From: Macrostomum lignano | Taxonomy: Eukaryota | Length of the DNA stretch: 64,000 nucleotides | Reading direction: 5' to 3' | Assembly: GCA_002269645.1 (NCBI GenBank) | Contig: NIVC01001186.1 | Coordinates: forward strand, 277,990-341,989 | Part shown: in pieces, positions 1-64,000 of the stretch | Numbering within the stretch: the first letter of the stretch is position 1 | Layout of the letters: the number at the start of each line of letters is the position of its first letter | The notes under the pieces: generated by a model | What the model saw: only the letters and a program-made list of their open reading frames with translations | Databases searched by the model: none | Told to the model about the DNA's origin: nothing | Translations under genes and position numbers: made by a program

Positions 1-760
1 TAACAGTAAATTAAACACCCCGGCTTGCAAGTAAACACCCCGGCTAGTAATTAAACACCCCGGCTTGAAATTAAACACCCAGCTAGCAATTAAACACCCA
101 GCTAGCAATTAAACACCCAGCTAGCAATTAAACACCCCGGCAAGCAATTAAACACCCCGGCAAGCAATTAAACACCCCGGCTTGCAAGTAAACACCCGGC
201 TAGTAATTAAACACTCCGGCTAGCAATTAAACACCCAGCTAGCAATTAAACACCCAACTAGCAATTAAAAACCCAGCTAGCAATTAAACACCCCGGCAAG
301 CAATTAAACACCCCGGCAAGCAATTAAACACCCCGGCTTGCAAGTAAACACCCGGCTAGTAATTAAACACCCCGGCTAGCAATTAAACACCCAGCTAGCA
401 ATTAAACACCCCGGCAGGCAATTAAACACCCCGGCTTGCAAGTAAACACCCGGCTAGTAATTAAACACTCCGGCTAGCAATTAAACACCCAACTAGCAAT
501 TAAACACCCAGCTAGCAATTAAACACCCCGGCAAGCAATTAAACACCCCGGCAAGCAATTAAACACCCCGGCAAGCAAGTAAACACCCGGCTAGTAATTA
601 AACACCCCGGCTAGCAATTAAACACCCAGCTAGCAATTAAACACCCAACTAGCAATTAAACACCCAGCTAGCAATTAAACACCCCGGCAAGCAATTAAAC
701 ACCCCGGCAAGCAATTAAACACCCCGGCTGGCAATTAGACACCCAGCTAGCAATTAAACA
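1..760. repeat. Minisatellite, ~19-21 bp unit (GCAATTAAACACCCCGGCTA-like); runs off the window start
   Basis: Direct tandem repetition visible in the sequence. Confidence 0.95.
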
Positions 761-949
761 AAACGCATGTAGATAACAGATCAAAAAAGTCGTCTAATAA
801 CGAGTAGCGAGAGACGAATATGAAAAGAATCTTTTACAGCATGTGTGAAAACAGGGCATATTCATAGGTAGAATATATCCTACTTCCTGCGGTAAGTACC
901 TCATCAATATTATCCCGACTGCTTATAATCGAATTATACATTAACCGCT

Positions 950-2050
950 TTCAGTCCCGTCGCCGCCACCAACTGAGAAGCCGACAGGTGAGTCAGGTGA
1001 TAAATATTTAATTAGCGCTTAATCAAACTCATAAACTTGATAATTATGTCATTTCAGTCCCACCGCCGCCACCAACTGAGAAGCCGACAGGTGAGTCAGG
1101 TGATAAATATTTAATTAGCGCTTAATCAAACTCATAAACTTGATAATTATGTCATTTCAGTCCCACCGCCGCCACCAACTGAGAAGCCGACAGGTGAGTC
1201 AGGTGATAAATATTTAATTAGCGCTTAATCAAGCCAATAAACTTGATAATTCTGTCATTTTAGTCCCACCGCCGCCACCAACTGAGAAGCCGACAGGTGA
1301 GTCAGGTGATAAATATTTAATTAGCGCTTAATCAAACTCATAAACTTTATAATTCTGTCATTTCAGTCCCACCGCCGCCACCAACTGAGAAGCCGACAGG
1401 TGAGTCAGGTGATAAATATTTAATTAGCGCTTAATCAAGCCAATAAACTTGATAATTATGTCATTTCAGTCCCACCGCCGCCACCAACTGAGAAGCCGAC
1501 AGGTGAGTCAGGTGATAAATATTTAATTAGCGCTTAATCAAGCCAATAAACTTGATAATTCTGTCATTTTAGTCCCACCGCCGCCACCAACTGAGAAGCC
1601 GACAGGTGAGTCAGGTGATAAATATTTAATTAGCGCTTAATCAAACTCATAAACTTTATAATTCTGTCATTTCAGTCCCACCGCCGCCACCAACTGAGAA
1701 GCCGACAGGTGAGTCAGGTGATAAATATTTAATTAGCGCTTAATCAAGCCAATAAACTTGATAATTATGTCATTTCAGTCCCACCGCCGCCACCAACTGA
1801 GAAGCCGACAGGTGAGTCAGGTGATAAATATTTAATTAGCGCTTAATCAAACTCATAAACTTGATAATTCTGTCATTTCAGTCCCACCGCCGCCACCAAC
1901 TGAGAAGCCGACAGGTGAGTCAGGTGATAAATATTTAATTAGCGCTTAATCAAGCCAATAAACTTGATAATTATGTCATTTCAGTCCCACCGCCGCCACC
2001 AACTGAGAAGCCGACAGGTGAGTCAGGTGATAAATATTTAATTAGCGCTT
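950..2050 (+). repeat. 103-bp tandem array; each unit is a 33-nt exon plus a 70-nt intron (11 exon copies)
   Basis: Exact 103-bp periodicity. Each unit reads TTTCAG or TTTTAG|TCCCACCGCCGCCACCAACTGAGAAGCCGACAG|GTGAGT. Confidence 0.92.
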
Positions 2051-5000
2051 AATAAGTGTGGAGTAACTTGCAAGAACTGCGAGAGTCTGGAGTTTGGAGA
2101 GTGTGGAGCTTGGAGAGTGTGGAGTTTGGAAATTATGGAGTTTTGGAAAGTGTGGAGTTTGGAAAGTGTGAAGTTTTGAAATTGTGGAGTTTGGAAAGTG
2201 TGAAGTTTGGAAAGTGTGGAGTTTGGAGAGTGTGGAGTTTGGAAAGTGTGGAGTTTGGAAAGTGTGGAGTTTGGAAAGTGTGGAGTTTGGAAAGTGTGGA
2301 GTTTGGAGAGTGCGGAGCTTGGAGAGTGTGTAGTTTGGAGAGTGTGGAGTTTGGAAAGTGTGGAGTTTGGAGAGTGCGGAGCTTGGAAGGTGTGAAGTTT
2401 GGAAAGTGTGAAGTTTGAAAAGTGTGAAGTTTGGAAAGTGTGGAGTTTGGAGCGTGCGGAGCTTGGAAAGTGTGGAGTTTGGAAAGTGTGGAGTTTGGAG
2501 AGTGTGGAGTTTGGGGAGTGTAGTTTGGAGACTGTGGAGTTTGGAAAGTGTGGAGTTTGGAGCGTGCGGAGCTTGGAAAGTGTGGAGTTTGGAAAGTGCG
2601 GAGCTTGGAAAGTGTGGAGTTTGGAGAGTGTGGAGTTTTTCAAATTTATTTATTAATTAGCTGGTGTAAAGACATTTTCGGTGACTTACAGTTCCAGAAT
2701 CGATCACTACGACACCTAAAACTTCAAAGCCGAAAGGTGAGCAGCCTTCATCTTGTCAATAAATGCTACTTTATTTAAGAAAACGAAAATAAGGTACATG
2801 CAAGTTCTAAAGCACTTATGTTTTCGTTTCAGTTCGTGAATGTAAGTTGAATTGTGGAATGTTTTGTTTTAATTTTGCTCTACTGATCACAGACTCCACA
2901 ATGAGAGCTGCAGTTACTGATGAAGCTTTGGCTTCAACAACAATAAAAACCGCACAACTGCAGTTGAATTCGTTGGCTGCTACGCAAATGACCACGGCAC
3001 CGAGACGGCCCTGGATGATATACCGCGGAGCCACCCGGAAATGACGGTAGTCGACTGTTACTTCTTTTGCACCCTGAGATTTGCCAACTATTTTGGAATT
3101 TTTGACGCAACCAAATGCTACTGCGGATTTACGATCAACACGACCCAAGTGGTGCAGGACCGCTGCAGGCTCACTTGTCCCGGAAATCCATTGGAAATCT
3201 GCGGCGGCAGCAGTGCAATCAGCATTTACGTTTTGCCGAAACCGAAAGTAGTTAGTCGGCCAGGTGAGTGTCTATGAATCGGGGTAAGTGTCCATAGGGT
3301 GTCCGTTAATCAAGGTACGTGTCTATAGGGTGAGTGTCCATTAATCGGGTTTAGTGTCCATAGGATGAGTGTCCATATTCGGGGTCAATGTCCATAGGAT
3401 GAGTGTTCATAATCGGGGTAAGTGTCCATAGGGTGTCCGTTAATCAAAGTAAGTGTCTATAGGGTGAGTGTCCATTAATCGGGGTAGGTGTCCATAGGAT
3501 GAGTCCATAATCGGGGTAGGTGTTTATTGGATGAGTCCATAATCGGGGTAAATGTCCATAGGATCTGTCCATAATCGGGGTATGTGTCCATAGGATGAGT
3601 GTCCATTAATCGGGGTATGTGTCCATAGGGTGAGTGTCCATTAATCGGGTAGGTGTCCATTGGATGAGTGTCCATTAATCGGGTAGGTGTCCATTGGATG
3701 AGTGTCCATTAATCGGGTTAAGTGTCCATTGGATGAGTGTCCATATTCGGGGTAAATGTCCATAGGATGAGTGTTCATAATCGGGGTAAGTGTCCATAGG
3801 GTGTCCGTTAATCAAAGTATGTGTCTATAGGGTGAGTGTCCATTAATCGGGCTAGGTGTCCATAGGATGAGTCCATAATCGGGGTAGGTGTTTATTGGAT
3901 GAGTCCATAATCGGGGTAAATGTCCATAGGGTGAGTATCCATAATCGGGGTAAGTGTCCATAGGGTGAGTATCCATAATCGGGGTAAGTGTCCATAGGGT
4001 GAGTATCCATAATTGGGGTAAGTGTCCATAGGGTGAGTATCCATAATTGGGGTAAGTGTCCATAGGGTGATTATCCATAATTGGGGTAAGTGTCCATAGG
4101 GTGATTATCCATAATTGGGGTAAGTGTCCATAGGGTGAGTATCCATAATTGGGGTAAGTGTCCATAGGGTGAGTATCCATAATTGGGGTAAGTGTCCATA
4201 GGGTGAGTATCCATAATTGGGGTAAGTGTCCATAGGGTGAGTATCCATAATTGGGGTAAGTGTCCATAGGGTGAGTATCCATAATTGGGGTAAGTGTCCA
4301 TAGGGTGAGTATCCATAATCGGGATAAGTGTCCATAGGGTGAGTATCCATAATTGGGGTAAGTGTCCATAGGGTGAGTATCCATAATTGGGGTAAGTGTC
4401 CATAGGGTGAGTATCCATAATTGGGGTAAGTGTCCATTGGATGAGTGTCCATTAATCGGGTTAAGTGTCCATTGGATGAGTGTCCATATTCGGGGTAAAT
4501 GTCCATAGGATGAGTGTTCATAATCGGGGTAAGTGTCCATAGGGTGTCCGTTAATCAAAGTATGTGTCTATAGGGTGAGTGTCCATTAATCGGGCTAGGT
4601 GTCCATAGGATGAGTCCATAATCGGGGTAGGTGTTTATTGGATGAGTCCATAATCGGGGTAAATGTCCATAGGGTGAGTATCCATAATCGGGGTAAGTGT
4701 CCATAGGGTGAGTATCCATAATCGGGGTAAGTGTCCATAGGGTGAGTATCCATAATTGGGGTAAGTGTCCATAGGGTGAGTATCCATAATTGGGGTAAGT
4801 GTCCATAGGGTGATTATCCATAATTGGGGTAAGTGTCCATAGGGTGATTATCCATAATTGGGGTAAGTGTCCATAGGGTGAGTATCCATAATTGGGGTAA
4901 GTGTCCATAGGGTGAGTATCCATAATTGGGGTAAGTGTCCATAGGGTGAGTATCCATAATTGGGGTAAGTGTCCATAGGGTGAGTATCCATAATTGGGGT

Positions 5001-6191
5001 AAGTGTCCATAGGGTGAGTATCCATAATTGGGGTAAGTGTCCATAGGGTGAGTATCCATAATCGGGATAAGTGTCCATAGGGTGAGTATCCATAATTGGG
5101 GTAAGTGTCCATAGGGTGAGTATCCATAATTGGGGTAAGTGTCCATAGGGTGAGTATCCATAATTGGGGTAAGTGTCCATTGGATGAGTGTCCATTAATC
5201 GGGTTAAGTGTCCATTGGATGAGTGTCCATATTCGGGGTAAATGTCCATAGGATGAGTGTTCATAATCGGGGTAAGTGTCCATAGGGTGTCCGTTAATCA
5301 AAGTATGTGTCTATAGGGTGAGTGTCCATTAATCGGGCTAGGTGTCCATAGGATGAGTCCATAATCGGGGTAGGTGTTTATTGGATGAGTCCATAATCGG
5401 GGTAAATGTCCATAGGGTGAGTATCCATAATCGGGGTAAGTGTCCATAGGGTGAGTATCCATAATCGGGGTAAGTGTCCATAGGGTGAGTATCCATAATT
5501 GGGGTAAGTGTCCATAGGGTGAGTATCCATAATTGGGGTAAGTGTCCATAGGGTGAGTATCCATAATTGGGGTAAGTGTCCATAGGGTGAGTATCCATAA
5601 TTGGGGTAAGTGTCCATAGGGTGAGTATCCATAATTGGGGTAAGTGTCCATAGGGTGAGTATCCATAATCGGGGTAAATGTTCATAGGGTGAGTGTCCAT
5701 AATCGGGATAGGTGTCCATAGGGTGAGTATCCATAATTGGGGTAAGTGTCCATTAATCGGTCCGTCATTCTATGAACACCTTCTCAAGTACATAGAAATA
5801 CATACAAATTGTACAACCCTGAAGCCTAAGATGAATTGTTATTATGGATAAACAGTAAAAAGATTTTTAATTATTGCAACTTTCAGAAGATCCTGTTGGC
5901 TGCTATTTTGCCAGTGATTCATCAACGCTGGGAGGACCCAAACTGTCCAGCTCGGACATGACTCAGTCAGTTTGCGCCAGTGAGTGTGCCAAGTACCTGA
6001 CCAAATATTTCGGCTTGATGACAAAGGACTCACAAGGGAGCTGCCATTGCGGCAACGAAATTCCATCTGGGGAGCAAAACCAATACGACATGAGCTTCTG
6101 CCAGTACAAGTGCCCCGGGGTGAGATTCCACATGGAAGTGTGCGGGAGCGACATGTTTATGCTGGTGTTCAAACTGAATATACAGTCCTGA
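955..6191 (+). CDS. 3' part of a multi-exon gene: Pro/Thr-rich stalk followed by two WSC carbohydrate-binding domains (5' exons not identified)
   Basis: Phase-1 exons: 11 x 33 nt at 955,1058,1161,1264,1367,1470,1573,1676,1779,1882,1985 (VPPPPPTEKPT; first copy VPSPPPTEKPT); 2692-2736 (VPESITTTPKTSKPK); 2964-3263 (EFVGCYAND...CYFFC...YFGI...CYCG...CRLTCPGNPLEICGG); 5887-6191 (DPVGCYF...CASEC...YFGL...CHCG...CQYKCPG...EVCGS, stop). All have AG/GT boundaries and join in frame. The Cys pattern matches the WSC domain. Confidence 0.85.
2055..2640. repeat. Intronic minisatellite, 16-bp unit (GTGTGGAGTTTGGAAA)
   Basis: Tandem repetition; explains the overlapping low-complexity ORFs. Confidence 0.95.
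3264..5755. repeat. Intronic minisatellite, 34-bp unit (CCATAGGGTGAGTATCCATAATTGGGGTAAGTGT; two 17-bp halves) with a 743-bp higher-order duplication
   Basis: Tandem repetition starting at the exon donor. ORF-track entries 3812..4558 and 4555..5301 are identical, giving a 743-bp offset. Confidence 0.95.
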
Positions 6192-6673
6192 AACTCAGTT
6201 CAGGCCGGAGTGAACTAGTGCGAGTTTAAACAGAAACTCGAATCTCGAATAAATAAAAGAAGTAAATCGCAAAAAGTTGAAATTCTTTGTTTATTTCTTT
6301 TTATTGCATTTTAATTTTCATTATATCCCTCGTTCTGCTGATCCCAAATGACATCAACTCTCTTGAATGCTGCAAAATGACTTCGGTAAATGACTGGTGT
6401 ATATCACACTCCTCTAAGCCACACCTGAATGCACATCCATGACTTTTAGCCCAGCAATTGGGAGGGAACAAAAAGCAATGAAGGCGGAAGCCTAGTTTGA
6501 AATATTCTGTTGCTTTAAAAGTTATTTGCTTCTCCAAGTTTCTGCAAGTTAAACGGGGGTGGGAAGCCGGGAGCTACCCGCGGATCAGCCCTGGGAGGGG
6601 CTCTGCCGCTGAGGGGCACTAACAGCGGCATATAGCCCGAGATTGGACCCTGACGTCTGGGCCAGGGGAATCT

Positions 6674-8125
6674 GCCAACCCAAGCCTATGGACTAAGACA
6701 CCGCCAACCCAAACCTATGGACTAAGACACCGCCAACCCAAACCTATGGACTAAGACACCGCCAACCCAAGCCTATGGACTAAGACACCGCCAACCCAAA
6801 CCTATGGACTAAGACACCGCCAACCCAAGCCTATGACTAAGACACCGCCAACTCAAACCTATGAACTAAGACACCGCCAACCCAAACCTATGACTAAGAC
6901 ACCGCCAACCCAAACCTATGGACTAAGACACCGCCAACCCAAGCCTATGACTAAGACACCGCCAACTCAAACCTATGAACTAAGACACCGCCAACCCAAA
7001 CCTATGAACTAAGACACCGCCAACCCAAGCCTATGAACTAAGACACCGCCCGCCAACCCAAGCCTATGAACTAAGACACCGCCAACCCTGTAGAAAAATA
7101 ACTGAAGAAATAACACTGGCCAGTGAATACGTTGACAATAACAACTTGAAAACCAAAGTTAGGATGAAAAGGCTCCTCCAGCAGTATATTTATTTGCGTG
7201 GTTGAGAGAGGGGGGTAGAGAATAGATAAGAAGAAAATGGGTAAGAAGGGCGAGGGCTAAAATGCTCTAACGAGACCGAGGGGGGGGGGGCTGACTGAAA
7301 ACTCACCGATCGATAATCGGAAAACAAGATAAGAATGTACAGTACGTAGAGCGCGGTAGATAGAAGATGGACTAGGCACACAGGGAATGGAAGAAAATGA
7401 AAAGGGAGCAAGTGAATTCTATTAGCGCAAGCTGAAATTTCGCGACAAACCCAAACCTATGGACTAAGACACCGCCAACCCAAGCCTATGACTAAGACAC
7501 CGCCAACTCAAACCTATGAACTAAGACACCGCCAACCCAAACCTATGACTAAGACACCGCCAACCCAAACCTATGGACTAAGACACCGCCAACCCAAGCC
7601 TATGGACTAAGACACCGCCAACCCAAGCCTATGGACTAAGACACCGCCAACCCAAGCCTATGACTAAGACACCGCCAACTCAAACCTATGAACTAAGACA
7701 CCGCCAACTCAAACCTATGAACTAAGACACCGCCAACCCAAACCTATGAACTAAGACACCGCCAACCCAAGCCTATGAACTAAGACACCGCCCGCCAACC
7801 CAAGCCTATGAACTAAGACACCGCCAACCCAAACCTATGGACTAAGACACCGCCAACCCAAGCCTATGGACTAAGACACCGCCAACCCAAACCTATGGAC
7901 TAAGACACCGCCAACCCAAGCCTATGGACTAAGACACCGCCAACCCAAGCCTATGGACTAAGACACCGCCAACCCAAGCCTATGGACTAAGACACCGCCA
8001 ACCCAAGCCTATGGACTAAGACACCGCCAACCCAAGCCTATGGACTAAGACACCGCCAACCCAAGCCTATGGACTACGACACCGCCAACCCAAGCCACCG
8101 CCAACTAAGACACCGCCAACCCAAA
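6674..8125. repeat. Minisatellite, 29-bp unit (GCCAACCCAAGCCTATGGACTAAGACACC), interrupted by a solo LTR
   Basis: Tandem repetition with period 29. Confidence 0.95.
7089..7447 (-). mobile_element. Solo LTR (359 bp)
   Basis: TGT...ACA termini, 5-bp target-site duplication AACCC (7084-7088 and 7448-7452), AATAAA on the minus strand. Confidence 0.75.
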
Positions 8126-8662
8126 AGTGGAACCAGAGACGGTGCTAAGACCGAGTCCACCCAAGCCACCACCCGGCAGACAAGTCCCAGGAGTGCGCGA
8201 AAAAAGATTGGAAAAATCTTGAAATACTACTGAAAAGCGGTCCGAGAGCGGGGAGACGCCAAAGTCTCGGAAATGGCTGTATTTTGGAGCGAGTCTGGAA
8301 GGCTTGTTTCCGAGGGCGAGACTCCTATCAGGCCACCAGAAAACCTATTGGGCTGCAAGCCACAAGGGTGTCACCTATCCAGCTCTATATTGGAGGCCAG
8401 GCCAAGGGGTCGGGAAGGAGCAACTTCAGAATTGCAGTTCAATTGTGGGAATTCGATGAAAACTTTGAAATTTGAGCAGAAAAAAGTGACCATTAAATTT
8501 GGTTGGCAGTCACGGTAATTTATATTGTTTTTTAATAAAACACAAATTAATCGCTCTCTCACAATAAAATATATAATTAGGACAACAGATATATTGCACC
8601 TACCAGCATAGAATGTTGAATTCAATCAAATTTGAATAATAATATAATAATTGTCAAAACTT

Positions 8663-11600
8663 TCAGCGCCGTTTAATAGCAACGTAAATATTCCAAAGAA
8701 GAGACAGGCCGCACATGAACAGCACTCGGTACTGAAATTATTAATACAAATTATTTATAATATATATTCATAAAGACTCATGCATACACAATGTTCAAAA
8801 ACAAAGACTCACCTTTTGCGGTACATAGTTGATATTAATAAACTGGAACAGGGACCAGATCTTCACGTTCATTTTCAGCACGTCTAAGAAGCTGTCCTTG
8901 ACTTTGGCGTGCGCGAACGCCAAGGATCGGCCCTGCGAGATTAAAGATTTTGTCCGAATTAAATACTCTATTATCACTTTTCTACTTAGCATTAGTAGCC
9001 ATTCGTGTCCCAATCTACATCTACTCAATTCCTATCTACCCAATCCCTATCTACCCAATCCCTATCTACCCAATCCCTATCTACCCAATTCCTATCTACC
9101 CAATTCCTATCTACCCAATCCCTATTTACCCAATCCCTATCTACCCAATCCCTATCTACCCAATCCCTATCTACCCAATCCCTATCTACCCAATCCCTAT
9201 CTACCCAATCTCCATCTACCTAATCCCTATCTACCCAATCCCTATCTACCCAATCCCTATCTACCCTATCCCTATCTACCTAATCCCTATTTACCCAATC
9301 CCTATCTACCCAATCCCTATCTACCCAATCCCTATCTACCCAATCCCTATCTACCCAATCCCTATCTGCCTAATCCCTATCTACCCAATTCCTATCTACC
9401 CAATTCCTATCTACCCAATCCTTATCTACCCAATCCCTATCTACCTAATCCCTATCTACCCAATCCCTATCTACACAATCCCTATCTACCTAATCCCTAT
9501 CTACGAGTACCTAATCCCTTATCTACCTAATATCCATCTACCCAATCCCTATCTACCCAATCCCTATCTACCCTATCCCTATCTACCTAATCCCTATCTA
9601 CCCAATTCCTATCTACCCAATCCCTATCTACACAATCCCTATCTACCTAATCCCTATCTACCCAATCCCTATCTACCCAATCCCTATCTACCCAATCCCT
9701 ATCTACCCAATCCCTATCTACCCAATCACTATCTACCCAATCCCTATCTACCCAATCCCTATCTACCCAATCCCTATCTACCCAATCTCCATCTACCTAA
9801 TCCCTATCTACCCAATCCCTATCTACCGAATCCCTATCTACCCTATCCCTATCTACCCAATCCCTATCTACCCAATCCCTATCTACCCGATCCCTATCTA
9901 CCCAATCCCTATCTACCCAATCCCTATCTACCTAATCCCTATCTACCCAATTCCTATCTACCCAATCCCTATCTACCCAATCCCTATCTACCCAATCCTT
10001 ATCTACCCTATCCCTATCTACCCAATCCCTATCTACCCAATCCCTATCTACCCAATCCCTATGTACCCAATCTCCATCTACCTAATCCCTATCTACCCAA
10101 TCCATATCTACCCAATCCCTATCTACCCAATCCCTATCTACCCAATCCCTATCTACCCAATCCCTATCTACCCAATCCCTATCTACCCAATCCCTATCTA
10201 CCCAATCCCTATCTACCCTATCCCTATCTACCTAATCCCTATCTACCCAATCCCTATCTACCCAATCCCTTTCTACCCAATCCCTATCTACACAATCCCT
10301 ATCTACCTAATCCTTATCTACCTAATCCCTTATCTACCTAATATCTATCTATCCAATCCTATCTACCCAATCCCTATGTACCCAATCTCCATCTACCTAA
10401 TCCCTATCTACCCAATCCATATCTACCCAATCCCTATCTACCCTATCCCTATCTACCTAATCCCTATCTACCCAATCCTTATCTACCCAATCCTTATATA
10501 CCCAATCCCTATCTACCCTATCCCTATCCATCTAATCCCTATCTACCCAATCCCTTATCTACCCAATCTCCATCTACCCAATCTCCATCTACTCTATCCC
10601 TTATCTACCCAATCTCCATCTACTCTATCCCTTATCTACCCAATCTCCATCTACTCTATCCCTTATCTACCCCATCTCCATCTACCAAATTTCCATCTAC
10701 CCATTCTCTATCTAGTCTATCCTTATCTACCAATCTCCATCTACCCAATCCCTACGTACCCAATCTCCATCTACCCTATCTATCTACCATATCCAACTAA
10801 TCTTCATCTACCTCTCAGTCTCACCTCGAACAGCGGCACTGAATAGTAGAGCAACAGCAGGTAAGGCGGTGCCAACAGCAGCCTGTCAATCAGAGTGCGT
10901 TTCAACGCTACAAACTGTTGGTCAGAGTCCTTGGGCAGAGCCCTGTCCAACTGGCGATAGAAAGCGTGAATCAACGGGCCAGAAATAAAGAAGCCAAAGG
11001 CTGAATAAGCGAAGGTGCTTCTCAGGCTAAACTGGCCGCCAGTGCCGGGTTTGGGCGCGATCAGCTGTGACAGAATGTCGCCTAGGCCGAAAATTGTGCC
11101 GCTAAGATGACGGATGGTTGTTGAGGGGTGAAGCTTGAATATTAATCATTGGATTTGTGACCCGCAACCATTCGGCTCACTGCTAGCTTATATTATCTCA
11201 CACTCTTTGGTTCAAAGGTGTCACCTGACCCCTCTCGATTCATATCCTTCACAGAAGGGGTCACCTGACCCCTCCCGTTTCATATACTTCACTGACAGGG
11301 GTCACCTGACCCTCCCGATTCATATTCTTCACTGACAGGGGTCACCTGACCCCTCCCGATTCATATACTTCAGACAGGGGTCATATGACCCTCCCAAATC
11401 ATATACTTTAGACAGGGGTCATATGACCCTCCCAAATCATATACTTCACTGACAGGGGTCATATGACCCTCCCGATTCATATACTTCACTGACAGGGGTC
11501 ATTGACCCTCCCGATTCATATACTTCACTGACAGGGGTCACCTGACCCCTCCCGATTCATATACTTCACTGACAGGGGTCTCCTGACCCCTCCCGATTCA

Positions 11601-12612
11601 TATACTTCACTAACAGGGGTCACCTGATCCCTCCCGATTCATATACTTCACTGACAGGGGTCATTGACCCTCCCGATTCATATACTTCACTGACAGGGGT
11701 CACCTGACCCCTCCCGATTCATATAATTCAGACAGGGATCATCTGACTCCCCCCGATTCATATACTTCACTAACAGGGGTCACCTGACCCTTCCCGATTC
11801 ATATACTTCACTGACAGGGGTCATTGACCCTCCCGATTCATATACTTCACTGACAGGGGTCACCTGACCCCTCCCGATTCATATACTTCAGACAGGGATC
11901 ACCTGACCCCTCCCGATTCATATCCTTTACTGACACGGGTCACCTGACCCCTCCCGATTCATATCCTTTACTGACACGGGTCACCTGATCCCTCCCGATT
12001 CAAATCCTTTACTGACACGGGTCACCTGATCCCTCCCGATTCATATCCTTTACTGACACGGGTCACCTGACCCCCCCCCCGATTCATATCCTTTACTGAC
12101 ACGGGTCACCTGATCCCTCCCGATTCAAATCCTTTACTGACACGGGTCACCTGATCCCTCCCGATTCATATCCTTTACTGACACGGGTCACCTGACGATT
12201 CAAATCCATCATCACTGATTCTATTTTCTTACGCTAAGATCATTAATTCACACTGGCAAGGGGCCGGTTACTTGCCCTCTCAACTGATCATGGCATAACT
12301 ATAGTCACAGTGTCATTCCTTAGATTTATGATATCTTGACCCTTGTACATTTACATTTACATAAAGGGGCTCATCTAACTGCTATGATATATACATATAA
12401 TCCTATATTTATATAGAAAAGTCTAATAACATAAGATCCAAAAAATAATCCAACCTTGTCGCAGCTTTTGTAAGCAAAGGTCGTTCGTTGAGCAGTCGGT
12501 CGTACTTTTTAATTAGACTCATAATAGTAGCCATCAAGGACTCATCAGCTTTACCGCCATCGCTTCCGCCTTTCTTGCCCGGGGCTGGGCTATGCGAAGA
12601 TTTGGTGGACAT
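8663..12612 (-). CDS. PXMP2: Peroxisomal membrane protein 2 (Mpv17/PMP22 family), 4 exons, ~207 aa
   Basis: Exons 12455-12612, 10825-11101, 8813-8932, 8663-8731 splice in frame: ...KYDRLLNERPLLTKAATS|GTIFGLGDILSQ...FGFFISGPLIHAFY...IDRLLLAPPY...|...KMNVKIWSLFQFININYVPQK|YRVLF...LLWNIYVAIKRR*. QFININYVP and the YRVLF tail match PXMP2. Confidence 0.92.
9020..10795. repeat. Intronic minisatellite, 15-bp unit (CTATCTACCCAATCC)
   Basis: Tandem repetition filling PXMP2 intron 2. Confidence 0.95.
11220..12200. repeat. Intronic minisatellite, ~40-42 bp unit containing the palindrome GGGTCA-CC-TGACCC
   Basis: Tandem repetition filling PXMP2 intron 1. Confidence 0.93.
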
Positions 12613-12689
12613 AGCAACTGTGTTCAAGAGACTCGGTGAGGACAGCTCATTAACGTACATTGGTGGTGAGGGCGGGTGGAGAGCGAGGT

Positions 12690-13545
12690 AATGAGAGTGT
12701 ACATTGGGGATGAGGGTCGGGGAGAGCCAGTGTACATTGGGGATGAGGGTCGGGGAGAGCCAGTGTACTTTGGGGATGAGGGTCAGGCGAAAGCCAGTGT
12801 ACATTAAGGATGAGGGTCAGGCGAAAGCCAGTGTACATTAAGGATGAGGGTCAGGCGAAAGCCAGTGTACATTAAGGATGAGGGTCAGGCGAAAGCCAGT
12901 GTACATTGGGGATGAGGGTCAGGGGAGAGCCAGTGTACATTGGGGATGAGGGTCGGGGAGAGCCAGTGTACATTGGGGATGAGGGTCGGGGAGAGCCAGT
13001 GTACATTGGGGATGAGGGTCGGGGAGAGCCAGTGTACATTGGGGATGAGGGTCAGGGGAGAGCCAGTGTACATTGGGGATGAGGGTCGGGGAGAGCCAGT
13101 GTACATTGGGGATGAGGATCGGGGAGAGCCAGTGTACATTGGGGATGATGGTCAGGGGAAAGCCAGTGTACATTGGGGATGATGGTCAGCGGAAAGCCAG
13201 TGTACATTGGGGATGATGGTCAGCGGAAAGCCAGTGTACATTGGGGATGATGGTCAGCGGAAAGCCAGTGTATATTGGGGATGATGGTCAGCGGAAAGCC
13301 AGTGTACATTGGGGATGATGGTCAGGGGAAAGCCAGTGTACATTGGGGATGATGGTCAGCGGAAAGCCAGTGTACATTGGGGATGATGGTCAGCGGAAAG
13401 CCAGTGTACATTGGGGATGATGGTCAGCGGAAAGCCAGTGTATATTGGGGATGATGGTCAGCGGAAAGCCAGTGTATATTGGGGATGATGGTCAGCGGAA
13501 AGCCAGTGTACATTGGGGATGATGGTCAGCGGAAAGCCAGTGTAC
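12690..13545. repeat. G-rich minisatellite, 33-34 bp unit (AGCCAGTGTACATTGGGGATGAGGGTCGGGGAG)
   Basis: Tandem repetition just upstream of the PXMP2 start codon. Confidence 0.95.
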
Positions 13546-13939
13546 ACCAGGACAAGACGAACAATTAAAAAGACGGAAATGTATCAATTCTGTAACAACG
13601 TTAAGGATTAATAATTTTTTTATTTAGAATGCATAAATAAAAAATGCAAAAACGATGGGGACATATTCTCGTATATTAAATGAAAATCCATTTTATCGAT
13701 GTTTTTTAAATAACAGTTCAGATAGAATCGCCGTCAGAAGAGCTGTCAGTCACTACAGTGCAAACAAATAAGCAGGTGTTACTCGTTTTACTTAAGAGAG
13801 TTGGGGACTAACAAAAAAGAAGTGGATAACAATTTGAAAGTATTTTATGTCTATTTGTACCAAGGCTAATCTAGAGACTGACAACTAATATAAGCAGAAT
13901 TTTATCCCGTTTAAATAAACTTTATTCAAAACCTATTGT

Positions 13940-14635
13940 TCATCAATCAAGCCATCAAGCACCTGTCAAGCAAGCCATCAATCACCTATCAATCAAGCCA
14001 TCAATCACCTATCAATCAAGCCATTAATCACCTATCAATCAAGCCATCAATCACCTATCAATCAAGCCATTAATCACCTATCAATCAAGCCATCAATCAC
14101 CTATCAATCAAGCCATTAATCACCTATCAATCAAGCCATCAATCACCTATCAATCAAGCCATTAATCACCTATCAATCAAGCCATCAACCATCTATCAAA
14201 CAATACCCATTAATCACCAATCAATCAAGCATCAATCACCTATCAATCAAGCCATCAACCGCCTATCAATCAAGCCATCAACCATCTATCAAACAATACC
14301 CATTAATCACCAATCAATCAAGCATCAATCACCTATCAATCAAGCCATCAACCATCTATCAAACAATACCCATTAATCACCTATCAATCAAGCATCAATC
14401 ACCTATCAATCAAGCCATCAACCGCCTATCAATCAAGCCATCAACCATCTATCAAACAATACCCATTAATCACCAATCAATCAAGCATCAATCACCTATC
14501 AAACAGGCCATCAATCACCTATCAATCGAGCCATCAACCACCTATCAATCAAGCAATAATCACCTATCAAACAAACCATCAACCACCTGTCAATCAAGCC
14601 ATCAATCACCTATCAATCAAGCTATTCATCACCTA
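13940..14635. repeat. Minisatellite, ~23-bp unit (ATCAATCACCTATCAATCAAGCC)
   Basis: Tandem repetition immediately downstream of the DHX36 stop codon. Confidence 0.93.
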
Positions 14636-14647
14636 TCTAGCTAGCGG

Positions 14648-17600
14648 TCACTCGTCACCAGCCAGAAGATCGGCGATGGCATTCAGAATTTGAGCATCGA
14701 AAGCCGTTTGAGAGTCGTTGGCAGCCTCGGCCGACCAGATTTTCAGACAGCGGCCGGGCCTGTGGATCAGATCGGCCAACAGCAGGTCGAGACGGTGGCG
14801 GAGAACCTGAAATGATGTCGGGGGGTGGAATGTGAAGCTTTGATGAGGGGTGGGGGGATAAAACTTTTGTATTTTGCATGCATTATCGAGAACGAGAATA
14901 GATTTTTAAATCAGCGATGGGATCGAATTATTGTTTTAATGTCCTGATATCTTAATCTAAGTGTCCCTGGTGTCCGTGTGTTCCCAGGGTTTTGGTGTCA
15001 TAGTGTCTTAATATTCTAGTATTTTAGTGTCCTCGTGTCTTTATGTCCTAGTGTCTCGATGTCTTAGTGTCCCATTGTCCTAGTGTCTTCATGTTTTAGA
15101 GTCTCAATGGCCTACAGTTACAATGTCTTGGTGTCTCGATGTCCTAGTGTCTCAAAGTCCTAATGTCTAAATTTCTTGGTGTTTTAATGTCCTAGTATTT
15201 TAGTGTCTCCGGAGTCTCAATGTCCTAGTGTCTCGATGTCTTAGTGTCTTTATGTCCTAGTGTCCTTATGTCATGGTGTCTTAATGGCCTAGTATTTTAA
15301 TGCTCTAGTGTCAACGGCTTACTGTCACAATGTCTTGGTGTCACAATGTCCTAGTGTCTCAATGTCCTAGTGTCTCAATGTCCTGGTGTCTCAATGTCCT
15401 AGTGTCTCAATGTCCTGGTGTCTCAATGTCCTAGTGTCTCAATGTCCTAGTGTCTCAATGTCCTGGTGTCTCAATGTCCTGGTGTCTCAATGTCCTAGTG
15501 TCTCAATGTCCTGGTGTCTCAATGTCCTGGTGTCTCAATGTCCTAGTGTCTCAATGTCCTAGTGTCTTAATGTCCTAGTGTCTCAATGTCCTGGTGTCTC
15601 AATGTCCTAGTGTCTCAATGTCCTGGTGTCTCAATGTCCTGGTGTCTCAATGTCCTAGTGTCTCAATGTCCTGGTGTCTCAATGTCCTGGTGTCTCAATG
15701 TCCTGGTGTCACAATGTCCTGGTGTCTCAATGACCTGGTGTCTCAATGTCCTAGTGTCTCAATGTCCTGGTGTCTCAATGTCCTGGTGTCTCAATGTCCT
15801 GGTGTCTCAATGTCCTGGTGTCTCAATGCATAAATGCATAAATTATAGTATTCTAGTGTCCGAGTGTCTCAGTGGTCTCAATGACTGTCTGTCTGCCCGC
15901 CAGCCCGCAGCACGCACCAGCACTGTGGAGAAGGCGGCGGGTGTGGCAGCCAGCCGGATCCAGTCGTCCAGCACGGCCAGTTGAACGCCGCATTCGTGCG
16001 AGTGCCGAGCCTGGGCGCAGCAGAACAGCAGGTGGATCGGCCGGGTCAGGGAGGCGTCAAACAGCGACACTGTGCGCCTGTCGTTCAGCAGGCATTTCTC
16101 AAAGTAGGCCAGCCAGGCCGGCTCTTCAAATCCGCAGGCGACGCTGCCTTGCGGCAGTTCGTAAGACGGCTCGCCGGGTCTGCCGACGGCTTTCTTCGAT
16201 TTGAGGGATTTGCAGCGAACTATATTGGGATAGAGACCGGCGGTGACCACGGCGCGGATCAGTTCTAATCGGTGACTGTTGCGATTCAACAGCGGATGAT
16301 CAGATGTCAACTGAATAGAGGGAGTTGATCGGCTTCGGCGAAGTGTGAGTGGCTTTGCAGATTGGTCAGACCGATTTACAGATTGGTCAAACCGATTTAC
16401 AGATTGGTCTGAACGATTTACAGATTGGTCTGAACGATTTACAGATTGGTCTGAACGATTTACAGATTGGTCAAACCGATTTACAGATTGATCAAAACGA
16501 TTTACAGATTCGTCAGACCGATTTACAGATTGGTCAGACACGGAAGACTCTGATTGAGCTTCTTCGTCGTAGAACTGATCGCTCATGGACATGTACTGGG
16601 CTAGTTGGTCGGTCAGTTGCGCCTTCAATTCCTCGATCGTCTGCAGTACAGTTGGGGACAAATAATTTCGCCTAGCAAAATCGTAGGCGGCATTCAGCCC
16701 TCTGTTGCGCTTGGTCCGATACCAAGCTTTGTAGGCCAACCAGAGCAACAGGTGGTCGGACTCGCAGCCTTCGGCTAATTGCAATTTGCACTGTTTCACT
16801 TCTTGCTCGGCGCCTAGCGGTGTCTCGAATGGCGTGCGATGAGACAGAGAAGCGGCGATGGTCAGCACCGGGTCCAAGCAGGAGAAACAGACCGCCAGCA
16901 GCACCATCTTGGCTAGCTGGCAGGGTAAAGGTAGGCGAGCAATGTGCCTTCCCATTGGCGTGAGCTCCTCGTCGGGTGTCAGGGCGCCGAGCTCCTGGAG
17001 CAGGTGTTGAGCCTGACGTACGTGCTCCTGAGGCGGCGGGTCCGGCATCTGCGCCAGGAACTCGGCGGCGGGTAGGTCCGGGTGGAGCAGCTTTACCTGG
17101 GCGACGGGGATTTGAAGGCTACAAGGTTAAGACTAAGGTTAAGTACGTTTGAAGACTATCACGGACATCCCAGGTAGTCACAGACACCCCAGACTAATCA
17201 CAAACACCTTAAGCTAATCGCAGACACCCCAGGCTAATCACAGATATCCAGGCTAATCAGAGATATCCAGGCTAATCACAGACATCCAGAATAAGCACAG
17301 ACAACCCAGACTTATCACAGACACCCCAGACTAATCACAGACACCCCAGACTAATCACAGACACCCCAGACTAAGCACAGACAACCCAGACTAATCACAG
17401 ACACCCCAGACTAATAACAGACAACCCAGACTAATCACAGACACACCAGACTAATCACAGACACCCCAGACTAATCACAGACACCCCAGACTAAACACAG
17501 ACACCCCAGACTAAACACAGACACCCCAGACTAATCACAGACACCCCAGACTAAGCACAGACACCCCAGACTAATCACAGACACCCCAGACTAATCACAG

Positions 17601-20600
17601 ACACCCCAGGCTAATCACAGACACCCCAGACTAATCACAGACACCCCAGACTAAGCACAGACACCCCAGACTAATCACAGACACCCCAGACTAAACACAG
17701 ACACCCCAGACTAATCACAGACACCCCAGACTAAGCACAGACACCCCAGACTAAGCACAGACACCCCAGACTAAGCACAGACACCCCAGACTAATCACAG
17801 ACACCCCAGACTAAGCACAGACATCCCAGACTAAGCACAGACACCCCAGACTAATGACAGACACCCCAGACTAATCACAGACACCCCAGACTAATCACAG
17901 ACAACCCAGACTAATCACAGACACCCCAGACTAATCACAGACACCCCAGACTAATCACAGACACCCCAGACTAATCACAGACACCCCAGACTAATGACAG
18001 ACACCCCAGACTAAGCACAGACACCCCAGACTAATGACAGACACGCCAGACTAATCACAGACACCCCAGACTAAGCACAGACACCCCAGACTAATGACAG
18101 ACACCCCAGACTAAGCACAGACACCCCAGACTAATCACAGACACCCCAGACTAATCACAGACACCCCAGACTAAGCACAGACACCCCAGACTAAGCACAG
18201 ACACCCCAGACTAATCACAGACAACCCAGACTAATCACAGACAACCCAGACTAATCACAGACACTCCAGACTAATCACAGACAACCCAGACTAATCACAG
18301 ACACCCCAGACTAATCACAGACACCCCAGACTAATCACAGACACTCCAGGCTAAACACAGACACCCCAGACTAAATACAGACACCCCAGACTAAGCACAG
18401 ACACCCCAGACTAATCACAGACACCCCAGACTAATCACAGACACCCCAGACTAATCACAGACAACCCAGACTAATCACAGACACTCCAGGCTAATCACAG
18501 ACACCCCAGACTAATCACAGACACCCCAGACTAATCACAGACACCCCAGACTAATCACAGACACCCCAGACTAATCACAGACACCCCAGACTAATCACAG
18601 ACACCCCAGACTAAGCACAGACACCCCAGACTAATCACAGACACCCCAGACTAAGCACAGACACCCCAGACTAAGCACAGACACCCCAGACTAAGCACAG
18701 ACACCCCAGACTAATCACAGACACCCCAGACTAATCACAGACAACCCAGACTAATCACAGACACCCCAGACTAATCACAGACACCCCAGACTAATCACAG
18801 ACACCCCAGACTAATCACAGACACCCCAGACTAAGCACAGACACCCCAGACTAATCACAGACACCCCAGACTAAGCACAGACACCCCAGACTAAGCACAG
18901 ACACCCCAGGCTAATCACAGACACCCCAGACTAATCACAGACACCCCAGACTAATCACAGACACTCCAGGCTAATCACAGACACTCCAGGCTAATCACAG
19001 ACACCCCAGACTAATCACAGACACCCCAGACTAAACACAGACACCCCAGACTAATCACAGACACCCCAGACTAATCACAGACACCCCAGACTAAGCACAG
19101 ACACCCCAGACTAATGACAGACACCCCAGACTAAGCACAGACACCCCAGACTAATCACAGACACCCCAGGCTAATCACAGACACTCCAGGCTAATCGCAG
19201 ACACCCCAGGCTAATCACAGACACTCCAGACTAATCACAGACACCCCAGACTAAGCACAGACACCCCAGACTAATCACAGACACCCCAGACTAAGCACAG
19301 ACACCCCAGACTAATGACAGACACCCCAGACTAATCACAGACACCCCAGACTAATCACAGACACCCCAGACTAATCACAGACACTCCAGGCTAATCACAG
19401 ACACTCCAGGCTAATCACAGACACCCCAGACTAATCACAGACACCCCAGACTAAACACAGACACCCCAGACTAATCACAGACACCCCAGACTAATCACAG
19501 ACACCCCAGACTAAGCACAGACACCCCAGACTAATGACAGACACCCCAGACTAAGCACAGACACCCCAGACTAATCACAGACACCCCAGGCTAATCACAG
19601 ACACCCAGACTAATCGCACAGACACCCCAGACTAAGCACAGACACCCCAGACTAAGCACAGACACCCCAGACTAAGCACAGACACCCCAGACTAATCACA
19701 GACACCCCAGACTAAGCACAGACACCCAGACTAAGCACAGACACCCCAGACTAATGACAGACACCCCAGACTAATCACAGACACCCCAGACTAATCACAG
19801 ACAACCCAGACTAATCACAGACACCCCAGACTAATCACAGACACCCCAGACTAATCACAGACACCCCAGACTAATCACAGACACCCCAGACTAATGACAG
19901 ACACCCCAGACTAAGCACAGACACCCCAGACTAATGACAGACACCCAGACTAATCACAGACACCCCAGACTAAGCACAGACACCCCAGACTAATGACAGA
20001 CACCCCAGACTAATCACAGACACCCCAGACTAATCACAGACACCCCAGACTAATCACAGACACCCCAGACTAAGCACAGACACCCCAGACTAATCACAGA
20101 CACCCCAGACTAATCACAGACAACCCAGACTAATCACAGACAACCCAGACTAATCACAGACACCCAGACTAATCACAGACACCCAGACTAATCACAGACA
20201 CCCCAGACTAATCACAGACACCCCAGACTAATCACAGACACCCAGACTAAACACAGACACCCCAGACTAAACAGACACCCCAGACTAATCACAGACACCC
20301 CAGACTAATCACAGACACCCCAGACTAATCACAGACACCCCAGACTAATCACAGACAACCCAGACTAATCACAGACACCCAGACTAATCACAGACACCCC
20401 AGACTAATCACAGACACCCCAGACTAATCACAGACACCCCAGACTAATCACAGACACCCCAGACTAATCACAGACACCCCAGACTAATCACAGACACCCC
20501 AGACTAAGCACAGACACCCCAGACTAATCACAGACACCCCAGACTAAGCACAGACACCCCAGACTAAGCACAGACACCCCAGACTAATCACAGACACCCC

Positions 20601-23600
20601 AGACTAATCACAGACACCCCAGACTAATCACAGACACCCAGACTAATCACAGACACCCCAGACTAATCACAGACACCCCAGACTAATCACAGACACCCCA
20701 GACTAATCACAGACACCCCAGACTAAGCACAGACACCCCAGACTAATCACAGACACCCCAGACTAAGCACAGACACCCCAGACTAATCACAGACACCCCA
20801 GGCTAATCACAGACACCCCAGACTAATCACAGACACCCCAGACTAATCACAGACACTCCAGGCTAATCACAGACACCCAGACTAATCACAGACACCCCAG
20901 ACTAATCACAGACACCCCAGACTAAACACAGACACCCCAGACTAATCACAGACACCCCAGACTAATCACAGACACCCCAGACTAAGCACAGACACCCCAG
21001 ACTAATGACAGACACCCCAGACTAAGCACAGACACCCCAGGCTAATCACAGACACTCCAGGCTAATCGCAGACACCCCAGGCTAATCACAGACACTCCAG
21101 GCTAATCACAGACACCCCAGACTAAACTCAGACACCCTGTCTAATAACAAACATTTTAAAATGATTTACCTGCAACAGGAAATCCTCCAGACTCAATCTG
21201 AGCACTTCCGGCGGTAACCTATGCGGCATTCTGGATTCGGCAAATTTCGAATACAATCGATAGCAGACGCCAGGCTGCACTCGACCAGCTCGACCTTCGC
21301 GTTGTCGAGCATTGTCCAGACTGATGGGACTGGCTGACAGGCTGTCGGACATGGCCAAATGATGATAGCCGGACAGCTTAGCAAAGCCGGTGTCAATCAC
21401 GTACACAACGTCGTCAATGGTGAGGGAAGTCTCAGCAATATTAGTAGCCAATACTACCTTTCTTTTGCCGGCTGGTGCAGGTAGGAATACCTGGCGCTGA
21501 TCCCGGCTGGGCAGACGAGAGTGCAGAGGCAGTACGTGACAACCATTGGTGCAGGCGGAGTCGGAGTTCTGCCCGATTTTAATTGTTGGTTCATAAATAA
21601 TATCATTTGGTTTTTTTATTGCGTCCTGACTAATTTTTATAGCTAAAAACTAGAATTTCTACTACAAGTAGCGCAGTTAATACGTGCCTAGTATTAAAAA
21701 TATTTTCCTACTTAATTTTTTTAATTTGAGCTTAGGAGCAGTTGACTTAATCCAGAGTGGCAGAGCGCTGCACTCAAAACAACTGCTGCCTTTAGTCTAT
21801 GGCCCAAATGCTTAACTAGTGAGTAGTAATTGAAAATTACGTACATATACTCCAATTTTCAATTGCAAAACAAGTAGTAAGGTACCTGTCAGAAATTATG
21901 TACCACATTTTCCCATTACGAATCAAATAGTAAGGTACCGAACCAGCTGGAACAGGGTATTCTACAGGAATTCCCAATACACAGTAGGGAGGGGGGGACA
22001 CGCTTGCTATCTGGGGGCCCGGGGTGCTTACTATCTGGGGGTGCTTGCTATCTGGGGTATGCTTGCTATCTGCGGGATGCTTGCTATCTGGGGGATGCTT
22101 GCTATCTGGGGGATGCTTGCTATCTGGGAGATGCTTGCTGTCTGGGGGATGCTTGCTGTCTGGGGGATGCTTGCTGTCTGGGGGATGCTTGCTATCTGGG
22201 GGTGCTTGCCATTTGGGGGGATGCTTGCGGTCGTGAAGATGCTTTCTATTTAGGGGGAATGCCTGCTATCTTTGTGAAGGCTTTTTATGTTGTGGTTTTG
22301 TTACATTTAGAAAAAAAAGAGATTCATAGAAAGCATCTTGGTCCGTGACAATTTTACTGGAATAAGGTGATTATAAAGCTGAAGAAGGAATTGGTTGCTA
22401 AAATGTTCTGTTTTAATGGATTTGCATGACTAATTTTTGCTCCTTGCTCCTCCCAAGTGTCCCGAAGGGGGGCACTAGATTGCTAGTCCATATACTAAAA
22501 TCGGATACTACAAATGATAGAAAAAATCACAGAATATTTGATTACCAGCAGCGTAATTAAATCCTTAATCTGCTTCATTCCGGGCACAAAGACTAGCACA
22601 GCCCCAGCCGGCTGTGTCCTATGCACGTAACTAATCATGTGAGCCACCAGTTCCACGGGCGGCTCCTCGCAGCCCATAGCAACCAGCAGATCCGCATGGC
22701 TGGATGACAATTGAAACTTCTTCACAGCCTCATTGGCAGCCAATCGGAGCTCGCGTTCCCGCTCAGCCAATCGGGATCGAGCTTCGCGCGGAGCGATCCG
22801 ATCAGACCTCAGCCGATTCTGCATTGCCTGCCGATTCTTATTGGCCAGGCTGGTCAAACTGGAGCCCGATTTTGAGAAGAATTCAAAATTTGACTCGCTA
22901 AGGCACTGTTCCAGAGAGCGAACTTTAACCGGGTACAGGCGGCCTTCAACTGACGCGCTTTCGCTTGACGGCCCGAAGTAGCGGCAGAACTGTTCGGCGT
23001 CTAGCGTGGCAGACATGAGCACGAGTTTGAGATCTGGTCGGCTAGGCAAGATTGTTCTCTTTAATTCAGCGAGCAGTAAGTCCGTTTCCGCGCTGCGCTC
23101 GTGTACCTGACAAGTTTGACGAGTCAACAGGTGTACAGGGGTACATGCACTGGAATAATGGGCCGGATGTGCTCAGGCGCAACTATGTCAGAGTCAAATC
23201 TCATTTCAGTCTTGAGTCCGACGCTCTAACCAACTAGATAATATACTCGTACAATATGAAAGAATTTCACGTCACCTCGTCAACAATCAGATGGCTGACG
23301 CTGGCCAGTGACGGGTCGCTTTCCAGCCATCGCAGCAGAATGCCAACGGTGCAGTACACGATTGAGCCCGCCAGGCGCTGCGGCATCTTGCGCTCCAGAC
23401 GAACCTTTGACGGAAGAATTGGTGAGATTGGAGACATGATTAAAGTGGCGATATAAATGGCCACAGCTGAGGATCTGGGAGGCTGGCCCAGCAGCTGAGG
23501 ATCTGGGAGGCTGGCCCAGCATCTGAGGATCAGGGAGGCTGGCCCAGCAACTGACACTCTGGGAGGCTGGCCCAGCAACTGAGGATCTGGGAGGCTGGCC

Positions 23601-25872
23601 CAGCAACTGAGGATCTGGGAGGCTGGCCCAGCATCTGAGGATCTGGGAGGCTGGCCCAGCATCTGAGGATCTGGAAGGCTGGCCCAGCAACTGAGGATCT
23701 GGGAGGCTGGCCCAGCAACTGAGGATCTGGGAGGCTGGCCCAGCAACTGAGGATCTGGGAGGCTGGCCCAGCAACTAAGGATCTGGGAGGCTGGCCCAGC
23801 AACTAAGGATCTGGGAGGCTGGCCCAGCAACTGAGGATTTGGAAGGCTGGCCCAGCAACTGAGGATCTGGGAGGCTGGCCCAGCAACTGAGGATCTGGAA
23901 GGCTGGCCCAGCAACTGAGGATCTGGGAGGCTGGCCCAGCAACTGAGGATCTGGGAGGCTGGCCCAGCAACTAAGGATCTGGGAGGCTGGCCCAGAAACT
24001 AAGGATCTGGGAGGCTGGCCCAGCAACTGAGGATCTGGGAGGCTGGTGGCCCAGCAACTGAGGATCTGGGAGGCTGGCCCAGCAACTGAGGATCTGGGAG
24101 GCTGGTGGCCCAGCAACTGAGCATCTGGGAGGCTGGCCCAGCAACTGATGATCTGGGAGGCTGGTGGCCCAGCAACTGAGCATCTGGGAGGCTGGCCCAG
24201 CAGCTGAGGTTCTGGAGCTGATATACGCTACAGCAGTCCCGAACCTGGTATCCAACAGACACTCCAAGCCACTCGCCCCGCTCCTCAGCTACTCGTTCAG
24301 CTAGCGCGGTGGCCGCCAGGCGCCTTGGCTGGGTGACCACAACTCGAGCCGTGGAGCCATGACCAGTTGCAATGGCTGAGTCAATCAGCAGCTGCGACAT
24401 CTGGGTGGACTTCCCGGATCCAGTCGGGCCGGACATAACCAGCACCTGGCAATTCGCAGAAAGTTGTGTTAAAAAACTACCAAGATATTGGAGCTACACT
24501 TGTCGTATCTCGCTTATATAGACAGACAGACAACACACAAAACACAGACAGGCAGCACATAAAACACAGACAGCACACAAAACACAGACAGGCAGCACAT
24601 AAAACACAGACAGACAACACATAAAACACAGACAGGCAGCACATAAAACACAGACAGACAGCACATAAAACATAGACAGACAGCACACAAAACAAAGACA
24701 GGCAGCACATAAAACAGACAGACAACACATAAAACACAGACAGGCAGCACATAAAACACAGACAGACAACACATAAAACACAGACAGGCAGCACATAAAA
24801 CACAGACAGGCAGCACACAAAACACAGACAGGCAGCACATAAAACACAGAAGGCCCCAATAAGAATCGCACAGCCCCCCCTCACCTGATCGCAGCGGTTC
24901 ACGGCGGCAACCAGCCGTTCCCTGGCCTGCCATACGGGCAGCCGCTGCCTGCATTCGGCAATCGCAGGCGAAATTCGCTTCTCCCTCAGCTGCAGCTCCT
25001 TCATCAGCTTGGCATCCAGTTGGGCATTCGGTTTCAAAGCTTTGTAATTCGCTGAACGACAAGCGACAGCTTCGTCAACCGACATCGCAGACAAACCGGT
25101 ATCTCCGCTAACGCCGCCGCTAGCAACACCAGCGTCTGTAGCAACGCCTAGCAACTGTTGCAATCGGACAGCGGTTGAATCGCTCAGTTGAATCAGTTCT
25201 GGCGCATGAAAAATATCCTCAAACTGTCGTTTCTCGCGTTGACGATTGGCGTAAAATAGGCCGATGTCACGGCCGCGAAGGTGGCTGGGATGACGCGAGC
25301 CACTGGCGGCCGGCTGCTCGGTCCAAGCATCCACCCAGCAACTGCCGGCGGCCTGCTGCTGTTGCTTCCGCTGCTTCCGATCTGCTTTTGATCCTCCAGG
25401 AACGCCTTTCTTCTTGGCGTCGCGCTGACGCCGACTGGTTGGGTTGTTAGGATCTAGCGACACTGGGTGAAAGAATCGGGTTGGATTAATTAATAAAGTT
25501 TATTACACTACATATCGGTGGGTTTCATAGACTCGAACTTTTTGCATCAACCAAGATAACATTTTTCACATCTCTAGACACTAATAAAATTACCTCTACA
25601 AAATAGTTTACACTACATATCGGTAGACAATTTATTATTTGCCTTTTTAAAATTTGTCAATTTCATTGTAAACCTGCTTTACCAGTTTAATGCCAATTTT
25701 TCCTTTAATTAAAGATCCTCCAACTTTGAGAATAACAATATAGCTTCTAGAATCGTGTATTGCAAGCAGAATTACACTCACTTCTATATGATAGCGATAG
25801 CCGGTGACAATTAGCGAGTGGTCTGCTAGTACGGCCGCTTGACAGTAGTTGATATATTCGACTTGTCAGCAT
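14648..25872 (-). CDS. DHX36: DEAH-box G-quadruplex helicase DHX36 (RHAU/G4R1), 8 predicted exons, ~1098 aa
   Basis: Exons 25782-25872, 24885-25462, 24245-24445, 23276-23404, 22546-23106, 21170-21568, 15918-17096, 14648-14806 join in frame with GT-AG ends. Motifs: [17 protein letters not shown]|[31 protein letters not shown] and an HA2 region. The N-terminal [14 protein letters not shown] matches the DHX36-specific motif (human HPGHLKGREIGMWY). Exon 1 is the least certain. Confidence 0.9.
15000..15830. repeat. Intronic minisatellite, 16-bp unit (GTGTCTCAATGTCCTG/A)
   Basis: Tandem repetition in the last DHX36 intron, degenerate toward its left end. Confidence 0.93.
16358..16539. repeat. 21-bp tandem repeat within a DHX36 exon, encoding (DQSVNRS/F) x8
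   Basis: In-frame repeat visible in ORF 15843..17048. Confidence 0.85.
17170..21135. repeat. ~4-kb intronic minisatellite, 20-bp unit (ACAGACACCCCAGACTAATC)
   Basis: Tandem repetition filling almost all of intron 17097-21169. Confidence 0.97.
22004..22486 (+). mobile_element. Probable Helitron 3' fragment: 18-bp minisatellite (GGGGATGCTTGCTATCTG) followed by a hairpin and CTAG|T
   Basis: Same minisatellite and same GGGG..AGATTGCTAGTCC terminus as at 38598-39240 on the opposite strand. No 5' end found. Confidence 0.55.
23465..24215. repeat. Intronic minisatellite, 28-bp unit (ACTGAGGATCTGGGAGGCTGGCCCAGCA)
   Basis: Tandem repetition filling intron 23405-24244. Confidence 0.95.
24520..24850. 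repeat. Intronic minisatellite, ~22-26 bp unit (ACACAGACAGGCAGCACATAAA)
   Basis: Tandem repetition in intron 24446-24884. Confidence 0.92.
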
Positions 25873-25948
25873 GAAATGTTAGTGTCAAATTAAGAGAATC
25901 ATGTCAATTTATATCTATACTGTACTTACTTATAGATAGATCACCAGC

Positions 25949-26340
25949 TGTATAGATTGGTCAGATCATTTTTAAGATTGGCCTAATCATTTTTAAGATT
26001 GGCCTGATCATTCTATTGACTGATCGGATCATTAATTTTAGATTGGTCTGATCATTGTATAGATTGTTTTGATCATTGTATAGAGTGGCTTGATCATTGT
26101 ATAGATTGGTCTGATCATTGTATAGATTGTTCTGATCATTGTATAGATTGGTCTGATCATTGTATAGATTGTTTTGATCATTGTATAGAGTGGCTTGATC
26201 ATTGTATAGATTGTTCTGATCATTGTATAGAGTGGCTTGATCATTGTATAGATTGGTCTGATCATTGTATAGATTGTTCTGATCATTGTATAGATTGGTC
26301 TGAACATTGTATAGATTGGTCAGATTAATGATAGATTGGT
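25949..26340. repeat. Minisatellite, 21-bp unit (AGATTGGTCTGATCATTGTAT), immediately upstream of DHX36
   Basis: Tandem repetition. Confidence 0.92.
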
Positions 26341-27023
26341 CGCGTCATTGTAAAAAAAACATAATTACTGAATACCATTCAATTAAAAAATATCCTATAA
26401 TCAACACAAAAATAACCAATAGCAGTAAGAATATAAACAAATTAAGCCTTTTTAAAAGAAAGAAATATAAACGAAACAGTAAATTTATTTGAGATGCAAC
26501 AACTTTGCGAAATCAGCACCAAACAATCTTTAAGACTGTCGCTCAGATGCACCAATATTATAGATAAGCAGAGTTAGTAATGCCTAGGTGTGTATAATGT
26601 AATTGCCGATCCAAAAATTACTTTGTTATTCAATGAACAGGTAAGGAAGTGATTATCATTGGAATCTAATGAATATGCAACATTATAAAACTTTTCATGG
26701 AAAATGAGCTATTACGACTTTCAAATAAATTAACTCCAAGAAACATATCGCCTTATGAAAGAATAAGTAAAGATAGCAACAAAATAACAAATTATAAAGT
26801 ACAGATAGAAAATGCTTCTCCAGAAAAATGCTTACTTAAAATTTTTTGACTTTAAACGCAAAACTGAAAGGTCCATGGATATTTTAAGCAACAAATTTAT
26901 TAATATATTATTACTATAAGTAGTCATACAATTACGTGAATTGAACAATTTATAAAGCAAATCTGATACGAAAAAAATGTTGCATTAATGAACAGGTCAT
27001 TTTTACACGCAGGTTAGGTGAAG

Positions 27024-27412
27024 ACCACAGATACTAAAATAAATAGGCATAGGCATTTATACTTAGCAAAACAGCTTTCTACTTTCAGTTCAGTAGCAAA
27101 GAAGAATACAGAAGCTATTTTATAAAACTACAGATAGCTGAAATGACTTTGATAAGTTTAGAAGCCTTGGTTCAACAATAATGTACATTAGCCAGTCCAC
27201 TGAAATGTACATTGCAGCTTTAGGCTGGAATTCCGAGAAAGGCAATAAAAATTGGGGTGGTAGTGTGGAAAGGCGCGGTTGGAAAGAGGCAATAAATGAA
27301 CCTTGGCTTTAAAAATACATAAAAATGCTTCAGTTTAACTTGCTACTGAACTGAAAGTAGTTTACACGCAAATGTGCTGAGTGGCCCATTTAGTTATGCC
27401 AGTATCTGTGGT
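27024..27412. mobile_element. Foldback/MITE-like element with nested inverted repeats
   Basis: ACCACAGATACT (27024-27035) pairs with 27401-27412. A perfect 21-bp inverted repeat pairs 27079-27099 with 27340-27360. Confidence 0.55.
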
Positions 27413-27616
27413 AAAGACAAGGTAAGGTGCACCAGCTCAAAACCCTGATTAACCGGTCAGGAACACCACATCAAATATACGCTTTAATAACCGATATAGT
27501 ACAACCTAAACAACCTGGTTATCTGAAGACTTCACAGAAACGAAAAACATACTGAAGCAAGACGCTAATATACAGAACAAGAAAGGTCAATCAAGCATAT
27601 TTAAACACACATAAAG

Positions 27617-30600
27617 TCAGGACTTGTTTCTCAATTCAGTGAGCAATTGTTTAACGCCAAATCTGGCTGGTCGATCGCGAATCAAACAGCCAGTCAGACA
27701 GGCTGCTAAAGCGGTAGACAAGGCGAACCCTGTGTCCGACCGGTGCCTGGGCAGCCAATCAGGCAGCGGCACCGGGTCCCGGCCGTGTCTCAACTGATAG
27801 GCAAGCGACGGGAAATCTTTGAGATGAGCAAACGGAGTGCTGCCCCACAGCATCAGGTACAGGATGCAGCCAAGCGACCACACGTCGGATTTGCGAGAAA
27901 AAATCGGCTTCTCATCTGGACTCCACACAATAGTCTCCGGAGCCATGAAACCTAATGTGGCGTGTACTTCATTTTTCAGCATGTCGCTAGTAACCGATTG
28001 GTCAAGCACGTGAGCGGCACCCAGATCGATCAGCTTAGGCAGGCCCCGGCATAGGACAAAATTAGCCGGCTTTAAGTCCATGTGTACGCAGCCGACAGAG
28101 TGCATGGCTTGCACGCAAAGCAGCATTTGTTCCCAGTAAAACGCCACCCCGCTTAGCGGCAGGCCGGGATTTGCCGACAGAAATTTAGCGAAATCGCAGT
28201 CGCCATATTCTATTAGTAGTAGGAGACGGTTGTTGCGAATTTCGTGAGCGAATAGCTTCACTACCTGCGGGTGGGCGGCGGTGGTACCGGTTCTTCAGGG
28301 AATGCCGATTTTCACAATCTCAGATTCTTCAGGGAATGCCGATTTTCACACTTTCAGATTCTTCAGGGAATGCCGATTTTCACACTCTCAGATTCTTCAG
28401 GGAATGCCGATTTTCACACTTTCAGATTCTTCAGGGAATGCCGATTTTCACACTGCCAGATTCTTCAGGGAATGCCGATTTTCACACTCTCAGATTCTTC
28501 AGGGAATGCCGATTTTCACACTCTCAGATTCTTCAGGGAATGCCGATTTTCACACTTTCAGATTCTTCAGGGAATGCCGATTTTCACAGTCCCTGATTCT
28601 TCAGGAAATGCCGATTTTCACAGTCCCTGATTCTTCAGGGAATGCCGATTTTCACACTCTCAGATTCTTCAGGGAATGCCGATTTTCACACTCTCAGATT
28701 CTTCAGGGAATGCCGATTTTCACACTCTCAGGTTCTTCAGGGAATGCCGATATGGACCCCCGATGCCTCAGGGAATGCCGATCTGGACCCCCGATGCCTC
28801 AGGGAATGCCGATTTTCACACTGCCAGATTCTTCAGGGAATGCCGATTTTCACACTCTCAGATTCTTCAGGGAATGCCGATTTTCACACTGCCAGATTCT
28901 TCAGGGAATGCCGATTTTCACACTCTCAGATTCTTCAGGGAATGCCGATTTTCACACTCTCAGATTCTTCAGGGAATGCCGATTTTCACACTCTCAGATT
29001 CTTCAGGGAATGCCGATTTTCACACTCTCAGGTTCTTCAGGGAATGCCGATTTTCACACTCTCAGGTTCTTCAGGGAATGCCGATTTTCACACTCTCAGA
29101 TACTTCAGGGAATGCCGATTTTCACACTCTCAGATTCTTCAGGGAATGCCGATTTTCACACTCTCAGATTCTTCAGGGAATGCCGATTTTCACCTCTCAG
29201 ATACTTCAGGGAATGCCGATATGGACCCCCGATGCCTCAGGGAATGCCGATCTGGACCCCCGATGCCTCAGGGAATGCCGATCTGGACCCCTTTGGATTT
29301 GAACGCTGCTAAACTCTCCAATACTTCAGGGAATGCCGCTACACCCTCCAATACTTCAGGGAATGCCGCTACACTCTCCAATACTTCAGGGACTTCCGCT
29401 ACACCCTCTCTTCAGCTTAGCCAACAAAACGCCAGTCTCACCTTTCCAGAATCCTTCAACAGCTGCAAATACTTTAACTCTTTCTGCTCCTCAATCGATC
29501 CCTCGCCTTCCAATCTAGTATCCTTGAGCGCGAAGAACTCTCCTTTAGTGGAGGCCACCAGGCTGACCGTACCGAAGCCACCTCGGCCGATTTCGCGCAG
29601 CACTCGAAGCTGATAATCACCCAGGCTGACCAGTTGACCCCAGGACTCCGCACCGCCGCAGTTGCCAGTGCCAATTGAAGTGCCTCTAGCGCGACCAGTT
29701 GCTGTTGAACAATCGGCATGATTAGCCGTGTGCTCAGCCGATCCAACTTTCATCAGAGTGCTCAAACCGCCAGCATTGGTCAGATCGGCGTAGCCGGACT
29801 CGCCAACCAGCTCGGCTGGGCAGATCTGTCGGAGAGCCGCCCGACGTAGCAGCGGCACGCAGTCAGACTCGAGATAGCGCAGCGCGTTCAACGGACTGTC
29901 TGTAGCAGGTTGGCCGCCAGGGCTTGACCGTTTGCCTGTCAACATAGCCAGAGCCGATGACAGCGCAGATGACACGGAGCCTGACAGGGCGGCAGCCAAA
30001 TGGATGGCTTCTTCTAATCGTTTGGCAGCCATCTCGGAGTCTGAGCAGCCGCGGAGCAGGCCTCCGCCGCCCAGGATGTAGCCGGCGCGGAGTACAGCGC
30101 AGGCGCTAAGGCACAGCGACAGGGGGCGAGTAGCCAAGTGCTGCTTGATTGACACGGCCTGTGGAAATGGACCAGCGGCTTTACAATATAACAGAGGCAT
30201 ACATGCGCAACTGCTGACTGACCTGGCCGATCCCGCCACCATAAATTGTGGTCGACCAGGGGTAAGTCGCAAAAATGCCCACCCGAAAAAATACAGGCGT
30301 AGTACTAATTAGATGACGAGGAATCCAGCCTTTATAAGACAGTTATAGTTACTCCTGCCTTTTACCCATAATTGCGTTAATTGCTTAAAGGTTTATTTCA
30401 TAGGTAAGTCGCATGGCCAGTGTAAATCAATGTTTGCAATGTTGTTTGCAATGACTCTTTTATCGATTCTTGTCACGATAGCGTTTTCAAAGAGGATTTA
30501 AAAATTAGAAAGAATTAACGGGAGCCTAACACTAAGGACGACTTAAGTAGTAGGACGGGATATATTATTTCTTAGAAATTTTTTGAAGGCAGGTATTTCC

Positions 30601-31606
30601 AAAAAAATACACTATTATGGAGATAGGAAGTGTTCATTTTTTCAACACAAAAATTGTTATTGCTTTCGATAGGAAGCAGATCCAGTGTTCATCTTTTGAT
30701 ATGTTGAGCATTTCTTATTGCTCTATTGATAGTCATAAAGCTTTTTGTTCAGAAAATTAGGATTCTAATGTTAATTTTTTATTTCACGTACATTTCTTGT
30801 ACCTAAAAATTTTATAAAAATACATGGCACAGTTCGACTCTGGTTTTATGAATCTACTTTATCATCTCGGTTGCACCATATTGTTTTACAGTCAGCTGAG
30901 AATGATAAAATCGATTGTTATTGCTTTCACATTTTTTGATAACAATTTTTTGCTGAAGAAAATGAAAACTTCCTATCTCCGTAGTGTATTTTTTAGGAAC
31001 GACTTGCCTTCAAAAATTTGCCGTCCTTGTTATACACATTCACACAGGGTGTAAAGCGGCCCTGACTTTCCAATCGCGAGGCATCGAACCAGGGGTTGCA
31101 CACCGTTGAGCTGGGGGGGGGGGGGGGGGGGTACAAGAACTCACACTAAATGACATCAGATAGCAGTCGGCAGCAACAGACATATTGCTAAGCCGCAATT
31201 CAATCAGAATCAGATCGGCCAGATGCCCAGCCGGGTTGTCCTCAGCCAGCGGTGCCAGCTGCCTCTGCACTCGCCAAGCGTAGTGCACAGCCACATACTG
31301 CGGCAGCTGGTTCACCGTGACAGCAAGTCGGCCAACTAGAAAAGCTGGCCAAACGCTGGCGGGCAAGCGCCGATTACTGAAGACCTCCTTGGCGGCCGAT
31401 TCCCACTCTAACAGTTCGGGCAGAAGCTCCGGAGGCGGCTGCTCTTCTTCATCCTCTTCTTCTTGGCCGTCTTCTTCTTCTTCTTGTTCAGCGTCGTCTT
31501 CTACATTGTTGCGTTCGAAATCTTCGTCGTTAAAATTTCTACTGTCGCCAGCGTCGATTTCCATATCGCAGTCGGTGGTGACGTCATCGTCGTTGGCCAG
31601 CCGCGG
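27617..31606 (-). CDS. TTK: Divergent Mps1/TTK-like protein kinase with an acidic N-terminal region (5' end uncertain)
   Basis: Exons 31145-31606 (or from ATG at 31564), 29442-30158 and 27617-28264 join in phase 0. Kinase motifs: IGRGGFG, FALK, alphaC E, YWEQML..V..MH..G.VHMDLKPANF, DLG, MAPE, KSDVWSLGCILY.M..G.TPF. These are characteristic of the Mps1 family. Confidence 0.8.
28290..29400. repeat. Intronic minisatellite, 34-bp unit (TCAGGGAATGCCGATTTTCACACTCTCAGATTCT)
   Basis: Tandem repetition filling intron 28265-29441. Confidence 0.95.
30550..31028. mobile_element. Foldback/MITE-like element in the kinase intron
   Basis: ~85-90 bp imperfect inverted arms: 30576-30662 (AAATTTTTTGAAGGC...GGAGATAGGAAGT...AAAAATTGTTAT) versus 30933-31019. 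Confidence 0.6.
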
Positions 31607-32579
31607 CTGGGACGATTTCGATATGGTTGTCAGAAAAAATGAGATATTTAGGTAAACAGCGAGAGTAACTATGACTACTATATAATTATGAAACACATTT
31701 TCATCTAATCAGTAGTTTAGAACAACCCTAATATTTTAGTCAACTCTAAATTTACATTAGTGACAAAGAATACATATATATATACTTGAAAAAATACTTC
31801 TGATTACTATAGGTGCAATACACCTAGTCTTGATTTTTTGTTTCTTTTTTTAAATTTGTTTAAAAAGATAGGCATAACTTATACACTTACAACACAAATG
31901 GCCAGCATACAAAGATGACACATACATTACAACACTAATAAAATAATTCTAGGTGACAGACATTTTGGTGAAAAGAGAATGCTTTTGTGACAGGTCATTT
32001 TGACAAAGTAAAGCAGTAGAGAGCATTCTAATTTCTAATGAGTAAATAAAAAAGATGGAAGATAATACAGTTGGTATATGCAAGAGAACTTTTGACTTGT
32101 TTTTTTCTGTTTGACTGATTGTTCAGTCAAGGCTAAATCAATAATTAGGGGCAGTGTATTAAGTCTGCTAGACTAGAAGTAGAGCTGCTGGGAAAACACA
32201 GTCAACATTTAATTGTTGGCATTAGCATCCAACCAAGCAAAGAATTGATATGCTACCAGATTGTATATTTATAATTTTGAGCTACCTGTCAAGGTTATTA
32301 TTATACCTTTGAAAGAGTAGGCCTGCCCAACGAATTGATTAGTTTTTTGGCAGTGAAAGAAGCACCAGGTTTGTTTCTGCCTGCTCTGCTTGAGTCATTC
32401 AAGATGGTCATGTAATCAGACAGCTGAACTAGCACAATCATGGTGAAGATGGCGCATGCTATAGCATATAGGAGGCCATATGTGGCATCAAGGCTAATGC
32501 ATGACAGACACAAGACCCTACTCCAGTAAGCATCATGCACTGAAGAAAATGGTTCACAATGTGCAACATGACCATAAAG

Positions 32580-35349
32580 CATGGGTCCCCAACCTGCGGC
32601 CCGCGGGCCGCATGCGGCCCGCGAGCCCTTTTTGTGCGGCCCGCGGCACCTTCCAGTAGTTTGCATTACATGCGGCCCGCCGAGTCTATCACTGGATTTC
32701 ACTGCGGCCCCCGAAAATGTTAAAGTTTTCCTAGCTGTATTGAAAATATGCCCAGAAATCTCTTACCCCCCCAACCGCTAGAAGCGACGCTTCAATTCAT
32801 TTGGATTGCTATTTTAGCCACTCCTAGCGCACAAATGTACATGCAGTCAAGAGTTGAAGTGAAAAGTAGGAAGGAATGCTAGCTAATATCAATAAGGTTC
32901 AAGGCAAAGGAGGTGGGGTTGGGGTAAGGGCTCTACTGCCTCTCTCTCTCTCATGAAAGCTAGTTTAGTTCAGTCGATATTTTCTCTCCCCCACAGTGCG
33001 CTGATTCAACCTCCGCTGATTCAACCCCTCACCGCTTCAAACCTCTCTCTCCATATCTGGCTACGCATGCGTGGGGGAAGGGGGAGTGACGCACAACACA
33101 ACCCCCCACTTTCCCTCCCCCCGCACTAGTATATTCTCGCTAGCAGTTTATTGGCTGCTTCTTTCTCACTGTACAATGAAACGGCCTGACGGGTCTGCGG
33201 CCCAAAGCCTCGCTGGGGGTGGCATTTCGTCTCTAGTCCAGCCCATAGTTCTTGTAACCAATAGAAACTTATCGATTTTTCTTCTACACCCTTTTTCATG
33301 GGTGTACATTGTTTATTGGCCCTTAAATGCCAGTAGAGTTCCTTAAAATGGTGGACCAGTAGCAAGGAGTAACTCTATAACTCAGTAACTCTATAGTTCC
33401 AGATGGCACACGCTGCAAAAAAGAGGAAGATCGCGGAGGAGAAGCGCTCCTTTAATGCCGACTGGTGTCAGTTCTTTTTCGTGGAGCGCAAGGGGAAGCC
33501 GCTGTGTGTCATCTGCCAGGAGACGATCGCCGTATGCAAGGAGTTCAATGTGAAGCGGCACTTCACCACGAACCATGCCAAGTTTGTGGACATGCCGGAG
33601 GACAAGCGCAAGACTGAGTTCACTCGCTTGGCAGCCAACTTGGACCGGCAGAATGCCCTCTTTAAAAAGCCTGTGAATCTGGCTCAATCTGCCGCAATCC
33701 GCAACACGCGCGCCAGCTACCGAGTTGCCCACCTGGTAGCGACCCAGCTAAAGCCCTTCACCGACGGGGCATTTGTAAAGGAGTGCATGATGGCCGCTGT
33801 AGAGGAAGTCTGCCCAGAAAAAAAGGATCTCTTCACCAACATCAGCCTCTCTGCTTCCACCATCACTCGCCGCATTGAAGAGATGGCAATCGACATTCGT
33901 TCAACGCTTAAGCAGCGCTGCCACAGTGCACGTTTCTTCTCCATTGCCCTCGACGAGTCTACCGACGTCAAGGACACAGCTCAGCTCGCCATCTTCTTTC
34001 GTGGCGTCACGGACACCTTTGACGTAGTGGAAGAATTCGTCCGGCTGATGCCGATGCAAGGAACCACCACTGGTGCCGACATCCTGCAGTGCGTGCTAAA
34101 GTTGGTGCAGGAATTCGAGCTGGATCTATCACGCCTGTGTGCCATTACCACTGACGGTGCACCTGCCATGGTTGGGCCAACCAAGGGCTTTGCTTCCCTC
34201 CTGGTAAAGCACTGCCGGGACCAGGGACATATGCAGGACATCATGCGCATCCACTGCATCGTACACCAAGAAGTCCTCTGTGCAAAGTCGACCACCATAA
34301 CGTCCGTTATGGGCGTCGTGGTGAAGGCGGTGAATTTTGTGCTAGCTCGGGCCCTGAATCACCGCCAGTTCCGGGACTTGCTGTCAGAGGCCAAAGCACA
34401 GTATGGGGACCTTCTCTATTACTGTGAGGTGCGCTGGCTCAGCCGCGGGAAGATGCTGCAAAGAGTCTTCGATCTGAGGGAGGAGCTAGCCGACTTCTTG
34501 GATTCAAAGGGAGCTGCTGTCCAGGAGTTCACTGACCCAGCGTGGGTGCAAGACCTCGCCTTCCTTGTTGACCTGACTGGGCACCTCAACACCCTGAACA
34601 CCCAGCTGCAAGGCCGTGGCGTCCTTGTGCCAGACATGATAAACAAGATCAAGGCATTCGAGACCAAGCTCAGGCTGTGGGAAGCACAGATAAAGAATCG
34701 AGAGCTCACACACTTTCCCAACCTTGCAACTTTCGAGCTGACTAATTCAGCTGCCCAGAAGTACGCTGACGCCCTTTCGGACCTGAGGGACGAGTTCGCC
34801 AACCGCTTCTCGGAGTTGCGAGCGAATTCAATGGAGCTGAAGCTATTCAGCAGCCCTTTCGACCTGGATGCTGATGAAGTGCCTGCCAATCTGCAGATGG
34901 AGCTCATTGAGCTTCATTGTTCTGACGAGCTCAAAGCAAAGTTCGGCTGCACCTCCCCAATGGGATTTTGGAGCCAGGGCATCAAGCCTGCTGACTTTCC
35001 AGGCCTCGTCCTACACGCCACGAAGATTGCTGCCATGTTTGGTTCTACATACGCATGTGAACAGCTCTTCAGCCGAATGAAGCTGACCAAGAGCAAAACT
35101 AGAGCGCAGTTGACTGACGGCCACCTCGAAGATGCACTGCTGCTCGCTGTTTCGTCGATCAAGCCAAATGTTGAACTGCTGTCGAAGGATAAGGAGCACC
35201 AGCCATCTCATTGATTTTGTTTGACATTTGGAAATGGACATTTTTGCTTGGTTTTGTGTATTTCATGTTTTGTGTATTAGCATGCGGCCCGCACACACCA
35301 AGCCAGTTGTCAATGCGGCCCGCCGCCCATAGAAGGTTGGGGACCCCTG
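32580..35349 (+). mobile_element. Full-length autonomous hAT DNA transposon (Buster/Charlie/SPIN-type), 2770 bp
   Basis: 16-bp TIRs CATGGGTCCCCAACCT / CAGGGGTCCCCAACCT (1 mismatch). 8-bp TSD CCATAAAG (32572-32579, 35350-35357) fits nnnTAnnn. Clustered subterminal GCGGCCC motifs at both ends. Intact transposase. Confidence 0.96.
33403..35214 (+). CDS. hAT transposase, 603 aa (GTF2IRD2/EPM2AIP1/SPIN-like)
   Basis: Uninterrupted ORF with a BED finger (CVIC...HFTTNH), LDESTD, TTDGAPAM, CIVH (CxxH), VRW, STYACEQLFS and the C-terminal dimerisation region. Confidence 0.95.
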   Translation: MAHAAKKRKIAEEKRSFNADWCQFFFVERKGKPLCVICQETIAVCKEFNVKRHFTTNHAKFVDMPEDKRKTEFTRLAANLDRQNALFKKPVNLAQSAAIRNTRASYRVAHLVATQLKPFTDGAFVKECMMAAVEEVCPEKKDLFTNISLSASTITRRIEEMAIDIRSTLKQRCHSARFFSIALDESTDVKDTAQLAIFFRGVTDTFDVVEEFVRLMPMQGTTTGADILQCVLKLVQEFELDLSRLCAITTDGAPAMVGPTKGFASLLVKHCRDQGHMQDIMRIHCIVHQEVLCAKSTTITSVMGVVVKAVNFVLARALNHRQFRDLLSEAKAQYGDLLYYCEVRWLSRGKMLQRVFDLREELADFLDSKGAAVQEFTDPAWVQDLAFLVDLTGHLNTLNTQLQGRGVLVPDMINKIKAFETKLRLWEAQIKNRELTHFPNLATFELTNSAAQKYADALSDLRDEFANRFSELRANSMELKLFSSPFDLDADEVPANLQMELIELHCSDELKAKFGCTSPMGFWSQGIKPADFPGLVLHATKIAAMFGSTYACEQLFSRMKLTKSKTRAQLTDGHLEDALLLAVSSIKPNVELLSKDKEHQPSH

Positions 35350-37387
35350 CCATAAAGGAACAACCTGTGCAACCAATTAATTAAAATGAATCAGATTGAG
35401 ATTTCCCCTTGACAACATTGGAAATGGAAATGAGCAAGTTCTCATCTTTGGCACCAATGAGAATTTATGGGTGCTGCAGATGGCAACTCAAATCTACGCA
35501 GATAGAACTAAGCAACAACTGCAATTTCCCATTGCAATCTGGAATGTTCAAGAGCAAACTCTTCCATCTCTTTAAGGATTTCATTGAATAAAAAATTGGT
35601 AAAGGCCTTGCACAAGAGAATTGCATAAGTTTGCCAAAAATGTACACACAAATATGCAAGTTTTGTACAAAAACTGTCTTGGCTATTTCTTATAGCAATC
35701 TTCTAGTTTGTTTTGCAGTTGTTTTTAATATTTTTTATCAAAAAGGGATAGGGAATGGTATTAGTAAATATACTTAAATAGAAACAATAGTCAATGAGTC
35801 AATTAAGGATACTAGTTAAGGTTATAGTGGATAATATGCCACACAATATAATAGGTCCAGAAGTTCTACCACAAGCCATACTTGAACCTGCTTTTAACAG
35901 CTATGGATGTGGCAATGCAATATAAAAAACTAATAAGAATATATCTGTTTAAAAAGTATAAACATAAAAAGTATCACATTTTTGCAGATATTACATATAT
36001 TCTAGGAAGTATTTGGCTATCTAATAAAGTGTATACCAGTAAATTATGCCAATTATGTATTTTAGTAAATTGTATGCTATTAAAAATTGCCTGATTAATA
36101 AGCAAATAACCAATGCAATAACTAGTATATGTAGAAAATAATTTCTAAAAGGAAACAAAACTTATATCTCATTTAAAAAATAAAAATAGTTAGTAAAACA
36201 AAATAGCTTTGTACATTATTTATTTAGGTATATTTTTGCTAGCACCTGTAGAAAATTTTAGTATAATTTGTGAAAATCTAATTTATTATTATAATTTTGA
36301 AATTAACTTTACTATAGCAAAGGATTGTTTAGCATAATTTTTATAATTATGATACATACTTCAATGCTTTTGTACACTGTGCTATAAGCTTGAGAATGAA
36401 TAGTTAAGAATTATAAGCCAATGATTATGTTAGAAAGTTGTATTTCCTCTTTACACGCCATATGTATACTAGCTGAAGCATTTGTATGCTAGCATTTTTT
36501 TGGCATATACTAATCTTTCTACAATATGAAAGTATCTTGTTTGGAACAATAGTTAGGATTATGTCAACTATGTGCCAGAACATTTTTAGATAAAAAAGAT
36601 ATTATAAACTCATCAAAAAACATTAATTATTAATTTTTATAATAACATTACTAGCATGAAAACTGAAATAAGGTAGACAAGAAAAAAATTAGAAATGTTA
36701 TATTTAGGCAACAAAAAAGTTTTAAAACATTTAAATTTTGTCCTTAAAATTAGTCTAGTAGATTTTAAATTAAAATATACATGGCAAAATCCAAAAATGT
36801 GCGATAAAATGGTAAAACAAATCTGCAGACATTTGATAGAAAGTAATGTATCTAAAAAAGGTTTTTGAAAGATAGATAGGTCTATAGAAAATAGTTCTGG
36901 ATAAAAACTATTGTTTTCATGCTATATATTGTTGAATAAATAAGAAAAAACCACAAAAAAGCCATTTTGAAAGTCCAAGTTGACCGAGTTGCAATTTTTT
37001 ATTTCACTTTTTTCATTATTAAACAATTAATTTTAAGACTTGTAAGCCTTAGAGAAGGCTAATTTTTTACTACTTACAAAACAGAAAGTAATCTGTGTTT
37101 TACTTTTTATTCAATTCAAAAAGATGAAGTATTTCTAAGGATTTCAAAGTTTTTGTAAAACCATATAAACTCGCGAAAATTCATACTAATATAAAGTGCA
37201 AAGTTTGCCAGCAAACATCTTTCTCTAAAAGTAAATATATCGCTAATTCCTTGTTGCAAAATAATCTTTAAGTTGTTTTCTTTCATTTAAATATCAACTT
37301 GCATAGTATTAGTATTTGTAATATGCCTATATTTAGACTTCAAAATTTTGGGTAAAAAATGGTACCACAAAATGTGAACCCAGCATT

Positions 37388-37730
37388 CAAATCAGATGCT
37401 TAATGTATGCTCATTAAGCGACAAAGAACAATGAAATTACACTAAAACATGTATCATCGCGGCGTGTATGCAGGAAAAAAAGAATTTCCCAAATCGCTTC
37501 AGTAGAAGCTGAGTAAAATGCAATTTTCCAATCCTTATGGGAATTCCAATGTGTTACCTGGCCTCCAAATCAGATGTTTACTGTATGCTCATTAAGCGAT
37601 GAAGAACAATGAAATTACACTAAAACATGTATCATCGCAGCGTATATGCAGGAAAAAAAGAATTTTCCAAATCTCTTTAGTAGAAGCTGAGTAAAATGCA
37701 ATTTTCCGATCCTTACGGGAATTTGTATGT
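37388..37730. repeat. Tandem duplication of a ~178-bp AT-rich unit (2 diverged copies)
   Basis: CAAATCAGATG...CTCATTAAGCGA...GTAGAAGCTGAGTAAAATGCAATTTTCC occurs at 37388 and 37566. Confidence 0.85.
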
Positions 37731-38719
37731 TTAAATAATAAACTTACATTGAATACAATTTATTGCAAATGAACTCTACAAAATACACGTTGTCAAGAGT
37801 AACAAAAGTGATAAACAAATAAACCCTTGAAAATAATGTTAAATATGTTGTAGAATTATAGAGTGTAACATTATAAGATAGTTAAAGTTAATAAAAAACA
37901 TTATTATAGCTTTTCTATCATTTTCATTCAACTCATTTTAGGTCGTAATTAAACTTACCATTTTAACAAATCATTTTATCAAAAATTAAGCTATACAAAA
38001 ATAATTTGTGCTTTAATAGACTTTTTTTACCTTTTAAAAACTTGAATAAATTTATTTTATAGCTTTATTGCTTTCAAATTGCCAAAAAACGAATTTTCAT
38101 AAAACTTGCCCCCGATTTTTGGATTTCACCATATTCTTAATTTATTTTATATTTTATATGCTACATTTTAACTACTACATGCCCTGCTTTATATCGGTCT
38201 AGCACTACTACACTGCAACTGCATTCCTTGTGCCCCATAGTTAGGAAGATGGCCTTTTTACATAAATTCTAGCACAAAGGAGGTTGAATATGCATCATAT
38301 TGGCATACTCTGGCGCAATAGCAGTCAATTGAGAAAAATCTGATACGAAACAGCATAAAACAAAAAATGGCATAACTTATTAAAAGACAAAAACTTTTGG
38401 CAAGACAATATTTTTGCAAATAGAAAATTAACATGTAAGGGGCCTAATTTCTTTTTATTGGGGGCCTAGGCCTATAGCATTTCAAGCATTGTTTAAGGCT
38501 AAGCACCTATTTTAAAACAGCACTACTGCATCCTGCATTGGTCACTGATGCATAGGTGGTATCATACAATAATAAAACACTGCTTATTAGAAAAGGACTA
38601 GCAATCTTCGCCCCCCGATGGGGGACATCTGGATAGAATCCTTGTTCTTTACAAATAACAAATAGACAGCGAAATAAAACCTTCAAAAAACAACAACAGA
38701 CATTCCCTCTAAAAACAAA

Positions 38720-39240
38720 ACATCCCAAGACAGCAAGCATCCTCAGACAGCATTCAAGCATCGATCCCCAAATAGCAAGCATCCCCAGACTGCAAGCATC
38801 CCCCAGGTAGCAAGCATCCCCCAGGTAGCAAGCATCCCCCGATAGCAAGCAACCCCAGATAGCAAACATCCCCAGATAGCAAGCATTTCCTCAGACCCCA
38901 GATAGCAAGCATCCCCCAGTTCGCAAGCATCCCCCAGTTCGCAAGCATCCCCCAGTGCGCAAGCATCCCCCAGTTCGCAAGCATCCCCCAGACAGCAAGC
39001 AACCCCAGATAGCAAGCATTCCCTCAGACCCCAGATAGCAAGCATCCCCCAGTTCGCAAGCATCCCCCAGACAGCAAGCAACCCCTGATAGCAAGCATAA
39101 CCTGGATACAAAGATACCTTATAGATATCTAGCAACCCCCTCTCAGATAGCAAGTACCCTCCACCCACAAGAGCAAGCATCCCCCTGCAAGCAAGTATCC
39201 ATCCTTAAAAAGCAAGCATCCACCAGAGAACAAGTAGCTA
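38720..39240. repeat. Minisatellite, 18-bp unit (CAGATAGCAAGCATCCCC), reverse complement of the array at 22004-22260
   Basis: Tandem repetition. Confidence 0.93.
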
Positions 39241-39289
39241 GTGCAACAATTTCCTTAGCTTTATAATGGTTCCATTTTGTTTGGCATGA

Positions 39290-42200
39290 CACTTCTTTTA
39301 TGTTTGAAATGGGGTCTCTTTTTTGTTTAAAAAGGTGGCTCTTTAATGTTTGACATGGTGGCTCTTCTATGTTTGACATGGTAGCTTCTTTGTGTTTGAC
39401 ATGATAGCTCTTTAATGTTTGACATGGTGGCTCTTTAATGTTTGACATTGAGTCACGTAAATGTTTCACATGATGGCTCTTTTATGTTTGACATGATGGC
39501 TCTTTTATATTTTACATGGTGGCTCTTTAATGTTGGACATGGTGGCTCTTTAATGTTTGAAATGGTGGCACTTTTATGTTTGACATGGTGGCTCTTTAAT
39601 GTTCGCCATGGTGGCTCTTTAATGTTTGACATGGTGGCACTTTTATGTTGGACATGGTCGCTCTTTAATGTTCGCCATGGTGGCTCTTTAATGTTTGACA
39701 TGGTGGCTCTTTTATGTTTGACATGGTGGCTCTTTAATGTTCGCCATGGTGGCTCTGTTATGTTTGACATGGAGTCACGTATACGTTTGACATAGTGTCT
39801 CTTCTATGTTTTACATGGTGGCTATTCTGTGTTTGACATGATAGCTCTTTAATGTTTGACATGGAGTCACGTATATTTTTGACATAATGGCACTTTTATG
39901 TTTGACATGGTGGCTCTTTTATGTTTGACATCGTTGCTCTTTTATGTTTGGCATGGTGGCTCTTAAATGTTCGACATGGTGGCTCTTAAATGTTTGGCAT
40001 GGTGGCTCTTTTATATTTGGCATGGTGGCTCTTTTATGTTCGACATGGTGGCTCTTTTATGTTCGACATGGTGGCTCTTTTATGTTCGACATGGTGGCTC
40101 TTTTATGTTTGACATGCTGGCCCTTTAATGTTCGACATGGTGGCTCTTTAATTTTTGACATAGTGGCACTTTTATGTTTGACATGGTGGCACTTTTATGT
40201 TTGACATGGAGTCACGTATACGTTTGACATAGTGTCTCTTCAATGTTTAACATGGTGGCTATTTTGTGTTTGACATGATAGCTCTTTAATGTTTGACATG
40301 GAGTCCCGTATATTTTTGACATAATGGCACTTTTATGTTTGACATGGTGGCTCTTTTATGTTTGACATTGTTGCTCTTTTATGTTTGGCATGGTGGCTCT
40401 TAAATGTTCGACATGGTGGCTCTTAAATGTTTGGCATGGTGGCTCTTTTATATTTGGCATGGTGGCTCTTTTATGTTCGACATGGTGGCTCTTTTATGTT
40501 CGACATGGTGGCTCTTTTATGTTTGACATGCTGGCCCTTTAATGTTCGACATGGTGGCTCTTTAATTTTTGACATAGTGGCACTTTTATGTTTGACATGG
40601 TGGCACTTTTATGTTTGACATGGAGTCACGTATACGTTTGACATAGTGTCTTTTCAATGTTTGACATGGTGGCTATTTTGTGTTTGACATGATAGCTCTT
40701 TAATGTTTGACATGGTAGCTCTTTAATGTTCGCCATGGTGGCTTTTTAATGTTTGACATGGTGGCTCTTTTATGTTTGACATGGTGGCTCTTTACTGTGT
40801 GAAATAGTGGCTCTTTAATGTTCTACATGGTAACTCTTTTATGTTTGACATGGTGGCTTTTTAATGTCTGACATGGTGGCTCTTTTATGTTTGACATGGT
40901 GGCTCTTCTATGTTTAACATGGTGGCTCTTTTATGTTTGATACGGTGGCTTTTTAATGTCTAACATGGTGGCTCTTTTATGTTTGACATGGTGGCTCTTC
41001 TATGTTTAACATGGTGGCTCTTTTATGTTTGACACGGTGGCTCTTTAATGTTCGACAAAGTGGCTATTTGATGTTTGATATGGTGACTCTTAAATGTTAT
41101 ACATGGTGGCTCTTTACTGTTTGAAATGGTGGCTCTTTAATGTTCGAAATGGTGGCTCTTTTATGTTTGACATGGTGGCTCTTTTAGGTTTGACATGATT
41201 GCACTTTTATGTTTTGACATGGTAGCTCTTAAATGTTTGACATGGTAGCCCTTAAATGTTTGACATGGTAGCTCTTTTATGTTCGACATGGTGGCTCTTT
41301 TAGGTTTGAAATGGTGGCTCTTTAATGTTTAACCTGGTGGCTCTTTTATGTTTGACACGGCGGCTCTCTAGTGTTTGACAAAGTGGCTATTTAATGTTCG
41401 AAATGGTGGCTCTTTAAAGTTTGACATAAAGTCACATATATGTTTGAGATGGTGGCTCTTAAATGTTTGACATGGTGGCTCTTAAATGTTTGACATGGTG
41501 GCTCTTTAATGTTCTTCATGGTGGCTCTTTAATATTCTACATGGTGGCTCTTTTATGTTCGACATGATGGCTTTTTAATGTCTGACATGGTGGCTCTTTT
41601 ATGTTTGACATGGTGGCTCTTTAATGTTTAACATGGTGGCTCTTTAATGTTCTACATGGTAACTCTTTTATGTTTGATACGGTGGCTTTTTAATGTCTGA
41701 CATGGTGGCTCTTTTATGTTTGACATGGTGGCTCTTTAATGTTCTTCATGGTGGCTCTTTAATATTCTACATGGTGGCTCTTTTATGTTCGACATGGTGG
41801 CTGTTTTTTGTTCTACATGGTAACTCTTTTATGTTTGATACGGTGGCTTTTTAATGTCTGACATGGTGGCTCTTTTATGTTTGACATGGTGGCTCTTCTA
41901 TGTTTAACATGGTGGCTCTTTTATGTTTGACACGGTGGCTCTTTAATGTTCGACAAAGTAGCTATTTGATGTTTGATATGGTGACTCCTAAATGTTTTAC
42001 ATGGTGGCTCTTCTATGTTTGACATGGTGGCTCTTTATTGTTTGACATGGTGGCTCTTTAATGTTTAACCTGGTGGCTCTTTTATGTTTGACACGGCGGC
42101 TCTCTAATGTTTGACAAAGTGGCTATTTAATGTTCGAAATGGTGGCTCTTTAAAGTTTGACATAAAGTCACATATATGTTTGACATGGTGGCTCTTAAAT

Positions 42201-42560
42201 GTTTGACATGGTGGCTCTTAAATGTTTGACATGGTGGCTCTTAAATGTTTGACATGGTGGCTCTTAAATGTTAGACGTGGTGGCTTGTTTAGGTTTGACA
42301 TGGTGGCTCTTTAATGTTTGACATAATGGCTCTTAAATGTTTGACATGGTGGCTCTTAAATGTTAGAAATGTTAGACGTGGTGGCTTGTTTAGGTTTGAC
42401 ATAGTGGCTCTTCTATGTTTGAAATGGTGGCTTTTTAATCGTTGACATGGAGTCACGTATATGTTTGACATAGTGCTTATTTTATGTTTGACATGGTAAC
42501 TCTTTTATATTCGAAATGTTGGCTCTTTAATGTTCGACATGGTGGCTCTTCTATGTTTGA
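39290..42560. repeat. ~3.3-kb diverged minisatellite, 22-23 bp unit (ATGTTTGACATGGTGGCTCTTTT), with internal higher-order duplications
   Basis: Tandem repetition. Blocks such as ~39770-40190 and ~40210-40670 are duplicated. Confidence 0.95.
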
Positions 42561-45448
42561 CATTGCGCTTCTATTATGTTTAGCAGTTTTGTTGTGTTTT
42601 TAAGGTGTTTTAATAAAAAAATCTTTTTGCACTACTAAGATTCGAACCCAGGTTGCTACATTAGCATTCCAGTCTGTTCGCATCTCGGCTATCTCTTTTC
42701 AATTGGAGAACGTGAATTGTGGCCCTTATAATTCAATTCTTACAGCAAGTTAATTGAAGTAAAAAGTAATGACATAATCAATTTCTCAGTCAGCCAGTAT
42801 CAGTCTCAATTTAAGTTAGCAATATTGGTTACGCAATTTAAATCAAGTCGTGTGTGCATTTCTTCGGCACTGTTTTCAACTTGTTGTGATGCAATCTTTA
42901 TCACAATCGGAATTCAGCCAGTCGGTTTTTTCTCTAGCATTCTTACAATGAATTTTAGGTCGAAAGAGCTGCTTGACCTTTGCAAAAAAGCAGGTTTTTC
43001 GAATATTTAATCCCTTTAAAATTGAGCAATTTTTTAGCCAAGATGCATGTACCGTCCCAGGAAAATTTCTAATCAAATGGTGCAAGTTTGAAGAAAATCG
43101 GTTGAGCCATTTTTTCTGAAATCTATCGCATACCTACCCACATACAGACAACTCATTTTTAGTATATAGGACAAAATGGTGATTTATTTGCAAAAAATAA
43201 AAACTCTAATCGTTAAAACAGTCTCATTCATAAATTATTCTCCCATAAGCGTAGCTGTTAAGCATGCATTTTTTGCCTCTGGAGTCTGGACTCTTTCTAA
43301 CAAAGGTGCGCGCACAATTTGGTGATGCCACATTGTCAAATACAGTTTTAAATAAACATTGTTTAAAGTTTTTACCCTTGCACCTTTAATATATAGTCTA
43401 AAGATTAAGTCAAAGTTAAAAATGCTACTTTAGATCTAAGTTAGGCCCCCCTATCCACCATTTTTAATTATTTTTTCTTTTCCTGGGGTCTCTAGGGAAT
43501 GACAGTAAATTTCTTGGGTTATAGCTATAGATAGGAATAATTTTCTTAAATTCTTACACAATAATTAGGCCTAGCAAGTGTTATTTAAATTGATTGTTAT
43601 GTTAACGCCTTTAAAAAAAGAAACAAAATTTTAACATTACACCAATATTATACCATGTTACTCAATCAATCATTACAGTACGGGCCTAGGCATAATCTAA
43701 ATTGATTGATTGACGTGCAAACCAAATAAAACGCTATGTTGTTGTCACTTCATAATTGTTTGGCTTAGCAACTTTGGCTTAGCAGATTTGCCTAAAAATT
43801 ACACGAAGCTCTTATTTTTGCAAACATAACAACCAAAAAACAATAAACTACAAAAATGATCTCGTCCGACAATAACGAAGGCGTTAGTATTTTCCACACA
43901 AAAAAGCAAGCACAGAGTCACAGACCAGCGACCAGAACGTACGTAACACGTAACACGTAACACGTAACAAAAGAAAAAAAGGATTTCTTAGAAAATAAAT
44001 CGAGGTCATTTTCCTTGTAGGCTAGCTACTGAAATTTTTATTGAAAAATAAATGCAACTGTATAAAGCAAAATATTACTTTCTAAATCTTTATTTGAAAA
44101 ATATAGTGTTCAGTTAAGCTATGTTGCTCAACTTGTTTTAACGTTTAAAGCATAGAGTAATCTTTAAAATATCCGGAGTGATCTGACTTTTTTACTGCCG
44201 AAGTTTGCAAATTGCTGTACGAAAATCTGATAGTGAGGATAAATTTAGCTCGTATCGCTACTGCTAGCTACTTAAGCTGAAATTCGTGTTGTGAAAACAG
44301 CTTAGCTACATACTGCCTAAGCTTATGCGCTACAACATAATCTTATATTGTCAAATATTATCCACCCCAATCCTGCCCCTTCATTTTGAGCCAAATAGCT
44401 CCCGTTATGCCGAAAACCCGACCACTTTAGCATTTGGAGATTTCTATGGGGAGAAATCGGATAAATTTGGATTTCATGTGAACTTAAGGCTCTAGTAGGA
44501 GCTTCAAATGCTTAAATGACGAGATGACCAGGATGACCAGATTACTATGCCATCCATGAGCGTCATCACGCGATCAACGACTGACTCATCTGGCGATCAG
44601 ATCTATCAGTCCCAGGACGACCACACCACAGCCTCTGCTGAAGCGGCCCCTAAAGGGCGGTCCCTGCCGACCCAAGCTGCATGCATGCCCACAACCGCCG
44701 GCAACGTCAGCCGCCCCGACTATGGCCTCCTCCCGTCTCATCCCCGATCACTGTTTTGTCACCTGCTGCACCTTTCATCGACGTCAACGCCCTCCTCACC
44801 TCCATGACTGCGATGATGCAGCAGAACAGATCCATAAAAAATCCCCCCACGAATTCAGACATTGATCGACCTGTAGGATAATTAAAATTATTAAAACCGT
44901 CTAGCTGTCACAACTTTGGTGGCAGCAGTGGAATATTCTAAAAAGAAAAAAATTAGAGCCCTAACTTATGTACACGTACAATCCCAACTATTTTTTAATT
45001 GTATAGCTATGGAAATGTGCTTGGCATCTGTGGTAACCTATCACTTTCAAATTGAAATTCAAAATTTGAACTTTGCAACTTGAAAATACCAAAATGCATG
45101 CGATATTTTACGAGTATGCTCGTAGAGATAAAAAATGACTGAACACATTAGCGATCAGATTTTAGCCAGACTATTTTGGTTGGTTAGAGCTTCAATCGTC
45201 AAATAGCAAGAGTCATGTCAACTTCTACCTGCTCTACTGCCTGCATCTACACTAAATATGGAACCGATTGACTGAAATACAATCGCAATAGCCCATCGAA
45301 GGAATTCTTAGAAACTGAATCGTTTTCTTCGGCTTCAGTACGTTACTTTGACTATTAGGATAATTTACAGCATAAAATTTGCAGACTACCAGTCTACAGT
45401 CTTGGCAGTGAAAATCTTAAGGAATAAATTTTGATAAATAATCATCAA

Positions 45449-46204
45449 ATGCCAACAAAGACGCTTAGCCAACTGTTTTCCGTTTTTCTCTTCATGCTAA
45501 AAGTCGTGCAGGCAGCTGACGTGGCTTCGTATTCAAGCATCAACGGCAGCCTCTGCATCAACAAAGAGTTCGTTCGTAGCCTCTCCGACGTTGTTTCAAT
45601 GGCCGGCTGCGCCTTCTGGTGCAGCAGCGACCGGCGCTGTCAGGCGTTCAGCCTGGCTGACGGTCCGTGCCAGCTGTTCGTGTTCGACAAGTGCAGCAAG
45701 TCGGTGAGGAACTGCGGCTGCTCCAGGAGAGGCCAGGTGTTTGTGAAGCAGCAGCCGGGACTCGAGGCTGGGGCGCTGTGTCCGTCTGGCTACGGAGACG
45801 ACCTGTGCGGAGTGAAGTACAAGCTGCATAGTGAGACGGGCAACTGGAAAAAGAGCAAAGAGAAGTGCGAGTCGGAGAGCGGCCTGGTGATCATGGCCGA
45901 TGTGGTTGACGCCACCGAGATGGACAACGTGGAAAATATTTACAAGTCGCGCAGTTCTGGTCAATCGGTTTTTCTCGGAGGCCACCAGAAAGTAGGAAGT
46001 TCAGAGCCGTCAGGAGGCTGGCACTGGGTCGCCTGCAACATCCCTTTGAGCAGCAGCTTGTGGGGTCATGATGAGCCAAACAATCTGGGAGGTGGTAACG
46101 AGAATGCTGTTGCACGGTATCACAGTATCCCAAAGCTGGTCGATATGAACGAGGCCTCTGATCTGTCCAAAGTTCTGTGCGAGTGCGCGTCGCCATTCAA
46201 CTGA
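45449..46204 (+). CDS. Secreted PAN/apple-like + C-type lectin domain protein (paralog A), intronless, ~251 aa
   Basis: Signal peptide MPTKTLSQLFSVFLFMLKVVQA, a PAN-type C..WC....RCQAF....C pattern, and a CTL domain (W..SKEKC, FLGG, WHW, EPNN, LCE). Confidence 0.85.
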   Translation: MPTKTLSQLFSVFLFMLKVVQAADVASYSSINGSLCINKEFVRSLSDVVSMAGCAFWCSSDRRCQAFSLADGPCQLFVFDKCSKSVRNCGCSRRGQVFVKQQPGLEAGALCPSGYGDDLCGVKYKLHSETGNWKKSKEKCESESGLVIMADVVDATEMDNVENIYKSRSSGQSVFLGGHQKVGSSEPSGGWHWVACNIPLSSSLWGHDEPNNLGGGNENAVARYHSIPKLVDMNEASDLSKVLCECASPFN

Positions 46205-46452
46205 GTTGCATGGCATATCTCTGCCCTGAGTTTGTCGTCGCAGCGTGTGCGAATCAAAGCTGGAGCTTTTGTAGACTGTACTTGAAGTCTAATAGCTACA
46301 TAGTTAGGTATTGTGAGTGTTAAAAATCTTTTTGGATCGCCAAATACGCTTGTAATAATTGGAATAATTCACTGAAAATAGACGATGAACAGGCCATTAG
46401 GATTTGCAAGATCCAAAGTGCATTAAGTGAATGCTTTTGTCTTGTCCTGTTT

Positions 46453-48065
46453 TAATGACCTAGCAGATTTGAGTTAGTGCTTGAGAAGAGTAGTAATGAC
46501 CTAGCAGATTTGAGTTAGTGCTTCAGAAGAGTAGTAATGACCTAGCAGATTTGAGTTAGTGCTTGAGAAGAGTCGTAATGACCTAGCAGATTTGAGTTAG
46601 TAGATTTGAGTTAGTGCTTGAGAAGAGTAGTAATGACCTAGCAGATTTGAGTTAGTGCTTGAGAAGAATCGTAATGACCTAGCAAATTTGAGTTAGTGCT
46701 TGAGAAGAGTAGTAATGACCTAGCAGATTTGAGTTAGTGCTTGAGAAGAGTCGTAATGACCTAGCAGATTTGAGTTAGTAGATTTGAGTTAGTGCTTGAG
46801 AAGAGTAGTAATGACCTAGCAGATTTGAGTTAGTGCTTGAGAAGAGTCGTAATGACCTAGCAGATTTGAGTTAGTGCTTGAGAAGAGTCGTAATGACCTA
46901 GCAGATTTGAGTTAGTGCTTGAGAAGAGTCGTAATGACCTAGCAGATTTGAGTTAGTGCTTGAGAAGAGTCGTAATGACCTAGCAGATTTGAGTTAGTAG
47001 ATTTGAGTTAGTGCTTGAGAAGAGTAGTAATGACCTAGCAGATTTGAGTTAGTGCTTGAGAAGAGTCGTAATGACCTAGCAGATTTGAGTTAGTGCTTGA
47101 GAAGAGTAGTAATGACCTAGCAGATTTGAGTTAGTAGATTTGAGTTAGTGCTTGAGAAGAGTAGTAATGACCTAGCAGATTTGAGTTAGTGCTTGAGAAG
47201 AGTAGTAATGACCTAGCAGATTTGAGTTAGTAGATTTGAGTTAGTGCTTGAGAAGAGTCGTAATGACCTAGCAGATTTGAGTTAGTGCTTGAGAAGAGTC
47301 GTAATGACCTAGCAGATTTGAGTTAAGTGCTTGAGAAGAGTAGTAATGACCTAGCAGATTTGAGTTAGTGCTTGAGAAGAGTCGTAATGACCTAGCAGAT
47401 TTGAGTTAGTGCTTGAGAAGAGTCGTAATGACCTAGCAGATTTGAGTTAGTGCTTGAGAAGAGTAGTAATGACCTAGCAGATTTGAGTTAGTAGATTTGA
47501 GTTAGTGCTTGAGAAGAGTAGTAATGACCTAGCAGATTTGAGTTAGTGCTTGAGAAGAGTCGTAATGACCTAGCAGATTTGAGTTAGTGCTTGAGAAGAG
47601 TAGTAATGACCTAGCAGATTTGAGTTAGTGCTTGAGAAGAGTAGTAATGACCTAGCAGATTTGAGTTAGTAGATTTGAGTTAGTGCTTGAGAAGAGTAGT
47701 AATGACCTAGCAGATTTGAGTTAGTGCTTGAGAAGAGTCGTAATGACCTAGCAGATTTGAGTTAGTGCTTGAGAAGAGTAGTAATGACCTAGCAGATTTG
47801 AGTTAGTGCTTGAGAAGAGTAGAAATGACCTAGCAGATTTGAGTTAGTGCTTGAGAAGAGTAGTAATGACCTAGCAGATTTGAGTTAGTGCTTGAGAAGA
47901 GTCGTAATGACTGAGTCAGTGCTTGAGTATAGTTGTTATGACTGAGTCAGTGCTTGAGTATAGTTGTAATGACTGAGTCAGTGCTTGAGTATAGTTGTAA
48001 TGACTGAGTCAGTGCTTGAGTATAGTTGTAATGACTGAGTCAGTGCTTGAGCAGAGTTGTATTGA
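46453..48065. repeat. Minisatellite, 41-bp unit (GTAATGACCTAGCAGATTTGAGTTAGTGCTTGAGAAGAGTA), changing to a related 31-bp unit after ~47905
   Basis: Tandem repetition; some units carry a 14-bp internal duplication. Confidence 0.95.
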
Positions 48066-49555
48066 GTTAGATCCGGTTTGGGAATTTTTCAGCCATTGTC
48101 AAGCATCATGAAGTAAAAGCCACGCGGTTCTGCAATAGGAATAGAATACTATGTAATAATGGACTTTGAGATTTCATCGATGACAAGGCGGAAGGTTTCT
48201 GAATGCAGCAATGAGTTTATTCCTTCCTTCTTGGAGGTAAAATCCCTAAAGGAATTGTGATGGTCTTTGTTTGCACAGTAGCACCACTGAAAACATCACC
48301 TATGTTTGGCTGTGCACAGGGTTAGCAAAGCGGCCGGTGTCTTTCATCTTTCTTGAATGCTTTCATCTATTTTTTTGACTAACTTTTAGCGGTCTCTGTT
48401 GGCATCGGCTTGCTTGTCTAGATTGAAACGCGATTACAAATGAGCTCTTCCGCATGTTTGTAGTTTACCTGTAGTTAGTAAATATATAGGAAGCAACTGT
48501 GTAATACAGGTGTTTGACTAATGTAAAAGAAAAGCTTTTATTTAACTTAAATCAGTCCATTAGCTGAAAAACTGCTAATGCATAGCTACATGTACATGTA
48601 TCTCGTAAGATGAAAATTCTGTACGCTTTTGCCGGCACACAGTGGCGTATGCGGTAATTTTGATTGGTGAGGGCTGCAACCCTGTCTCGAGATGGGTGCC
48701 TGTCTCTTGGTGAGCGCCCCTGTCTCTTGGTGGGCGTCCCTTTCTCTTGGTGGGCGTCCCTGTCTCTTGGCGCCTCTTGGTAGGCGCTCCTACCTGTCTC
48801 TTAAACCGGTTGGGCTCCTGTCATTCGTCAAGTTTGGTTACCTGATTTTTAGCTTCCAAAGGATTGCATTTTGTGGGGGCCATTGAGGGGGACCGCGGCC
48901 TCTCCGTGGCCTCGCTCTGCTTATCCCACAGCCAACATATTTGGACTGATTTCGGATTGATCTCAACTTTAATGAAAATCCTAACAGGCTGTGTACTATG
49001 TAATTGTTTATCTTTGACGCTTTCTGAGGTTTTCATGGCAAAAAACTCGACCTACAAAGCGTATCCTCACCTTAATACTGAGACATCCGGGCTGCTGGGT
49101 CAGGCGCATTTCTGGGGTCTTTCTCGAAACTTGCGTAAGTTCTGTGGTAAGTTAGATCTTAGGTTAGAACTTTACGCTCTGCGTAGATAGATAGATAGAA
49201 GGACGCTGAAGAGTCAGAGACACTTAGCGCTCACACGCTCGCGAAAAAGCTCTGGGGGGTCTTTCTCGAAAGCAACTTACGATCGGCCATAGACGTAAGT
49301 TGGGGAGGAAGTGCTTATGGCTTGCGAGAACCCTAGGTTAGCTTCGAGAAACAGCTTTACGACCCGACCCGTCTTACGCCAAGCGCAAAGTTCGGACTTA
49401 CGCCTGCACTTACCATAGAACTTACAATAGTTTCGAGAAAGACCCCCCTGAGGAGCAGGAAGTGGCCTCAAGCGGGGTGAGGTGGACATATACAACATTT
49501 GATTGACTCAACTAGACTTACGCGCTAACCAGACTTACGCGCTGCGTAGGATCAA

Positions 49556-50013
49556 TATTGGTTTTGTCAGCCTAACTGAGAATAAAGCCATCCAAAGTGA
49601 GAATCCTGCCTACGCTGACTGCGAAGGGCCTGGCTGCGTGCAGCCTTAGTCTATGGGCCATAGACTATAAAGGATAAGCAAAGTGATAAAAAGCCATCCA
49701 ATGTGAGAATCCTGCCTACGCTGAATACGAAGGGCCTAGCTGCGTCCAGCCTAGTCTATGAGCCATAGACTATAAAGGATAAGCTAGGATTGGCTAGTCA
49801 TATGGCTCAGAAGCTCAGAAGGTAAAAAAATAAAAGAATACGACGCATAGACCAATCGATTCTCACATTGGATGGCTTTTTATCACTTTGCTTGTCCTTT
49901 ATTGTCTATGGCCCATAGACTAAGGCTGCACGCAGCCAGGCCCTTCGCAGTCAGCGTAGGCAGGATTCTCATTTTGGGTGGCTTTATTCTCAGTTAGGCT
50001 GACAAAAGCAATA
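49556..50013. mobile_element. Foldback element with ~155-bp inverted arms
   Basis: 49556-~49712 is the near-perfect reverse complement of ~49859-50013. TA lies at both outer edges. Confidence 0.75.
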
Positions 50014-50054
50014 CTAAGACAGTTTCTCGAAAGTAGCTTAGACTTTGCGTGACT

Positions 50055-50516
50055 AGCGTTCCAGGCGGTAATCGAGACCGTCCTGCTCTACAACACCGAG
50101 ACCTGGACGCTGACGGACTCACTCGAACAGCAAGTCGATGCGGCGCACGCTGGCCTGCTGCGCGCCGCCTTCAACATCGGCGTCGAGCGAGTCAACAACG
50201 CGGCACTCTATCGCCGCGCTGGCCTGTCACGTCCAAGCGATCTACTGCGCCGTCGGCGACTCCAGCTCGCAGGCCATCTCATCCGCGCCGAGTCGTACTG
50301 CCCACAGCCGGTGCAAGAGGTGCTGCTGCTCACGCTGCAGGCACCCTACCGGCGAGATCAAGCGCGAACTCGGCGTTACGTCGACTGTCTGCTGGCTGAC
50401 GCCAGCGCCCCGGACACTGCCGGTGGCGCGGCCTTTGTTCGCGCCCAAGCCATGAAGCGCGCCCTGTGACGCTGACTTTTGCCATCCTGACAGCGTATTT
50501 TGTTGTTGTTGTTGTT
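50055..50516 (+). mobile_element. 5'-truncated RTE-like non-LTR retrotransposon (C-terminal end of the RT ORF plus (TTG)n tail)
   Basis: Open frame 50056-50469: FQAVIETVLLYNTETWTLT...H..LLR..FNI...N..LY...RRRRLQLAGHL.R. Microsatellite 3' tail. Flanking duplication GTGACT (50049-50054, 50517-50522). Confidence 0.85.
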
Positions 50517-51584
50517 GTGACTTACGCAATTCGGAAGTCTAGTTGATTCTATAAACTATATCCTAGACTGTTTCCTGGGAGAAAAGGCAAAAAATCAAAT
50601 CTAAAAAGCTAATTTTAGATTTAGTGGATTTATTGCTTTATTTATTACTAACGGTAGTAGGAATCGGGCACCTGTTCTATTTTTTTGCGGAAAAGATTGA
50701 GACTTGACAAAGACTTCGTCAAAGTCTTCTGGGAGCTATTTTTTAATGTGACTCGTAAAAATAAATAGTTTTGGTAAAATCTAGGACAGTTAAACTTGCG
50801 CCAGTCTCCGATGAGAATGAAGTTGGGGGCTCTTGCTCACTCACGCTTGGTCTCGATCAGGCGCAGATTTACGATCGATATTAAGTAGGACTATAGACTT
50901 ACGCTCTTTTCAAGAAACTGGCCTTTGCGTAAAGTTACGAGCTCGCAAAGTTGCGATCGATCGAACGCCGTGTCAAGTTGCGAGCCTTTCGATCAAACCA
51001 TAAGTTTTTCTTTCTCAACTTACGTCTATGGCACACCGTAAGTTGCTTTCGCGAGAGACCCCCCCCCCGATATCTGCACTAACACAATAGTTTCAGTTGC
51101 CGTTTCAGTATTAGCCATAGACTATAATTTGGCTCATACAGATACAGATACTCGTACATTACTCAGATATGGAAAATATCAGTTTTTTGGCTTAATCCTG
51201 AAATTTTGGCATCGAACGAGTCAAGTTGAATAAAAATTTACCTAACAGTTTGCTTTTAAATGCGTAACAAACAAATAAAAAGGCAGGTCGAGCTTTAGTA
51301 CATGTATATGTATATCTACAGAAATCGGAAGCAAAAGGGATGCTCAAAAAGACATTATCATGGGTCCATAGCCATTATGGCCGTTGGTGCAGCACCCATT
51401 TCTCGACGACTCTTACAAAGGCTGGGCGAGTATTCGTTCAGCAGCCTTGCTCCCCAGTTCATTCGACCCAATGCCATCCTGCTCAGCTGCAGCAGCCTTT
51501 TTTTAAAACTTAAACAAATAAAATTTACAGACTTATCATTTGATACATTGTATGTGTAGTAAAAAGAAAGGTGTTGTAGCCAAT

Positions 51585-51880
51585 GGGGTTGTAGCCTAGT
51601 GGTTAGAGCGAATCACGACTTGAAGGTCGGGGGTTTGATTCCCGATCCCCACTTAAAAAATTTGTGTCCTTGAGCAAGACACTTAACTCTGCATTGCTTC
51701 AGTTCACCCACTGCAGCTGTAAAATGGGTGCAAGCATTAGCTGGGGCAATTGAGGGTGCGTGTGGCGACCCCCAGTCCTTGGACTGAACAGCCGTACGCA
51801 GCCTTCAGATGCGCCGCGCAAATAGCTGCGGCTGAGCTGTCGGTTGCACACCTGACCCAATCGGGGCAGATTTAATCAAT
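51585..51880 (+). mobile_element. tRNA-derived SINE with a CORE-like central domain
   Basis: A-box (TAGCCTAGTGG) and degenerate B-box (GGTTTGATTCC), followed by GTGTCCTTGAGCAAGACACTTAAC resembling the MIR/CORE domain. No intact cloverleaf. Confidence 0.75.
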
Positions 51881-53069
51881 ACTGATCATTATCATAAAAA
51901 GATTGAACAAATAGAAAAATTGAACAGAATTGATGTTATATAAAATTTAAACAATAATTATTGAAAAGATACTAATTTATCAAGTGAGCGATACTTAAAT
52001 AAAATTATTCATATCGTTGTCTTCGATAGCTAATAGGAGGTTGCTTGCAAGGGTCCAAACAATTCAATTAAACTCCTTGTTGCCTAGCTTTCGCCTTCTT
52101 TCAGGTCTTTGACTGTCAAAATTTAAATGACAGTGCTAGTGATAGTTGGTAATTGATATGCGAGGGTAGTTTAGAATTCCCAAAACAGAAGTTCATACAC
52201 TGTATATAGAAAACTTACTTACAGTAACTATAGGATTCGGCTATTTGTGTTGAGCTGATGTTTGCTGCACTGTCGCAGCTTATAGCTACATCGAGTTCAT
52301 ATTAGTCACTATTGAATTTCGTCAACAGCTTCAATCTTGCGTCGAGACGTGGAGGCACGAATAGCACAACATATGTGAGATATGTGAGAGCACCACTGGC
52401 GTGTTTTGTACAAGCCGCTTGATCACAAAAATTGGTGTTACGTGCGGGATCACTATAGGCCTGTACATATCGTTTTCTCATTGAAGCTTATACTTCAGCT
52501 GCATAAATTAATGGCGTTGCGAACCTCTTTTTAATGCCCTTTAAACCCTGGATAAAAGAAACACAATATTTTTTTCTGAAAAAATTAAGCTCTCAATATT
52601 TCCAATCAACCAGATTGACTTATACTTGACTTAGCTACAGGGCTATCCGAACACACAGCGGGGAGGCGAACGTCGCCCATTCCGCCAGGCTCCAATCAGC
52701 CAAATCAGTAGTAGGATTGCATTTAGGCAATTATTGTAAGTTGAAGAGGCATTAGTTCATACACTACGAGTACTTACCTGCTTTTAACCCAAATTGGAAG
52801 CCTGTTAAAAATTTATTCTACGGTCATGATAGCTTATGCTCACCGACCCACTTTAGAGACCAAGTTGACACTGACACGTAAAAGCTTCCACTCAGGAGAC
52901 GCCAGTCATAATTCCCTTTAGACGCTGCAAAAACACTCGAAATCAATTTGAAAATGCCTGTAAAAGCATTCTCTCAAGCGATCAACAATCTAAGCCGATC
53001 GTGGATTTAAAAAATCTATTTATAAGAACGCGCAACTAAAACAAAGTTTTATAACCTGTCTCGCCTAAA

Positions 53070-53840
53070 ATGCCTGTCATGAAAGCCGCATATATAATTG
53101 GTCATTTGTTTATTTTAACCACCTTGTTGCTACATACCTGCAGCAGTCTGTCAAGAACGTCCAATGCTTACCATCGAATACTTGGACTACTGTGCTTAAG
53201 AAGTGAGTTTGTTGTCATCAAGCCAGATGCGAGTTCTACCCTGAAGTGCTCCGCATTATGCAGCAGAGACCGGCGCTGTCAGGCGTTCAGCCTGGCTGAC
53301 GGTCCGTGCCAGCTGTTCGTGTTCGACAAGTGCAGCAAGTCGGTGAGGAACTGCGGCTGCTCCAGGAGAGGCCGGGTGTTTGTGAAGCAGCAGCCGGGAC
53401 TCGAGGCGGGCGCGCTGTGTCCGTCTGGCTACGGAGACGACCTGTGCGGAGTGAAGTACAAGCTGTTCAACGACTCAGGAAGTTGGAAGCAAAGCAGAGA
53501 AAAGTGCGAGTCGGAGAGCGGCCCGGTCATCATGGCAGATGTGGTGGACGCTACCGAGATGCACCATATTGAGATGCTTCATGCGAAGTACAGTTTTGGC
53601 AAGTCGTTCTGGCTCGGCGGTTTCCAGACTGAGGACAGTGCAGAGCCGCTCGAAGGCTGGCATTGGATTGCCTGCAATCTTGAGGTGGCCAGAACTCTTT
53701 GGAGTCAATCGGAGCCAAGCAACACGGGAAATGACGAGAATGTGATTTTGCGATGGTCAGCCAATCCGAATCTAAGTGACGGACGCATGGAAATGAATGA
53801 AGTGTCGGCCGGTCTGTGCGAATGCGTTTTTCCGTTTTAA
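53070..53840 (+). CDS. Secreted PAN/apple-like + C-type lectin domain protein (paralog B), intronless, 256 aa
   Basis: Signal peptide, the same PAN Cys pattern, and a CTL domain with FWLGG, WHW, EPSN and LCE. Paralogous to 45449-46204. Confidence 0.85.
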   Translation: MPVMKAAYIIGHLFILTTLLLHTCSSLSRTSNAYHRILGLLCLRSEFVVIKPDASSTLKCSALCSRDRRCQAFSLADGPCQLFVFDKCSKSVRNCGCSRRGRVFVKQQPGLEAGALCPSGYGDDLCGVKYKLFNDSGSWKQSREKCESESGPVIMADVVDATEMHHIEMLHAKYSFGKSFWLGGFQTEDSAEPLEGWHWIACNLEVARTLWSQSEPSNTGNDENVILRWSANPNLSDGRMEMNEVSAGLCECVFPF

Positions 53841-54464
53841 CGAATTAATTTTACTAACTACAAAAAAAAACGCTTGAGCAAAATAGAGACAGATTATTTG
53901 CTGTTCGTTGAAATATAATGCAGACACATTTAGCTAAACAAAGGTTTTGTTTAAAACCTCTTTTCTGCTGTTGTCGGACAGGAAAGTTGGCTTGATTTCT
54001 ATTAAAAAAATATGTTGAGATGACTTGCAGCACTCTTGCTCGACGAACCGAATTAATTACGCTTGTATAATTTAGTACGAAGAATTAGTTGGCGGATTGT
54101 GGCGTTTCACACATCCATGAAGGCCAACCCCCAAGGTTCCCAAGGCCAATGGGCAGAGTTACCTCGCTGGGTCCATGATGATTGCCCGCAGAGGTTTGTT
54201 CCGAATGCTTAGTAAGTCAATCAAGAGATTTACCCGATTAAAACGTTTAGAATTAGATAGTAAAGATTTAGTATATTGTGACTGCATATCAAATGCTTAT
54301 TTTTCTGGTAGGTTTTTATTTTTTTTATACAGGGGTACATCGGTGAGCAGATGCTATGTCGCTTGTGTAGAGTGTTCTACCTCCCACAAAAAAGTAGAAT
54401 AGTTAATCATAAAATACTGCTATAAGTAAGCTAGTGCATGCATGCGCACTTAAACTTTAGGGAT

Positions 54465-54715
54465 GATTCATGTTACTATTTTTAGCGGATGAATCATGTT
54501 ACTATTTATAGCATCAGAATGAATCATGTTACTATTTATAGCATCAGAATGAATCATGTTACTATTTATAGCAACAAAGTGAATCATGTTACTATTTATA
54601 GCATCAGAATGAATCATGTTACTATTTATGGCAGCACCATGAGTCATGTTACTATTTATAACCACGCGATGAGTCATGTTACTATTTTTAGCGCAACACG
54701 TGAGTCATGTTGCTA
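54465..54715. repeat. Short minisatellite, 30-bp unit (GAATCATGTTACTATTTATAGCATCAGAAT)
   Basis: About 8 tandem copies that degenerate rightwards. Confidence 0.9.
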
Positions 54716-55928
54716 TTTTTGGCTGGCGAAACCATCTATAAATATAAGCGGCCCAAAGCGGAACCGGAGTCAACTCCCGACGATAGGAGAAGCTCCGAAG
54801 AGGAAGCCTTAGGAGGACTTCCTGATCACCAAGTCAATCAAGACTTGGTCGAGTTGTTGCGGTAAGCCTTTCTCATTTGCGCCAGTTGTTGTTGAGTCGA
54901 CTCGCTATTGTCATAATGTTAGAGTCTGTTGAGACTCTTGAGTCCATTTGAGACTCTATTGGCTGTAGTCGCCCGAAGGACTACCCACTAGATCTTAGAG
55001 GATCTATTAGAGATTACCGGAGCAATACCTAGAGTGCAGTGAGGCACTACTAGAAGGAGAAGGCTTAAGTAAAACCGCAGTTCGGCGCCGGGTACCCATT
55101 GTTGATACGAGGCCTCTGATTGGTCCTGACTGCAGACACCGGCCGGAAGTGACTTCATCGGAAGTAAAAGAAGAACCAGGACCAGAGACGAAGATCCAAG
55201 ACTTCTAGAAGATTGACGAGATCTACAACCGAGATCTACACAAGGAGTTAACGAAGCTCGACGTCTAATCCGGATTTAAGGTAATTAAATACCTTCAGTT
55301 GATTACCGGGTTGCCTAGCAAAGAAGCTAGAAGTGATTGTTCCTTGATTACAGACAAAGTCTGGTAATAAGGAACACATCACTTGGTCCCTAAAATCTCT
55401 TTATTAAGAGCGACTTACTATATGCATTGGGGGTGGGCACTGAAGTTAAAATCTGCCGCATGGCTCAATATGTGTTGCAGGAAAACCTCGGCGGGCAAAT
55501 ATTGGCGGACAGTTCATCTTCGGGCGATTCTCGAGCTCCCGATTTGATCACCGCATGGTTGCATTCTTTAGATGGCTACATGTATTTGCAGTTACATGCA
55601 TGTACGTGACCTTACATGAAGTTGAAGTTGAAGTTTTATAAACTGTGGGTTACCTTATGCCCGGATATGCCCATATTAAGTATATGCCCGGAAGTCAAGA
55701 CTCCGGCATTCATACGTTTATCGTGTGCTCTTGCCATTTGCCATTGGTCGAAGTCTGCAGAAACCAGAAAAATATACAGCTTGATTTGAGCCAATCAAAA
55801 TCGTTATCTGCAGGGGATACAAACTCGATACTACTTAAAATCTAATAAGTCTCAATCATGGAAATTGACTAAAGACCAGCTTTTCACGCATTTCCGCTTT
55901 AGAGAATTCGTGATATTTTATTCAAGCG

Positions 55929-58071
55929 ATGAGCTGCAATATCAATTCAATCGATCCTACTGACGGAGACAATCCACAGACGGAATGTCCCATCGACATC
56001 GTGGACTTTCTGCCCAGTCGAAGGGAATGGCTAGCCTTCATAAAATGCCTCGCCGAAGACGACTCCGATAAGCTGAGGTCGTTTTCTAAGCGAATTGACT
56101 GGACCAAATTTCTGCAGAGCCAGGATCTTGGCGGAGCGTGGAAACTCTGCGAACCCCGCTTCTCCAAGTCGACCCGCGGCAGCAGGCAGATACATTATTT
56201 TGCATCGAATCCATTTTTTGTAGCCATGTTCTACAACGCCAAGAAATGCCTGCTCCTCATGAAAGAGTCTGCTGTAGACTTCTCTAAGCTAACTGAGCAA
56301 AAATTCAATGCCTACCATATGCTGATGAGCGCCATGCAGTTCATGCTGAAAAACCAAAATATCAAAGATGGTACGCCTGATGTCTGGAGTCTGCTGGTCC
56401 TGTTCCATCACCAACTATTCACCAGAGACGAGCAGGAGTTCATGTTCGACAAGCGCTGTCAGCACGGCATGTGCCCAATCAGCTGGGGGTGTACATCGGT
56501 CTGGCCAAGTACATGGAGTACATTTTGTACTGTTATTCGCCAAACAGGATTGCACAAGCCGACGCAGTGGGCATCAATGAGCACATCGTTTTGGACCTGA
56601 CGAACTTTACCGGCGAACACAAAGAATTCTTTGTTTGTCCAATCATTGTACTGCTGGATGTGTACAGTGCAAGTTCGTTGGACGAGATTCGGGAGATGGG
56701 AATCTTCCGTCAGGGCTTCATCTGGCGACAGTGGGTAGAGGAACTCTACAGTCGATCCTACATTGCTAGCCTGATCGTGCTACTTTTGGTTACGGCCTTG
56801 TGCATCTGCACAGTCGGATTCTTCGGTGTAGAGTCTAACAAATACCTGAGGATAAAGTGCAGCAAATCGACAAATGAGGTAGCATCGACGCCTTACGGAC
56901 TACTTAGCACTTTAATCTGCTGGATTACTTTCTCGCTTTTTTGTCTAGTGAGCACAGCTTTGGGCCTAGCTCGAAAGGAGATCTGGAGGTAAGCATGATA
57001 ATAGAGATATCATTACTCACATATTACATTTTCGGGGCAGATTACCTCAGCAGTTATGGCATCTGCCTCTCGTGCCTGTGCATGTATTTTTATGCTGCTC
57101 AAGGGTTAGCAAAATTAGCATAACGGCTTGCTCCTCGCTGGCTGCCGGTTTACTGTCACTTTTTCGATTTGCTGCAGTGCCCGAAGCCAGCTCCTGCAAG
57201 CAAACTGATGCGTGATGCAAACTTCTGTTTATTTAGGTACAAGCTCGGCTATCCCGCTTGGCCAAGAAGAAGCTACTCGGATCTAATTTCCTGGTTGGCC
57301 CCATTAATTTTGGCGCTGCCAGTCTCGTGTTTTTTGTACTGGCTTCATCTAAATACAACTACAAGCTGCAATATGTTTGGCACCATGATCTATGCAACAA
57401 GTGGATGCTGCACCATTTTGCTGGTACTCTCCAGTCTAGCTTTCATTCTCTGCTACTTGCAAATGTGTTGGCCGATAACAACTATCACAACTAGCTTCTA
57501 CAACAGCATTGGCACTTTCACATTATTCTCACTTGTCTACATCATACTGACGGCTATTTTCACGCGATTGTTTCAAGCTAGTTCGACGTTCGCCGCGGCG
57601 CAAGCTGCTGCCAGTAGTAATTCTTCGGACAGCAGCAACACATTCTTCAGAGCTTATTACACCACCTTCTTGGTGTCACTGAACATCATTGATCCGACGG
57701 TATTCAGGCCGGGCGAAGACAGAGCTGACCTGAGCCTGCTGCATATGGCCTACATTCTTGCGGTACCTGTATTGTTTATCAACTTTGTTGTCGGAATTTT
57801 ATCTTCAGTGGTGAATCGAGTCACGGAGAACAGTGTTGAGCACCGCTACTGGCTAATGCTTACTGTTGCGGAGTACTTCGAGCGAACCTTTGTCGTGCTC
57901 TTCCGACTGAGAACTGCGCTGTTCGGACGGAAAAAGCTCACTTTGACTGTGTGCAAGCCTTTAAGTCCGGACAGCAAGCTCATCGCGTTCAATAATTACA
58001 CTCTCGACTCGGTTTGGCCGCCATGCGGACAGACAGAAGTCTGCGAACTCGAGTCTACAGAAGAAATTTGA
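55929..58071 (+). CDS. TRPV5/6-like cation channel (ankyrin-like N-terminus, multi-pass TM, pore loop), with a 1-nt frameshift at ~56475
   Basis: Exon 55929-56988 (frameshift at CCC 56474-56476), GTAAGC...TTTAG intron 56989-57236, exon 57237-58071. The pore TTFLVSLNIID aligns with TRPV6 STFELFLTIID. The S6 segment FINFVVGILS and the post-S6 Y.L...A....ER follow the TRPV pattern. A small extra exon within the intron is possible. Confidence 0.8.
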
Positions 58072-61000
58072 TGCTTTATTGTGCTTGACGTGTCAAACAT
58101 TTCGAGAAATCTTGAAACTATGACGTATCTGAGCGCTGATACTCCGAGCTTGTTTATAGACGACTAAGATAGAAGGACGTTCCCCTTGTCTGTCATTACA
58201 GAGGTCTCATTAGTGTATTAATAGACTGTTTTTGCACAGGGTATGGTATAGACTCCTCCCTTTTTTATTGGGTAGAAATACTTCATAGCAAAAAATATTT
58301 TTCCATGGAGCTTGAATTTTACAAATAATATTGACATCAATCCAAGGACAGCTATAAAATTAGGATAAGGCACTCGGTTTCATCTAGAACGTTGTGGCTT
58401 CAGTGTCTGAGATTCTTTGTCTTTTGTTTTAAACTTGATGAATAGAAACAAATGTTTTAACTCATTACAATATTTTATACTAACTGCGGATTCTCTATGG
58501 ATTCTAAATGTTTGTCTCTAACCTTTGCCAATCACTGTACTGTATACCGATTCCGAAAACAAATATTTGTATCTAATCGATAGTTGAACTGAATGTCGCA
58601 TGACAACACTTACGCGTTACGTTTATTATCCATCCAAAACTGGTCGTAACTACCGCGTTACAAACTGCGATCTTGGCGCAACGAAGTGTGTTGCTACTAG
58701 AGATAGAAGTCTTCAGTAAGTATTTTTGAGGTTGCAGGGACGTCACAAAGACGAATCGATTCCATTATAAGATCAAACGTACAGATAAAATAGCCTCAAA
58801 GCATTATTGATTCTCTATGTTTCTAAATATCTGATCACAAAATGAGTGCATTCGTCTCAGGGACGTCCCTTCAACATCAGAAAGCTTTCTGAAGACGTCT
58901 CACCCGCACAGCATTTGCACGTCGGCGTCGTCGAACAATGGGTTCGTCAGCGGACGTCGGAATGTTGCTTAATAGTAACTTTGGTTTGTAATCTTCGGGA
59001 TTCGATAGCGCCATACAATCGTCTATCTCTATAGATTTTCGACAACTAGCTAATTCACTTCGTTTTACGTTAAACATTTTTCTTGTCGTTAAATCTTTCG
59101 CATAATTTTAACAAACGTCAATATACCACTAGCATATCGTCTAATATCATGCATCAGGATCATAATTTTTTGAGAGTAGTTCTAGCTTCTGTCAGAAATT
59201 TGTTTGCATTGCTCGGGACAAATACGAGATCTACTGATTTACTGAGCTAGTTGCTATTTGCCCAAAATTAATAAACCATGCCCAATAAAACTGACTATGT
59301 AGCCATATACCAGTTGTCAAAGTTTCTGCCCATGCGATCCAAGGTACGCAGAAAGCATTGACTTAAGCTTCATAGTGCAGTGTAGAGTTTGTTAAGTTGC
59401 TATCAGTTTGATTAAATGCAAGTCTAGCTAAGCAAATATACGTAACTCTAACTCCGACTAATTGTCTACCGAATGAATATTTAGGGGCACACACTCATAG
59501 AAGCAATTTTCTATTTCGCGTTATTGGCTTAGATAAAACATTCTCCGATTTAATCATGCACGGTAACAATCGTCAAGTGCAACGCATCTGATTATAGTTC
59601 CTATTATTTGCAAATCATCAGTATAGCTTTCTTTGATTGACAGCTAGCGGCTGCCGTCATAAAGCTTAATTTACACACGGGATGGACAATAGAAAAAATA
59701 TTCGCTGGTGGCTTTTTTGGTTTTGCTATTTTGCAACGCAACCAGCCCGTGAGGCAATTCTGCTCATTCCGCTGACCCCTGAGCACCTTCAATACAAGCT
59801 GTACATGTACAGCGGCCCTGACTCTCTAATCATCAGGCATGCATGTGATGGGGTTTCAAAATATTAATTTTTAAAGCGTATGCCATCGTTTACGAGAACG
59901 CTTACTTCAAATACGTATTGCTAGCTATAGCTATATTAGTAGGAAGGTAGAATTTAGCATTTGCATTTGCATTTTGCATATTTTAGTCTTTATATAGCAG
60001 TTATATTAGAATTAACATTTATTTATGCGCACTCTAATTAAGGAAGTTACACGCATGCATGGAAAAACTGAATTGCAAATTCAGCCAACAATGAGTGCGC
60101 AAACTACTTTCCAGGATAAGTAGAGTAATTCAGTCATTGATAAAAAATTATCTCGTGGTTTAAAATAACAACAGAGCGAGTAATTAGTTCGTACATGTAA
60201 CAGCTGTATATTAATTATGAAAAATTTCGACACCAAGACTCAAGCTGATTAAGAATATCATCGAAACTGAAAGAGTAGTGAAAAAAAGATTAATAATATG
60301 GTAGCTCGTAATATTGCAATAAATTAACAAAATAGTATACAGTATATGGAAACTAAATGTGTCTGATTTTGTGTTTTTTTCAGCTGCGTTACTGTTTTTA
60401 GGCGGTTTAAATGGTAATGCAAGTTTTTCAAATTTGAAAAAATAAATTGTACATCATCATTACTTAGAGAATACTTCGACAAACCTGAAAGACAGTGGTA
60501 GTGTGATTAAACATACTATCATTCTTACATGTAGCTAATTAAATGTACGTAAGTCATTACGACATGCTCCATGCAGAATATATAAATAAAAATGAGCAAC
60601 TTTTAGTAACAACACATTGCATATAACCATGAGTATAGCCAAAAAATCATAAAATACTCAGCACGATGCTTTTGATTTGTTTATACATGTACATGTACGA
60701 GTACATGTATCTTTAATGGCTTGATATTTTTTATTAATTGCAACTTTTATTATTTAAAAAATATTTTATATTTTGAAACTATCAGCATATTTACGTTTAT
60801 TTATTTACTTAGCTACCTTAAAACGTTTTCCTTATTATAAGCTCATAAATTTTTGCGACAACGCGATCGACACAGCTGGAAACCGCGTTAAATCACTCAA
60901 ACTAAAACAAATATCTCACAGTGTATGAAACAACTACAGTATATTAGTTGCCAGAAAAATATTAATACATTATTAGACAGTGCAAGTCATTATTAGAGCT

Positions 61001-63671
61001 ATGTATGCATAGATGGAAATAAGAATCCTAAAAATGAAGCTCTCGATCATCGCCCAGTCTCTGCTGAGCACTGCTCAACGTCGCGTCCATCGTCGGCCGA
61101 GTCCGCCGTCAGCAGCGTCGCTGCGCCGCCGAAGCCTTTCACAGCGAGCCTGGCGTCGACAATGCAAGCGTCCACTCCGGTTTCTTCACCTACGAATCCG
61201 CCCTGCATCAGCAGCGTGTCCGCGTTCTGGCCGCCTGCGCGTTTTGAAAAATTATTTTTTTGAGGCTTCACTAACTACTAAACTACGGAACGAGTATGCA
61301 TACATATAAATAAGTTTGAATGCTTAATGACTGAGAATAATTGAAAAAAACAATAATAATTGATAGCTTCGCATCGAATTAACACATGTATTTAAGCAAT
61401 AAATGTTGTTATTAGACCACTGCAGGGCTTCATGTCGTATTAAACTATGGCAACTGCAGTACGAGCAAAAGGACTCAATTTTCTTATAAATTTTAGCTAG
61501 AGGCCAGTAAGGAACGCATATCGCTGGGGGTGCAGCAAGTATGGATCTCGAGAATGCATACATGTAGCACTGAATGGGGTTTCGACAAATTAAGACCAAC
61601 TCGGTCGTGCAAAAACCCGCGCTAGAAAAATCCGATTTCTGGAGCTGCATTCTCGTTTGACTCTGCATGCAGGGTTGACAGAATTCTGCACGCTCAATCG
61701 TGCTGGGTTGCTTATGTCAACGGCTACTAGCTACTTTAAATGTACTAGCAATAGGACAGATATATGACGTTCCTTACGGCCTACAACTTACTTCTTAGAA
61801 AATCTAAGAAGGATGAAGGAATAACATGGATTGCTCATCTGAAACTTGAAATTTACCCCCGTAGGAAACTATTGACTGATGAAAGTTAAAAATTATCCCC
61901 CATAGGATTTGATTTGTTTTGAAGATGCATCTTTGGATTCCCAACAGTTCTGCAGCGAGTGAAATTCCACGGGTGATTATTTTTAACTTTCATCAGCCAA
62001 AATTGACCATAGACGCATTTATTTACCAATCAAGTTGAGCACAGGGGAGCCCTGAATGGCGACAGACATTGAGTGCACATTTTGAAGATCATGGATCAGT
62101 GGTACAGTAGGCTGTTCTATTTTTAGAAACAACTTTCTTGCTGTACTATACTATATGCTGGAGTCTCATTAGATTATTAAAACTATCTTAGACTATTTAA
62201 CATCAGCACAATTCAGACTTCCATTGCTGAAATTCGTGTAACTGAAATCCACACACGCGACTGAGGTAGAGCATTCGTTCGAACACGCATAGTTAGTTAA
62301 GTCAGTAAGCTCTTTTCCAAATCGATTTTCACTTTCAGCAGAGAAGAGGAGCTTATACATGCATTTAATAGCCGTCCCTATGACTCAGCTTAGTGATGAG
62401 TACTCAAGGCGTTTGCTGTCAGACCGCTTAAGTGATCAATATTAGAAAACATCAAGTAGAGAACGTGGTTGCGTAACCGACATCTAAACAAATGTCGGTT
62501 ACGAAAAAACGACTCTGGGGCCCGTGCTATAGAATCAGTAGTTAGGAGTTCGGAGCTAGGACTCAAGAGTACTCTTGCCAAGGAGTGATTGAATTTTGTG
62601 TGCTATAGATTTCATGAGTTCAGCCACCTAGGAGCTAGGAGCTAGGACACTTTTAAGGATTTAGGAGTTAAGAGTATTCTATAGCATGGACCCCAGAGGG
62701 AGCGTTCTAGGAGTGACGATATTTCTTCTAGCTTAGACGTGGAAAAAATTTAGAAAACGATTGTTATCGCAATTCTTTTCCTTCACTTTAACTGATTGGG
62801 AGGCTTGTCAATCATACACTCATACACATGCACATCTATCTTGGCAGAAAGGCAAAATTAAAATTGTAGAACTCAGTGTCGGTTAAAAATAGTAGCGTTA
62901 TACATGCATGGAGATTTATTAATTAAATGTTGCGGTTCAAAACCCAATAGCTAACTGGTATATGTGGTTATGCATATTAAAAATGAAATTAAATGCATGG
63001 ATATGCATGTATACCGACGATCAGGTGATGTAATATATCAAAATCAACAGGTGGAATAAGACTTCTTCTGATAACTTCTGACAATATTCGAGATCTCTAA
63101 AGCCATTTTTTAAAGTCATGGGTTGGGTGAATCCATGGGTAAATATACTTGATGATTGCAATAATATAGCCAGTAAAAACTCAAGTGAAAAAACACAGGC
63201 AAAGATATTTAAACAGGAACGGTTCTGCATGCCAGTTGTGAGACGTCTCTAAATTTAACGCGCTTCGACCCGCAATATACAGTTGGAGTGTAAATCTATA
63301 ACTTGCATCCTTTGCACCTACCGATGAGTAGTTGAGAGAATTGCTCCTCATCTGAGGCAGCCTCCTGCTCAACAATTGTATCCTTTGGCAGCCCGTCAAC
63401 ATACAGAATGTAGGAGCTTGGCATTCTTTAGATTGGGCGAGTTGGCGTTGGTTACAGTGAGTTAGTCTTAAATTGTAGCATTCTGTGAAGAGTTTCCCCA
63501 CTTGCAATATGGGTTCCTATTTTCGTTTTTTTCTATAGCCGTCCTGCATCTACATTGGACGGTAGGCTGGCTGTTCGAGAATTCCCGAGGCTTAATAAAC
63601 TAGTTAACTTTTTCAAAATTGTTTTTGAAGATTAGGAGCGTTCTTCCTAATGCGAAAGAGTACCATTTTCT

Positions 63672-64000
63672 GTCAAGAGGTGGAGAGCACACTGGTCATG
63701 AGGAGGAGAGCACACTGTTTGGTCATGAGGAGGAGATCACACTGTTTGGTCATGAGGAGGAGATCACACTGTTTGGTCATGAGGAGGAGATCACACTGTT
63801 TGGTCATGAGGAGGAGATCACACTGTTTGGTCATGAGGAGGAGATCACACTGTTTGGTCATGAGAAGGAGATCACACTGTTTGGTCATGAGGAGGAGATC
63901 ACACTGTTTGGTCATGAGGAGGAGATCACACTGTTTGGTCATGAGGAGGAGATCACACTGTTTGGTCATGAGGAGGAGATCACACTGTTTGGTCATGAGG
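63672..64000. repeat. Minisatellite, 27-bp unit (GAGGAGGAGATCACACTGTTTGGTCAT); runs off the window end
   Basis: Tandem repetition. Confidence 0.95.

Follow-up and report, generated by a model that had tools for sequence, protein, structure and literature searches.

A tandem array of symmetrical micro-exons codes for a proline-rich linker in a WSC-domain gene of Macrostomum lignano

Does a 103-bp tandem repeat, in which each copy carries a small exon and an intron of its own, work as part of a gene, and if so what sets the length of the protein segment that it encodes? The question is raised by a 64,000-nt stretch of genomic DNA from the flatworm Macrostomum lignano (hereafter the window), in which 11 such copies follow one another at positions 955-2017. 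The original prediction described them as a length-tunable poly-proline stalk for WSC domains. Our answer, to which we assign a probability of about 0.75, is that this is a working coding array whose length is set mainly by genomic copy number and which belongs to a secreted WSC protein of the prostate gland.

Anatomy of the array and of its host gene

Exact parsing of the array gave 11 units of 103 bp, with a 33-nt exon preceded by (c/t)ag and followed by gtgagt and with a 70-nt intron; in 11 of 11 units the exon is flanked by ttcag or tttag on its 5' side and by gtgagt on its 3' side. Tandem Repeats Finder placed the repeat at 949-2053 with a period of 103, 10.7 copies, 96% matches, no indels and a score of 2028, and the identity between units ranges from 96 to 100%. 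Exons 2-11 are identical to one another, while exon 1 differs from them by 2 nt (CCG TCG instead of CCA CCG), which changes a Pro to Ser. The blocks 1161-1469 and 1470-1778 show no mismatch between them, so that the 309-bp duplication is exact, and a perfect match of 408 nt is found within the array at a shift of 309. The number and size of the splicing units, the identity of exons 2-11, the duplication and the phase 1-1 of the exons had all been predicted, and the parsing bore them out.

A single frame of the array exon fits the gene, namely (G)TC CCA CCG ... ACA G, which reads VPPPPPTEKPT with phase 1 at both ends. The third frame is ruled out by a stop codon, and the alternative SHRRHQLRSRQ is open, yet out of phase with every flanking exon. 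From the array, the frame continues through a 45-nt exon, a 9-nt exon and the WSC exon 2964-3263 into the terminal WSC exon 5887-6191. The predicted in-frame join to the WSC exons is therefore correct, except that the two small intervening exons (45 and 9 nt) had been missed.

Over 16,191 nt the window is identical to contig NIVC01001186.1 of assembly GCA_002269645.1 (here L003), starting at L003 offset 13234, and the host gene of the array is the annotated M. lignano gene BOX15_Mlig001594g1. The protein annotated for this gene (P0152, PAA71100.1) matches the WSC sequence of the window without any difference. An array of this kind had been expected to be invisible to annotation; the gene is in fact annotated, albeit with too few units. 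Its features are the following, in window positions unless stated otherwise.

Upstream of the window, + strand: exons 1-6 (signal peptide and five micro-exons)
L003 12765-12791: exon 6, ending 443 nt before window base 1, encodes ..GATGAGGACACCGGTCCAG
1-954, + strand: 3' part of intron 6, containing a 20-bp minisatellite at 9-760
955-987, + strand: array exon 1, 33 nt, phase 1-1, (V)PSPPPTEKPT; same 2-nt difference at all three loci; present in P0001, P0002 and P0152
1058-1090, + strand: array exon 2, 33 nt, VPPPPPTEKPT
1161-1193, + strand: array exon 3, opens the first 309-bp higher-order block (1161-1469)
1264-1296, + strand: array exon 4, acceptor ttttag
1367-1399, + strand: array exon 5
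1470-1502, + strand: array exon 6, opens the second, identical 309-bp block (1470-1778)
1573-1605, + strand: array exon 7, acceptor ttttag
1676-1708, + strand: array exon 8
1779-1811, + strand: array exon 9
1882-1914, + strand: array exon 10
1985-2017, + strand: array exon 11, the last unit; the following intron is repeat-like for its first 36 nt only (to 2053)
2018-2691, + strand: intron 3' of the array, with a 16-bp minisatellite at 2084-2638
2692-2736, + strand: 45-nt exon VPESITTTPKTSKPK, phase 1-1, in all three annotated proteins
2833-2841, + strand: 9-nt micro-exon TTCGTGAAT, phase 1-1, adds VRE and turns the next junction codon into F
2964-3263, + strand: first WSC exon, 300 nt, phase 1-1, 8 Cys, PF01822 match
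3264-5886, + strand: intron between the WSC exons, occupied by about 74 copies of a 34-bp minisatellite unit (3263-5753)
5887-6191, + strand: terminal coding exon with the second WSC domain, 305 nt, stop codon TGA at 6189-6191
6248-6257, + strand: two overlapping AATAAA polyadenylation signals, read from the sequence, 57 nt past the stop codon

Exon 1 encodes MAVQKLTVFLILAAITL(C/G)FAQ, recognised as a signal peptide by eye and not by a predictor. The exons that come after it measure 33, 45, 36, 30, 27, 33 (N times), 45 and 9 nt, all of them phase 1-1, and micro-exons make up 588 of the 1251 coding nt (47%) when all 11 units are counted and about 31% in a two-unit model. In outline, the gene has a signal-peptide exon, five symmetrical micro-exons whose acidic product is about 55 residues long, the 33-nt exon in N copies, the 45-nt and 9-nt exons and two exons with one WSC domain of carbohydrate-binding type each. 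The WSC assignment relies on a profile search that matched Pfam PF01822 in two stretches (E 3.2e-26; score of 91.8 bits, curated threshold 27.8); the translation of 2964-3263 contains 8 Cys with GCY, CYCG and CGG motifs, and phmmer found 7pz2 and the Kremen1 WSC domain as relatives in the PDB.

No hydrophobic segment is present at the C-terminal side of the translated protein, which ends in ...MFMLVFKLNIQS* directly behind the second WSC domain. In this protein without membrane anchor, the repeat links the acidic N-terminal region to the two WSC domains, and "stalk" was a loose term for it. It may act there as a stiff proline-rich spacer, possibly in polyproline-II conformation and possibly O-glycosylated. 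From the single sequence of P0001, AlphaFold2 gave a model of too low confidence to be informative (mean pLDDT 37.9).

Use of the units in transcripts

The array is real and coding. In three GenBank proteins from RNA-seq-based models (P0001, P0002 and P0152), among them that of the window's own gene, VPSPPPTEKPT precedes units of VPPPPPTEKPT and the series is connected to the WSC exons, in agreement with the frame that had been predicted for the units as coding exons. The models use 2 of 11 units at the locus of the window (g1), 5 of 7 at a second gene copy (g5, locus L001) and 2 of 8 at a third (g18, locus L002). P0001 (g5) carries a unit with a Leu variant, whose only source is internal unit 6 of L001, so that one or more of the internal units must be in use. 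The published in situ probe primer pro32R was found to match exactly the spliced junction of exon 6 with the next exon and to have one mismatch against the genome.

The splice signals are consistent with a broader use. Acceptor, donor and frame are intact in 26 of the 26 units at the three loci, and the 70-nt intron contains four yUnAy branch-point candidates located 18-47 nt before the acceptor; other short introns of the same gene measure about 105 and 122 nt. With its near-consensus donor (CAG/GTGAGT), its branch-point candidates and its pyrimidine-rich acceptor, each unit could be included in the mRNA and would add the 11 residues VPPPPPTEKPT. The transcript-based models point indirectly to splicing of the units, and inclusion of all of them is predicted from the sequence.

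It could be argued, on the contrary, that the internal units are silent pseudo-exons, that is to say an intronic minisatellite in which an exon was copied by chance and of which only the first and last unit are spliced into mRNA. Two of the three models (g1 and g18) indeed have two units only, and intronic minisatellites abound in the M. lignano genome (PMC5730564). The exons are moreover not significantly more constrained than the introns. All 6 variable sites of units 2-11 in the window array are intronic, as the original prediction stated, but the contrast that it drew between exon and intron is not significant (Fisher p = 0.17). Likewise, across the 26 units of the three loci, 3 of the 33 sites in the exon vary, as against 8 of the 70 in the intron (Fisher p = 0.27 to 1.0). 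As the exons are not significantly better conserved, conservation is no separate argument that the units are under selection, and the use of invariant exons as proof of constraint was dropped. Nevertheless, silent internal units are very unlikely in view of the g5 protein, which has five units including the Leu variant specific to internal unit 6 of L001, and of the intact acceptors, donors and open frame in 26 of 26 units, the only broken unit copy (in L002) being devoid of an acceptor owing to a deletion. De novo transcripts of 1183 and 1358 nt are also longer than the roughly 1100 nt expected of a two-unit mRNA.

A different view of the same models is that variation arises mainly by combinatorial exon skipping, each locus giving a ladder of 1 to N units and typical transcripts having few of them. 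Because the splice sites are identical and the exons symmetrical, any donor could pair with any downstream acceptor. Skipping of this type is what the original prediction meant by a length-tunable spacer, and it is compatible with a linker whose length is set mainly in the genome. At all three loci the models contain fewer units than the genome holds, and the 9-nt exon, whose splice sites are intact in each copy, is used in the models of g1 and g5 and not in that of g18. Two de novo transcripts of one component, RNA815_11100.1 (1358 nt) and RNA815_11100.2 (1183 nt), differ by 175 nt, a gap for which 5 units and the 9-nt exon, at 174 nt together, would nearly account; with their uncertain UTR ends, these lengths give a weak hint of about 10 and about 4 units. 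Exon skipping is also the exact mechanism of schistosome micro-exon genes (PMC4350168).

Yet the shortfall of units in the models is not readable as skipping, because the units do not differ from one another and the annotation made use of multi-mapping reads. The annotation derives from RNA-seq and mapped transcripts (the methods text quoted for it names no ab initio step), with mapping by STAR at outFilterMultimapNmax 1000, so that reads placed at up to 1000 positions were retained. Junction reads from identical units land on every donor-acceptor pair, which makes the path taken by StringTie/TACO arbitrary, and 33-nt repeats collapse in de novo short-read assemblies. The longest model (5 of 7) comes from L001, the sole locus with a distinguishable internal unit, which is what one would expect of a count limited by mappability and not by biology. 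Introns as short as 70 nt favour the pairing of neighbouring splice sites by intron definition. Our searches recovered no transcript-derived proteins with more units. Skipping as the main source of length variation is thus regarded as possible, though unlikely, and we favour a linker whose length follows mainly from genomic copy number, with skipping of units as a possible extra level of variation in transcripts.

Gene copies, turnover and prostate expression

Three copies of the gene are present in one assembly, with 11 units in g1, 7 in g5 and 8 in g18, and such redundancy is to be expected in the DV1 line with its extra large chromosomes. The three arrays differ in how their intron variants are ordered and are further distinguished by the Leu codon, a 2-bp intron deletion and a 53-bp remnant of a decayed unit in L002, where the broken copy lies after unit 1 and has lost its acceptor through a deletion. 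The non-repeat sequence of the loci shows about 97.6% identity, with differences in the unique flanks as well as in the WSC exons. Variation of the array by unequal exchange, as originally predicted, is supported by the 11, 7 and 8 units in different orders, by the exact 309-bp duplication and by the decayed unit.

The genome is repeat-rich, partly polyploid and difficult to assemble, REAPR having judged only about 64% of the bases of Mlig_3_7 to be error-free, which raises the possibility that the copy-number differences are assembly artefacts and that the three loci are alleles of one series, all with the same array length. This is highly improbable. The arrays span only 0.7-1.1 kb in an assembly made by Canu on PacBio data with Pilon polishing, and arrays of that size fit easily inside single PacBio reads. 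Their differences go beyond length to the order of intron variants, the Leu codon, the 2-bp deletion and the 53-bp remnant, and the divergence of the flanking unique DNA and of the WSC exons also speaks against a single locus.

Unequal exchange or replication slippage may have given rise to the array by amplifying a micro-exon and its short intron in minisatellite fashion. Simple and tandem repeats account for about 15% of the M. lignano genome. Units can be gained or lost without change of frame, since the exon has 33 nt and phase 1-1. Copy number is probably the main determinant of linker length, the 11, 7 and 8 units corresponding to 121, 77 and 88 residues.

The site of expression is indicated by earlier work on the prostate. 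The transcripts Mlig-pro32 and Mlig-pro51, with in situ signal confined to the prostate gland cells (Weber et al. 2018), were assigned to Mlig001594.g5 by blastn in Brand et al. 2020 (PMC7336406, supplementary file 16). We confirmed primers pro51F, pro51R and pro32R on L001 and L002. The pro32 forward primer had no match within 4 mismatches on either of these two loci, and the pro32 probe therefore derives from a further allele or paralogue. Given that the transcripts of this cluster are prostate-limited, the protein is most likely a secreted component of the seminal fluid.

RNA815_80.4 (Arbore et al. 2015), Mlig-pro46 as well as Mlig-pro63 were considered as further matches and rejected, as their sequences are different and none of their primers is found in the window, L001 or L002. 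They are other genes of the same broad class of prostate WSC transcripts.

Protein searches place the gene within a single species so far. Two word-indexed searches recovered the M. lignano copies alone, and phmmer, run exhaustively against 1.84 billion representatives, added generic multi-WSC proteins of about 30% identity, in which almost all best-scoring stretches start beyond residue 110 and the match is made through the WSC domains only. Neither the word-indexed nor the exhaustive search returned an orthologue outside M. lignano. In our literature search, "Mlig001594" appeared in no main text and no paper tied micro-exon genes to Macrostomum genes.

These findings have practical consequences. 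The reference annotation of this model flatworm under-reports the protein, with 2 of 11 units at the locus of the window and a linker that is possibly up to 99 residues longer, and studies of this seminal-fluid candidate by RNAi, proteomics or evolutionary rates rest on a wrong or incomplete sequence. The locus is about 1.1 kb, a size suited to PCR, and the array differs among three gene copies in one inbred line; being compact and variable within a line, it is a convenient marker and a test case for fast evolution of length in a seminal-fluid candidate.

Comparison with known systems

The closest precedent is SmPoMuc of Schistosoma mansoni, in which 27-bp exon-2 repeats occur in tandem in 1-20 units and encode a 9-aa peptide (Roger et al. 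2008, PMC2576457); the type of structure described here is thus not new. Both are secreted flatworm proteins with an N-terminal repeat encoded by a micro-exon that is tandemly repeated together with its intron, of 27 bp in SmPoMuc and 33 nt in the M. lignano gene, and the peptide units (9 against 11 aa) contain Pro and Thr in both cases. Units of high identity, a sign of concerted evolution that extends to the introns in M. lignano, vary in number by locus (1-20 against 7, 8 and 11), and the repeats have caused trouble for assembly and annotation in both species. Several traits of the SmPoMuc type were found at the present loci, namely a micro-exon and intron per unit, homogenised units and a unit number that varies between loci, and repeated exons appear indirectly in the RNA-seq-based models as 2-5 units that include an internal variant unit. 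The two systems differ in the genomic unit, which is about 1 kb with GA microsatellites in between in SmPoMuc and 103 bp with a 70-nt intron in M. lignano. They also differ in biological setting, SmPoMuc being a larval antigen of host interaction, whereas the present gene belongs to the prostate gland of a free-living species. The C-terminal domains appear unrelated, as searches with the M. lignano gene gave WSC matches only. SmPoMuc transcripts with more repeats than the gene have been ascribed to trans-splicing or exon repetition (PMC2576457). The likeness put forward here is one of mechanism, not of gene-family membership.

Outside the flatworms, several proteins resemble the M. lignano gene in part. 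Human LPA (kringle IV type 2) and spider Flag are coding tandem repeats of exons and introns in which the number of copies determines how long the protein is and homogenisation extends to introns and exons alike, but their units are kilobases long and code for folded domains or long silk motifs, as opposed to a 103-bp unit and an 11-residue linker. In the PEVK region of titin, many small symmetrical exons encode proline-rich spacers whose differential inclusion tunes the length of the extensible segment; these exons are diverged, with ordinary introns, and belong to an intracellular protein, while the M. lignano array is near-identical and of minisatellite scale. Yeast Wsc1-type sensors combine a WSC domain with a Ser/Thr-rich stalk and a membrane anchor. 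They share with the M. lignano protein a WSC domain next to a rigid, probably glycosylated low-complexity segment, yet the stalk of Wsc1 lies between WSC domain and membrane, whereas the M. lignano repeat is N-terminal of the WSC domains in a protein without transmembrane segment.

The likeness to schistosome micro-exon genes (MEGs) proved closer than could be seen by the original prediction, as all internal exons upstream of the WSC part are small and phase 1-1. According to the summary in PMC4350168 of a 2010 study, MEGs generate variants by skipping symmetric micro-exons. Both types of gene begin with a signal-peptide exon and continue with a series of very small symmetrical ones, and the M. 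lignano gene shares with MEGs a secreted product, gland expression, lineage restriction and fast divergence of copies. The junction of a MEG-like part with a conventional domain part is found in VAL-6 as well. Differences are nonetheless clear: micro-exons form most of a MEG and at most 47% of the M. lignano coding sequence, which is dominated by the WSC exons of 300 and 305 nt, and the micro-exons of a MEG are usually all different, whereas in M. lignano one of them was amplified into a homogeneous array. The principle is established in SmPoMuc, MEGs and LPA, and the understanding of such genes is unchanged. A gain of MEG organisation in the parasitic Neodermata has been discussed, whereas M. 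lignano is a free-living macrostomorph, and Laumer et al. 2015 explicitly asked whether this organisation predates parasitism; a fully symmetrical micro-exon layout in such a species bears on that question. We consider it doubtful, but worth stating, that MEG organisation is older than the parasitic flatworms and is present in a seminal-fluid gene of the early-branching Macrostomum, where identical splice sites would pair stochastically and give a ladder of linker lengths at each locus. If MEG organisation is indeed older, a variant-generating system of host-parasite interfaces would also be at work in sexual conflict.

The tandem array and its gene

Tandem Repeats Finder delimited the array to 949-2053, with a period of 103 bp, 10.7 copies, 96% matches and no indels (score 2028), and exact parsing resolved it into 11 segments of 33 nt, each with ttcag or tttag in front and gtgagt behind. 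Segment 1 carries two base differences from segments 2-11, which are identical. All six positions that vary among units 2-11 fall in the intron, and 1470-1778 is a second copy of the block 1161-1469 with zero mismatches. The segments were read in the frame that yields VPPPPPTEKPT, with a codon split after the first base at each end. The frame containing SHRRHQLRSRQ is out of phase with every neighbouring exon, and the remaining one contains a stop codon.

When the conceptually spliced product was used as a protein query, it matched two GenBank entries of M. lignano, BOX15_Mlig001594g5 (P0001) and g18 (P0002); a cluster look-up added a third, g1 (P0152, PAA71100.1). The window is identical to the g1-encoding locus on NIVC01001186.1 of GCA_002269645.1 over all 16,191 comparable nt, so the array is part of an annotated gene. 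Its full exon structure was obtained by mapping the deposited proteins back to their loci.

Structure of the array-bearing gene (window coordinates unless a locus is named; exon lengths from protein-to-locus mapping)
Exon 1: 58 nt, signal peptide
Exons 2-6: 33, 45, 36, 30 and 27 nt
Array units, after exon 6: 33 nt each; 11 segments, at 955-987 and then ten from 1058-1090 to 1985-2017 in 103-nt steps (exact parsing)
Exons after the array: 45, 9 and 300 nt
9-nt micro-exon TTCGTGAAT: window 2833-2841, L001 (g5 locus) 15356-15364, L002 (g18 locus) 16261-16269; identical splice-site context at the three loci
Terminal exon: 305 nt
6189-6191: stop codon
6248-6257: AATAAA signals

Exons 1-6 lie upstream of the window, the end of exon 6 being 443 nt before base 1, and the internal exons are phase 1-1 without exception. 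Each of the two large exons encodes one WSC domain (Pfam E 3.2e-26, two stretches), with 7pz2 and Kremen1 as PDB relatives. The encoded protein has no membrane anchor.

In all three deposited proteins, VPSPPPTEKPT comes first and VPPPPPTEKPT units come next, and the series continues in the predicted frame into the 45-nt and WSC exons. The assembly annotation draws on RNA-seq mapped with STAR, on StringTie/TACO and on de novo transcripts mapped with BLAT, and TransDecoder was used to call the ORFs, so that these exon junctions rest on transcript data. P0001 also includes one VPPLPPTEKPT unit; the CTG codon behind it occurs only in unit 6 of the 7 at L001, so splicing includes at least one internal unit. 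The reverse primer of the published probe Mlig-pro32 matches exactly the spliced junction that links exon 6 to the following exon, against one mismatch to the genome. Transcript-based models and probe primer provide good but indirect evidence that the units serve as exons. The array is real and coding. The structural reading of the original prediction, namely 11 exon-intron cassettes with identical exons 2-11, a 309-bp higher-order duplication and phase 1-1 exons in frame with the WSC exons, is correct. Its claim that such an array is invisible to ORF finders is overstated, as the gene was already annotated, though with too few units.

Unit number and turnover of the array

The deposited models contain 2 of 11 units for g1, 5 of 7 for g5 and 2 of 8 for g18. 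These low counts resemble exon skipping, yet cannot be taken as such, because reads at identical-unit junctions fit every donor-acceptor pair (STAR was set to keep reads mapping to up to 1000 places) and because the longest model comes from the sole locus with a distinguishable internal unit. The 9-nt exon is present in the g1 and g5 models and missing from the g18 model, though intact at all three loci, which reflects either real skipping or its loss by the aligner. Two de novo transcripts of the RNA815_11100 component measure 1358 and 1183 nt, both longer than a two-unit mRNA; their difference of 175 nt is near five units plus the 9-nt exon, a hint that depends on the position of the UTR ends. 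In practice this mainly means that the linker is probably truncated in the reference model of this seminal-fluid candidate.

The three loci are syntenic copies with the same flanking minisatellites and neighbours, and their unique DNA is about 97.6% identical. This agrees with the redundancy already known for DV1, a line with extra large chromosomes.

Genes flanking the WSC gene, shared by the three loci
Directly upstream: two hnRNP-like genes
Downstream: Mpv17/PMP22 and DEAH helicase

At the window's own locus (L003), the two upstream genes are a tandem duplication at 4964-6010 and 8057-9070, before the start of the window. Their proteins have a Gly/Tyr-rich tail and two motifs of RNP type (RGFGFVTY and RGFGFVTF), and by eye they appear hnRNP A/B-like.

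The arrays differ in unit number (11 in the window, 7 at L001, 8 at L002), in the order of intron variants, in one Leu codon and in a 2-bp intron deletion. The last unit of L001 and of L002 has a gtaagt donor. Moreover, the intron after the first unit of L002 (14179-14301) contains a 53-bp remnant of a former unit, in which mid-intron is fused into mid-exon (..aatcaag/CCACCAACT..ACAG/gtgagt), so that the donor is present and the acceptor lost; it is a decayed unit inside an otherwise intact array. Taken with the exact 309-bp duplication, these differences show that whole units have been gained and lost repeatedly, as unequal exchange or slippage predicts, and they support the unequal crossing-over originally proposed.

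Exon uniformity should not be cited for constraint, since recent amplification and homogenisation explain it just as well. Across the 26 units of the three loci, 3/33 exon and 8/70 intron sites vary (Fisher p = 1.0); the figures are 1/33 and 8/70 without the diverged first unit (p = 0.27) and 0/33 and 6/70 in the window only (p = 0.17), none of the three comparisons being significant. In the 45-nt and WSC exons (window 2692-6191 against L001 and L002), each pair shows 3-4 non-synonymous and 0-2 synonymous differences, the changes being D/H, F/Y, I/V, Q/K and H/N. This pattern is suggestive of relaxed or diversifying selection, with counts far too few to test.

In window 1-30000, nearly every intron or intergenic stretch holds its own minisatellite (periods 15-41 bp, up to 200 copies), and one of 20 bp x 200 lies between ORF fragments with DEAH helicase domain matches. 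About 15% simple and tandem repeats are reported for the M. lignano genome, a load that is evident in this stretch, and such a minisatellite-rich genome is the likely background for amplification of an exon-intron unit.

Other features of the window
Minisatellites (examples): 9-760, 2084-2638, 3263-5753, 6674-8125, 9019-10788, 17153-21137
45428-46201 and 53055-53837, + strand: two closely similar open frames of about 260 codons

Both open frames are Cys-rich and share ..RRCQAFSLADGPCQLFVFDKCSKSVRNCGCSRRG..; neither gave a Pfam match at E <= 0.001, and the pair looks like a tandem gene duplication.

Expression and putative role

Two transcripts whose in situ signal was limited to the prostate in Weber et al. 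2018, Mlig-pro32 (RNA815_11100.2) and Mlig-pro51 (RNA815_26553), were assigned to Mlig001594.g5 (Brand et al. 2020, supplementary file 16, PMC7336406). Primer pro51F lies in the 5' UTR, pro51R inside intron 6 and pro32R across the exon 6 junction. No match to pro32F was found on L001 or L002, and the pro32 clone therefore derives from a further allele or paralogue.

The length of the pro51 product, 614 bp, is the sum of 69 nt of 5' UTR, 229 nt of exons 1-6 and 316 nt of intron 6 read-through, which fits exactly the removal of introns 1-5 and retention of intron 6 (L001 12760-13075). Hence an intron 6-retaining short form ending in ..DEDTGPGELIYICAAMCLL and a stop exists, at least at the RNA level. 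Such a form would stop after 13 additional codons, without the linker or either WSC domain; there are AATAAA motifs near L001 12995, 13019 and 13209. Either a genuine short isoform or a precursor RNA before splicing could account for it. At the window's locus the equivalent stretch falls just before window base 1.

WSC domains also occur in several other M. lignano prostate candidates; those compared, RNA815_80.4 and Mlig-pro46, are different genes. The product is most likely a secreted seminal-fluid protein, in which a proline-rich linker of 77-121 residues would hold the two WSC domains away from the acidic N-terminal part. A polyproline II helix extends about 0.31 nm per residue, and we infer that the linker is rigid in this conformation and O-glycosylated on its Thr residues.

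Comparison with schistosome genes

Outside M. lignano, the matches of an exhaustive sequence search were limited to generic WSC proteins, about 30% identical. The overall layout resembles that of schistosome micro-exon genes (MEGs), and as in VAL-6 a micro-exon part is joined with a conventional domain part (PMC4350168). Nevertheless, the gene is not classed as a MEG, as micro-exons make up at best 47% of its coding region, short of the majority seen in MEGs, and skipping is a conjecture. In the literature, MEG organisation figures as a possible gain of the parasitic flatworms, though perhaps an older one (PMC4398949), and the M. lignano gene bears on whether it predates them.

The principle of the array is already known in flatworms and elsewhere, with SmPoMuc of Schistosoma mansoni as the nearest precedent; there a 27-bp exon 2 within a ~1 kb genomic repeat occurs in up to 20 tandem copies that are homogenised by concerted evolution, vary between loci and defeat assembly (PMC2576457). 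The M. lignano array works in the same way, with a unit one tenth the size, in an unrelated gene and in a free-living species.
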